From assembly GCA_964393875.1 (NCBI GenBank), contig CAYMUZ010000168.1, forward strand, positions 1 through 32,396: a stretch of 32,396 bases of DNA. Reading direction: 5' to 3'. The stretch comes from an uncultured bacterium. Lineage in GTDB: Bacteria > Omnitrophota > Omnitrophia > Omnitrophales > Aquincolibacteriaceae. This document shows positions 1 to 32,396 of this stretch, in pieces. Position 1 is the first letter of the stretch, and each line of letters opens with the position of its first letter. The notes beneath the pieces are model-generated. The model did not search any database. It was given only the letters and a program-made list of their open reading frames with translations, and had not been told where the DNA came from. The translations under genes were made by a program, and so were the position numbers.

Positions 1-189
1 AAATGGCGGCGCAGTTTTTGGGGGTAAATCTACGATGGCAGGGCGCTTGGGATGAAGGGGGTGAGGGGGGGCGGTTGGAGAGTATTAAAGCGGGTCCATT
101 GTGGATGCGTTCAGTTGAACGGCAACTCACCCCTGAAAAAATCCGCCTTTTTGACTTTGTCCGCTCGTCCATGAACAGAGTCCTCTGAG

Positions 190-759
190 TTGAATCCGCT
201 CTATTTTACAGTCGCTGAACCGGCCAGTTATTCTTCCGCGGAAATTAAAGAGATGCTTGAGTGCGGTGTGCCCAATCTCTTTCCTGGTATTGACTTTGAG
301 GCAGAGCTTACGGCTGTCTGCGGTGATCAAAATCATTTGTTCTTTATCCACGGGGAGCGCCGCGAACTTATTTGGGCGAGCGTTCTAAGCGAGTGGAGCC
401 CCGAGAGCCGCGAAAACATTTTATTGCATCTCGCTAGGGTGAATAATACCCTCAAGGATCACCGGCCGTATAGTTCGAAACCCGCGGTGTTTATTTTTAT
501 TCCCGGCGCGGTTGTGAAGGGTCCCGCAGTGCTTGCGGATTGCCCGGAGGAGTGGATTTTTTTCGACTATTTTTTCCTCAATTCCGGGAATAAGAAATCC
601 TTTGCATTGAGGAAAAAGGAGCGTGCCAACGCCCTCGATGACAGCCCAACGACAGAGCCGCCTGAAGCGGGTGACAGTTTTATTAGCCGGGGTTTGCTGG
701 CTCCGGTTGAGCTGGAGCACCTGATTGATCTTTCAATGTCACTGCGATCGATGGCTTGA
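190..759 (+). CDS. hypothetical protein, no recognisable domain
   Basis: 189-codon ORF with a TTG start one nt after the stop of the preceding frame. It is longer than the two antisense ORFs that overlap it. I recognise no motif. The C-terminal third is low-complexity (PTTEPPEAGD). Confidence 0.4.
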   Translation: MNPLYFTVAEPASYSSAEIKEMLECGVPNLFPGIDFEAELTAVCGDQNHLFFIHGERRELIWASVLSEWSPESRENILLHLARVNNTLKDHRPYSSKPAVFIFIPGAVVKGPAVLADCPEEWIFFDYFFLNSGNKKSFALRKKERANALDDSPTTEPPEAGDSFISRGLLAPVELEHLIDLSMSLRSMA

Positions 760-787
760 GCTTTCCGCAAGGTATTTTTTTTGAAGC

Positions 788-816
788 TTGCTGATAGGGT
801 GAATTTTTTTTATAAT
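788..816 (+). promoter_or_regulatory. candidate sigma70-type promoter for the zinc-ribbon gene
   Basis: TTGCTG (788-793), a 17-bp spacer, then a perfect TATAAT (811-816). It sits in an AT-rich gap about 60 nt upstream of the start at 876. Identified by eye only. Confidence 0.35.
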
Positions 817-875
817 GACCCTTCTATTTTGTTTAGAAATGCTACGACTTTTTAGCTCTCCAAAGGGGGCTGCTC

Positions 876-1592
876 TTGAATAAGCAGGTTCAGGCCGATC
901 TTGAAGTCCTCAAACGAACACAATCCGTTGATGCGCAGCTTTATAAAATTTTAAGCGAGATTGAAGAAATTTCCCCGGAGCGTGAAAAAATTAAGCAGGA
1001 AGTCGAAAGTGAGCGGGCTCGTTTCAAGGAGCTTGAGGCGACGCTTAAGAAACGCCAGCTTGCACAGAAAGAAAAAGAAGGAGAGTTGGCGCAAAAGGAA
1101 GGCAATGTCAAAAAGATGGAAGGCCAGTTGTCGCAGGTGAAAACGAATAAGGAGTATGCGGCGCTTCAGCAGGAAATTGCGTCCTTGAAGGCGGATAACT
1201 CGCTGCTCGAAGAAGATGTTATCCGCATCATGGATGAGATTGAGGCCTGCCGTGATGAGGTGCTCAAAGAGCAGGCGCGTCTTAAGGACCGAGAGAAAGA
1301 TTTTACGGTTCGCGAGCAAGAGATCCAGAAGCGCGAGAAAGAGTGTTTGGATCAGAAACAAGAATTGTTACAGCAGAAAGAAGTAAGTATCAGCGCCCTA
1401 GCGCCGGATGTCAAAAGTCTTTATCTGCGTATCGTGGAAAAGAAAAATGGAATTGCTCTTGTGCCGGTTCGCGGCGGTATCTGCGCAGGCTGCCGGATGT
1501 TACTGAGAGCCCAAGTGATCAATGAAGTGATGCTGCAGGAAACGCTTGTGATTTGTGACAACTGCGCGCGTATTTTGTATATCGAAAATTGA
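876..1592 (+). CDS. coiled-coil / C4 zinc-ribbon protein (COG1579, DUF164, HP0958-like family)
   Basis: TTG start 6 nt after AAGGGGG (863-869). About 190 aa of charged heptad-like coiled coil (KEKEGELAQKEG, QEIQKREKE) is followed by a C-terminal CxxC...CxxC ribbon (ICAGCRM ... ICDNCARILY). Confidence 0.85.
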   Translation: MNKQVQADLEVLKRTQSVDAQLYKILSEIEEISPEREKIKQEVESERARFKELEATLKKRQLAQKEKEGELAQKEGNVKKMEGQLSQVKTNKEYAALQQEIASLKADNSLLEEDVIRIMDEIEACRDEVLKEQARLKDREKDFTVREQEIQKREKECLDQKQELLQQKEVSISALAPDVKSLYLRIVEKKNGIALVPVRGGICAGCRMLLRAQVINEVMLQETLVICDNCARILYIEN

Positions 1593-1793
1593 GCTTTTTC
1601 GCCGGCTTCATGCCGGTGCGGCGAATCTCGCCTCACCCCCCCCCTCGCTAGTTTCTTGATCGCGTCTTAGTTAGAGCCTTTTTCTCCCCCACTTTGCAGC
1701 CACTGGAAGAATAGCCCACATATTGTATTTTTAAATCGTCCAAGTACAACAGGATGTATCTTTTTGTCCATGAAGCACTTAAGTAAAAAATAA

Positions 1794-1822
1794 TTGACAG
1801 GCGTGTTAATAAAAAATAGACT
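1794..1822 (+). promoter_or_regulatory. candidate Pmra-like promoter of the dcw cluster
   Basis: Consensus -35 TTGACA (1794-1799), a 17-bp spacer, then -10 TAGACT (1817-1822). It lies 64 nt upstream of the mraZ ATG. Confidence 0.5.
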
Positions 1823-1835
1823 GCGCTCGATAATT

Positions 1836-1864
1836 AAGTGGTAGAAAGTGGTGTAAAGTGGTGG
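1836..1864 (+). promoter_or_regulatory. candidate MraZ operator (three phased direct repeats)
   Basis: AAGTGGT occurs three times at exact 10-bp spacing (1836-1842, 1846-1852, 1856-1862), just downstream of the -10 and upstream of mraZ. MraZ proteins are known to bind arrays of short G-rich direct repeats with about 10-bp periodicity in their own promoter. Confidence 0.6.
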
Positions 1865-1885
1865 ATAAGCCAATGCGAGGTAAGC

Positions 1886-2320
1886 ATGTTCTACGGTGAA
1901 TATGAGCACACACTTGATGCAAAAGATCGCGTGATCGTTCCCGCGAAGTTCCGGGAGATTTTTAAAGAAAGCTACACGGAGCGTTTCTTTATCACGCGGG
2001 GCCTCGATCAATGTCTTTTTGTGTTCACCGAAGAAGTTTGGCGCGCCCAAGAACGCAAGTTCCGCGAAATGCCGTTCACCCGGCAGGAAGCTCGAAAATT
2101 CAATCGTCTTTTTTTCTCAGGGGCGGCCGAAGTCGTTTGTGACAAACAGGGGCGTATTTTGATTCCAGGGTATCTCAAAGGGTTTGCCGACATTAAACAG
2201 GACGTCATGATTATCGGTGTTTCCGACAGGATTGAAATTTGGTCCAAGGAAAAGTGGCATGGTTTTATTGAAAATAACAAGGGTAGTTTTGAAGATCTCG
2301 CGGAGAAACTTTTGAGCTAG
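1886..2320 (+). CDS. mraZ: transcriptional regulator MraZ
   Basis: MFYGEYEHTLDAKDRVIVPAKFRE at the N-terminus, with a second half-domain DKQGRILIPGYLK. These are the two DxxxR-containing SpoVT/AbrB-like repeats typical of MraZ. ATG at 1886 follows GAGG (1877-1880). The 16 codons upstream in the ORF track overlap the operator and are unlikely to be coding. It is the first gene of a dcw-type cluster. Confidence 0.9.
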   Translation: MFYGEYEHTLDAKDRVIVPAKFREIFKESYTERFFITRGLDQCLFVFTEEVWRAQERKFREMPFTRQEARKFNRLFFSGAAEVVCDKQGRILIPGYLKGFADIKQDVMIIGVSDRIEIWSKEKWHGFIENNKGSFEDLAEKLLS

Positions 2321-2340
2321 GCTGAAAAAAGGAGGATCCT

Positions 2341-2679
2341 ATGGCTTATCGTTCCAGAACTAAAGTGGGGGTGGACGTTCTTCGGTTTGAGGGTGATTTA
2401 AGTGTTGGGGAGATGGTCAAGATGAAAAGCCGCCTCACGCGCCTTTTAAACAAAAACCACAAAAATATGCTCTTGGATCTCAAGCAGGCGCGAAATGTCG
2501 AGCTTGCAGGCCTTGGAATTCTTGTGGATCGCCTCCGCAGTGTTCGCGCCCTCAAAGGCGATATTAAACTTTTCAATCTTCGCCCGGAAGTCCGCAATGC
2601 GTTCAACATGGTCGGAGTGGGTTCTTTGATGGAGTCTTTTGCGTCTGAAGAGGAGGCTTTGAGGAGTTTTGCCGCATAA
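2341..2679 (+). CDS. STAS-domain protein (anti-sigma-factor-antagonist-like)
   Basis: ATG follows AGGAGG (2330-2335). The 112-aa size and pattern are SpoIIAA/STAS-like: LRFEGDLSVGE...LLDLKQARNVELAGLGILV...LRPEVRNAFNMVGV. The usual DSSGLG phospho-serine position reads ELAGLG. Confidence 0.8.
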   Translation: MAYRSRTKVGVDVLRFEGDLSVGEMVKMKSRLTRLLNKNHKNMLLDLKQARNVELAGLGILVDRLRSVRALKGDIKLFNLRPEVRNAFNMVGVGSLMESFASEEEALRSFAA

Positions 2680-3571
2680 GCCTGTTTTGGTTCAAGAAAC
2701 CCTTGAACTCCTTAAACTGCGACCCGCAATGACGGTGGTCGATGGAACCCTTGGCGGTGGAGGTCACTCTCTTGAAATCGTTCGACGAATTGCTCCCGGA
2801 GGCCACTTGATCGCCCTTGACAGAGACCCCGATGCATTAGAGCGGGCACAAAAAAAACTTCCAACGGACTGTCGCCTGAGCTTTGCGAATGAAAACTTCA
2901 AAGATCTACCCGGTGTTCTCCGGCAGCTTAATGTTTCATCGGTGGATGCCGTTCTCTTGGACGTAGGGTTCTCGTCCGATCAGGTTGAGGAGGCTTCGAG
3001 AGGGTTTAGTTTTGACAAGGAGGGGCCGCTGGACATGCGTTTGAATCAACAGGAAGGGATTTCAACAGCAGCGGATTTCTTGGCGGAACTTTCGGAGGGC
3101 GAGCTTGAAGCTGTTTTTCGTAACTATGGCGAAGAGAGATTTGCCCGGCGGATTGCTAGAGCCGTTTGCTGGCATCGGGATAAGAATCCGATTGAGACGA
3201 CTTTTCAGCTCGCGGAGGTGGTTGTTTCAGCCATTCCGGGAGCCCGATCGCGTGGTCCCCGTCCTTTTTTTAAAAGACATCCTGCCATGAGAGTTTTTCA
3301 AGCACTGCGGATAGCGGTGAATGATGAGTTGGGAAGTCTTCAGGAAGGCTTGGCGAATATTTGGCCGCATGTCCATTGCGGCGGGCGCCTGGGGGTGATT
3401 TCGTTTCACTCCCTCGAAGACCGTATCGTTAAGCGAAAGTTTCTCGCATGGAAAGCGGAGGGCTCTGCAGAGATCGTGACGCGTAAACCGGTTCAGCCTG
3501 CGGAAGCGGAGCTTCAGGAGAACTCCAGAGCGCGTAGTGCAAAATTCAGAGTGGCGGAAAAAAAATCATGA
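2669..3571 (+). CDS. rsmH: 16S rRNA (cytosine1402-N4)-methyltransferase RsmH
   Basis: HKPVLVQE N-terminus, VDGTLGGGGHS SAM-binding motif, LDVGFSSDQ, and FHSLEDRIVK. The TTG start overlaps the STAS stop by 11 nt. The exact start is uncertain. Confidence 0.92.
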   Translation: MPHKPVLVQETLELLKLRPAMTVVDGTLGGGGHSLEIVRRIAPGGHLIALDRDPDALERAQKKLPTDCRLSFANENFKDLPGVLRQLNVSSVDAVLLDVGFSSDQVEEASRGFSFDKEGPLDMRLNQQEGISTAADFLAELSEGELEAVFRNYGEERFARRIARAVCWHRDKNPIETTFQLAEVVVSAIPGARSRGPRPFFKRHPAMRVFQALRIAVNDELGSLQEGLANIWPHVHCGGRLGVISFHSLEDRIVKRKFLAWKAEGSAEIVTRKPVQPAEAELQENSRARSAKFRVAEKKS

Positions 3572-3954
3572 AAGGCAGTGGAAAAATTATTTTGGCGATA
3601 GGGCTTTTGGCCAGTTTGCTCGTGCTTTACGTGCATGCACAAATCCAGCTTTTTCGTATTTCCTATGTGCTCGATCGGTCGGCTAAAAAAGAGGTGGAAC
3701 TCTCTGAGAAGTATCGTTTTTTGAAGTACCAGCTTGATCAGATGAAGGCTCCGCGGCTTTTGGAAGAAAAACTGGGTGAGCTGCAGTTTGATTTAACCCT
3801 GCCTGCCGAGATACGAGTGATACGGTTAGAACAGCCTGTTTTCTCTGCGATACAGCTTTCGCCGGGAATCTTCAGTCCCAAGCCTTTCTCCCAGAAGTTT
3901 ACCGATTTTTTTGAGCGCTGGGTCAAAGTGGCCCAAGCCAAGACAGATACTTGA
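3568..3954 (+). CDS. ftsL: cell division protein FtsL-like (bitopic membrane protein)
   Basis: ATGA overlap with the rsmH stop. It has a single N-terminal TM helix (IILAIGLLASLLVLYV) followed by a short coiled-coil-like segment. Its position between rsmH and ftsI fits FtsL. Sequence conservation in this family is weak, so the call rests mainly on context. Confidence 0.7.
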   Translation: MKGSGKIILAIGLLASLLVLYVHAQIQLFRISYVLDRSAKKEVELSEKYRFLKYQLDQMKAPRLLEEKLGELQFDLTLPAEIRVIRLEQPVFSAIQLSPGIFSPKPFSQKFTDFFERWVKVAQAKTDT

Positions 3955-3997
3955 GGTGAAGCGCCCAGGCGCTTTCCCTACCCTTTAGTACGGGCTC

Positions 3998-5755
3998 ATG
4001 GCGTCCCTTCTTTCACCCCGCCGCTTCTGGTTTTTGGGGCTTGTTGTTTGCGCATTGTTTATTCTTCTTACCTACCAATTGCTTCAGCTCTGTGTCGTGC
4101 GCCGGCCGACATTACTTCAGATCGCTGAGCGGCAGCAACAGCTTAAAATAGAAATTCCTCCCGTGCGCGGTCAGATTTTTGACCACGACGCTAAAGAGCT
4201 TGCCACCAGTCTCAAAGTTCCATCCGTCTACGCGATCCCGCGTCTTATCGGCAAAAATGAAGTAAAGGATCTCGCCGCCAGGCTCAGCAAAATTTTAAAT
4301 GTGGGCACGCCCTATCTTCTTAAACGCTTAAGCCGCGACAAAGCGTTTGTCTGGATTAAGCGGCGCGTGAGTTTTGAAGACGCTGAACACATTCGGAATA
4401 TGGAACATCCGGCGTTGGGTCTTGTGGAGGAATACAAACGTTTTTACCCTCAGGCGGATCTTGCGTCTCATGTGCTGGGCTATGTGAACGTCGATAGCCA
4501 CGGCCTCGAGGGAGTCGAAAGGGTTTTTGACCGTGAGCTGCGGGGAGAGGCGGGAAGGCGTTATACGAAGCGTGATGCTTTGGGGCGGGAAGTGCGTGCT
4601 TTTGAGATTAAGTCGGTGCCCGCCATCAACGGCAAGCGTATTTATTTGACACTGGATCAATACATGCAGTACGTGACGGAACGGGCTCTTGATCGCGCTT
4701 ATATCAAGTGGCATGCCAAGGGTGCCACGGCGGTCATGATGGAGGCATCGACAGGCCGCATTCTGGCGATTGCCAACCGGCCCACCTATGATCCCAACCG
4801 GCCGGGTGGAGCGGCGGCTGAAGCCCGCCGCAACCGCGCTGTCACGGATATGTATGAGCCGGGTTCCATCTTTAAAATCGTGGCTTTCAGCGGTGTTCTA
4901 GAAGAAAAAAAGGGGGGATTGGAAGACAAGTTTAATTGCGAAAATGGAAATTATCATTACGGCGGCGGGCGAGTGCTTCATGATGCCCATCCTTATGGAA
5001 TTCTCACCCTCCCTGAAATTTTAATCAAATCCAGCAACATTGGCACCGTGAAAGTGGCGGCGCTGCTCGAACACGAGAGTCTTTTTCACTACATTCAAGG
5101 GTTTGGGTTCACCCAACTGACAGGAATTGATCTGCCGGGCGAAGCCGCTGGTTTTATTCGCCCGCCCAGCTTATGGTCCAAAACATCCCCCTATAACATC
5201 CCGATTGGGCATGAGACGCTTGTGACCCTGCTTCAAATGACACGAGCCTTTGCTGTGATTGCCAATGGGGGCAATCTTGTCACTCCGTACGTGCTTTCCA
5301 GGATCGAAGATGAAGCGGGGGTGACCCTGCTTGAGAAAAAACCAGTGATTCGCAGCCGCGTGATCAGTGAAGAAACCGCAAAGACGATGCGCGAATTGAT
5401 GATCCGCGTGGTGACGGAAGGAACCGGAACTAACGCAAGAATCGAGGGAGTGCTTGTCGCCGGAAAAACGGGGACGGCTCAAAAAGTGCTGTCCCATGGG
5501 CGTGGGTATTCGCACGACAGCTTTATGTCTTCATTCATCGGGTTTGCGCCGGCAGATGCGCCGCGGATTGTGATGGCCGTGATGCTGGATGATCCAAAAC
5601 CGAGTTATTACGGCGGGACTGTGGCAGCGCCTGTTTTTAAGGAAGCCGTGGAAGCCGCTCTTTTTGCGCTTGGATACGTTCCACAGAACGCCAAAGTTTT
5701 TAACGGGATTTCAGCTTCGGCAGGCGCTCCAGAAAATCCAGCCACTGCGGAGTGA
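3998..5755 (+). CDS. ftsI: peptidoglycan D,D-transpeptidase FtsI (class B PBP)
   Basis: N-terminal TM helix and a PBP dimerisation region. The transpeptidase motifs are present: SxxK (GSIFK), SxN (KSSN) and KTG (GKTGTA). It sits after ftsL in the dcw cluster. Confidence 0.92.
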   Translation: MASLLSPRRFWFLGLVVCALFILLTYQLLQLCVVRRPTLLQIAERQQQLKIEIPPVRGQIFDHDAKELATSLKVPSVYAIPRLIGKNEVKDLAARLSKILNVGTPYLLKRLSRDKAFVWIKRRVSFEDAEHIRNMEHPALGLVEEYKRFYPQADLASHVLGYVNVDSHGLEGVERVFDRELRGEAGRRYTKRDALGREVRAFEIKSVPAINGKRIYLTLDQYMQYVTERALDRAYIKWHAKGATAVMMEASTGRILAIANRPTYDPNRPGGAAAEARRNRAVTDMYEPGSIFKIVAFSGVLEEKKGGLEDKFNCENGNYHYGGGRVLHDAHPYGILTLPEILIKSSNIGTVKVAALLEHESLFHYIQGFGFTQLTGIDLPGEAAGFIRPPSLWSKTSPYNIPIGHETLVTLLQMTRAFAVIANGGNLVTPYVLSRIEDEAGVTLLEKKPVIRSRVISEETAKTMRELMIRVVTEGTGTNARIEGVLVAGKTGTAQKVLSHGRGYSHDSFMSSFIGFAPADAPRIVMAVMLDDPKPSYYGGTVAAPVFKEAVEAALFALGYVPQNAKVFNGISASAGAPENPATAE

Positions 5756-6671
5756 ATCGCTCTTTCGGATAGACGGCCTCGAGGTCGGTGAATCCTGCGG
5801 GTGATGTGACGTTTACTTCCAATAATTTCCCCCCCATCACATCCAGCCCCGCAACCGACAGTCCGAGCTTTTTCAGCCAGGGGATGATTCGTTTTACGAG
5901 GCGTATTTCTTTTGAAGTTAATGTAGCGGGGTGAGCGGTGCCGCCCAAACTCAAATTGGAGCGGAACTCGCCGGGCGGTGGACGTTTTTCAAACACCCCT
6001 AGAATGCGCCCATTTAAAATCAATACGCGCTTATCGGCACCTCTCGGTGATTTTATGAACTTTTGGACAGCAACGGGAATGCGTCCGCCGCGAGTCAGGT
6101 GCCGGATCTGAGTTTGAGCCGCAGCGCCATGACGTGAGAGCAGAAGAATGCCGCGTCCACCGCGCTCATCCAGTCGTTTGATGACCAGCGTTACGCGTTT
6201 TCTTTTTTGAAACGCCAAGATGGTTTGAGCCGAAGCGCTGACCAGTGTTTGGGGGGTAGGGCTCTGTGTGAGAATCGGTGCCCACTTTTCACTGGCATTT
6301 CTAACACCGGCAGGACTGTTGACCACAGGGACAAAACGGCTCGCACATTCCAACAGATACGTCAGATGAAGGTAGGCTTCGTCAAAAGGGGGCTCCTTTC
6401 TCAGTAAAACTAGATTAAACCGTGGCATTTCCATCGGCACTGGCGCGAGACTGTTAAATCCCTTTTGGGGCCGTGGGGAAAATCGATGAGCCTCAGCGAT
6501 GATTCGGCCGGTGTCAAAAGAAAGTCCCCGCACGTCTGTCCACCAGGTGTGGATGCCACGATGCGCCATTTCGCGCGCCAGCGCAAGGGAGTTATCCCAC
6601 ACAGGATCCAGACGGTGAATCGGATCCATCACAAACAGCACACGCTCTAAGGGTCTAAATATTTTTTTCAC
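5700..6671 (-). CDS. gshB: glutathione synthetase (prokaryotic ATP-grasp type)
   Basis: Colinear with E. coli GshB as I remember it: VMDPI..., LLRKEPPFD, NSPAGVRNASEK, DKRVLILNG, EFRSNLSLGGTAHPATLT, GLDVMGGKLLEVNVTSP. GTG start at 6669-6671. Confidence 0.9.
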   Translation of the reverse strand: MKKIFRPLERVLFVMDPIHRLDPVWDNSLALAREMAHRGIHTWWTDVRGLSFDTGRIIAEAHRFSPRPQKGFNSLAPVPMEMPRFNLVLLRKEPPFDEAYLHLTYLLECASRFVPVVNSPAGVRNASEKWAPILTQSPTPQTLVSASAQTILAFQKRKRVTLVIKRLDERGGRGILLLSRHGAAAQTQIRHLTRGGRIPVAVQKFIKSPRGADKRVLILNGRILGVFEKRPPPGEFRSNLSLGGTAHPATLTSKEIRLVKRIIPWLKKLGLSVAGLDVMGGKLLEVNVTSPAGFTDLEAVYPKERFTPQWLDFLERLPKLKSR

Positions 6672-6698
6672 AGGAAAATAGATTTTGTTACTTCGAGT

Positions 6699-8165
6699 TT
6701 GGTTACTCTAGGTTTCTTTCCTTGTGGAATCTTGAAGCTAAGTTTATTCTACTGTAAAAGAACCATCCGGAGGCTATTTTTGAGCACTTTTATTGGGAGT
6801 ACCAGTCAGACTCTTCTAGAATCGGAGAAACCCCTGCACGATTATTTTCAGCGGCACGCCAAGCCCCGTTCCGGGCTGCTTGTGGGGTTGGAGTTGGAAA
6901 TTTTTGCAGTGAACCGTGAGAGCGGCCGCGCACTGCCTTATTCGGGGGCGGGAGGAATCGAAAAAATTTTGCAGAGGATGGTTTCGCGTTTTCACTATAC
7001 GCCTGTGGAAGAAAACGGCCACATCATCGCGCTTCGTCGTAAGGATGCAATGATCACACTCGAACCGGGTGGACAGGTTGAACTGAGCGCGCCGCCGGTG
7101 GTGACTCTCTTTGAGGTTGAATGGCAAATAGCCAGGTTTTTTTCTGAATTGCATCTTTTGAAAGATGATTTTCAAGAGTTGGAGTGGATCGCTTTTGGAA
7201 TTCAACCGTTTAGTACGAGTGAGGATATCGAGCGAGTTCCCAAAGTGCGCTACGGGATGATGGCCGAACATTTCAAGACGAGGGGAGCGCTTTCTCACGA
7301 CATGATGAAATGTACGGCGACCAATCAAGTGAATTTTGATTATCTGAATGAGGACGACGCCATGGACAGTTTGCGTACGGCACTCGGAATTACGTCGATC
7401 GTTTCAGCCTTGTTTGCAAACTCCTCTTTTTCTGGGGGAGCCCCCAATGGATTTTTGACGCGGCGTCTTGAGATTTGGAACCATACGGACCCTGACCGTA
7501 CCGGAATTGTGCCATTGTTTTTGGAGCCTGGCCGCACCTTTCAAGATTATCTCGAGTACCTGCTTCAGATGCCGATGCTTTTTATTGTTCGGGAGGGAAG
7601 GTGGCTGATGGTGCCAAACCGCTCTTTCCGGCAGTTTATCCGCCATGGTTTTGAACACTGGCGAGCGACGCTGGAAGATTTTGAATTGCATTTAAGTGCG
7701 GCTTTTCCGGAAGTGCGTTTGAAGCAGTATTTGGAAGTTCGCGGAGCGGATTGCCAGCCGCCTAAACTGATTCCGGCCGTGGCCGCATTCTGGAAAGGCA
7801 TTCTCTATCGGCAAGATGCCCGGCGCGAGGCGTGGAAGCTCGTGGCGGATGCTTCGATGGATGAGCGCCGGCGGTTGCATCAAGAAGTACCGCGGCTTGG
7901 GCTTTCAGCAAAACTGGGTGGCTGGTCCAGTTTCGACATCGCCCGGGAGCTGATAGAAGTTTCTTATGACAGTCTTGCGAAGCAGGGGACGGGTAGTGGA
8001 ACCCGCAGTGAATGTCAGTTTTTAACGCGGCTTCGCGAGCAAATCAGGAAGCCCCGGCAGTCGTCTGCGGAACAATTTCTTACGTGGTATCGGTCCGAGA
8101 CTTTTCGCAGCCCGTGCGAAATCGTGGATTACCTGCGCATTGGCGGGGTGCGCGACAGGGCCTGA
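6699..8165 (+). CDS. gshA: glutamate--cysteine ligase, plant/proteobacterial type (GCS2 family)
   Basis: ITLEPGGQVELSAPP, PKVRYGMM, TATNQVNFDY and ALFANSSF match the hallmark blocks of plant-type gamma-glutamylcysteine synthetase. There is no in-frame ATG near the 5' end. Candidate starts are TTG 6699 or TTG 6780. Confidence 0.88.
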   Translation: MVTLGFFPCGILKLSLFYCKRTIRRLFLSTFIGSTSQTLLESEKPLHDYFQRHAKPRSGLLVGLELEIFAVNRESGRALPYSGAGGIEKILQRMVSRFHYTPVEENGHIIALRRKDAMITLEPGGQVELSAPPVVTLFEVEWQIARFFSELHLLKDDFQELEWIAFGIQPFSTSEDIERVPKVRYGMMAEHFKTRGALSHDMMKCTATNQVNFDYLNEDDAMDSLRTALGITSIVSALFANSSFSGGAPNGFLTRRLEIWNHTDPDRTGIVPLFLEPGRTFQDYLEYLLQMPMLFIVREGRWLMVPNRSFRQFIRHGFEHWRATLEDFELHLSAAFPEVRLKQYLEVRGADCQPPKLIPAVAAFWKGILYRQDARREAWKLVADASMDERRRLHQEVPRLGLSAKLGGWSSFDIARELIEVSYDSLAKQGTGSGTRSECQFLTRLREQIRKPRQSSAEQFLTWYRSETFRSPCEIVDYLRIGGVRDRA

Positions 8166-8229
8166 TTTTTTAACTGCATTTTCTGCTGTTCTTCGTTATA
8201 ATTTCGCTTCCCTCCAAAAGGTAAATCAT

Positions 8230-8304
8230 CGGGATGTAGCACAGTTTGGCTAGTGCGCTCGGTTCGGGACCGAGAGGTCGCAGGTTCAAATCCTGCCATC
8301 CCGA
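8230..8304 (+). tRNA. tRNA-Pro (anticodon CGG)
   Basis: Perfect cloverleaf of 75 nt. Acceptor stem is CGGGATG/CATCCCG, D stem GCAC/GTGC, anticodon stem CTCGG/CCGAG with loop TTCGGGA (CGG, G37), variable loop AGGTC, T arm GCAGG-TTCAAAT-CCTGC, discriminator A. CCA is not encoded. Confidence 0.95.
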
Positions 8305-8326
8305 CACTCTCTATAAAACAAGGATT
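8287..8326 (+). repeat. 40-bp direct repeat, copy 1 (last 18 nt of tRNA-Pro plus 22 nt downstream)
   Basis: caaatcctgccatcccgacactctctataaaacaaggatt is identical to 8488-8527, at an offset of 201 bp. Confidence 0.95.
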
Positions 8327-8370
8327 TAATGAAGCCTGGCTTTGTAGCTTGCGGCTGGCTGTCCCGTATC

Positions 8371-8384
8371 TGGCAGGATTTGAA
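8371..8384 (-). repeat. inverted 14-nt copy of the tRNA-Pro T-loop/T-stem segment
   Basis: The reverse complement of tggcaggatttgaa is ttcaaatcctgcca, identical to 8285-8298. It lies inside the 161-bp segment flanked by the 40-bp repeats. Confidence 0.85.
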
Positions 8385-8487
8385 GCGAACAGCCGCCGAC
8401 GTCTAGGAGGAAAAGCGCGTAAGTCGAAGACCGCGCGTCAGGGTGTGAGGGGGGGCTACGCAGGCGAGCTCCGCGAGCCATAGTCGC

Positions 8488-8527
8488 CAAATCCTGCCAT
8501 CCCGACACTCTCTATAAAACAAGGATT
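8488..8527 (+). repeat. 40-bp direct repeat, copy 2 (displaced tRNA 3' end, att-like)
   Basis: Identical to 8287-8326. The sequence upstream of it cannot form a T stem, so it is not part of a second tRNA. Confidence 0.95.
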
Positions 8528-8529
8528 GG

Positions 8530-8970
8530 ATGTATGCCGCAGGGGGTTCCGTGGATTTGAAATCCGCAGAGAACCGGCTTTCGGCTCTTTTGAAAAAATT
8601 GGGCGCGCCCGGCAATTATGCCGCGTCCCGCGTGACTTTCATCGACGCCTCAGGCTGGGACAAGAAAACATTCCTGCATAAGCTCCGCGGCGACATGGGC
8701 GGAAAACAAGCTTTGAAAAGCGGGGTGCTTGCCGCTCAGCTTGGATTTCTCAATCAAATCTCTGTCTTGAGGCTTTACCGCGTCCAGCGCCAGCCTAAAA
8801 ACATGAACGCGGCGCGCCTGACTTCGCCGCTGCTGATGGCGAGCGATTTGGATGAAAGTGTAGTCCACCAGATCGAAGCCTGGCTGGCTTCCAAAGGCTA
8901 TTCCGACCGGCTGTCTGAGCGTTTTGCGGCCATGATTCAAGCGGTGCGCAGAATGGCCGAATCTGCTTAA
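8530..8970 (+). CDS. hypothetical protein
   Basis: 146-codon ORF. The ATG is 4 nt after AAGGA (8521-8525), which lies inside repeat copy 2. No recognisable domain. Confidence 0.5.
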   Translation: MYAAGGSVDLKSAENRLSALLKKLGAPGNYAASRVTFIDASGWDKKTFLHKLRGDMGGKQALKSGVLAAQLGFLNQISVLRLYRVQRQPKNMNAARLTSPLLMASDLDESVVHQIEAWLASKGYSDRLSERFAAMIQAVRRMAESA

Positions 8971-9261
8971 AGGATTAACTTAAAAAGCGGCGCAAGAGTT
9001 TTCCAGCTGAGAATATGCATTTTTGTTCTTTGTTGCTCGAGATTGCCGCCATAATCTGAGGATTTTCCGCCTACCAACTGGCGGATCCGTCCTGCGGCGG
9101 AGAGGGAGTGCTTGAAAAAGTGCTAAACTCGATTTTTGTAAGATAAAAGTAGCTATTTTTTGAAAAGCCTGGTATTCTCCCCACCTTGACAACAGCCGTT
9201 AAGGTAGCGGGGTACTGAGTTATCCTGGCCTTTTCCGCGGCAAAGAATCTAAGAGGTATTT

Positions 9262-9564
9262 GTGGGTAAAAAACTTTATGTGGGTAACCTTCCTTATTCC
9301 GCCAACGACCAAACTCTCTCGCAAATGTTTTCGCAGTGCGGGCAAGTTGCATCTGCGCAGGTGATCATGGATCGCGACACTGGCCGCAGCAAGGGTTTTG
9401 GCTTTGTTGAAATGTCATCCGATGCGGAAGCAAGTTCAGCAATCCAACAGCTTAACGGCAAGGATTGCGACGGACGTGCGTTGACAGTGAACGAAGCTCG
9501 GCCTCAGGCTCCTCGCGAAAATCGTGGTGGTGGCGGTGGTTATGGCGGCGGATACGGTCGTTAA
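9262..9564 (+). CDS. RRM-type RNA-binding protein with a glycine-rich tail
   Basis: RNP2 LYVGNL and RNP1 KGFGFVEM are present, with a C-terminal RGGGGGYGGGYGR tail. GTG start follows AAGAGG. Confidence 0.92.
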   Translation: MGKKLYVGNLPYSANDQTLSQMFSQCGQVASAQVIMDRDTGRSKGFGFVEMSSDAEASSAIQQLNGKDCDGRALTVNEARPQAPRENRGGGGGYGGGYGR

Positions 9565-9597
9565 TCGCTCGTAATTTAAGTTGGTTATCGAATGAGC

Positions 9598-9630
9598 AAA
9601 GGGACAGGTCTTTATTGACCTGTCCCTTTT
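9598..9630 (+). terminator. intrinsic terminator after the RRM gene
   Basis: Perfect 10-bp stem GGGACAGGTC (9601-9610) / GACCTGTCCC (9617-9626) with loop TTTATT, followed by TTTT. It is preceded by AAA, so it could act in both directions. Confidence 0.8.
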
Positions 9631-9676
9631 GCGTTGGTGCGCCCGGCAGGGCGCACTCACACGATTGAGGAGTTCA

Positions 9677-10447
9677 GTGATCACACCAAAATTTTTTAAA
9701 AATTTAAACTCGGAGCGCAAGGGCAAGTACGTGCAAATTGGTAAAATTCGCATGTATTATGAAACCTACGGATCGGGTAAGCCGCTCTTGCTTCTTCATG
9801 GCGGTCTTTCGTGCATTGATGGACTTCGCTATCAGATCCCTTTTTTTGCCAAATATTTTAGAGTGATCGTGCCTGAGCGCCCCGGCCATGGCCATACCGC
9901 AGACATTCCGGGTGATTATGACTACGAGACTCTGGCGCGCCAAACCGCCGCTTTTATGGAGGCGGTTAAAATTAAAAAGGCTCGACTGATGGGCTACAGC
10001 GACGGCGCTAATCTCCTTTACTGGCTTGCTGCCAAACGGCCCGATCTAGTCGAACGATTCATTTCGGTGGGAGGAAATTTTCATCACAGCGGATGCGATC
10101 CTGTATTCCAGCGTGAATTAGAAATGAAAAAAGACTTAGAGATTCAAGTGGACCCGCGCTATGCGGCGTACTCTCCGGACGGCGCTGGGCATTACGCCGT
10201 CACTTATGAAAAATGTCGAAAACTTTGGCTGACCGAACCCAAATGGAGAGTCCGCTTGATCCATCAGATCGATGCCCCCGTGTTGATTTTGGCGGGGGAT
10301 CAGGATATGATCAGGCATGAGCACACGCTTGAAATCTATCGTAATCTAAAAAAAGCCCAGCTCGCCATTGTGCCGGGCGCCACGCATGGTTTGTTAAAAG
10401 AAAAGCCTCGGCTTGTGAACGCCCTCATGCTTGAGTTTTTGAAATAA
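9677..10447 (+). CDS. alpha/beta-fold hydrolase
   Basis: Contains [17 protein letters not shown], the nucleophile elbow GYSDG, and a C-terminal GATHGL histidine. I prefer GTG 9677 as the start: it is 4 nt after GAGGAG (9667-9672), whereas the ORF-track start 9629 lies inside the terminator. Confidence 0.85.
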
Positions 10448-10455
10448 GGTTTTCC

Positions 10456-10869
10456 ATGGCATTTGCAGTTCCCCTAAAGAAAGAAGACGACCTCGCTTAC
10501 GCGATGAAGTGCCTGGGCATTCGGGAAGCCGACCTGGAGGAATCTTTTATTCGCTCCGGCGGGCCCGGCGGGCAAAATGTGAACAAAGTTTCAACCTGTG
10601 TCGTTTTAAAGCACAGGCCGACCGGTATTGTGATCAAGTGCCAAAAGGAGCGTTCGCAGGCACTGAACCGTGATGTTGCACGGAGTATTCTTGTGGCGCG
10701 CCTTGAGGCGTTGGTGATCGGCCGGAAAGCCGCAGAGGCGAGCCGCATCGCGAAGGTTAAGCGCCAAAAGCGTAAACGCTCAAAACAAGCTAAAAATAAA
10801 ATGCTCGAGGCTAAGCATGAACACAGCAAGAAAAAACGCGGCAGGCAGCGGGTTATCTCCGATGAATGA
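10456..10869 (+). CDS. arfB: ArfB-like peptidyl-tRNA hydrolase (GGQ / RF-1 domain protein with a basic tail)
   Basis: [17 protein letters not shown] motif and KERSQALNR. The protein is about 137 aa with a Lys/Arg-rich C-terminal tail ([14 protein letters not shown]...KKKRGRQR), as in ArfB/YaeJ. Confidence 0.8.
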
Positions 10870-10893
10870 CACGAAGCCGAGTCTTTTACGAAG

Positions 10894-11286
10894 ATGAAGA
10901 AATTATGGGCACTCCCCCTGCTTATTTTTTTTCTGGTGAGCTTTTCCTCACAGGCATCTGCAGACGATCTCAAATCTTTTTGCTCGCAAACTTGTGGCTT
11001 GTGGCCGAAAATGTGTGCCACGGGGACGTTGTGCCTGAAGCTGTGCAAAACGCCCCAGCGCATCATGAAAGGCTGCTACTCCAACAAAGTCCCCGTCGAT
11101 ACAAAACTGCCGGATATCGCGATGACGAAACAGCAATTCTGCCAGGCCCTGTGTGGTAAACCACCGCTTGTCTGCGCCGTCATGACTTACTGCACGCAGA
11201 GCTGCGGAACGAAGCCGGAAAGTATGAAAGCTTGCATTGAGCAGGGCATTTCCCTCGATACTTACCGGCCAAAGATTATTGGCTAA
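10894..11286 (+). CDS. secreted cysteine-rich tandem-repeat protein (function unknown)
   Basis: Signal peptide MKKLWALPLLIFFLVSFSSQASA. Two 53-residue repeats follow, each with the identical spacing CX3CX6CX5CX3CX9C (C30..C61 and C83..C114). It is the first gene of the sensor/efflux locus. Confidence 0.75.
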   Translation: MKKLWALPLLIFFLVSFSSQASADDLKSFCSQTCGLWPKMCATGTLCLKLCKTPQRIMKGCYSNKVPVDTKLPDIAMTKQQFCQALCGKPPLVCAVMTYCTQSCGTKPESMKACIEQGISLDTYRPKIIG

Positions 11287-11350
11287 TCGAGTTGGGAACT
11301 TTTTTCAGGGAAGAGGACTCTAGGGAGGCATTGCAGGAGTATCGCGGACT

Positions 11351-12025
11351 ATGCGGATTTTGATTATTGAGGATGACCCCAAGACCGCAGGCTATTTAAA
11401 ACAGGGCCTTTCTGAAAATGGCTATGCTGTGGACGCAGCCTTGACGGGCAGTGACGGACTGGCGTTGGCGCATTCCAAAGAGTATGTGCTGATGATCCTG
11501 GATGTCATGATCCCGAAAATGGATGGCTGGAGCATTCTGGCAGAATTGCGTCGCGAAGGGAACAAAACGCCGGTGCTTTTTCTCACGGCCCGTGATTCTG
11601 TCGAAGACCGGGTGCGCGGTCTCAAGCTGGGTGCGGATGATTACCTTGTGAAGCCCTTTTCTTTTTCAGAACTACTTGCTCGCATGGAATCTATTTTGCG
11701 CCGAGGAAACTTCTCGCAGCCGCTGCAGAAAATTCAAGTGGGCGATTTGGAAATTGATTTCACGAATCATCGTGTGACGCGGGCGGCGAAGCGGATCGAA
11801 CTGACCCAAAAGGAATTTCTACTCCTCTATCTTTTGGCCCGCCATCCGGGCAGGGCTCTCTCACGGACGCTGATCGCCGAACAGGTGTGGGATATGAATT
11901 TTGACAGTGATACCAATGTGGTGGATGTTGCGATTCGACGGCTGCGCGCCAAAGTGGATGAACCTTTCCAGCGCACATTGATTCATACCGTCCGTGGCAT
12001 GGGGTATGCGCTTGAAGCACGTTAG
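11351..12025 (+). CDS. OmpR-family response regulator, heavy-metal (CusR/CopR/CzcR) type
   Basis: MRILIIEDD...LDVMIPKMDGW...LTARDSVEDRVRGLKLGADDYLVKPFSFSELLARMESILRRG closely follows CusR. The C-terminal winged helix contains VRGMGY. Confidence 0.93.
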   Translation: MRILIIEDDPKTAGYLKQGLSENGYAVDAALTGSDGLALAHSKEYVLMILDVMIPKMDGWSILAELRREGNKTPVLFLTARDSVEDRVRGLKLGADDYLVKPFSFSELLARMESILRRGNFSQPLQKIQVGDLEIDFTNHRVTRAAKRIELTQKEFLLLYLLARHPGRALSRTLIAEQVWDMNFDSDTNVVDVAIRRLRAKVDEPFQRTLIHTVRGMGYALEAR

Positions 12026-13442
12026 AAATCTGTTGTCGTCCTCCATGGTGTTGCGTCTCGCACTGCTTTATGCCGTCTCTTCCTTTGTGATTCTATCCCT
12101 CTCCTTTGGCTATCTCTACGGAGCGCTCGGCCGCAATCTTAAAGCGGATGAAACCACGTTTTTCAAGGAACAAATGCATTTCTTGAAGGAGATTATTCAC
12201 GATAGACCCGCAGAGTTTGAAGAGGTGAAGGAGAAAATTAACCTGGAAAATTCTGTGACGGGTGTCCCGCGGTATTTTATGCGGGTCCTGGATGATGCCC
12301 GGCAGACTTTGACGGAAACCCGGGGAATGCCGGTATCCGCAAATCGATTTCCGGAATTTTTGTTTTCACACGATGAAAATGAATCTCTGACGGAAGTGAC
12401 GCAAGCAGGGAAAACTTATTTGCTTTTTGGGTCCGGATGCCGCTTTGGGAATACGGGCCCCTGGGCATCCATTCAACTGGCTGCTGATATTTCAACCGAT
12501 AACCGGATTCTTTTGGATTATGGCAGGAAACTTGCGGGAGTCCTGGTGCTGGGGGTGTTTGCTGCGGGTTTTGCAGGGGCGCTGATCAGCCGCCGTGGAC
12601 TTTTGCCATTGAAAAAAATGGCCGAGGCCGCACAAAAAATCCATGCCGAAAATCTTCAGCAGAGTATTTGCGAGAAAGATTGGCCTGAAGAATTACAACA
12701 GTTGGCAGTGGCCTTCGAAGACATGCTCCGCCGGCTCGAAAAATCTTTTACGCAGATTTCACGATTTTCTGCAGACCTGGCGCATGAACTCCGGACGCCC
12801 GTGAATAATCTCATCGGAGAGACCGAAGTCATTTTATCGAAACCTCGCGATGCGGAGGACTATCAAAAGCTTTTGGGCTCGAATCTTGAGGAGTATGAGA
12901 AACTTTCAAAAATCATTGAGAGCATGCTTTTTCTTGCCCGCGCGGAAAACACCGAAATTCCGGTGAAGCGCGAGCCGCTTGATCTCGCGGGGGAAGTCGA
13001 CCGCGTGAAGGACTATTACGGCGCTTTGGCGGAAGAAAAAGGGCTCACGATGAGCCGCAATGGCGAGGGGGTCTTGTTCGCCGATCCCACCCTTTTTCGC
13101 AGGGTTTTGACGAATCTGATTTCAAATGCGATCAAGCACGCAGATCGTGGACAAGTCACTGTTGAAATCATGGAACACCCGGATCACTCCGTGGAGCTTT
13201 CCGTTTCAGACATGGGGCCTGGGATTTCTCCCGCGGATCTTCCGCATATTTTCGACCCATTTTACAGGGTTGATCCCGCAAGATCGTCTGTCGTAGAAGG
13301 GACCGGGCTTGGATTGGCCATTGTTAAATCGATTATGAATCTGCACCGTGGTTCTGTCACTGCCGAGAGCGTGCCAGGACAGGGCACACGCATTCTGCTT
13401 TTTTTCCCACCGCACCTCAAAGATGACAACATTGTAATCTGA
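12006..13442 (+). CDS. heavy-metal sensor histidine kinase (CusS/CzcS type)
   Basis: Two TM helices flank a periplasmic domain of about 130 aa, followed by HAMP. The H-box FSADLAHELRTPVNNL is typical of the heavy-metal sensor kinase family. N, G1 and G2 boxes are present (NAIKH, DMGPGI, GTGLGLAI). The start is ATG 12006 or GTG 11994; both overlap the regulator gene. Confidence 0.9.
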   Translation: MRLKHVRNLLSSSMVLRLALLYAVSSFVILSLSFGYLYGALGRNLKADETTFFKEQMHFLKEIIHDRPAEFEEVKEKINLENSVTGVPRYFMRVLDDARQTLTETRGMPVSANRFPEFLFSHDENESLTEVTQAGKTYLLFGSGCRFGNTGPWASIQLAADISTDNRILLDYGRKLAGVLVLGVFAAGFAGALISRRGLLPLKKMAEAAQKIHAENLQQSICEKDWPEELQQLAVAFEDMLRRLEKSFTQISRFSADLAHELRTPVNNLIGETEVILSKPRDAEDYQKLLGSNLEEYEKLSKIIESMLFLARAENTEIPVKREPLDLAGEVDRVKDYYGALAEEKGLTMSRNGEGVLFADPTLFRRVLTNLISNAIKHADRGQVTVEIMEHPDHSVELSVSDMGPGISPADLPHIFDPFYRVDPARSSVVEGTGLGLAIVKSIMNLHRGSVTAESVPGQGTRILLFFPPHLKDDNIVI

Positions 13443-13493
13443 CCGTCATCTTCCTGCCTTCTGCGGATGTTATGCTACAGACCAGGAGGATCT

Positions 13494-14927
13494 ATGGTTG
13501 GACTGTGCATTCCCACTCGAAAGATTCTGCCGCGTGACTCCGTGCTTGCAGGTGTCTTGCTCGGTGTCTTCTTACTCGGCGGATGCGCCCGGTTTCACGC
13601 AGAAACATTACGCCCCTCACAAACATTGGCTGATTTTGAGGCCCGTACCCTCGAAAGCCCTGACCTCAAACAATTCATCGAGTTTTGTACCCAACGCCCA
13701 ATGACTGCATGGCCGGTCAAAAAGTGGGACCTCGATTCTCTAACTCTGGCGGCCCTTTTTTATCATTCTGATCTCGAGGTAGCGCGAGCGCAATGGCAGG
13801 TTGCCAGGGGTGCGATTGTAACCGCGGGAGAGCGGCCCAACCCCACCGTGGGATTCAACCCCGAATACAAGGCCGGTGGAACGAGCGGGATTTCGCCGTG
13901 GCTTTACGGCCTGACTTTTGACCTGCCCGTGGAAACCATGGGTAAGCGAGGCCGGCGTATCGATCAGGCGCGGCATCATGCCCGAAGCGCAGCCCTTAAC
14001 ATTGCGTCTGCAGCCTGGCAGGTGCGCAGCCGGCTTCACACTGCATGGATTCAACTTAAAACAGCGCGAGCAAATACGGCTTTGTGGAAAGAACAGCTAG
14101 AGCTGCAAGAGGGCTGTCTTCAATCGCTCAACGGTGCTGAAAATGGAGACAGCCTTGCACCGCCAGATCGACTTCAGCTCGAAATCACATGGCGTCAAAC
14201 ACAAATAAGTTTTTTAGAAGCCCGCCGGCAGTCGGAGGATGCGGAAGTTCAGCTGGCGGAATCTCTGGGAATTCCTGTGCATGCCGTACCGCGGGTTGCG
14301 CTAGAACCAAACTCGGGTCGGGCGCAGAAGTTTTCAAAAAAAGAAATACGTCAGCGTGCCCTGACCCAACGTCCCGATTTATTGGGACTGCTCGCCGACT
14401 ACGAGGCCAGTCAGTCTGCGTTGCAGCTTGAGATTGCTCGGCAGTACCCGGACGTTCATCTTGGGCCGGGATATACCTGGGATCAGGGACAGAATAAGTG
14501 GTCTGCGGGTGTGAGCATTACTCTGCCCGTTTTCAATCACAATCAGGGACCCGTGGCAGAAGCTAAAGCCCGGCGGGAAGAGGCACGGTTGCGTTTCACC
14601 GCATTGCAGGAAAAGATTATTTTTGAGGTGGAGCGGGTTTTCAGCGCCTACGAATTTTGCGAGCAAAAGTGGGAGATGGCGCAAAGCCTTTTGGAGGTGC
14701 AGAGGCAGCAGGAGGAGATCCATAAACAATTTTTAATGGAAGGGGAGGCGTCGCGTTTGGCCGCGTTGAATTTTAAACTGGCGCTTAAGACGGCTGAGTT
14801 TGCTGCTGCGGATGCCGGAAGTAAACGGGATCTAGCGTTGGCCGCGCTTGAAGATGCCATGATGGCGCCGCTTGACTCTCAATTATTTCCGCTCTCCGGA
14901 GAAAAACGGGCGAAGGTCTTAAAATGA
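13494..14927 (+). CDS. TolC/CzcC-family outer membrane efflux lipoprotein
   Basis: ATG 13494 is 4 nt after AGGAGG (13484-13489). Lipobox LLGGC. The OEP-type repeats are visible (LAALFYHSDLEVARAQWQVARG ... ERPNPTVGFNPEY; second half LPVFNHNQGPVAEAKARREEA). Confidence 0.88.
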   Translation: MVGLCIPTRKILPRDSVLAGVLLGVFLLGGCARFHAETLRPSQTLADFEARTLESPDLKQFIEFCTQRPMTAWPVKKWDLDSLTLAALFYHSDLEVARAQWQVARGAIVTAGERPNPTVGFNPEYKAGGTSGISPWLYGLTFDLPVETMGKRGRRIDQARHHARSAALNIASAAWQVRSRLHTAWIQLKTARANTALWKEQLELQEGCLQSLNGAENGDSLAPPDRLQLEITWRQTQISFLEARRQSEDAEVQLAESLGIPVHAVPRVALEPNSGRAQKFSKKEIRQRALTQRPDLLGLLADYEASQSALQLEIARQYPDVHLGPGYTWDQGQNKWSAGVSITLPVFNHNQGPVAEAKARREEARLRFTALQEKIIFEVERVFSAYEFCEQKWEMAQSLLEVQRQQEEIHKQFLMEGEASRLAALNFKLALKTAEFAAADAGSKRDLALAALEDAMMAPLDSQLFPLSGEKRAKVLK

Positions 14928-15406
14928 GGCAACGTGGATATGACACTTTGGCGAGGGAGCCAGTTTTAAAAATAGTTGCGGCGTCCTTCCTTTTTTTGAT
15001 TTGTATTTCCGGCAGTGTCTTTGCGGAGCCGGAAGAGGGACGCAAAACCCATTGGGTGACTCAGGAGGGGGAAACTCTTTTATGCTTCTCTCAAGCCGAG
15101 ATCGTTGACAATGCAATCAAGACGGAGATCGCCCCGGCCTCGACGGTTGGGTTGCTCGCACCTTCAACGGCGATTGTTTGGCGGAAAGGCCACCCGTGGG
15201 TGTATGTCCAAAAAAAGGAGAATTGTTTTCTTCGCACAGAAATATCTCTCGTTTCTGACGGACCTTCCACAAAACCCATTTGTCCCCAGCGCGATTGTCA
15301 GCGGGTGCTCGCGAACCCCGTCTTAAAAAATAAAATGGTAGTGCAGGGCGCCGCACAGCTTTTATCGGAGGAGTTCATCAATGAAATCGGGGAGGATGCG
15401 GAATGA
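14924..15406 (+). CDS. short periplasmic protein in the membrane-fusion (adaptor) position; only MFP N- and C-terminal segments recognisable
   Basis: ATGA overlaps at both ends (14924-14927 and 15403-15406). Signal peptide IVAASFLFLICISGSVFA. FSQAEIVDNAIKTEIAP resembles the MFP N-terminal strand. APSTAIVWRKGHPWVYVQKKENCFLRTEISL...MVVQGAAQLLSEE resembles the MFP C-terminal domain. At 160 aa there is no room for lipoyl or alpha-hairpin domains. Confidence 0.65.
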   Translation: MRQRGYDTLAREPVLKIVAASFLFLICISGSVFAEPEEGRKTHWVTQEGETLLCFSQAEIVDNAIKTEIAPASTVGLLAPSTAIVWRKGHPWVYVQKKENCFLRTEISLVSDGPSTKPICPQRDCQRVLANPVLKNKMVVQGAAQLLSEEFINEIGEDAE

Positions 15407-18400
15407 AGTCTGAAGCCGGCGGTTTCTTGAATGGACTGGTTGAGCTCTCACTTCGTTTTCGAGTGATTGTGCTGGTTTTGGCCTTGGGTCTGATGGGTTA
15501 CGGATTTTACAGTTTATTGAATGCCAAGTACGATGTTTTTCCTGAGTTTGCAGATCCGCAGATCACGATTCAAACTCAAGCGGTTGGGCTGTCGCCCGAA
15601 CAGGTTGAGACGCTGGTCACACTGCCCATTGAAAGCTCGATGAATGGAGCGGCGGGCCTAGAGACCCTGCGATCCAACTCGATTCAGGGCCTTTCAGTCA
15701 TCACCGCGATATTTCACTCCGACACCGATATTTACCGGGCGCGGCAGATCATTACCGAAAGGCTTGCCTCGATTGCTTCAAAGCTTCCGCAGGGAGTGCA
15801 GGCTCCGGTGATGGTGCCTCTGACCTCCGCGACGGGCGATCTTGTGAAAATAGGGCTGATATCCCATAAACATTCGCTGATGGAGCTTCGGACTCTGGCC
15901 GATTGGACGCTCAAGCCGCGCTTCTTAGCGGTACCAGGGGTGGCGAAGGTCTCGATTTTTGGGGGAGAGGTGAAACAACTCCAGATTCAGATCGATCCCG
16001 ACCGTTTGCGGCAGTACCAGCTGTCGGTTGACGATGTTTTTGCAGCGGCGAGGCGGGCAACGGGGGTACGAGGTGCCGGTTTTGTGGATACCGGAAACCA
16101 GCGTATTGTACTGCAGGCAGACGGACAGACACTGACGCCTGAAGCTTTGGGCGAGAGCATTCTTGTGGTGGGTGCCAACTCCGGAGTGACGTTCGTCGCA
16201 ACGCTGGCCGATGTGGCAAAAATCGTTGCGGCTCCCGATCTGCCCATCAGCGCGGCCACGGTCATGGGAGAGCCGGGTGTGACCTTGAATATCTGGGGGC
16301 AGTATGGCGCTAATACGTTGGAAGTGACGCGGTTGATCGAGCAGGCCGTGGTCGAATTAAAACCCATGCTTGATCAGGAAGGCGTCGAACTTTACCCTGT
16401 TCTTTTTCGCGCTGCTAGTTTTATTGAGATTGCCACAAGCAATCTTAAAACATCCTTGTGGATGGGCGGTTTGCTTGTGGGGGTGATTTTATTCTTGTTT
16501 TTGTGGGATGTTCGAACCGCGTCGATTTCTGTAACGGCGATTCCCTTGTCGTTGGTTGCCGCGGTGATCGTGATGCAGAAATTGGGTTTTAGTCTCAATA
16601 CGATGACTCTCGGAGGTTTGGCGATTGCCATTGGGGAAGTGGTGGATGATGCCGTGATCGACGTGGAAAATATTTTGCGCCGCATTCGCGAGAATGCCCA
16701 TGCGGCACGGCCCAAACCCGCGTTTCAGGTGGTGCTTGAAGCCTCTCTGGAAGTTCGCAGTGCCGTGGTTTATGCCACCTTTGCGGTGATTCTAGTGTTT
16801 ATTCCGGTGTTGACGATGTCCGGATTAGCCGGAAAATTTTTTGCGCCTCTCGGCATCGCTTACATTCTTGCCATTCTTTCCTCCCTGGGGGTGGCCGTGA
16901 CCTTGACGCCGGCGCTCTGTCTTATTTTTTTCAAAAAAGCGGATCTGGAAAATGAAGAGCCTCGTTTTTTACAAGGATTGAAAAGGCAGTACCGGCAATG
17001 GCTTCAGCAGGTAGAAAAATATCCACGAATAGTCATGATGGCACTTTTTCTCGTCAGTTTTGCCGGTCTTGCGGCGGGGCCTTTTTTGAAAACGGAGTTT
17101 TTGCCTGAACTTCAGGAAGAGCATTTTTTAATTCATATGGCGGCGGTGCCCGGCACTTCGATTGAAGAATCACTGCGCATCGGTAACCGGGTCACGCAAG
17201 AGTTGCTCAAACTGCCGTGGATGCGCTTTGTGGCACAGCAGGTGGGCAGGGCGGAGGCCGACGATACATTTGGTCCGCATGCGAGTGAGTTTCAAGTGGA
17301 TCTCCGGCCCCTGAGTAAAAAAGAAGCAGAGAGGGCTTTGCCCGCGATTCGCCAGGTGCTTTCAAAGTTTGTGGGGGTGCGCTTTGCGGTTAATACCTTT
17401 TTGGCGGAACGCATTGAAGAAACGCTTTCTGGATACACGGCCCCGGTGGCAATTCATCTCTACGGAGACTCGCTGGATCTTTTGGATCAAAAAATTACAG
17501 AGGTCGCGCGGGTGCTCGAAAAAGTGTCTGGGGTGACCGATCTTCAGGCGCAGTCTCCGCCGGGAGCGCCTGAACTTTCCGTCCGCTTGCGGCCACTGGA
17601 TTTACAGAAGTGGGGTTTTGCGGCGGTGGATGTGCTCGACTCGATAAAAACAGCCTACCAGGGCAATGTGGTTGGGCAAATTTACGAGGGGAGCCGAGTG
17701 TTTGATGTTTCGGTTATTCTAGAGCCGCAATTGCGGAAATCGATTCCCGATGTGGGTGGTTTACTGCTGAAAAGTCCGGCAGGGTTGTATGTGCGCTTGA
17801 ATCAGCTTGCGGATATTCAGGAAACCGCCGGTCGTTACGGCATTCTTCATGAGCATGCACGGCGTGTTCAGACGCTGACCTGCAATGTTCATGGGCGTGA
17901 TGTCGATTCTTTTGTGCGTGAAGCCAGGCGGAGTTTGGAGAAGGGGGTGACATTGCCGGCGGGCATGTACCTTGAATTTGCGGGAACGGCCGAGGCGCAG
18001 GATCGTTCACGCCACGATTTGATGGTGCACTCGCTCGCGGCCGGGATGGGCATTCTTTTGCTTCTCGGGATTGTCCTGAATCATCCGCGCAACGTGATGC
18101 TCGTTTTACTTAATTTGCCATTTGCGCTCACAGGCGGCGTGTGGGCGTTGTTGGCGACGAGAACGGCTTTGTCGCTTGGCGCGCTCGTTGGATTTGTTAC
18201 CCTTTTTGGAATTACGCTGCGCAATTCCATTATGATGATTTCGCACTACACCCACTTGATTCAGGAAGAACAGAAGCTTTGGAATGTGGAGACAGCCATT
18301 CAAGGTGCGTGCGAACGGCTGGGGCCGATTTTGATGACGGCGCTTGTGGCAGGGATCGGACTTTTACCTTTGGCGCTTGGGAGTGGCACGGCCGGGCGTG

Positions 18401-18525
18401 AGATCGAAGGGCCTATGGCCATTGTCATTCTCGGCGGACTTGTCACATCCACCCTGCTCAATCTTCTTGCGCTTCCCGCGCTTGCCCTGCGCTACGGCTC
18501 CTTCCAGCGAGAGGAGTCTGTCTAA
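15403..18525 (+). CDS. CzcA/CusA-family RND efflux permease
   Basis: 1040 aa with a 12-TM RND layout. The N-terminal block FPEFADPQITIQTQAVGLSPEQVETLVTLPIE...LRSNSIQGLSVITAIFHSDTDIYRARQIITERL follows the CzcA-family pattern. The TM4 motif is AIGEVVDDAVIDVEN. Confidence 0.95.
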   Translation: MKSEAGGFLNGLVELSLRFRVIVLVLALGLMGYGFYSLLNAKYDVFPEFADPQITIQTQAVGLSPEQVETLVTLPIESSMNGAAGLETLRSNSIQGLSVITAIFHSDTDIYRARQIITERLASIASKLPQGVQAPVMVPLTSATGDLVKIGLISHKHSLMELRTLADWTLKPRFLAVPGVAKVSIFGGEVKQLQIQIDPDRLRQYQLSVDDVFAAARRATGVRGAGFVDTGNQRIVLQADGQTLTPEALGESILVVGANSGVTFVATLADVAKIVAAPDLPISAATVMGEPGVTLNIWGQYGANTLEVTRLIEQAVVELKPMLDQEGVELYPVLFRAASFIEIATSNLKTSLWMGGLLVGVILFLFLWDVRTASISVTAIPLSLVAAVIVMQKLGFSLNTMTLGGLAIAIGEVVDDAVIDVENILRRIRENAHAARPKPAFQVVLEASLEVRSAVVYATFAVILVFIPVLTMSGLAGKFFAPLGIAYILAILSSLGVAVTLTPALCLIFFKKADLENEEPRFLQGLKRQYRQWLQQVEKYPRIVMMALFLVSFAGLAAGPFLKTEFLPELQEEHFLIHMAAVPGTSIEESLRIGNRVTQELLKLPWMRFVAQQVGRAEADDTFGPHASEFQVDLRPLSKKEAERALPAIRQVLSKFVGVRFAVNTFLAERIEETLSGYTAPVAIHLYGDSLDLLDQKITEVARVLEKVSGVTDLQAQSPPGAPELSVRLRPLDLQKWGFAAVDVLDSIKTAYQGNVVGQIYEGSRVFDVSVILEPQLRKSIPDVGGLLLKSPAGLYVRLNQLADIQETAGRYGILHEHARRVQTLTCNVHGRDVDSFVREARRSLEKGVTLPAGMYLEFAGTAEAQDRSRHDLMVHSLAAGMGILLLLGIVLNHPRNVMLVLLNLPFALTGGVWALLATRTALSLGALVGFVTLFGITLRNSIMMISHYTHLIQEEQKLWNVETAIQGACERLGPILMTALVAGIGLLPLALGSGTAGREIEGPMAIVILGGLVTSTLLNLLALPALALRYGSFQREESV

Positions 18526-18616
18526 GAATCCTGAATTTGGTACTTTTCCCTCTATGTCTCAGGCCCCCCCCTTGCATTTTGTGGACATGTCAGGTACCTT
18601 TCAACTAGAGACAGAA

Positions 18617-18734
18617 GCTTTTGAAAAGGGCAAACCACGGCTCGAGGGCTCTTCGCAAATAGCGAAGCCGTAAGGGTGGGACGCAAAACTATGGGGCCTT
18701 TTCTTTCGAAAAGGTCAGCCGGCTGCCAAAACGC
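18617..18734 (+). promoter_or_regulatory. candidate c-di-GMP-I (GEMM-I) riboswitch aptamer
   Basis: Three conserved blocks are present: AAAAGGGCAAACC (18624-18636), GGGACGCAAAAC (18678-18689) and CAGCCGGCUGCC (18716-18727). Closing helix GCUUUUG (18617-18623) pairs with CAAAA(C)GC (18727-18734). Hairpin GGCCUUUUC-UUUC-GAAAAGGUC spans 18695-18716. ACGGCU (18637-18642) pairs with AGCCGU (18666-18671). It lies in the 5' leader of a PilZ gene. Judged from memory of the Vc2 aptamer, not from a covariance-model search. Confidence 0.6.
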
Positions 18735-18850
18735 AATCTCATTGCTGGGGTGGCCGTCTTTGCTTGTGGCGGCGGAAAGGGCAGGAAAGAGTGGCACATT
18801 TGGTTCAGATGAATCGGTTTAGCACCTGGGTATGCGCGGTCGGAAATGGA

Positions 18851-19294
18851 ATGCTCGCGCTTTTGGGCTTGCGTGGAGAGGATCGGCGGAAGGGGGTTCG
18901 GGGCGATGAAGATCGCAGAGTTGCACCGAGAGTGCCTACGCGCAATCTTCTCAAGATTGTGTCGGTGAATGGAAAACCGGTGACCCAGCTTTTTAACCTT
19001 GTCAATATTTCCGAGACTGGTTTTCGTTTTATCAATTTTCAACAGTTCCACGAGGGGACTGTGGTTCAGGGAGTTGTGAATGTGCGCGAGTTTGATCAGC
19101 AGGTGCCTGTGGATGCGCGCATCGTTTGGTCGGAACCGCTCACGCTGAAAGTGGTCTGGGTGGACAAACATGACCGCAAGAGATCTCACACCCGGCATGC
19201 TGGGGCGGCCATTATGGCCATGGCCGATTCTGACCGCTACATTTTACGCCACTTTGTCCACCACAAAATGCAGATGCAGTGGGCCCAAAGCTAA
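18851..19294 (+). CDS. PilZ-domain protein (c-di-GMP receptor type)
   Basis: RRVAPR (RxxxR) is followed 24 residues later by NISETG (D/NxSxxG), the bipartite PilZ c-di-GMP-binding signature. The start is uncertain: in-frame ATG 18851, ATG 18809 or TTG 18764. Confidence 0.75.
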   Translation: MLALLGLRGEDRRKGVRGDEDRRVAPRVPTRNLLKIVSVNGKPVTQLFNLVNISETGFRFINFQQFHEGTVVQGVVNVREFDQQVPVDARIVWSEPLTLKVVWVDKHDRKRSHTRHAGAAIMAMADSDRYILRHFVHHKMQMQWAQS

Positions 19295-19390
19295 GGTAAG
19301 ATCCCTGCCCTTCTCAAATTCTCTCTTTCCGTGTTCCCGCTGAAAAGACGCGACAGAATCGTGTCCCTTTCGTAGAATAGCCCCTCTTCT

Positions 19391-19528
19391 ATGTCTTCCC
19401 AGAACCCTGAACTTGAATGGTTTCAGTTTGCATGTCTCGACTTTCCATCGATTTGGCGAACGGTGAAGAGTTTTGCGACCTGCGATGAAATTCGAAAGCT
19501 GAGCAACGCAAGACAGGTGGAAAAATAA
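19391..19528 (+). CDS. possible 45-codon small ORF coupled to the trmH-like gene
   Basis: ATG 19391 to TAA 19526-19528, encoding MSSQNPELEWFQFACLDFPSIWRTVKSFATCDEIRKLSNARQVEK. The stop overlaps the next ATG as TAATG. It is below the 60-aa cutoff of the ORF track and no homology is known to me. Confidence 0.3.
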   Translation: MSSQNPELEWFQFACLDFPSIWRTVKSFATCDEIRKLSNARQVEK

Positions 19529-20079
19529 TGATGAGAAAACTAACCCATTCGGAATTGATTGAGCGACAGTTCGATCAGGGGCGCAGCACCGTTCCTTTTT
19601 CAGTTTTGATCAATGATGTTCGCAGTCTGTACAACGTGGGGTCCATCTTCAGGACGGCCGATGGAGCCGGCCTTGAAAAAGTCTGGCTGTGTGGTATTAC
19701 GGGATTTCCTCCTGCGGGAAAGATTACAAAAACAGCCTTGGGTGCCGAGTCGCGCGTTCCCTGGGAATACCGGCAAGACGCATACGTCCTTTTAAACGAA
19801 CTTAAAAATGCCGGCACGGAAATTGTTTTACTGGAACAGACCGCAGAAAGCCTTCTTTATCAAAAGTTTGAACCCGTGCGGCCAATTTGTCTTGTGCTTG
19901 GAAATGAAATTACGGGTGTCGATGACCGTCTTTTGGCGTTGACCGACCGGTCCGTTGAGATCGAAATGGCCGGTCACAAAAATTCTCTGAATGTCACTGT
20001 CGCTTTTGGCATTGTGGCTTACCACATTCGCAACCGAATGTTGGCGGTGCAAACGCCGTTTGCCGGATCGCTTCGATGA
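19528..20079 (+). CDS. SpoU/TrmH-family RNA 2'-O-methyltransferase
   Basis: SPOUT motifs NVGSIFRTADGAG, LVLGNEITGV and SLNVTVAFGIVAYH. About 180 aa. Confidence 0.88.
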   Translation: MMRKLTHSELIERQFDQGRSTVPFSVLINDVRSLYNVGSIFRTADGAGLEKVWLCGITGFPPAGKITKTALGAESRVPWEYRQDAYVLLNELKNAGTEIVLLEQTAESLLYQKFEPVRPICLVLGNEITGVDDRLLALTDRSVEIEMAGHKNSLNVTVAFGIVAYHIRNRMLAVQTPFAGSLR

Positions 20080-21367
20080 ATCTTCCGCACAAGTACGAAT
20101 TGACGCCATCCCAGAAGGAAGCTTTGCGGCTTCTTGAGGAGTCGGCAGAGAATATTTTTTTGACGGGCGGCCCGGGCACGGGGAAGAGCTTTTTAATTCG
20201 CCTTTTTCTGGAACGTCAAAAAGAAGCCGTGCCTGTGGTGGCCAGCACCGGTGCGGCAGCGATTCTGGTTGGGGGACGAACGTTTCACAGTTTTTTTGGT
20301 CTTGGCATTGAACAGGGCAGTCTTGATCATTTGGTGGAAAAAGCGGCTGGCAAGGCACCGGTGCGTAAGCGGCTGCGCGGTGCAAAAATTTTAGTGATCG
20401 ATGAGGTCTCGATGTTGTCGCGATTGGCGCTGGATGCTGCCGAAAATATTGCGCGCCGTCTGCGTCACAACAACCTGCCGTGGGGCGGCATCCGTATTAT
20501 TGCGGTCGGCGATTTTGCACAGCTGCCACCCATTTCTAGGAATAACGACCGCGCGTGGTGTTTCTCGGCATCGGCCTGGAAGCGTTCGGTTTTTCAACGT
20601 GCGGTGCTCACCGAAGTCAAACGAACCGAGGACGCCGAGTTTCTTGAGATCCTAGAGGAAATCCGCTGGGGGCGTGTTTCAGAAAAAGTGCGTATTTTCC
20701 TGGATTCCCGCTTGGTGGCGGAGGATAAAGTAGACCGGAACATTCCGCATCTTTTTCCGCGCCGCCAGCAGACAGAGGCTTTTAACGGAATGCGTTTAGC
20801 GGAGCTCTCAGGCGTATCACGGGTGTATCCGACTGAATATGGCGGCAGTCCCGCTTTTCGTGAACGGTTGATGCGTGATGCGCCGGTGCCGCCCCTGTTG
20901 GAATTGAAAGAGGGGGCTCTCGTGATGCTGCGGATCAATGATCCCCGCCAGCGTTATGTCAACGGAACGGTCGGGACTGTTCTCGAGATGCTGGAGGATG
21001 TGCTGTTTCTCAAGGTTCTGGGCCGCCAGCTTGAAATCGAGCCCTTTCGCTTCAGTTTGATGAGTGATGAGGGCGAAGAAATTGCCTATGCCAGTAATTT
21101 TCCGGTGCATCTAGCTTACGCGAGCACCATCCACAAGATTCAGGGTGCAACTCTGGACCGGGTCCATGCAGATTTGCGTTCTCTATGGGAGCCCGGTCAG
21201 GCTTATGTGGCGCTTAGCCGTGCGCGTAGTGCGGCGGCGGTGACACTGGCCGGCTGGCACGAAAAATCTATTTTATCTGACCCCCGCGTGCGTGCTTTTT
21301 ATGACGGTTCGCTTGAAGAGGATGTCGAGGTGCTCACGCTCGAAATGGAGGATGGGGGAGCGTCCTG

Positions 21368-21368
<1 letters not shown>
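20076..21368 (+). CDS. Pif1-family (RecD-like SF1B) DNA helicase
   Basis: Walker A GGPGTGKS, ASTGAAAILVGGRTFHSFFGL, VIDEVSML, the Pif1-type GDFAQLPPI, and C-terminal STIHKIQGATLD...GQAYVALSRARS. The 430-aa size matches bacterial Pif1. ATGA overlap with the trmH-like gene. Confidence 0.88.
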
Positions 21369-24186
<2,818 letters not shown>

Positions 24187-24241
24187 GCCTTCCTTTTTTC
24201 AACGGATCAACCCTCAATCCATTTCAGCCGATAGAGTCAGT

Positions 24242-25162
24242 ATGAGTCCTCAGGAATCACCTTTTATTCTCTGGCTTCGGGCGCGCCGCCAAGAATTTCT
24301 GAATTACCTTTCCGTTGAAAAAGGTCTTGCCGCCAACACGCTGCAAGCTTACGGTCACGACCTGAATTGTTACTTTGAGCATTTGAAGTCAGCCGGCCTT
24401 CCGGCTTGGGAACAGATCACTCGCCGGCACATTCTTGATTTTATGTCTGCTGAGAGACGCCGGGGGATTGAAACCGTCTCATTGGCCCGGCGGCTTGTAG
24501 CGGTGAAAGTCTTTCACCGCTTTCTCGTGCAAGAGCGTTTTACTCTTGAGGATGTGACCAGCGTGCTTGAATCTCCCAAACTTTGGAAGAAACTGCCGCA
24601 GTTTTTAACGCATCAGGAAATGGAACGCATTTTAAAAACACCGGAGGCACAAAGCAGCAAGGCCACGCGTCTCCGCGATGGTGCGATTTTAGAGTTGCTG
24701 TATGCCACGGGAATGCGTGTGTCCGAACTAACCTCGCTGCGACTCGAAGATTTGAGCCTTGAGAATGGATTTATAAAATGTCGAGGCAAGGGGAGCAAAG
24801 AGCGTATTGTGCCGTTAGGCCGGCATGCGGTGGATGCCTGCCGGGCGTATCTTGAGAAGGTGCGACCGAAGCAGAACCCGGTAACGTCGTCTGTTTTTAT
24901 CGGCCGTGCGGGCAAGGCGCTGACGCGCCAAAGCGTCTGGCATCTTGTGCGCCGGTCGGCAAAAACCGCCGGTATTCAAAAAACGCTCAAGCCGCACACG
25001 TTTCGTCACTCCTTCGCGACGCACCTTCTTGAAGGCGGTGCGGATCTTCGAATTGTACAAGAGCTGTTAGGGCACGCTGATATTTCTACGACACAAATCT
25101 ACACGCACGTGACTCGTGACCATCTCAAAGCTGTCCATGCGCAATTTCATCCGCGGGGGTGA
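24242..25162 (+). CDS. xerD: tyrosine recombinase XerD
   Basis: Contains LSVEKGLAANTLQAYGHDL, ELLYATGMRVSELTSL, KGSKERIVPLG and RHSFATHLLEGGADLRIVQELLGHADISTTQIYTHV (the R..HxxR..Y catalytic set). ATG 24242 is preferred; the ORF-track start 24134 lies inside ligA. Confidence 0.92.
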   Translation: MSPQESPFILWLRARRQEFLNYLSVEKGLAANTLQAYGHDLNCYFEHLKSAGLPAWEQITRRHILDFMSAERRRGIETVSLARRLVAVKVFHRFLVQERFTLEDVTSVLESPKLWKKLPQFLTHQEMERILKTPEAQSSKATRLRDGAILELLYATGMRVSELTSLRLEDLSLENGFIKCRGKGSKERIVPLGRHAVDACRAYLEKVRPKQNPVTSSVFIGRAGKALTRQSVWHLVRRSAKTAGIQKTLKPHTFRHSFATHLLEGGADLRIVQELLGHADISTTQIYTHVTRDHLKAVHAQFHPRG

Positions 25163-25173
25163 CACATCACCGA
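25153..25173 (+). repeat. 21-bp direct repeat, copy 1 (overlaps the xerD stop codon)
   Basis: gcgggggtgacacatcaccga is identical to 25213-25233, exactly 60 bp away. It contains the inverted repeat GGTGA-caca-TCACC. Confidence 0.9.
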
Positions 25174-25212
25174 TAGTGATGCGTGCACCCCAGTCCCAGT
25201 CACCGCACAGGG

Positions 25213-25233
25213 GCGGGGGTGACACATCACCGA
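25213..25233 (+). repeat. 21-bp direct repeat, copy 2 (10 nt upstream of the methyltransferase start)
   Basis: Identical to 25153-25173. It lies immediately upstream of GGAG (25237-25240) and TTG 25244. Confidence 0.9.
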
Positions 25234-25243
25234 CGCGGAGATT

Positions 25244-25906
25244 TTGACCCACAAGCTTATACAGACCCTGCATCAAGAGAATCCCTACCAGGGGTTCAAT
25301 GCGGGGGGGCTTTGCCTCGATCTTCAGGGGTGGAACAGTGAGCGTCCTGTTTTTCGTGAATTGTTGACGCGGCTTCGGCCCCGACTGGTCATTGAAGTTG
25401 GGACCTGGAAGGGAGCTTCAACCCTGCACATGGCCCGTATTCTTCGCGAGATAGGCCTCAGAGACAGTCGAATTCTTGCGATTGACACCTGGCTGGGCTC
25501 GCGTCAATTTTGGGAGCCTGAGCGCTCCCCGAGTCTGTACCGGGCACTGCGGCTTGAAAATGGTTATCCTCAGGTCTACCGGCAATTTATGTTCAATGTG
25601 ATCCATAGTGGTTTTGCCGAGATGATTATCCCCTTCCCGCAAACGGCCTCCGCCGCCAGCCGTTGGCTCAAGGAAAAGGGGGTGCTCGCTCCGTTGATTT
25701 ACATTGATGCCGGCCACGATGAAGAAGACGTTTCGAGTGATCTTAGAAATTATTATGAAATCCTTGAGCCCGGCGGTATGATCTTCGGTGACGATCTCGG
25801 GGATCCCTCGGGGAATGTGCAAAAAGCTGTCACGCAGTTTTTTAGCGGAAAGAATCTCACCTATGAGACACGCGAAGACCAATTCTGGATTTTTAACAAA
25901 AAATAA
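25244..25906 (+). CDS. class I SAM-dependent methyltransferase (Methyltransf_24 / CmcI-like)
   Basis: VIEVGTWKGAS (motif I), ILAIDTW, YIDAGHDEEDV, LEPGGMIFGDD. TTG start; no in-frame ATG nearby. Confidence 0.8.
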   Translation: MTHKLIQTLHQENPYQGFNAGGLCLDLQGWNSERPVFRELLTRLRPRLVIEVGTWKGASTLHMARILREIGLRDSRILAIDTWLGSRQFWEPERSPSLYRALRLENGYPQVYRQFMFNVIHSGFAEMIIPFPQTASAASRWLKEKGVLAPLIYIDAGHDEEDVSSDLRNYYEILEPGGMIFGDDLGDPSGNVQKAVTQFFSGKNLTYETREDQFWIFNKK

Positions 25907-25918
25907 AAGGGCCGCCCC

Positions 25919-26323
25919 TTGTTTTATCTTCACCTGCTGAGTTCTGTTCTTGGACTGGTTCTCCTTGCGGCCGGTGGGTTTGCCTACTGGAAACCTGACG
26001 CTGCCATGCGGTTCCTTTTGGAACGGTTTTGGCCTGAGAAAAAATCGAAGATGCTGGTTTTGCTCGCGGGGGTACTCATTCTTTTGACCCTCGTATGCTG
26101 GGTTGTTTCTGCCGCCCATCTCAATGCCTACGGCCTTATGCTAACGGGTTTTTTGACGTTATTTTGTATCAAGGCGGTGGTGATTTTAGCGGTGTATGGC
26201 CCCTTCCGCAAAGCCGTGGTCATGCTTTTGACAACAGAAAAAACAGCTTTTTTGTTTGTCATCATCAGTACCCTGGCGATTGGAGCAGGTTTTTTGATTC
26301 TCGGATCACTGATAGGAAAGTAA
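25919..26323 (+). CDS. small integral membrane protein (about 4 TM helices)
   Basis: 134-codon ORF with four hydrophobic stretches (VLGLVLLAAGGFAY, LVLLAGVLILLTLVCWVV, LMLTGFLTLFCIKAVVILAV, FLFVIISTLAIGAGFLILG). TTG start. No family recognised. Confidence 0.55.
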   Translation: MFYLHLLSSVLGLVLLAAGGFAYWKPDAAMRFLLERFWPEKKSKMLVLLAGVLILLTLVCWVVSAAHLNAYGLMLTGFLTLFCIKAVVILAVYGPFRKAVVMLLTTEKTAFLFVIISTLAIGAGFLILGSLIGK

Positions 26324-26347
26324 TGCAACCATGAAAAGGAGTTTAAT

Positions 26348-26395
26348 ATGAAAAGAACAGGGGTCCGACAGGTCCCTCCCTTTTTCAGAAAGTGA
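26348..26395 (+). CDS. possible 15-codon upstream ORF preceding gpx
   Basis: AGGAG (26337-26341), a 6-nt spacer, then ATG 26348, encoding MKRTGVRQVPPFFRK. TGA at 26393-26395 is 4 nt before the gpx ATG, which has no good SD of its own. Confidence 0.3.
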   Translation: MKRTGVRQVPPFFRK

Positions 26396-26399
26396 TTTC

Positions 26400-26960
26400 A
26401 TGAAAATAAAACGTATTTTTGTTTTAGGGTTGGCACTACTGGGGATTGGGACAAAGTCCCTCATGGCCGGTGATGCGCAGGGGCTTTACGACTTTACCGT
26501 CAAGACGATTGATGGAAAAGAAAAGTCGCTTTCTGATTTTAAAGGCAAGACCCTTTTGATCGTCAATACAGCCTCGAAGTGTGGATTTACCCCGCAGTAT
26601 CAGGACCTCGAGGCCCTTTATGAAAAGTATCGGGGCCGTGGATTGGAGATTCTGGCTTTTCCAGCCAATAATTTTATGCATCAGGAACCGGGGTCCGACA
26701 GTGAAATTGAAAAATTCTGCACGCTGCGCTTTCATATCAAATTCCTCTTGTTTTCAAAAATCAGTGTTCGCGGCAAAGATATTCACCCTCTATTTTCCTA
26801 TCTCACGTCACAGCCTGGGGTTAAGGGGGGTATTAAGTGGAATTTTACGAAGTTCCTCGTGGCTCCGGACGGGAAGATCACGGCACGTTTCGGTTCGCGG
26901 GTCAAACCGACAGCTCCGGAGGTGGTGATGGCATTGGAAAAAGCGCTGCCACTCGTGTAG
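26400..26960 (+). CDS. glutathione peroxidase (Cys-type, secreted/periplasmic)
   Basis: Signal peptide, then LLIVNTASKCGFTPQY (active-site Cys), LEILAFPANNF, and IKWNFTKFLV (the WNF motif). Confidence 0.92.
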   Translation: MKIKRIFVLGLALLGIGTKSLMAGDAQGLYDFTVKTIDGKEKSLSDFKGKTLLIVNTASKCGFTPQYQDLEALYEKYRGRGLEILAFPANNFMHQEPGSDSEIEKFCTLRFHIKFLLFSKISVRGKDIHPLFSYLTSQPGVKGGIKWNFTKFLVAPDGKITARFGSRVKPTAPEVVMALEKALPLV

Positions 26961-26997
26961 TCTTTAGGCAGAGGGCAGTCACAAGGAGAAAAGCTCT

Positions 26998-27378
26998 GTG
27001 GAGAATCGCAAAAATATTTTGATTCTGGATGACGAAGAAGGAATTCGCACTTTTATTGCGGATGTTCTGTCTGCAAGGGGGTTTCAGATTTTTATGGCCG
27101 CTGATGGGGAAGAAGGTCTGCGGATGCTTGAACGCCAGCACCTGGATCTTATCCTGATGGATATTAATATGCCGAACATGGGTGGGCTTTCGTTCTATCA
27201 TCGGCTCTCGTCTGTTTACGACAAAAGCCGGCATATTTCGGTCATTGTGATGACGGGCGAGGCCGGCATGAAAGATGTGTTTGAAGGCTTAAAGATCTCT
27301 GCGATTTTGGAAAAGCCTTTCAAGATTGCCGAGCTTGTTTCTGCGGTTGAACGAGCCCTGGTGCCTCCGGCTGCGTAA
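26998..27378 (+). CDS. single-domain (CheY-like) response regulator
   Basis: GTG start follows AAGGAG. Contains ILILDDEEG, LILMDINMPNMGG (phospho-acceptor Asp), VIVMTG and EKPF. No output domain and no adjacent kinase. Confidence 0.88.
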   Translation: MENRKNILILDDEEGIRTFIADVLSARGFQIFMAADGEEGLRMLERQHLDLILMDINMPNMGGLSFYHRLSSVYDKSRHISVIVMTGEAGMKDVFEGLKISAILEKPFKIAELVSAVERALVPPAA

Positions 27379-27415
27379 CTTGGCTGCCACATTCCTTCCC
27401 GCTATAGGTTTTGAG

Positions 27416-27823
27416 ATGCCCTTTAAAATTCGAGATTATGAAACAGCGATTTTTAGGTTGTCAGCAATGGCGATTGCCGCTGTTTTTTTGATGATTCATC
27501 CCTCGGTGTCTATCGTGGCACACTGGTTTCCCGGCAAAACAAATCACCTTTGGTGTTATCCCGCCGAACTTTTCACCTTCGGCCTCCTCACATGGATCCT
27601 TTACCGGCTCAGCCTGCCGGCGCTTATTGCCCGCGGCATTTTTGAAGACCGACGACTGGGGGTGCGGCAGGTGCCTGTGGGAAAATTCCAAAAAAGGTGG
27701 CGCTGGTGGCTGCCCGTTTTGAGATTGACATTCCAAACGTTTTTTTTGGCGGCTTTTTGTGCGGGGGTGCTGGCCTGGATGCAGAGCGGAATATTTCGAA
27801 CCTGGCTGCTGAATGTTCCTTAG
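27416..27823 (+). CDS. hypothetical membrane protein
   Basis: An in-frame ATG at 27416 lies after the receiver-gene stop. Hydrophobic helices are visible (AMAIAAVFLMI, FTFGLLTWILY, FFLAAFCAGVLAW). No family recognised. Confidence 0.45.
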   Translation: MPFKIRDYETAIFRLSAMAIAAVFLMIHPSVSIVAHWFPGKTNHLWCYPAELFTFGLLTWILYRLSLPALIARGIFEDRRLGVRQVPVGKFQKRWRWWLPVLRLTFQTFFLAAFCAGVLAWMQSGIFRTWLLNVP

Positions 27824-27827
27824 GCTC

Positions 27828-29462
27828 TCAAACCTCGACAAGAATGTTGCGGTAGAGAGCTTCGCGTTTGGAGCGGATTTCAGGGTCAGCCAGGTAGTCG
27901 TCGAAGGTGGTGTGCTGGCGGTCGATGGAACCGAGAGGTGTCAATTCGACGATCCGATTTGCCGTGGTTTGCACAAATTGCCTGTCGTGGGACGCGAAAA
28001 GAAGGGTGCCGTCAAAGTTCGTGAGTGCTGTGTTGAGTGCAGTGATCGATTCCAGATCCAGATGATTCGTGGGCTCATCCAAAATCAGTACATTTCCGGC
28101 TGCGAGCATCATGCGGGAGAGCATGCAACGCACTTTTTCACCCCCCGAAAGCACGCAGGCTTTTTTCAATGATTCTTCTCCTGAAAAAAGCATTCGCCCC
28201 AGAAAACCCCGCATAAAATTTTCGTCCGTCTCCTTCGAGAACTGGCGCAGCCAGTCGACCAGCGACAGATCGGTTTCGAAGAATTTATTATGGGATTTTT
28301 GAAAGTACGCGCGCAGGGTAGAGGCGCCCCATTTATAACTGCCGGTGTCGGGTTTAACTTCCTCCGTGAGAATTTGAAAGAGTGTCGTTTTTACCAGATC
28401 GAGTGGCCCCACAAAAGCAATTTTGTCTCCCTTTTCAACCCGTAAATTAAAATTGTCAAACATGCGTTTGCCGTTGAGGGACTTTCCGAGGTGCTCAATG
28501 TCCAGCAGGTCATTGCCGGCCTCGCGCTGGGCTTTAAACAGAATGGATGGGTAGCGCCGCGACGAAGGTTTGATGTCTTCCACCGTCAATTTCTCAAGCA
28601 ATTTTTTGCGGCTGGTGGCCTGGCGTGATTTCGAAGCGTTGGCGCTGAAGCGTGAGATGAAGGCTTGAAGCTCTTTGCGTTTTTCCTCAATTTTTTTATT
28701 GGAATCTGATTTTTGACTGAGGGCGAGTTGGCTGGACTCATACCAAAAGGTGTAATTTCCAGGGTAGAGTTGAAGTTTTCCAAAATCAATGTCTGCGACA
28801 TGGGTGCAGATTTTATCTAGAAAATGGCGGTCATGCGAAACGACGATGGCTGTGTTTTTGAAATTATACAAAAATTCTTCGAGCCACTGGCAGGCATCCA
28901 GATCCAGCTGGTTGGTCGGTTCGTCCAACAGCAAAAAATCAGGATTGCCAAAGAGTGCCTGGGCGAGCAGAACACGTACTTTTTGGCTGGCTTTAAGCTG
29001 CTTCATGGGCAGTGAAAGAAGGGCGTCTTTAATTCCGAGATCGTTTAAAAGTTTAGCGGCCTCACTCTCGGCCTCATACCCCCCCATCTCGGCGAATTGT
29101 GACTCCAACTCTGACGCGCGCAAGCCGTCGGCCTCACTGAAATCAGGTTTCGCATAGATCGCCTCTTTTTCGCGCATAATTTCGTACAGGCGTTTGTGCC
29201 CCATGATGACGGTGGCGAGTACGTCGTACTCGTCGTAGGCAAACTGATCCTGCCGGAGCACGGAGATTCGTGAACCTCCAGGTACCGATACGACCCCTGC
29301 GGTGGAGTCGAGCTCGCCGGAGAGAATCTTGATGAAGGTGGATTTGCCAGAGCCGTTGGCGCCGATGATGCCGTAGCAGTTTCCCGGTGAGAAAGAGAGA
29401 TTTACATTCTCAAATAAAACACGCTTGCCATACTGTAGGCTCACGCCGCTGACGGTCATCAT
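27828..29462 (-). CDS. ybiT: ABC-F family ATPase, YbiT-like (tandem ABC domains, no TM domain)
   Basis: Colinear with E. coli YbiT as I remember it: GANGSGKST, RQDQFAYDEYDVLATVIMGHK, LLLDEPTNQLD, SHDRHFLDKICTHVADIDFGKLQLYPGNY, SRFSANASKSRQATSR, LSGGEKVR, LILDEPTNHLD. Confidence 0.93.
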   Translation of the reverse strand: MMTVSGVSLQYGKRVLFENVNLSFSPGNCYGIIGANGSGKSTFIKILSGELDSTAGVVSVPGGSRISVLRQDQFAYDEYDVLATVIMGHKRLYEIMREKEAIYAKPDFSEADGLRASELESQFAEMGGYEAESEAAKLLNDLGIKDALLSLPMKQLKASQKVRVLLAQALFGNPDFLLLDEPTNQLDLDACQWLEEFLYNFKNTAIVVSHDRHFLDKICTHVADIDFGKLQLYPGNYTFWYESSQLALSQKSDSNKKIEEKRKELQAFISRFSANASKSRQATSRKKLLEKLTVEDIKPSSRRYPSILFKAQREAGNDLLDIEHLGKSLNGKRMFDNFNLRVEKGDKIAFVGPLDLVKTTLFQILTEEVKPDTGSYKWGASTLRAYFQKSHNKFFETDLSLVDWLRQFSKETDENFMRGFLGRMLFSGEESLKKACVLSGGEKVRCMLSRMMLAAGNVLILDEPTNHLDLESITALNTALTNFDGTLLFASHDRQFVQTTANRIVELTPLGSIDRQHTTFDDYLADPEIRSKREALYRNILVEV

Positions 29463-29547
29463 GATGGAGTGCCTCTAGAAGAGGGGTCGAAAAGCATGCC
29501 GGGGATTGTATCCGTAGAGTGTCTGGCGGGCAAGCTGAAACTATCTG

Positions 29548-30891
29548 CTAAGACCGATCAAGCACGCAGAGCGCCTCAAAATGCGGGGTGCGTGGAAAAA
29601 AGTTGTAAAGTTTGAGACAGCGGGGTGTGTAGGCGGTCGAAAGTCTCGCAAGATCCCTCGCCTGGGTCGCGACGTCGCAGGAAAGATAGAGAATTCTCTC
29701 GGGTTTTGCGCTCAACAAAGCAGAGATCAATTCCGGCTCAAGGCCGGCACGCGGAGGATCTAAAATGACAAAATGTTCCTTCGTCAGCAGGCCCGCCGCT
29801 GCGGCGGCCGGCTGACGAAGCACGCTGCAGCGGCCGGCAAGATGATTGTCCTCAATGTTTTTCAGTGCAAAATGGGCGGCTTCGGGGTGAGACTCGACGA
29901 GCACGGCTTCCTTGAGGGAGTCTGCCAGCGCCAGGCTGATCGCGCCGGTGCCTGCGTAATAATCAATCACCGTTTTTTGCGGATCCAGAAACAGACGTAT
30001 CTCATTGAGTGCTAACTCGAAGAGTGGCAGGTGGATCTGGAAAAAGCTGTGAATGCCCGCGCTTAGCGTTTTGCCGCAGACGGTGTATGACAAAAAGTCA
30101 TCGCCGTCACCGCTCAGGCGCGTGGGAGATAAAGCGAGCGACGAATAGCCGGCCTGAAATAGATGCCAGCCGCGGCAGTGCGCCGGCAGCCGGCCTGTGA
30201 GGTCGAGTGTGACGGGTTTGCGTACAAAGAGTGCCGCCAAAGTATCGCCGCGGCCATTGGTTTTTACCACGAGCCGATCCAAAATTTGCACCGGAATTTG
30301 CGCCTCTTCGAGGGCCTGGCGAAAGGCCACGGCTGTTTCGTTGAGAGGCGGTTGCGCCAGGGCGCAGGTGTCGATGGGGATCCATTCATGCGATCGCCGC
30401 CCGCTGACGGCTAGCGAAAGTTTGCGCGAGCCATCCACAGCTCCGACTTCACTGAAATGATACTCAATTTTATTGCGATAGCCGCTGGGGGCTTGGTTTT
30501 CAGCGATGATTTCAATCGGCGCTGGCAGCGAGGGAAGTCGCGCGCGTTCAAAAGATTCCCTGGCGATTTCACACTTCCATCGGTTTTCAGCCTCCCATGA
30601 CAAAATCTGCCAAGGCGAGCAGGATAGAAAGTGAGATTCATGGGCCACGACGCGATCCGCCGACGGTGTCAAAATAGTGCAGGCTGTTGCCTGCAGGTAA
30701 CTTGCTTTTTCCTCCAGCACCATGGCTTCCACGGTTTCTCCGGGGAGGGCATTCCAAAGCAGGCAGATTTTGCCGTCAGAGCGAGCCAGTGCCTGGCCGC
30801 CCTGAATAAGCTTTTCGGCCAGTACGGTGATTTTGCTCTCGGCGCGCGCAGGTCTCGATTTTTTTCTCTTGAAAGGTTTGTGCTCTTTCAC
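29548..30891 (-). CDS. 23S rRNA (uracil-5-)-methyltransferase, RlmD/RumA (TrmA) family
   Basis: N-terminal TRAM-like segment (GGQALARSDGKICLLWNALPGETVEAMVLEE). SAM motif VIDYYAGTGAISL, ILDPPRAGL, catalytic region ILYLSCDVATQARDL, and FFPRTPHFEALCVL. Confidence 0.9.
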   Translation of the reverse strand: MKEHKPFKRKKSRPARAESKITVLAEKLIQGGQALARSDGKICLLWNALPGETVEAMVLEEKASYLQATACTILTPSADRVVAHESHFLSCSPWQILSWEAENRWKCEIARESFERARLPSLPAPIEIIAENQAPSGYRNKIEYHFSEVGAVDGSRKLSLAVSGRRSHEWIPIDTCALAQPPLNETAVAFRQALEEAQIPVQILDRLVVKTNGRGDTLAALFVRKPVTLDLTGRLPAHCRGWHLFQAGYSSLALSPTRLSGDGDDFLSYTVCGKTLSAGIHSFFQIHLPLFELALNEIRLFLDPQKTVIDYYAGTGAISLALADSLKEAVLVESHPEAAHFALKNIEDNHLAGRCSVLRQPAAAAAGLLTKEHFVILDPPRAGLEPELISALLSAKPERILYLSCDVATQARDLARLSTAYTPRCLKLYNFFPRTPHFEALCVLDRS

Positions 30892-30978
30892 CGGGGTACT
30901 TTTCTGTTATAATTCAAAAACTGTTTTCATTGTAGAAATCCTTAGGCGATTTGTAAACGCCTTAATCGGTGAGTGATT

Positions 30979-31728
30979 ATGAACCCAAAAAAAATTGTCA
31001 TCGTTTCCGTTCTTTTTCTTGGCGTTGTCTTTTTTCCTGACCTCAGCGTGAGAGCCGCTCCGCCGGCCGTCTTCGGAGATGTCGAGCAGGCGCTGAAACT
31101 TGCTGAAGCGGGTAAAGATAAGGAAGCGCTTGACCTGCTTGCGGCAGCCATTCAAAAGAACCCCGCACAGCCGGCGCCCTATTTTCACCGTGGGATGATT
31201 TTGCTTCACACCGAAGAGCTCGATCGGGCTCTCAGCAATTTCAACAAAGCCATTGAGTTAAATTCAAAGTTTGCTCAGGCCTATGTCGGCCGTGCGATGG
31301 TGTATTTTTTCAAACACGACCTCGACGCCGTCCTCAAAGAACTGGATCAGGCGATTGACCTAGATGCCTCTTTGGGGGTGGCCTATTACAACCGGGGGGT
31401 TGCCAAGTCGTATCAGGAAAAATTCGGCAGTGCTTTTGACGATCTTACCAAAGCAAAGACGCTCGGCCATCCGGTGGAGGAGGAACTTCTTGGACAGGTT
31501 TGGGGTATGGCCCATCCCGACGATGTGATCCGTAAAACGGAGGAGAGTATTAAAGCAGATCCAAAAAAGGGCGCGGCTTACTACAACCGCGCAGTGGCTC
31601 GTTACGCTAAAAAGGACTTTTCAGGAACCCTTGACGATTTGAAGAAGGCCAAAGCTCTGGGTGTGACTCAGGTGGATGATTTCATTCAAGCCGCAGAGCG
31701 CGAGCTGGACAAGCAGAAAACCCAATGA
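30979..31728 (+). CDS. secreted TPR-repeat protein
   Basis: Signal peptide IVIVSVLFLGVVFF...VRA. Repeated TPR signatures follow (APYFHRGMILL, AQAYVGRAMVYF, GVAYYNRGVAK, AAYYNRAVARY). ATG 30979; GTG 30973 is an alternative. Confidence 0.85.
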   Translation: MNPKKIVIVSVLFLGVVFFPDLSVRAAPPAVFGDVEQALKLAEAGKDKEALDLLAAAIQKNPAQPAPYFHRGMILLHTEELDRALSNFNKAIELNSKFAQAYVGRAMVYFFKHDLDAVLKELDQAIDLDASLGVAYYNRGVAKSYQEKFGSAFDDLTKAKTLGHPVEEELLGQVWGMAHPDDVIRKTEESIKADPKKGAAYYNRAVARYAKKDFSGTLDDLKKAKALGVTQVDDFIQAAERELDKQKTQ

Positions 31729-31742
31729 GTGAGAATGCTTGT

Positions 31743-32396
31743 ATGAAAAATTTTCGAGAAACGGTCTGTCGGTTTCTTTTCCTGATGGCTGTTGCCGCAA
31801 TGGGCTTAGCGGCGAGTGCCCGAGCGGAAGAGTCTCTTGAACTGAGGACTTTTGAAATTCACGGAACCGCGGTGTCCTCCTATTTTTTTGACAATGGGAA
31901 AATTAAAGAAACTGAGAGCGGGGATCAGGTTGTTTATTTTGTCGATCTGCCCCAAAAAAAAGTGACGCGTACCGCTGTTTATTACGCGCCGCGTAAGAAA
32001 AACGATGAAAACTCCCAAGTGGTTCAAGGATTGCAGGCTGACTCCACGGCATACGCGGTGGTTTATTACAAAAATGATTTCATGAAGAAACAATTGATTA
32101 TCAAAGCGATTGGCCAGACTCAGAACGAAGATGGGTTTGAAACTCTTGTGATTGGCGAAGATTTTGTGACCTCCTGCGTTTCTAACAAGGGTTTTTTTAC
32201 ATTGACTCAGTTCGAGAGAACCGATGGCGATGCCCGGGCCTTTCGTGCGCGCCGCGCACCGAAGCCGGAAAAAACGGCGGCCGTTTCGCACCCTTTTGCA
32301 CAGAACGTCCCAGAATCAGATACGGCGGCGGGGTGGATGAAAGCCCGTATGGACAAGTTTAAGAAATGGCGTACAGAAAAAGTGGGCAGTGACGAC
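31743..32396 (+). CDS. secreted hypothetical protein, 3'-truncated by the window end
   Basis: ATG 31743 opens a frame that stays open for 218 codons to the last base of the window, so it is absent from the stop-delimited ORF track. It has a clear signal peptide, MKNFRETVCRFLFLMAVAAMGLAASARA. The 161-aa minus-strand ORF 31806-32291 is its shadow. Confidence 0.6.
   Translation, partial: MKNFRETVCRFLFLMAVAAMGLAASARAEESLELRTFEIHGTAVSSYFFDNGKIKETESGDQVVYFVDLPQKKVTRTAVYYAPRKKNDENSQVVQGLQADSTAYAVVYYKNDFMKKQLIIKAIGQTQNEDGFETLVIGEDFVTSCVSNKGFFTLTQFERTDGDARAFRARRAPKPEKTAAVSHPFAQNVPESDTAAGWMKARMDKFKKWRTEKVGSDD

Follow-up and report, generated by a model that had tools for sequence, protein, structure and literature searches.

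Whether a small cysteine-rich gene belongs to the metal-sensing and efflux genes that follow it, or to some other unit of the chromosome, is the question raised by a locus in the window, the whole stretch of 32,396 nucleotides of contig CAYMUZ010000168.1 analysed here. An initial annotation had placed this gene, here called the Cys gene, at the head of a metal-sensor/efflux locus and had proposed a metal chaperone, buffer or co-sensor role for its product. The gene and its parts are as follows.

10894..11286, + strand: Cys gene, coding sequence of a 130-aa cysteine-rich predicted exported protein, stop codon included (from the ORF list and translation)
10894..10962, + strand: residues 1-23, read on sequence inspection as a predicted Sec signal peptide that would be cleaved behind A-S-A
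10963..11121, + strand: repeat 1, residues 24-76, C30-x3-C34-x6-C41-x5-C47-x3-C51-x9-C61 plus an extended NKVPVDTxxP tail
11122..11283, + strand: repeat 2, residues 77-130, C83-x3-C87-x6-C94-x5-C100-x3-C104-x9-C114 plus a GxxxD(T/S)xRPxIxG tail

Translation confirms the annotated 130-aa product with its two 53-residue repeats of identical six-cysteine spacing. The pattern CX3CX6CX5CX3CX9C (3-6-5-3-9) occurs twice, the two sets being offset by 53 residues without gaps, and each repeat is opened by FC and closed by a V/L-D-T segment (VPVDT, ISLDT), as the annotation had also described. The repeats are identical at 18 of 50 residues, and profile-profile comparison across homologues aligns them with an hhalign probability of 98% (E 6e-14), so the internal tandem duplication is real and not due to chance. 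The N-terminus, consisting of KK, a hydrophobic core and A-S-A followed by DD, reads on inspection as a Sec signal peptide, in agreement with the earlier assignment; small residues at positions -3 and -1 ahead of a conserved E-D are kept in 9 of 9 homologues, inspection of the N-terminus found neither a lipobox cysteine nor a conserved twin-arginine motif, and AlphaFold2 (AF2) gives pLDDT values below 50 across residues 4-19 of this region. The mature form encoded in the window comprises about 107 aa (11.7 kDa, pI about 8.8-8.9) and contains 12 Cys and 5 Met but no His. The 130-aa sequence has no CC or CXC motif, and the CXXC redox motif is likewise missing from the protein. Each repeat instead carries a twin-CX3C motif with a 12-residue spacer (C30-x3-C34-x12-C47-x3-C51 and C83-x3-C87-x12-C100-x3-C104), with one further cysteine within the loop of the motif and another past it.

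The Cys gene is a real gene under purifying selection, since comparison with three homologous genes gives pN values of 0.21-0.34, far below the pS values of 0.72-0.85 at which synonymous sites are saturated; dN/dS, where calculable, comes to about 0.13. Its family is small. A word-indexed search of 5.8 billion clusters returned two relatives of the Cys protein, and an exhaustive phmmer search of 1.84 billion representatives returned two true relatives (P0003 and P0005) together with one artefact (P0004). A profile built from five members extended the family to nine clusters plus the window protein, while a profile of the single repeat unit returned P0005 only and did not widen it; the exact window protein is absent from the protein collection searched. 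Family members are 129-138 aa long, the sole exception being a fragment truncated by a contig end, and come from metagenome assemblies only, one sample being labelled groundwater and others carrying an aquifer-study label; all members are unnamed and lack Pfam domains. Across nine full-length homologues with 48-61% identity, all 12 cysteines are invariant, as are F29, Q32, T33, L36, P38, K39, P54, N64, D69 and P73 in repeat 1 and Q81, F82, T98, Y99, Q102, T106, D122, P126 and G130 in repeat 2. No His or Met is invariant across these nine homologues, mature homologues containing 0-1 His and 1-6 Met each, with a pI of 8.7-8.9.

The host range appears equally restricted. A scan of GTDB genomes with the Cys protein found no relative. 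Within 80 genomes that encode relatives of the ArfB-like protein of the window (at most 57% identity) and that belong to Omnitrophota, Verrucomicrobiota, Planctomycetia, Patescibacteria and other groups, a regular-expression search of all loci detected no ORF with the cysteine pattern, nor was one present among the ORFs following arfB as listed for 13 of these genomes. The closest ArfB relatives of the window are found in Omnitrophota, Planctomycetia and Verrucomicrobiota MAGs. As the distant ArfB-bearing genomes lack the cysteine-rich ORF, the family is confined to a narrow clade of uncultivated bacteria, probably PVC/Omnitrophota-like.

Searches against known families placed the protein outside every described family, as the initial annotation had suspected in setting it apart from CusF, CopC and metallothioneins. 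Pfam and NCBIfam scans at default thresholds (E<=0.01) gave no match, and a Pfam scan of five members relaxed to E<=10 gave noise only, the best hit being TACI-CRD2 at E 0.26-4. At the same cut-off, none of these five members matched the CusF, CopC, Csp, metallothionein, Tim10/DDP or PAN profiles, and no thioredoxin-fold signal was present among their matches. The sole PDB sequence match, phycocyanin at E 0.28, is noise, and a search of the literature for twin-CX3C proteins of the bacterial periplasm turned up mitochondrial papers only. Chlamydial OmcA/OmcB and planctomycete YTV proteins, the cysteine-rich envelope proteins of the PVC group, are likewise exported and rich in cysteine; the Cys protein differs from them in its cysteine pattern, in the lack of a lipobox and in showing no sequence or profile similarity. 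As for a PVC link, the best relatives of the window ArfB-like protein come, as noted, from MAGs of Omnitrophota, Planctomycetia and Verrucomicrobiota. The general type is familiar, a secreted disulfide-rich repeat protein, and the family is new and narrowly distributed.

The neighbours of the Cys gene in the window are the following.

9262-9564: RRM protein, upstream of the hydrolase
9629..10447, + strand: alpha/beta-hydrolase (Pfam Abhydrolase_1, 1e-21), opening the hydrolase-arfB-Cys block
10456..10869, + strand: ArfB-like small RF-1-domain protein, 137 aa (Pfam RF-1, 1e-26)
11351..18525, + strand: lineage-specific cargo, comprising a CusR/CopR-type regulator, a heavy-metal sensor kinase, an OMF, a 160-aa ORF and a CusA/CzcA-like RND protein
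18764..19294, + strand: PilZ-domain gene (Pfam PilZ, 3e-7), where the backbone resumes (PilZ - SpoU methylase - PIF1 helicase)

The ArfB-like protein scores under the cut-off of the NCBIfam ArfB model. Its gene ends 24 nt before the start of the Cys gene and is the probable operon partner of the latter. On the other side, 64 nt separate the Cys gene from the regulator. The regulator matches TIGR01387 and the sensor kinase TIGR01386, all on the strand of the Cys gene, so that the two-component system, OMF and RND genes described by the annotation are indeed present downstream in the same orientation; the reported adaptor is the 160-aa ORF between OMF and RND, which matches neither a membrane-fusion-protein family nor any other. 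The 64-nt spacer contains no terminator-like hairpin, and terminator and promoter scans around the window Cys gene yielded nothing informative. In one related locus (L096), a convincing hairpin lies downstream of the Cys gene. No flanking repeats, tRNA, integrase or GC shift mark an insertion around the CusRS-RND block. The window also encodes gshA, gshB and a glutathione peroxidase, 3-15 kb from the Cys gene and in a separate operon.

Comparison with related loci distinguishes the conserved neighbours from the incidental ones. The set comprises 10 lineages including the window, of which nine have a readable downstream neighbour, the contig of L097 stopping at the Cys gene. Gene orders outside the window are given below, with square brackets enclosing cargo.

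L001, upstream: RRM - hydrolase - RF-1 - Cys
L001, downstream: Cys - [469-aa ORF, three small ORFs, Cu/Zn-SOD, DUF748, SNase] - PilZ - PilZ - CxxCxxCC - SpoU - PIF1
L088, upstream: mraZ ... gshB, gshA - hydrolase - RF-1 - SDR - Cys
L088, downstream: Cys - [Rrf2, ABC transporter, CLC channel, DUF2582] - PilZ - PilZ - CxxCxxCC - SpoU - PIF1
L093: hydrolase - RF-1 - flavodoxin - 171 aa - Cys - [466 aa, VTT, FGE-sulfatase]
L092: hydrolase - RF-1 - Cys - 164 aa - PilZ - CxxCxxCC - SpoU - PIF1
L096: RF-1 - Cys - (63-aa ORF, opposite strand) - PilZ - PilZ - CxxCxxCC - SpoU
L005: RF-1 - Cys - PilZ-like
P0009 contig: hydrolase - RF-1 - Cys - PilZ
L097: hydrolase - RF-1 - Cys (contig end)
L006: 146-aa ORF of no known family - Cys (truncated)

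In seven of the 10 lineages, the ArfB-like gene is the immediate 5' neighbour of the Cys gene on the same strand; the two lie 0-24 nt apart in the window, L001, L005, L092, L096 and L097, and their gene calls overlap in the P0009 contig. One or two genes intervene in two lineages (L088 and L093), and a single lineage (L006) differs. The order RRM - hydrolase - RF-1 - Cys ... PilZ - SpoU - PIF1 is common to the window and L001, and the same order from the hydrolase onwards is present also in L088 and L092. Individual genes of this backbone can be followed across loci, the window hydrolase having syntenic counterparts in L001 and L007, at 70-72% identity, and also in L088, L092, L093 and L097, and the window PilZ gene being 44-52% identical to the PilZ genes after the Cys gene in L001 and L005. 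The Cys gene closes the hydrolase-ArfB-like block in nine of the 10 lineages and is the last member of a conserved unit of the chromosomal backbone that runs alpha/beta-hydrolase - arfB-like - Cys. Downstream, PilZ follows either directly or after one short ORF in L005, L092, L096 and the P0009 contig, and unrelated cargo follows in L001, L088 and L093. A two-component system and RND pump adjoin the Cys gene in one of the nine informative lineages, namely the window. The interval between the Cys and PilZ genes is a variable slot, holding four different cargos and being empty or near-empty in four lineages, and CusRS-OMF-RND is one of several alternative cargos inserted there. A place for the Cys gene at the head of the metal locus is not supported, its conserved neighbour being the upstream ArfB-like gene and the cargo being confined to the window, and it is refuted by the linkage test that the annotation itself had set, as sensor and efflux genes adjoin the Cys gene in no other informative lineage. 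In so narrow a clade, the conserved order is weak evidence for functional coupling to arfB, all the more so with genes intervening in L088 and L093. Three of the four slot cargos are loosely related to metal or redox functions (CusRS-RND, the Cu/Zn-SOD cluster, and Rrf2 with an ABC transporter); this flavour could hint at a connection and is treated here as coincidence.

Structure prediction from shallow alignments of five and nine sequences suggests a small helical protein. With the five-sequence alignment, the best full-length AF2 model reaches pLDDT 79 and pTM 0.63 and the other four pLDDT 51-66; with the nine-row alignment, the single repeat is modelled at pLDDT 77-83 in 5 of 5 models. Both models have four short predicted helices per repeat, 4-13 residues in length, placed in the full-length model at residues 20-32, 39-42, 44-51 and 55-63 of repeat 1 and 79-86, 92-95, 97-104 and 108-116 of repeat 2, with short strands at 76-78 and 127-129, one in each repeat tail. 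The helices cover or flank both CX3C motifs, the third cysteine of each repeat falling in a short helix of the connecting loop and the sixth in the fourth helix. Foldseek searches of the PDB with the full-length and single-repeat models gave zero matches, which leaves the predicted fold without independent support, and the viral BFVD gave nothing better than E 3.

Taken together, these features make it reasonably probable that the Cys protein is a disulfide-locked periplasmic scaffold or binding protein with a twin-CX3C motif, predicted to form a hairpin, rather than a metal chaperone or co-sensor. We infer export, a helical fold, disulfide pairing and a binding role other than for metal. The basic protein would be exported via Sec into the oxidising periplasm, where the tandemly duplicated mini-domain of about 50 residues, with four short helices in each copy, would form three structural disulfides from its six invariant cysteines. 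The twin-CX3C motif would staple an antiparallel helix-loop-helix through C30-C51 and C34-C47, and C41-C61 would tie on the fourth helix, with equivalent pairs in repeat 2; these pairings are predicted by analogy to the twin-CX3C motifs of small Tim proteins and alpha-hairpinins. The outcome would be a compact, rigid and protease-resistant scaffold acting through partner binding, with a putative binding surface made up of the invariant polar residues and the extended D-T/S-x-x-P tails, not of metal. That the disulfides are structural is suggested by the even and invariant number of cysteines per domain, by Sec export into the periplasm of a host that is diderm judging from its OMF and RND genes, by the embedding of the cysteines in predicted short helices, by the lack of CC/CXC clusters and of a CXXC redox motif, and by the lack of conserved His or Met. 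Six cysteines per domain in helices behind a Sec signal are a typical structural-disulfide pattern, and in periplasmic Cu/Ag proteins the metal is typically bound by Met, His and Trp. Metal binding by the Cys protein is unlikely on these sequence features.

Other readings of the same features have to be weighed against this scaffold. The annotated role, a thiolate-based chaperone, buffer or co-sensor for metal in the periplasm, working together with the CusRS-type system and RND pump beside it, draws on the same-strand position 64 nt 5' of the regulator across a spacer lacking a terminator-like hairpin, on the twelve cysteines, on the Cu/Zn-SOD among the other slot cargos (L001) and on the copper binding of CX3C in some proteins, for example Sco. 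It is set against a sensor/efflux module that adjoins in one of nine informative lineages, a Cys gene spaced as the last gene of an arfB operon, the absence of conserved His/Met and of CC/CXC clusters, and six cysteines per domain lying in predicted helices behind a Sec signal; CusF, CopC, Csp and metallothionein profiles gave no match at E<=10. Nor do the known metal proteins resemble it closely. CusF, CopC, CopK and PcoE/SilE are likewise small and exported, and the Cys gene shares with them, in this one genome, a place beside a CusRS-type system and RND pump; these proteins are beta-barrels or disordered and use Met, His or Trp ligands, whereas the Cys protein is predicted to be helical with 12 Cys, has no conserved His/Met or profile match, and is not linked to metal genes in a conserved manner. 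Csp copper-storage proteins and metallothioneins share its many cysteines, and Csp1 is, moreover, exported and helical. Csp proteins, however, form a long four-helix bundle lined with reduced cysteines and folded before export, and metallothioneins have CC/CXC clusters with little secondary structure, while the Cys protein has no CC/CXC motif, predicted helices of only 4-13 residues and no match to either profile. With adjacency, its sole support, not conserved, with no conserved His/Met and with cysteines patterned like structural disulfides, the metal role falls to a low probability, and a CusRS/RND module next to the gene in just one genome is no evidence for it. A redox-active thiol/disulfide protein, serving as periplasmic oxidant sink or redox relay, would suit the high cysteine content and the gshA, gshB and glutathione peroxidase genes on the window backbone. 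The chance of this is slighter still, as the protein has neither a CXXC active site nor a thioredoxin-fold signal, the glutathione genes lie 3-15 kb off in another operon, and the rigidly conserved cysteine spacing is that of a structural framework.

In its mode of action, the Cys protein would most resemble the cysteine-stabilised helical hairpin mini-proteins, a group that takes in plant alpha-hairpinins and scorpion kappa-KTx 'CS-alpha/alpha' toxins, by analogy and as a member of none of their families. The alpha-hairpinin motif is CX3C-X4-20-CX3C, and certain members act as trypsin inhibitors or antimicrobials (PMC11591084). CX3C-X12-CX3C in each repeat falls within this range, helices are predicted at or beside both CX3C motifs, and the protein is predicted to be small, basic and secreted. 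It differs in being bacterial, in combining two domains in one 107-aa mature protein, and in having a third cysteine pair, one member of which lies in the hairpin loop, and a fourth helix; alpha-hairpinins are released from plant precursors as short peptides, their core motif is not interrupted by additional cysteines, and they share no sequence or Foldseek similarity with the Cys protein, whose relatives are confined to the 10-cluster bacterial family. A secreted mini-protein of defence or offence based on a helical hairpin, as in alpha-hairpinins and kappa-toxins, whether an inhibitor of proteases or lysozyme with two heads or an antimicrobial or toxin-like protein, would accord with a product predicted to be secreted, of small size and rich in disulfides, with a basic pI of about 8.8 and tandem 'heads', and with the fit to the alpha-hairpinin four-cysteine motif. 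This alternative is unlikely, though it deserves more weight than the others, as the likeness is at motif level with no Foldseek match, no immunity, export or processing genes lie nearby, and the gene is a single-copy backbone gene among housekeeping genes. Diversifying selection is common in offence and defence peptides, whereas here purifying selection is strong and uniform. The twin-CX3C motif of small Tim proteins holds a pair of antiparallel helices together through two parallel disulfides (PMC2064014), and an analogous periplasmic holdase chaperone would place the same signature in a compartment homologous and evolutionarily equivalent to the intermembrane space (PMC2064014). The predicted helices of 4-13 residues are, however, much shorter than the long 'tentacle' helices of that family, no Tim10/DDP Pfam match was found at E<=10, each domain has an additional cysteine pair, and the protein is a tandem monomer predicted to depend on Sec, in contrast to a hexamer-forming hairpin that depends on Mia40, with no sign of hexamers or chaperoning, all of which makes a holdase very improbable. 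A degenerate bacterial PAN/Apple-type domain is the least probable of all. It would explain the phmmer match (E 4e-13) to P0004, a 1005-aa protein that looks like a eukaryotic apple/PAN-type repeat protein and has the local motif CQxLCGxxPxxCxxxTY..TKPE....C in common with the Cys protein. That E-value sums five near-identical copies of about 27-30 bits each (BLASTP) and the relationship was rejected as an artefact; as no family member matches a PAN model at E<=10 and the prediction is all-helical, the shared motif is treated as a chance match. PAN/Apple domains have about 80-90 aa and a beta-sheet core, and the repeat here is 53 aa long and predicted all-helical. Finally, the CX3CX6CX5CX3CX9C unit may be an undescribed bacterial periplasmic fold, a twin-CX3C helical hairpin with a third disulfide, in which the cysteines are at least partly functional and the position beside a slot that has repeatedly taken up metal- or redox-related genes is no accident, a reading to which only a small likelihood is given, somewhat below that of the defence or offence protein. 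Functional cysteines of this kind could, for example, bind Cu(I) or another thiophilic metal or serve a small-Tim-like holdase.

What emerges from comparing some ten related loci is a conserved backbone gene with a variable cargo slot at its side. The wider biological pay-off of the disulfide-locked scaffold reading is limited by the few uncultivated metagenomic hosts and by the lack of a tie to any process, barring the discovery of a partner or activity. If true, this reading would add one more orphan disulfide-rich mini-domain to the bacterial periplasmic proteins, one that might enter Pfam as a 'domain of unknown function', with its cysteines in a clean, rigid framework and perhaps with a small fold not described before, and that may serve as a stable scaffold.

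Comparison of the window with related metagenome loci carrying homologues of the Cys gene, which encodes the exported-looking protein with two six-cysteine repeats, shows that the stretch separating this gene from the PilZ gene forms a cargo slot of variable content, filled as follows.

Cargo of the Cys-PilZ slot, by locus
Window, 11287-18763: CusRS-OMF-RND
L001, 10397-15514: cluster including Cu/Zn-SOD and SNase
L088, 10394-16805: Rrf2, ABC transporter and CLC channel
L093, from 6473 onward: 466-aa unknown, VTT and FGE-sulfatase

The slot holds no or almost no cargo in L005, L092, L096 and the P0009 contig. Repeats, tRNA genes, an integrase and a GC shift were sought as boundary marks of the insert in the window (11287-18763), and none was found. 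A GC-rich hairpin with a 10-bp stem, followed by a T-run, is located at 967-994 of L096, 120 nt past the stop of the Cys gene. This hairpin fits the Cys gene being the final gene of its operon in the L096 lineage; a hairpin and T-run of this type are absent from the window's 64-nt spacer between the Cys gene and the CusR/CopR-type regulator gene.

Within the window's cargo, a short ORF separates the OMF gene from the RND gene.

13467-14927: OMF gene
14924-15406, forward strand: 160-aa ORF between the OMF and RND genes
15403-18525: CusA/CzcA-like RND gene

The 160-aa ORF overlaps each neighbour by 4 nt, and its product has a hydrophobic segment at the N-terminus and no match in Pfam, NCBIfam or PDB. 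As no membrane-fusion protein of the usual size (about 350-400 aa) is encoded across the whole window either, the RND pump would be one without a recognisable adaptor or with a novel minimal adaptor.

Two further similarities involve the Cys gene. P0004, a 1005-aa eukaryote-like apple/PAN-type repeat protein from the representative library, shares with repeat 2 of the Cys protein the local motif CQxLCGxxPxxCxxxTY..TKPE....C; its E-value is significant because it contains five near-identical copies, and the likeness is probably due to chance. A 189-aa antisense ORF (10497-11066, reverse strand) overlapping arfB and the Cys gene was not accepted as a gene; its BLAST matches in related loci are merely the shadow of conserved coding sequence on the opposite strand.

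At the start of the dcw cluster, a STAS-domain gene of the anti-sigma-factor-antagonist type (2341-2679, forward strand) lies between mraZ (1838-2320) and rsmH/mraW (2669-3571). It is an unusual insertion into a normally invariant gene pair, and the same order is found in L088.

Just upstream of the Cys gene lies a divergent pair of glutathione genes followed by a tRNA gene, with a peroxidase gene farther downstream.

5700-6671, reverse strand: glutathione synthetase
6699-8165, forward strand: glutamate-cysteine ligase, plant-type (GCS2)
8230-8305, forward strand: tRNA-Pro(CGG)
26400-26960, forward strand: glutathione peroxidase

L088 and L093 keep the gshB/gshA pair. These genes indicate that the window's organism makes glutathione.

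Follow-up and report, generated by a model that had tools for sequence, protein, structure and literature searches.

Textbook RND pumps need a four-domain adaptor, the hairpin of which recruits and opens the outer membrane channel while the barrel clamps the crown of the pump. The described adaptors closest to the one analyzed here are CusB, ZneB/CzcB, and SilB, proteins of 350–450 aa. Their genes lie between or next to those of an outer membrane factor (OMF) and an HME-type RND pump, with a CusRS-type two-component system alongside. In these known systems, the CusB N-terminus and membrane-proximal (MP) region participate in metal hand-over. BesA, the adaptor of Borrelia burgdorferi BesABC (PDB 4kkt), has no hairpin; the primary gates of its OMF, BesC, are weakened or missing. 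In EmrA of Aquifex aeolicus, the hairpin, lipoyl, and barrel domains are present and the MP domain is missing. On the pump side, the DN and DC hairpins of RND pumps are grasped by the PAP barrels (PMC6975555). The AcrB hairpins cross-link to TolC, and deletion of the hairpins results in loss of TolC (PMC4446572).

The locus compared here with these systems lies in a window of 32,396 nucleotides, the whole stretch of DNA that was analyzed. The gene cluster is laid out as follows.

11351..12025, + strand: OmpR-type heavy-metal response regulator, gene 1 of the cluster (NCBIfam TIGR01387, 325 bits, cutoff 279; Pfam Response_reg and Trans_reg_C also matched)
11994..13442, + strand: heavy-metal sensor histidine kinase of the CusS/CopS/CzcS type (NCBIfam TIGR01386, 411.6 bits, cutoff 292.6; Pfam HAMP, HisKA, and HATPase_c matched)
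13467..14927, + strand: OMF of the TolC/NodT family (Pfam OEP, 1.2e-37)
14924..15406, + strand: short adaptor of 160 aa, supported as a stand-alone MP domain of a divergent PAP/MFP family
15403..18525, + strand: CusA/CzcA-like RND pump of 1040 aa (ACR_tran, 767 bits)

Both junctions are ATGA overlaps: the adaptor ATG shares bases with the TGA that ends the OMF gene, and the pump ATG shares bases with the adaptor TGA. The ORF coordinates bear out the earlier note, which described a 160-aa ORF coupled in this way to both neighbors. The short adaptor is co-translated with the OMF and the pump, and the cluster is most likely under the control of the heavy-metal two-component system directly upstream. 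The OMF is probably a lipoprotein, judging from its ..LLGGC.. motif. Among solved structures, the pump is closest to CusA (391 bits) and ZneA (383 bits), and its score against the CusA/CzcA model TIGR00914 is narrowly under the cutoff (677.4 versus 701.45 bits). The TM4 motif of the pump, AIGEVVDDAVIDVEN, is intact and carries the DD pair of AcrB-type pumps. The annotated genes also include a CT398/CdsZ-like gene, a hint that the DNA comes from a PVC-type bacterium.

The kinship of the 160-aa protein to MFPs is established through profiles and relatives, not through a direct Pfam match. The Pfam scan to which the earlier note had looked for an assignment came back empty, with no family at E ≤ 1. 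The sole match in an NCBIfam scan, TIGR02828 at E 0.079, is not significant. Searches with the single sequence found 2–5 relatives only, and an alignment-based search was required. With the MP-only profile, the top match is PDB 5a4g, an engineered SilB N-terminus plus MP domain, both segments of which are aligned (E 1.6e-5). The profile also matches the MP regions of ZneB (residues 283–343), AcrA (306–365), and MexA (268–328), as well as MexJ; the proposed relation to the terminal segments of MFPs is thus found. An hhalign comparison of the short forms with the full-length family gives a probability of 100%. Related adaptors of ~350 aa match the RND_mfp model TIGR01730 at 1e-13 to 1e-21, and one short relative, L013, from a Betaproteobacteria MAG, matches positions 249–313 of that model (3.3e-7, under the cutoff).

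Modeled alone by AlphaFold, the 160-aa protein has CusB, ZneB, BesA, 5a4g, and TriABC as its best PDB folds, over 65–82 columns and with weak E-values of 0.03–0.9. A full-length member of the family, P0003, yields the model of a complete PAP (pLDDT 87.5) with hairpin helices at residues 98–151 and 157–206, and matches AcrA, MexA, MacA, ZneB, and CusB at E ~1e-10. The segments of the 160-aa protein are as follows.

14963..15007, + strand: N-terminal hydrophobic helix, residues 14–28 (helix in the AlphaFold model; aligns with the TM anchor of the family)
15050..15139, + strand: MP-domain N-terminal β-strands, residues 43–72, HWVTQEGETLLCFSQAEIVDNAIKTEIAPA (family alignment; AlphaFold model)
15149..15346, + strand: MP-domain C-terminal β module, residues 76–141 (BLASTP/phmmer and profile matches)
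15254..15298, + strand: protein-specific loop insertion, residues 111–125, SDGPSTKPICPQRDC, which holds a CPQRDC pair (gap in all relatives)
15347..15403, + strand: C-terminal helix and acidic tail, GAAQLLSEEFINEIGEDAE (helix at residues 143–154 in the AlphaFold model; family alignment)

The N-terminal helix is a signal peptide or a membrane anchor, VFA-EPE being a possible cleavage site. HWVTQEGETLLCFSQAEIVDNAIKTEIAPA aligns with the family consensus RVS..dGe.vvtLd...q..sGI, and the model places strands at residues 42–47 and 50–55. Residues ~43–72 align with the N-terminal strands of the ~350-aa adaptors encoded directly 5′ of related pumps. By BLASTP/phmmer, residues 76–160 match the last ~80 residues of the ~350-aa adaptors, which stand upstream of 80 related pumps. 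The near-invariant residues of the family are retained: P80, V85, G89, W92, Y94, F102, R104, V139, G142–Q144, L146–S148, and E150. The C-terminal tail contains the best conserved motif of the adaptor family, GAQLLLSEEF, in which no variation is seen at L147, S148, E149, or E150. P0002, a 253-aa relative, ends in the same 13 residues, though the aligned C-terminal region is just 46% identical.

Between these two segments, the alignment with full-length adaptors contains no counterpart of the α-hairpin, lipoyl, or β-barrel domains. That is, no residues align to the family's columns for the barrel, the domain that grasps the DN and DC hairpins, and the AlphaFold model has no extra domain; the lipoyl domain is absent in the full-length family alignment, and no Biotin_lipoyl-type Pfam match is seen; and all columns of the hairpin tip motif, Y.R...L..D..NVS....QAAEA, are gaps. 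What had been proposed by eye, that only N-terminal strands and a C-terminal module are kept and that the three nested domains are missing, is upheld by the family alignment, the 5a4g profile match, and the fold matches. Sequence and model together support the view that the 160-aa protein is the MP domain alone of a CzcB/CusB-type adaptor. Of the hallmarks of a PAP/MFP, it has the MP domain, a co-oriented gene adjoining those of pump and OMF, and an N-terminal export or anchor helix. It is without the barrel, lipoyl, and α-hairpin domains and without a match to the curated Pfam and NCBIfam family models.

With CusB, ZneB/CzcB, and SilB, the protein shares a homologous MP domain, formed by an N-terminal strand and a C-terminal β module, together with the gene neighborhood described above. 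It differs in its length, with the three nested domains gone, in having a TM-anchored parent family too divergent for the Pfam models, and in the GAQLLLSEEF helix, which is specific to that family. BesA is likewise a natural adaptor incapable of hairpin contacts with its OMF. Unlike the 160-aa protein, it has lipoyl and β-barrel domains and still encloses the crown of the pump. The 160-aa protein is therefore not a member of the BesA-like class (hairpin lost; lipoyl, barrel, and MP kept), into which P0002 and L088 (279 aa) fit better. EmrA shares with it an adaptor modularity in which whole domains are lost to suit the transporter architecture, and is the reverse case. The nearest match in design is 5a4g, in which the N-terminal segment is fused to the C-terminal MP module and the nested domains are removed, and to which the fold match extends over 82 columns. 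It follows from 5a4g that such a polypeptide can fold alone. The difference is that 5a4g is a laboratory construct, whereas the genes for the 160-aa protein and ~33 related clusters occur in nature and are under selection.

We propose that the short adaptor is a functional, anchored or secreted, stand-alone MP domain that would bind or activate the pump, in a system where the OMF is no longer engaged through the adaptor, and assign this reading a probability of about 0.6. A different role would be that of a metal chaperone or sensor, a CusF-like accessory, not a structural subunit, in which metal bound by CPQRDC or by the acidic SEE tail is handed to the pump or reported. The operon adjoins a heavy-metal two-component system, the CusB hand-over mentioned above involves the same protein regions, the SilB construct 5a4g was designed, per its entry title, to include the N-terminal metal-binding site, and S148-E149-E150 is invariant. 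The CPQRDC pair pointed out in the earlier note is indeed present (residues 120–125, nt 15281..15298). Its conservation is another matter, as the insertion that carries it, across which AlphaFold confidence is lower, is unique to the 160-aa protein, with no counterpart in P0002 or any other short form. Not being conserved, the pair is not part of a general mechanism. The SEE motif is just as conserved in full-length adaptors and hence no distinguishing mark of the short ones. Pfam and NCBIfam scans find no CusF-type/OB-fold domain, the kind with a Met/His/Trp metal site, or other metal-binding domain, and the fold search leads to the MP domains of adaptors. A chaperone or sensor role is accordingly the most improbable of the explanations that we consider.

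The stand-alone MP domain that we favor is not peculiar to this genome. An exhaustive search covered 1.84 billion representatives; of its best 150 representative clusters, ~33 are complete MP-only proteins of 133–215 aa with diverse junctions. The order OMF–short adaptor–pump is found at 9 short-form loci (143–165 aa, plus the 253-aa P0002); a survey of orthologous loci thus shows the short form recurring. Three of the short relatives, L013, P0006, and P0007, share one common deletion junction, and since that deletion have diverged at dN/dS 0.17–0.30 with dS ~1 (up to 1.07). P0002 and L088, from the window's closest relatives, have no α-hairpin region. The pump of the closest relative, L001, is 76% identical to the window pump over the N-terminal 201 residues, and the adaptors of both loci are hairpin-less, which makes the hairpin-less state old.

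These data bear on the possibility that the gene is a non-functional remnant: an in-frame deletion would have crippled the adaptor, the ORF would persist because the event is recent or for the sake of translational coupling, and the operon would be decaying. Short-adaptor pumps do lie on long terminal branches, and the pump of L083 has a frame change, so that some decay may have occurred. Mismatches at conserved pump positions are slightly up (8 in the window and 15 in L082 versus a family median of 5), an increase that is mild and inside the family range; the window pump retains 244 of the 252 columns that are at least 95% conserved. Damage to such genes does happen, as frameshifted adaptors are seen at L135, L139, L146, and L165. 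The short ORFs at these four loci were rejected as MP-only proteins; they are fragments of frameshifted full-length genes, lack the anchor and the N-terminal strand, and accompany pumps with a normal hairpin (metagenome scan). Decay is at odds with the purifying selection since the common deletion, the number of distinct clusters of complete MP-only proteins, the retention of the near-invariant residues and C-terminal motif, the age of the hairpin-less state, and pump and OMF ORFs that are uninterrupted over 3.1 and 1.5 kb. Recurrence and purifying selection refute the earlier note's option of a deletion remnant confined to one genome, and we regard a non-functional remnant as very unlikely. 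At the level of sequence comparison, it is confirmed that the short adaptor is real and selected, not a one-off deletion.

A functional MP-only adaptor raises the matter of how pump and channel are coupled, on which two further sites in the operon bear.

16159..16221, + strand: pump DN-subdomain β-hairpin 1, residues 253–273, ILVVGANSGVTFVATLADVAK (4-residue insertion relative to pumps with canonical adaptors)
14742..14759, + strand: OMF second-repeat tip motif GEASRL, OMF residues 426–431 (family consensus G-E-x-D-R-L; Asp to Ser here)

The insertion falls at approximately pump residues 259–262 (nt 16177..16188). The hairpin maps to CusA ~253–270 and to AcrB I249–K267, with the tip at N254–G257; the AcrB numbering was checked by matching the AcrB segment to PDB chains. 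Among 154 loci of the pump family, the hairpin spans 33 aa in 15 and 29 aa in 139. The +4 insertion is present in 12/12 loci with reduced adaptors, a raw count that ignores kinship. Six of these 12 are MP-only, four have hairpin-less or short adaptors, and two, L028 and L042 of Elusimicrobiota, are without an adaptor gene, the MP-only profile matching none of their ORFs of at least 60 aa. Matches of a full-length profile at these two loci are artefactual, since its training alignment contained their OMFs. The remaining +4 loci are only three (L004, L008, and L009), with adaptors in which the hairpin tip is degenerate, of an R-L-S type. The new finding is this tie between adaptor reduction and the DN hairpin insertion. 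Recurrence of one specific insertion is also not what random damage would produce, a further point against a remnant. The nearest neighbors of +4 pumps are normal pumps, not each other; most +4 loci are adjacent in the NJ tree order, and they are possibly one old clade.

The OMF changes in parallel. The tip-proximal Asp is present at 52/61 loci with canonical adaptors versus 0/16 of the +4/reduced class (0/9 OMFs and 0/7 further fragments), again as raw counts with kinship ignored. The weakened gates of BesC offer a parallel to this lost Asp. Since changes at the pump crown and OMF tip accompany reduced adaptors, a non-standard coupling to the exit channel is probable. A different pump–OMF coupling had been among the options raised at the outset, and the correlated changes in pump and OMF give it direct support.

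The same sites weigh on a scheme of trans-complementation, in which bridging is done by a canonical full-length adaptor from another genomic locus and the MP-only protein serves as a second, non-equivalent protomer or a modulator, as in TriABC. Two-adaptor RND pumps are known, TriABC among them (PMC4446572), a TriABC adaptor chain is one of the fold matches, and the visible portion of the genome is 32 kb. Gene and profile scans detect no further MFP gene in the whole window, nor in the 9.8-kb contig of L082. Loss of the OMF tip Asp would be unexpected were a canonical hairpin still docking, and the pump hairpin that binds the barrel is altered at all such loci. Both changes argue against trans-complementation, which we regard as very improbable.

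Uncoupled operation is unlikely, though it deserves more weight. Here, the pump and its MP-only subunit would take substrate from the cytoplasm or the inner membrane and carry it no farther than the periplasm, and the OMF would be an independent exit or serve other systems. An MP-only protein is too small to span the periplasm, the degenerate OMF tip motif fits loss of any specific partner, and at two loci the adaptor gene is missing entirely. Nevertheless, the OMF gene is kept and translationally coupled at every short-form locus examined that has upstream DNA, and the crown hairpin of DN, far from decaying, has acquired one specific insertion, a pattern suggesting that selection has favored a new contact at the upper end of the pump.

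Our preferred reading, a pump-directed MP domain, can be put as a series of steps. The gene would descend from a divergent family of TM-anchored RND adaptors, the nested α-hairpin, lipoyl, and β-barrel domains having been excised. The product would bind the porter domain of the cognate pump, as MP domains do in complete adaptors, and may support or activate transport or substrate entry. It would no longer be able to reach, recruit, or open the OMF. The covariation and the lost OMF Asp indicate that the system has dropped adaptor-hairpin-to-OMF coupling, and DN β-hairpin 1 is 4 residues longer than in pumps with canonical adaptors. In the least certain step, the OMF would be engaged directly by the docking domain of the pump, or only loosely. 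Direct pump–OMF docking is plausible from the sequences. In absolute terms, the +4 hairpin exceeds that of AcrB or CusA by just 2 residues and so cannot bridge a gap alone, and no compensating length change is found in the DC crown hairpin or in total pump or OMF length. A more general proposal, tentative and less likely than not, is that of minimal-adaptor tripartite pumps: the RND trimer would dock directly on the OMF through the longer hairpin, the OMF gate would be loosened by loss of the Asp, often also of an Arg, and the adaptor would be reduced to an MP-domain activator or lost, as in L028 and L042.

A widespread and selected MP-only class separates in nature two adaptor jobs, transporter activation and channel bridging. 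In MP-only systems, bridging must go differently or not at all. Together, adaptor reduction, the crown-hairpin insertion, and the loss of the channel-tip Asp single out residues to mutate, and direct docking versus adaptor-bridged assembly becomes a testable comparison of close relatives in one pump family. If the proposal is true, this family would hold adaptor-bridged and directly docked architectures side by side, natural evidence for the long-debated direct RND–OMF docking mode. The MP-only proteins of 133–215 aa, which have no Pfam model, are currently unnamed or called 'hypothetical'.

The OMF (outer membrane factor), short adaptor and RND pump genes form a tight cluster, as follows.

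13467..14927, + strand: OMF gene (Pfam OEP, 1.2e-37)
14924..15406, + strand: open reading frame of the short adaptor, 160 aa; its ATG overlaps the OMF stop as ATGA
15403..18525, + strand: RND pump gene (ACR_tran, 767 bits); its ATG overlaps the short-adaptor stop

These coordinates confirm the ATGA coupling of the short gene to both neighbors that the earlier note described. On NCBIfam TIGR00914 (CusA/CzcA) the pump reaches 677 bits, slightly below the cutoff of 701; its nearest solved relatives are CusA and ZneA. The genes directly 5′ of the cluster encode a heavy-metal two-component system: the response regulator matches TIGR01387 at 325 bits and the sensor kinase TIGR01386 at 412 bits, each over its curated cutoff. 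The surroundings are ordinary chromosome (mraZ, rsmH, ftsI, gshB, ligA, an xerC-like gene and others) with a flat G+C content of ~0.52, and there is no second adaptor gene within the window.

The 160-aa protein matches no Pfam family at E ≤ 1, and its sole NCBIfam match is insignificant; its kinship with adaptors is found through its relatives. Nearly all of 80 genome loci, taken for pumps 54–61% identical to the window pump, have a gene for a protein of ~340–370 aa that ends at the pump start. In BLASTP (down to 1e-12), residues 76–160 of the window protein find the C-terminal ~80 residues of these ~350-aa upstream proteins; residues ~43–72 align to their N-terminal strands. Pfam missed the ~350-aa proteins, but NCBIfam TIGR01730 (RND_mfp) matched them at 1e-13 to 1e-21; they are divergent adaptors. 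The model of one full-length member, P0003 (pLDDT 87.5), shows a TM helix, N-terminal strands, a long α-hairpin (H98–151/H157–206), a β region and a C-terminal module; along the whole of its own length it matches TMexC, AcrA, MacA, MexA, ZneB and CusB, at E ~1e-10.

The window protein is the membrane-proximal (MP) domain alone, derived from an adaptor. A signal/anchor helix and the N-terminal strands are followed by the C-terminal β module and a closing helix, and the near-invariant residues of the adaptor family are retained. A1, a profile of the MP-only arrangement, finds as its best match among PDB sequences 5a4g, an engineered construct of the SilB N-terminus and MP domain, with both segments aligned (E 1.6e-5), followed by ZneB 283–343, AcrA 306–365, MexJ and MexA 268–328. 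In hhalign, the short forms match the adaptor family with a probability of 100%. The AlphaFold model of the protein alone (pLDDT 77, pTM 0.65) has CusB, ZneB, BesA, 5a4g and a TriABC adaptor as its best fold matches over 65–82 columns; the E-values are weak (0.03–0.9), as expected for so small a domain. The profile, fold and hhalign matches therefore bear out the earlier proposal of a stand-alone MP domain made of an N-terminal strand and a C-terminal module. Across the long and short adaptors of the family, conservation is highest in the C-terminal helix GAQLLLSEEF(R)SQI (window 15347..15403), which lies past the MP β module and has an invariant L-S-E-E. We know of no described counterpart of this helix in AcrA, MexA or CusB.

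The protein is homologous to adaptors, yet on three of the four domain criteria it falls outside the adaptor family. Among known systems, BesA is an adaptor without the hairpin and EmrA one without the MP domain; the closest analogue is the laboratory construct 5a4g. MP-domain-only adaptors are not mentioned in reviews of 2015, 2021 and June 2026, nor were they found by targeted literature searches. A CPQRDC pair, suggested earlier as a possible metal ligand, is indeed present, inside a loop insertion that the window protein alone carries. That the protein is a metal chaperone acting through this pair is very unlikely, as the motif is not conserved.

The short form recurs in other loci. Among the 80 genome loci the same architecture is found in two others: L013, from a Betaproteobacteria MAG, where a 165-aa protein is encoded between OMF and pump, and L005, where the gene ahead of the pump encodes 152 aa. 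The window protein has a single close relative, P0002 (253 aa), which lacks the hairpin, keeps a barrel-like middle and has the gene context of the window. The two proteins are 46% identical in the aligned C-terminal region and have the same last 13 residues; the two pumps are 76% identical over the N-terminal 201 residues. An alignment-based search gave further complete short forms, P0006, P0007, P0008, P0010, P0018 and P0022, all six in the order OMF, short adaptor, pump. An exhaustive HMM search with a short-form profile against 1.84 billion representatives gave 3,574 matches; among the best 150, ~33 match the full profile in a single stretch and are 133–215 aa long. The 32 sequences retrieved from these include a 115-aa partial (P0180) and a two-stretch match (P0179); in the others all three parts (anchor, N-terminal strands, C-terminal module) are present, with differing junctions. 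The junction LVPGF..KHTPGVVVP is common to L013, P0006 and P0007, which have diverged to a dS of up to ~1.07 with a dN/dS of 0.17–0.30, indicating purifying selection since the deletion. Thus, MP-only adaptors are a recurrent class under purifying selection and, with the partner genes intact, decay is an improbable explanation.

Four candidate short adaptors from metagenome loci (L135, L165, L139, L146) were rejected as broken genes. Their ORFs start inside the barrel region, through frameshifts or assembly errors, and encode neither the anchor nor the N-terminal strand; the hairpin of the adjoining pumps is normal.

A check of the pumps for decay revealed a 4-residue insertion (+4) common to all four complete pumps adjoining MP-only adaptors and missing in most other pumps. 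The survey was extended by 80 metagenome loci and 4 loci with intermediate adaptors. Of 154 loci that could be evaluated, 139 have a GQ-to-DVA anchor span of 29 aa and 15 one of 33 aa; the 15 are distributed as follows.

Loci with the +4 pump insertion, by adaptor type
MP-only adaptor: window locus, L013, L005, L082, L083, L100 (6/6 evaluable)
Hairpin-less or short adaptor, 279–289 aa: L088, L168, L169, L170 (4/4 evaluable)
Adaptor gene absent, OMF gene abutting the pump gene: L028, L042 (Elusimicrobiota)
~350-aa adaptor with degenerate hairpin tip: L004, L008, L009

None of the remaining evaluable loci (including ~125 with canonical full-length adaptors and a few fragmentary) has the insertion (Fisher p ~2e-15, uncorrected for phylogeny). 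The L082 pump is complete (1033 aa). In the Elusimicrobiota MAGs, where the OMF gene abuts or overlaps the pump gene (L028, 2826..7371; L042, 52..4075), there is no adaptor gene between the two or elsewhere in the fetched DNA, and no ORF of ≥60 aa matches the MP-only profile. L004, L008 and L009, from Auribacterota and related MAGs, encode full-length adaptors with a different C-terminal tail (..SQYEIIEIAE). The canonical hairpin-tip motif is Y.R...L..D..NVS....QAAEA, its R, L and S 80–90% conserved; in these three loci the same positions are largely substituted. They may represent an intermediate stage ahead of adaptor reduction.

The insertion aligns to CusA ~255–262 and lies in β-hairpin 1 of the DN (funnel/docking) subdomain; the equivalent AcrB segment is I249–K267, with the tip N254-Q255-D256-G257 (numbering verified). 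In AcrAB-TolC this hairpin is grasped by the adaptor β-barrel (McNeil et al. 2019, PMC6975555), and, according to a review (PMC4446572), the two crown hairpins of AcrB cross-link to TolC, which is lost upon their deletion. In the loci surveyed here the other crown hairpin (DC) is unchanged in length. The +4 hairpin is just two residues longer than that of AcrB or CusA, so the insertion alone proves nothing.

OMF length does not differ between adaptor classes. The tip of the second OMF repeat does: its consensus, G-E-x-D-R-L, has an Asp three residues after the tip Gly, present in the OMFs of 52/61 normal loci vs. 0/9 +4 loci (p = 7e-7, uncorrected for phylogeny). The Asp is also absent from seven more OMF fragments of reduced-adaptor loci; the OMFs of L028, L042, L004, L008 and L009 do not have it, and the window OMF reads GEASRL (nt 14742..14759). 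A reduced adaptor, a lengthened DN hairpin and an OMF without the Asp thus go together. Short-adaptor pumps are interspersed among full-adaptor pumps, each being nearest in sequence to normal pumps and not to another short-adaptor pump. Most +4 loci stand together in the NJ order, possibly through long-branch attraction; there are at least three independent origins.

In known pumps, MP domains stimulate the transporter. Work cited in PMC6975555 and PMC8934357 shows that they also contact porter subdomains, are essential for AcrAB-TolC to assemble and work, and take part in screening substrate access. For the short adaptor, pump and OMF we infer the following. By analogy, the short protein would bind the porter domain of the pump and support or activate transport. 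Coupling of an adaptor hairpin to the OMF would have been given up, as the covariation suggests. The OMF may be engaged by direct docking of the pump crown, an attractive proposal and the least certain step; published discussion of hairpin-less BesA and BesC, its gate-poor OMF, parallels it. A canonical adaptor acting in trans is unlikely, given the covariation of OMF and pump, and is disfavored because conservation has been lost at the OMF position that is kept where the hairpin is canonical. A pump moving substrate only from the inner membrane to the periplasm, with the OMF working independently, is doubtful: the OMF gene is retained and translationally coupled in all short-form loci with upstream DNA available, and the pump crown has gained a specific insertion.

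Several loci have further features. The L083 pump (~1217..2990), which starts ~600 nt past the gene of P0018 (a 155-aa MP-only protein), aligns in two reading frames with a switch near nt 1720, possibly a pseudogene or sequencing error. In L015, otherwise canonical, the pump gene is broken near its 5′ end by ~500–700 nt (~6000..6720) containing a 173-aa ORF on the opposite strand (6113..6634), which may be an inserted element. L018 encodes, between full-length adaptor and pump (5234..6007), a 257-aa multi-TM protein with a C-terminal CSKC, judged by eye to be cation-diffusion-facilitator-like.

Directly 5′ of the metal two-component system, the window encodes a 130-aa secreted protein (10894..11286, + strand) with two Cys-rich repeats, FCSQTCGLWPKMCATGTLCLKLCKTPQRIMKGC and FCQALCGKPPLVCAVMTYCTQSCGTKPESMKAC. 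The protein matches nothing in Pfam or NCBIfam and may be a periplasmic metal-binding protein of the same regulon. A coiled-coil and zinc-ribbon protein (876..1592, + strand) matches the Pfam CT398-like domain and, weakly, the NCBIfam model of chlamydial CdsZ (76 bits, cutoff 275), a hint at a PVC-group origin of the window. Genes for glutathione synthetase (minus strand), a GCS2-type glutamate-cysteine ligase and glutathione peroxidase (5700..8165 and 26400..26960) lie within 10–15 kb of the efflux cluster, a thiol/redox context that may be relevant to metal stress.

Follow-up and report, generated by a model that had tools for sequence, protein, structure and literature searches.

A predicted c-di-GMP-I riboswitch without tetraloop receptor in the leader of a PilZ gene from an Omnitrophota-like clade, most likely a transcriptional ON switch

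Does the leader of a PilZ-domain gene in an uncultured bacterium carry an RNA sensor for c-di-GMP, and in which direction would it act on a gene whose product may bind the same second messenger? c-di-GMP-I riboswitches form a large and much studied class. An earlier note on the window (the whole stretch of 32,396 nt analysed here) had proposed a GEMM-I-like riboswitch in this leader and a check with Rfam models. In agreement with the proposal, RF01051 (c-di-GMP-I) matched 18619–18730 (+) with 43.7 bits, above its gathering score of 35, and with an E-value of 1.5e-5 that refers to the entire 32-kb window against 4227 Rfam families. The alignment spans model positions 1–87 of 87, and the region is the sole non-tRNA Rfam match in the window. 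The c-di-GMP-II model, run as the control, gave no match in 18500–18900, even at E ≤ 10. The three conserved blocks named in the note were found in place: AAAAGGGCAAACC at 18624–18636, GGGACGCAAAAC at 18678–18689 and CAGCCGGCTGCC at 18716–18727. The setting is that of a 5′ regulatory element: a promoter precedes the aptamer, a hairpin at 18720–56 has 18720–27 in common with it, and the PilZ gene follows. As judged from its sequence, the element is a real class-I c-di-GMP riboswitch, previously unannotated, and an ordinary representative of a well-known RNA class except for its unusually branched first arm. Its features are collected in Table 1. Single-sequence folding of 18610–18740 and 18600–18830 gave energies no better than those of shuffles (z of −0.32 and 0.15), and the aptamer fold was absent from both folds. 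Such folding is usually uninformative for ligand-stabilised structures.

Table 1 Features of the PilZ leader and gene (positions in the window).
Feature	Position	Strand	Evidence or remark
Promoter (−35 TTGCAT, 17-nt spacer, −10 TACCTT)	18572..18600 (18572–77, 18595–600)	+	conserved in orthologues
P1 5′ strand GCUUUUG	18617..18623	+	pairs with 18727–18734, C18732 bulged
c-di-GMP-I (GEMM-I) aptamer	18619..18730	+	Rfam RF01051
G, Vc2 G20	18629	+	unpaired G immediately 5′ of G-C/C-G pairs, cmscan alignment; 8/8 orthologues
Expanded first arm P2	18635..18679	+	Rfam aligns 37 nt vs 8 in model
P2 closing stem CCAC/GUGG	18635–38 / 18676–79	+	
P2a inserted hairpin GGCU-cgag-GGCU	18639–50	+	
P2b inserted hairpin CUUCGC-aaaua-GCGAAG	18651–67	+	
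P2c terminal mini-stem CC-GUAA-GG	18668–75	+	tetraloop GUAA 18670–18673
GAC internal loop	18680–18682, within 18680..18687	+	C18682 = Vc2 C44; invariant columns
G-C pairs	18683–84 with 18630–31	+	invariant columns
AAA linker between arms	18685–87	+	A18685 = Vc2 A47; invariant columns
P3, second arm	18687..18724	+	distal 9-bp hairpin 18695–18716; bulged A18691-U18692; A18688×C18723 mismatch
G, Vc2 G83	18718	+	partner of C18682 in C44-G83 interhelical pair
C, Vc2 C92	18726	+	invariant in orthologues
Terminator-like hairpin and tail	18720..18767	+	about −15.6 to −18 kcal/mol
Hairpin 5′ arm CGGCUGCC	18720–27	+	
Inner hairpin GCAAU-cuc-AUUGC	18733–45	+	
Hairpin 3′ arm GGGGUGGCCG	18749–56	+	
U-rich tail UCUUUGCUUGU	18757–67	+	
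Shine-Dalgarno-like AGGAAAGAG	18783–91 (ribosome-binding region 18783..18811)	+	
Candidate starts	TTG 18800, ATG 18809	+	orthologue comparison
Single-domain PilZ gene	18800..19294	+	PF07238, 31.1 bits vs cutoff 22.5

The closing helix P1 pairs as previously described, GCUUUUG (18617–23) with CAAAA(C)GC (18727–34). Its inner UUUG/CAAA pairs are invariant among eight orthologous leaders, and the next pair outward occurs as five different standard pair types. The 9-bp hairpin of the note is the distal part of P3; it folds in 8/8 orthologues despite differing sequences, and the A×C mismatch near the base of P3 is common to 7/8. P3 lacks the 11-nt tetraloop receptor, whose positions the cmscan alignment leaves empty. 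Such an absence is what type 2 aptamers with a GUAA/GYRA loop are expected to show (Weinberg 2007, PMC1950547) and does not speak against c-di-GMP-I membership.

For the first arm, the note had drawn a long helix, ACGGCU/AGCCGU, with an inner CUUCGC/GCGAAG hairpin closed by AAAUA and no GNRA cap. Both helices need A18666-G18667 and therefore cannot coexist, and this arm was rejected. The supposedly absent cap is the GUAA of P2c, in the canonical position four nucleotides before GGGACGC. The arm then consists of 2 bp (18630–31/18683–84), an internal loop, the 4 bp CCAC/GUGG, the 2 bp CC/GG and GUAA; apart from a 29-nt insert (P2a and P2b) in the 5′ strand, this is the canonical layout. We modestly favour a four-way junction that takes in the two hairpins and keeps the canonical stem and GYRA tetraloop. 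The junction is the unconstrained minimum free energy (MFE) structure in 4/8 orthologues and lies 1.0–3.1 kcal/mol off in the others (−14.7 vs an MFE of −16.5 kcal/mol in the window). P2c is 100% paired across the orthologues, with C-G replaced by U-A in L250 and by U·G in L251; the tetraloop is GUAA in seven of them and GAAA in L246; and the inserts, unrelated in sequence, all fold. Like the long arm, an ACGG/CCGU pairing, disrupted without compensation in L246 and L167, was set aside in favour of the junction model, in both cases by a small margin.

To place the ligand pocket, Vc2 numbers were transferred to the model columns by our own mapping, which was cross-checked against the GGC-variant consensus. 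By this mapping, the equivalents of G20, A47 and C92 and of the C44-G83 pair are invariant across 8/8 orthologues. These contact residues and the universally conserved C44-G83 interhelical pair are documented (PMC4744006), and the linker between the arms is "virtually always AAA" (PMC1950547). G20 contacts G-alpha of c-di-GMP, an A at this position would indicate cGAMP, and C92 is the Watson-Crick partner of G-beta (PMC6140456). The contact nucleotides are, on sequence, canonical for c-di-GMP and not for cGAMP.

The PilZ protein, used as a single query, returned only one relative, without a riboswitch; a profile of three orthologues recovered 13 more. Among ten orthologous PilZ loci the aptamer is present in eight and cleanly lost in two (L001 and L249), so that seven further PilZ leaders carry the same aptamer. 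The RF01051 cutoff is passed by seven copies (window, 43.7; L167, 52.1; L245, 44.1; L246, 41.0; L248, 40.8; L247, 39.6; L250, 38.4 bits). One orthologue is labelled Candidatus Omnitrophica/Omnitrophota, and conservation of the predicted riboswitch extends over a small Omnitrophota-like clade. In the eight-sequence alignment, 95.1% of the cells are paired vs 21–50% in slid controls, and compensatory changes are seen in P1 and P2c. The leader alignment proposed in the note supported it: pairing is kept in P1, P2c, P3 and the platform hairpin. Double changes occur in only two pairs. RNAalifold did not recover the aptamer from the eight sequences, and its covariation term was about 0. The covariation is thin because the aptamer core is invariant within the clade, and support for the aptamer fold therefore comes mainly from the Rfam model. 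BLAST of the leader against plasmids gave no match. For the pattern GGCAAACC-N32-55-GGGACGCAAA in a genome collection, the matches listed were mostly chance occurrences inside coding sequence and did not include the window's genome.

The downstream gene had been described as encoding a PilZ domain, and the Pfam match, both signature motifs and the predicted fold, in keeping with the six-stranded beta-barrel of this domain, agree. The protein contains RRVAPR and NISETG, instances of RRxxxR and (D/N)xSxxG, two motifs that 12 orthologues show without exception. The top 17 Foldseek matches in the PDB for its AF2 model (pLDDT 73) are all PilZ domains (best, 4xrn_B, E 5.4e-4); sequence searches of PDB and NCBIfam with the protein gave no match. 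By its motifs and modelled fold, the product is a true single-domain PilZ protein and a predicted c-di-GMP receptor. The NCBI start (18851, P0001) falls on an Ile or Leu residue in most orthologues, whose start is a TTG about 8 nt past GGGAGG and whose proteins begin (M)N..RF. We propose that the annotated start be corrected to one of the two candidates in Table 1.

The promoter is likewise conserved. A regular expression, TTG(C/T)A(A/T)-17-TAnnTT, matched at the same place in 9/10 orthologous loci, and L250 has TTGTAA-17-TATTCT. The spacer varies in sequence with its 17-nt length fixed in all ten loci, and the riboswitch-less leaders L001 and L249 keep the promoter. The second hairpin of the note and its overlap with the 3′ end of the aptamer were borne out. 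In the conserved platform helix (18720/21–18727 with 18749–18755/56), seven core terminator pairs form in 8/8 orthologues, with three changes that preserve pairing, and RNAalifold recovers this helix unaided from the eight sequences. Its 5′ arm comprises the 3′ strand of P3, C92 and the first P1 pair, and the hairpin therefore excludes the aptamer. The mutually exclusive hairpin is a canonical terminator with a strong U-tract in 6/7 relatives, built on GGCUGCC/GGCAGCC (GGUUGCCA/UGGCAGCC in L167); L251 and the window have weaker tails. The window terminator is the weaker one in having two Watson-Crick pairs turned into wobbles, a 21-nt loop and a tail, UCUUUGCUUGU, that is not U5–8.

A conserved terminator hairpin overlapping the 3′ end of the aptamer implies an ON switch that works by antitermination. 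In Weinberg 2007, a terminator whose 5′ side overlaps the 3′ side of the second hairpin was found in 78/322 GEMM instances and predicted to be ON. This c-di-GMP-I riboswitch without a tetraloop receptor is thus most likely a transcriptional ON switch of the PilZ gene. The RNA would start at about 18607, from the conserved sigma-70-like promoter. Without ligand, 18720–18727 would pair with 18749–18756 to give the terminator hairpin followed by the U-rich tail, and transcription would halt ahead of the PilZ start codon. Bound c-di-GMP, in contact with G18629, A18685 and C18726, would let P1 and P3 hold 18720–18727; the terminator would then be blocked and RNA polymerase would read into the PilZ gene. 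c-di-GMP would in this way induce its own PilZ receptor, a coherent feed-forward arrangement. The transcription start, binding of c-di-GMP, the ON direction, how well the window terminator works and the physiological role are put forward here as predictions. No GGDEF or EAL gene was found within the 32-kb window.

The terminator of the window raises the question of whether a real aptamer here belongs to a largely decayed switch, with a leaky terminator, nearly constitutive PilZ expression and little effect of c-di-GMP. The 3′ arm reads GGUGGCC, vs GGCAGCC in the seven relatives, and the first 8 nt of the tail hold 4–5 U, vs 6–8 in six relatives and 5 in L251. A simple terminator scan of 18400–19500 gave no match, the locus has been remodelled in the lineage of the window (a 7-kb insertion upstream; PilZ2 and most of CxxCxxCC deleted downstream), and the riboswitch has been lost entirely in two related lineages. 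However, the hairpin is as stable as those of the relatives (−15.6 vs −13.5 to −23.6 kcal/mol), every core pair forms, and the C18720-G18756 pair and the inner hairpin are gained; the tail of L251 is likewise broken up by G. The aptamer retains every one of its contact nucleotides, an argument for selection having continued, and we consider such decay unlikely. The weak tail could also be accommodated by translational control, in which the ligand alters access to the Shine-Dalgarno region (18775–18791) and the hairpin acts as sequestor or anti-sequestor. The tail (18757–67) can indeed pair with the purine-rich region 18781–90 in MFE folds, but this pairing forms with or without the enforced aptamer, and enforcing it lowers the accessibility of 18783–91 from 0.46 to 0.22 instead of raising it. 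In L245, L248, L250 and L251 the Shine-Dalgarno sequence lies 100–200 nt past the hairpin, behind unrelated intervening sequence, and a direct interaction with the aptamer is therefore not conserved; the strong U-tracts of the six relatives would also be left without a role. Given the unraised accessibility and the unconserved distance, translational control was rejected as very improbable.

The identity of the ligand invites a different objection, namely that the aptamer senses 3′3′-cGAMP or another dinucleotide, perhaps owing to its expanded first arm. GEMM-I variants of altered specificity are known (GEMM-Ib, GGC, UAU), and in an evalue-mode search the GGC variant model (RF03167) gave the best E-value within the clan for this region. 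Its score of 39.9 bits is, however, far under its gathering score of 59, and the partial match has GCAAA in place of GCGAA (A18685 at position 47, where the variant needs G). GEMM-Ib (3′3′-cGAMP, Geobacter) shares the overall fold and the Rfam clan but has A at position 20, which is G in the window RNA and in its seven orthologues alike; C stands at position 92 of the window RNA. Discrimination against cGAMP is strong with the wild-type G20 (PMC6140456), and the regulated gene codes for a predicted c-di-GMP receptor. A ligand other than c-di-GMP is accordingly the least credible of these alternatives, at the edge of what we would entertain.

A c-di-GMP-responsive antitermination switch has a precedent. 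Bc2 (Bacillus thuringiensis, cap gene) has been shown experimentally to be an ON-type GEMM-I riboswitch acting by antitermination (PMC4933901). There, as predicted from sequence for the window RNA, aptamer and intrinsic terminator are in competition, and c-di-GMP leads to read-through; Bc2 differs in coming from another phylum and in preceding a collagen adhesin gene, not a PilZ receptor gene. With Vc2 (Vibrio cholerae, the RF01051 prototype), the window RNA shares the GGCAAAC, GGGACGCAAA and CAGCC..GCUGCC blocks, the G20-A47-C92 pocket, the C44-G83 pair, the AAA linker, two arms with P1, and the position in the 5′-UTR. Vc2 is of type 1, its GAAA tetraloop docking into the 11-nt receptor, whereas the window RNA has GUAA without a receptor, and two bulged residues near the base of P3, as in type 2 (Weinberg 2007). 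Its first arm differs from that of Vc2, too, in taking up two extra hairpins on the 5′ strand, after the fourth base pair and before the fifth.

If the reading as an ON switch holds, a c-di-GMP receptor gene has been kept under c-di-GMP RNA control at eight orthologous loci of an uncultivated clade. The gene families first listed as recurrent GEMM associates do not include PilZ, and the searchable literature yielded no description of GEMM-I paired with PilZ. The ten loci amount to a natural experiment on riboswitch loss, with the aptamer present or precisely deleted and the terminator strong or weakened. More speculatively, and on balance doubtfully, the locus may be a conserved two-tier c-di-GMP sensor, in which a high-affinity RNA gate permits a lower-affinity protein receptor to be made and the four-way junction marks a functional subclass. 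In that case the junction may tune co-transcriptional folding or ligand kinetics, or replace the missing tetraloop-receptor contact, and would not be neutral decoration.

The canonical 6-bp stem and tetraloop evidently tolerate two whole hairpins in one strand. Five metagenomic GEMM-I RNAs (L166, L170, L174, L181 and L214) and one from a genome (L120) likewise take up one or two hairpins in the first arm, on its 5′ strand, and keep the terminal stem and GNRA loop. No ORF with the PilZ motif pair follows these six aptamers. Their inserts are unrelated in sequence to those of the window (UCCGCC..GGCGGA pairs) and enter after 2 bp vs 4 bp in the window RNA. The recurrence of a similar insertion at another position in other lineages suggests that covariance models and pipelines under-score such copies. 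Where tested, these RNAs score 43.1 (L170), 47.9 (L174), 46.7 (L181) and 45.7 bits (L120) with RF01051; among the orthologous leaders, the copies score only 38–52 bits, one lies under the Rfam threshold and one was missed by the default filters.

The leader of the PilZ-domain gene contains a c-di-GMP-I (GEMM-I) riboswitch aptamer. Of 4227 Rfam families searched against the whole window at gathering thresholds, two matched: a tRNA at 8230 and RF01051, the latter with 43.7 bits against a gathering score of 35. The three sequence blocks from which the earlier note had proposed such a riboswitch were found at their positions on reading 18300-19400 (AAAAGGGCAAACC at 18624-36, GGGACGCAAAAC at 18678-89, and CAGCCGGCTGCC at 18716-27), and the downstream ORF encodes a PilZ domain, as the note had claimed (PF07238, 31.1 bits vs a cutoff of 22.5). 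Together, the block positions, the RF01051 score, and the PilZ ORF confirm that the match is genuine and exclude a chance match. In a permissive scan of 18500-18900, the c-di-GMP-II model suggested as a control gave no match at E ≤ 10. The sole other clan member matching this region was the GGC variant (RF03167), with a score of 39.9, far under its cutoff of 59. The coordinates of the features are summarized in the table.

Features of the PilZ leader and its surroundings in the window.
Feature	Position	Strand	Remark
c-di-GMP-I aptamer	18619-18730	+	RF01051, full model covered, E 1.5e-5
Vc2 G20 equivalent	G18629	+	cmscan alignment
Vc2 A47 equivalent	A18685	+	cmscan alignment
Vc2 C92 equivalent	C18726	+	cmscan alignment
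Vc2 C44 / G83 equivalents	C18682 / G18718	+	cmscan alignment
P2a	18639-50	+	GGCU-cgag-GGCU
P2b	18651-67	+	CUUCGC-aaaua-GCGAAG
Platform hairpin 5' arm		+	CGGCUGCC; P3 3' strand, C92, and first P1 pair
Predicted promoter	TTGCAT 18572-77, TACCTT 18595-600	+	conserved motif with 17-nt spacer
Candidate PilZ start	TTG 18800	+	SD AGGAAAGAG, 8-nt spacing
Candidate PilZ start	ATG 18809	+	MNRF
Response regulator	11351-12025
Histidine kinase	11994-13442
OEP	13467-14927		RND efflux operon
160-aa ORF	14924-15406		RND efflux operon
CusA/CzcA-like pump	15403-18525		TIGR00914, 677 bits, slightly below its cutoff

A search with the PilZ protein alone returned a single relative (P0002, 64% identity), whose contig, L001, is syntenic downstream (PilZ, PilZ2, CxxCxxCC, SpoU, PIF1, and phosphoesterase). 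Metagenomes were also scanned with a GEMM-I pattern that requires a long first arm and, in its canonical place, a GNRA loop. This recovered L167, an orthologous locus with PilZ (50% identity), PilZ2, and CxxCxxCC, in which RF01051 (52.1 bits) lies directly upstream of PilZ. The profile of the three orthologues yielded 13 further family members, one of them labeled Candidatus Omnitrophica/Omnitrophota at NCBI. The contigs found in this way share the order GCS2, tRNA-Pro, hydrolase, RF-1, small ORF, leader, PilZ, PilZ2, CxxCxxCC, SpoU, and PIF1. RF01051 scored above threshold in L245 (44.1), L246 (41.0), L248 (40.8), L247 (39.6), and, with laxer filters, L250 (38.4); the L251 copy is plainly homologous, yet its score is under threshold. 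The leader of L001 had no Rfam match, and neither L001 nor L249 had one at E ≤ 1. The alignment of orthologous leaders proposed in the earlier note thus has the same aptamer in 8 of 10, window included.

In Vc2, the Vibrio cholerae prototype, c-di-GMP is contacted by G20, A47, and C92 (PMC6140456; PMC4744006). G20 is replaced by A in the cGAMP-sensing GEMM-Ib RNAs (PMC6140456), and the interhelical C44–G83 pair is universal (PMC4744006). The equivalents of all five positions are invariant across the eight orthologous copies. Vc2 numbers were assigned to model columns by our own mapping, not by that of a cited paper; it agrees with the GGC-variant consensus, in which the position assigned 47 is precisely the one that departs from the canonical consensus. 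Every testable defining feature of c-di-GMP-I is present in the window element, and it fails the defining features of GEMM-Ib, the GGC variant, and c-di-GMP-II. Since the pocket positions are canonical and invariant in eight copies, c-di-GMP is the predicted ligand.

The first arm (P2) has 37 nt in the window where the Rfam model has 8. The earlier note had drawn it as ACGGCU/AGCCGU enclosing CUUCGC-AAAUA-GCGAAG, but these helices cannot coexist because both use A18666-G18667. All eight sequences read CCAC(G/A)G, a variable 29–44 nt, and (C/U)(C/U)-GNRA-G(G/A)-GUGG. From this pattern, the canonical 6-bp stem and tetraloop can be rebuilt as CCAC/GUGG (4 bp), CC/GG (2 bp), and GUAA, so that the GNRA cap the note had declared missing tops the stem. 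The variable nucleotides interrupt the 5' strand of the arm and fold as two hairpins (P2a and P2b in the window). The resulting four-way junction is the unconstrained MFE structure in L167, L246, L247, and L250 and lies within 1.0–3.1 kcal/mol of the MFE in the others. In the leader alignment, the CC/GG mini-helix is paired in all sequences; L250 has a double change to U-A and L251 a U.G wobble, and the tetraloop is GAAA in L246. P2b differs wholly in sequence among orthologues (GGUGU/ACACY, GGCCGG/CCGGCU, CUUCGC/GCGAAG) with pairing always retained. The rival long arm, through its ACGG/CCGU helix, is broken by exactly the substitutions of L246 and L167, with zero compensatory changes. All informative substitutions favor the junction, with a modest margin between the two models. 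L250 (391-505) carries two substitutions in the otherwise invariant first-arm internal loop, GGCUAACC for GGCAAACC and GGGGCGC for GGGACGC, and its aptamer still scores 38.4 bits; the two changes may be coupled through a tertiary contact, or the aptamer may be drifting from function.

GEMM RNAs without the tetraloop receptor have a GYRA loop, no 11-nt receptor, and two bulged residues near the base of the second arm, P3 (Weinberg 2007, PMC1950547), and the window aptamer family matches all three features. The receptor positions are gaps in the cmscan alignment, and the bulged residues are AA in most copies and AU in the window. The P3 base consists of A-U, AxC, C-G, and (U/C)-G; the AxC mismatch is common to seven of the eight copies (A-U only in L167), and its C18723 doubles as a Watson-Crick partner in the terminator hairpin. 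The distal P3 hairpins vary in sequence and length, and all fold (−4.6 to −14.8 kcal/mol). P1 has an invariant UUUG/CAAA segment, and five standard pair types occur among the eight sequences at the next pair outward. Overall, 95.1% of cells were paired in the eight-sequence alignment vs 21–50% with slid partners. The covariation score of 0.110 was reached by 11 of 500 shuffles and is only suggestive within the clade because the eight sequences are related and the core is nearly invariant.

Unconstrained folding of the window leader gave a hairpin at 18720-18756 of about −15.6 to −18 kcal/mol. As the earlier note had proposed, it and the aptamer exclude each other because the 5' arm is common to both, and its core pairs occur in 8/8 sequences. 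The orthologues make clear that it is a putative terminator. The stem is GGCUGCC-loop-GGCAGCC in L245, L246, L247, L248, and L250 and GGUUGCCA-loop-UGGCAGCC in L167, with 6–8 U in the first 8 nt of these six tails; L251 has the same GGCUGCC/GGCAGCC stem with a GUUGUUAUUUU tail. All seven core pairs form in every sequence, three one-sided changes retain pairing, and RNAalifold recovers the helix unguided. The window version is weaker (U.G and G.U in place of U-A and G-C) and has a 21-nt loop with an inner 5-bp hairpin, an extra C-G pair at the base, and the tail UCUUUGCUUGU. A simple terminator scan did not detect it; elsewhere in the window are clear terminators with good U-tracts, e.g. 26359-77 and 31592-71. 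In 78 of 322 GEMM RNAs, a terminator overlaps the 3' side of the aptamer, an arrangement for which higher expression upon ligand binding was predicted (Weinberg 2007, PMC1950547). The window and orthologue leaders are arranged in the same way. Such control has been demonstrated experimentally in Bc2 of B. thuringiensis (PMC4933901), whereas for the window we infer the ON direction and the termination efficiency from sequence. Control of translation was considered and rejected: SD accessibility was not raised with the aptamer enforced, and the SD-to-hairpin distance differs among orthologues, from 30 to about 200 nt. Within 18757-18790, the U-rich tail can pair with CAGGAAAGA, the purine-rich SD region, and does so in MFE folds with or without the enforced aptamer; this pairing may reduce the translation of transcripts that read through, or be a coincidence. 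In L250, the long terminator-SD spacer (about 540-680) holds two copies, roughly 100 nt from each other, of a directly repeated stretch of about 30 nt (GCACGCAACUUACGCGACUGUAAGAAGCG); the spacers of L245 and L248 hold unrelated hairpins.

Alignment of the L001 and window leaders revealed a footprint resembling a promoter, CTTGCATTTT and TCAGGTAC.TTT separated by 9 diverged nt; in L001, only about 35 nt lie between it and the SD. A regular expression placed TTG(C/T)A(A/T), exactly 17 nt, and TAnnTT at the same position in nine loci; L250 has TTGTAA-17-TATTCT. The spacer is conserved in length, not in sequence. From this placement (18572-600), transcription would begin at about 18607, some 10 nt upstream of P1. 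The promoter is kept in both riboswitch-less loci, L001 (959-1161) and L249 (1-135), where the SD follows after about 35–45 nt with no aptamer or terminator, so the riboswitch appears to have been cleanly lost. Because L001, the closest relative of the window, lacks the aptamer and more distant loci have it, the parsimonious reading is an ancestral aptamer lost at least two times via deletion between promoter and SD.

In the PilZ protein, RRxxxR (RRVAPR in the window) and (D/N)xSxxG (NISETG) are invariant in 12 orthologues. An AlphaFold2 model from 12 sequences (mean pLDDT 73) shows a beta-barrel with helices N- and C-terminal to it. Its best 17 PDB matches, which include 4xrn_B (E 5.4e-4), MotI, MrkH, YcgR, VCA0042, and PlzA, are all PilZ domains, many solved with c-di-GMP. 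The database start (ATG 18851, 147 aa) is probably too short, since the preceding 15–17 or so residues are conserved and its column is Ile or Leu in most orthologues. Orthologues start with TTG about 8 nt past GGGAGG and begin (M)N..RF; the true start is probably TTG 18800 or ATG 18809.

Two aspects seem less ordinary: the conserved pairing of GEMM-I with a PilZ receptor gene and the branched first arm. Weinberg 2007 (PMC1950547) does not list PilZ with the gene families that recur next to GEMM, and no report of the pairing was found in the part of the literature that could be searched. The PilZ motif pair was found in the following ORF of 0 of about 25 other insert-bearing GEMM-I copies, a small and biased sample. 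Unrelated metagenomic copies repeatedly carry another two-hairpin insertion, placed after base pair 2 of the first arm, so expansions of this kind may be general in the class and under-described. This separate sub-architecture (L166, L170, L174, L181, and L214 from metagenomes, L120 from a genome) has UCCGCC..GGCGGA and xCCGCC..GGCGGx inserts after the second base pair, then a normal 4-bp stem and GNRA loop; the copies tested were Rfam-positive (43–48 bits). More than one aptamer per contig was seen in L220 (316-423 and 588-696) and L165 (5146-5268 and 6015-6116), all Rfam-positive, and in L141 (2733-2859 and 2940-3069), where the second copy is Rfam-positive and the first a pattern match only.

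The gene upstream of the window leader encodes an AcrB/CzcA-type RND pump ending at 18525. It is part of a heavy-metal-type RND efflux operon that, together with a two-component system (11351-18525 in all), lies between the conserved neighbor orf130 (10894-11286) and the PilZ promoter. In L245 and L246, only a few hundred nt separate orf130 and RF-1 from the leader, so the 7-kb module appears to have been inserted in the lineage of the window. Between PilZ and SpoU (19295-19527), the window lacks two genes of its relatives, a second PilZ gene and one for a CxxCxxCC domain. Of the latter, 24 residues from the C-terminus remain immediately upstream of SpoU (19433-19504, 54% identity to L246, E 3.5e-6), so the difference is a deletion; in L250, too, PilZ is directly followed by SpoU. 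The tRNA-Pro (anticodon CGG, 8230-8305, 68.4 bits) has a near-identical syntenic counterpart after GCS2 in L246 (216-289). A tyrosine recombinase downstream of ligA (24134-25162; Phage_integrase and SAM-like N-terminal domain, XerC/D-like) is probably a chromosomal dimer-resolution enzyme and not a mobile-element integrase.
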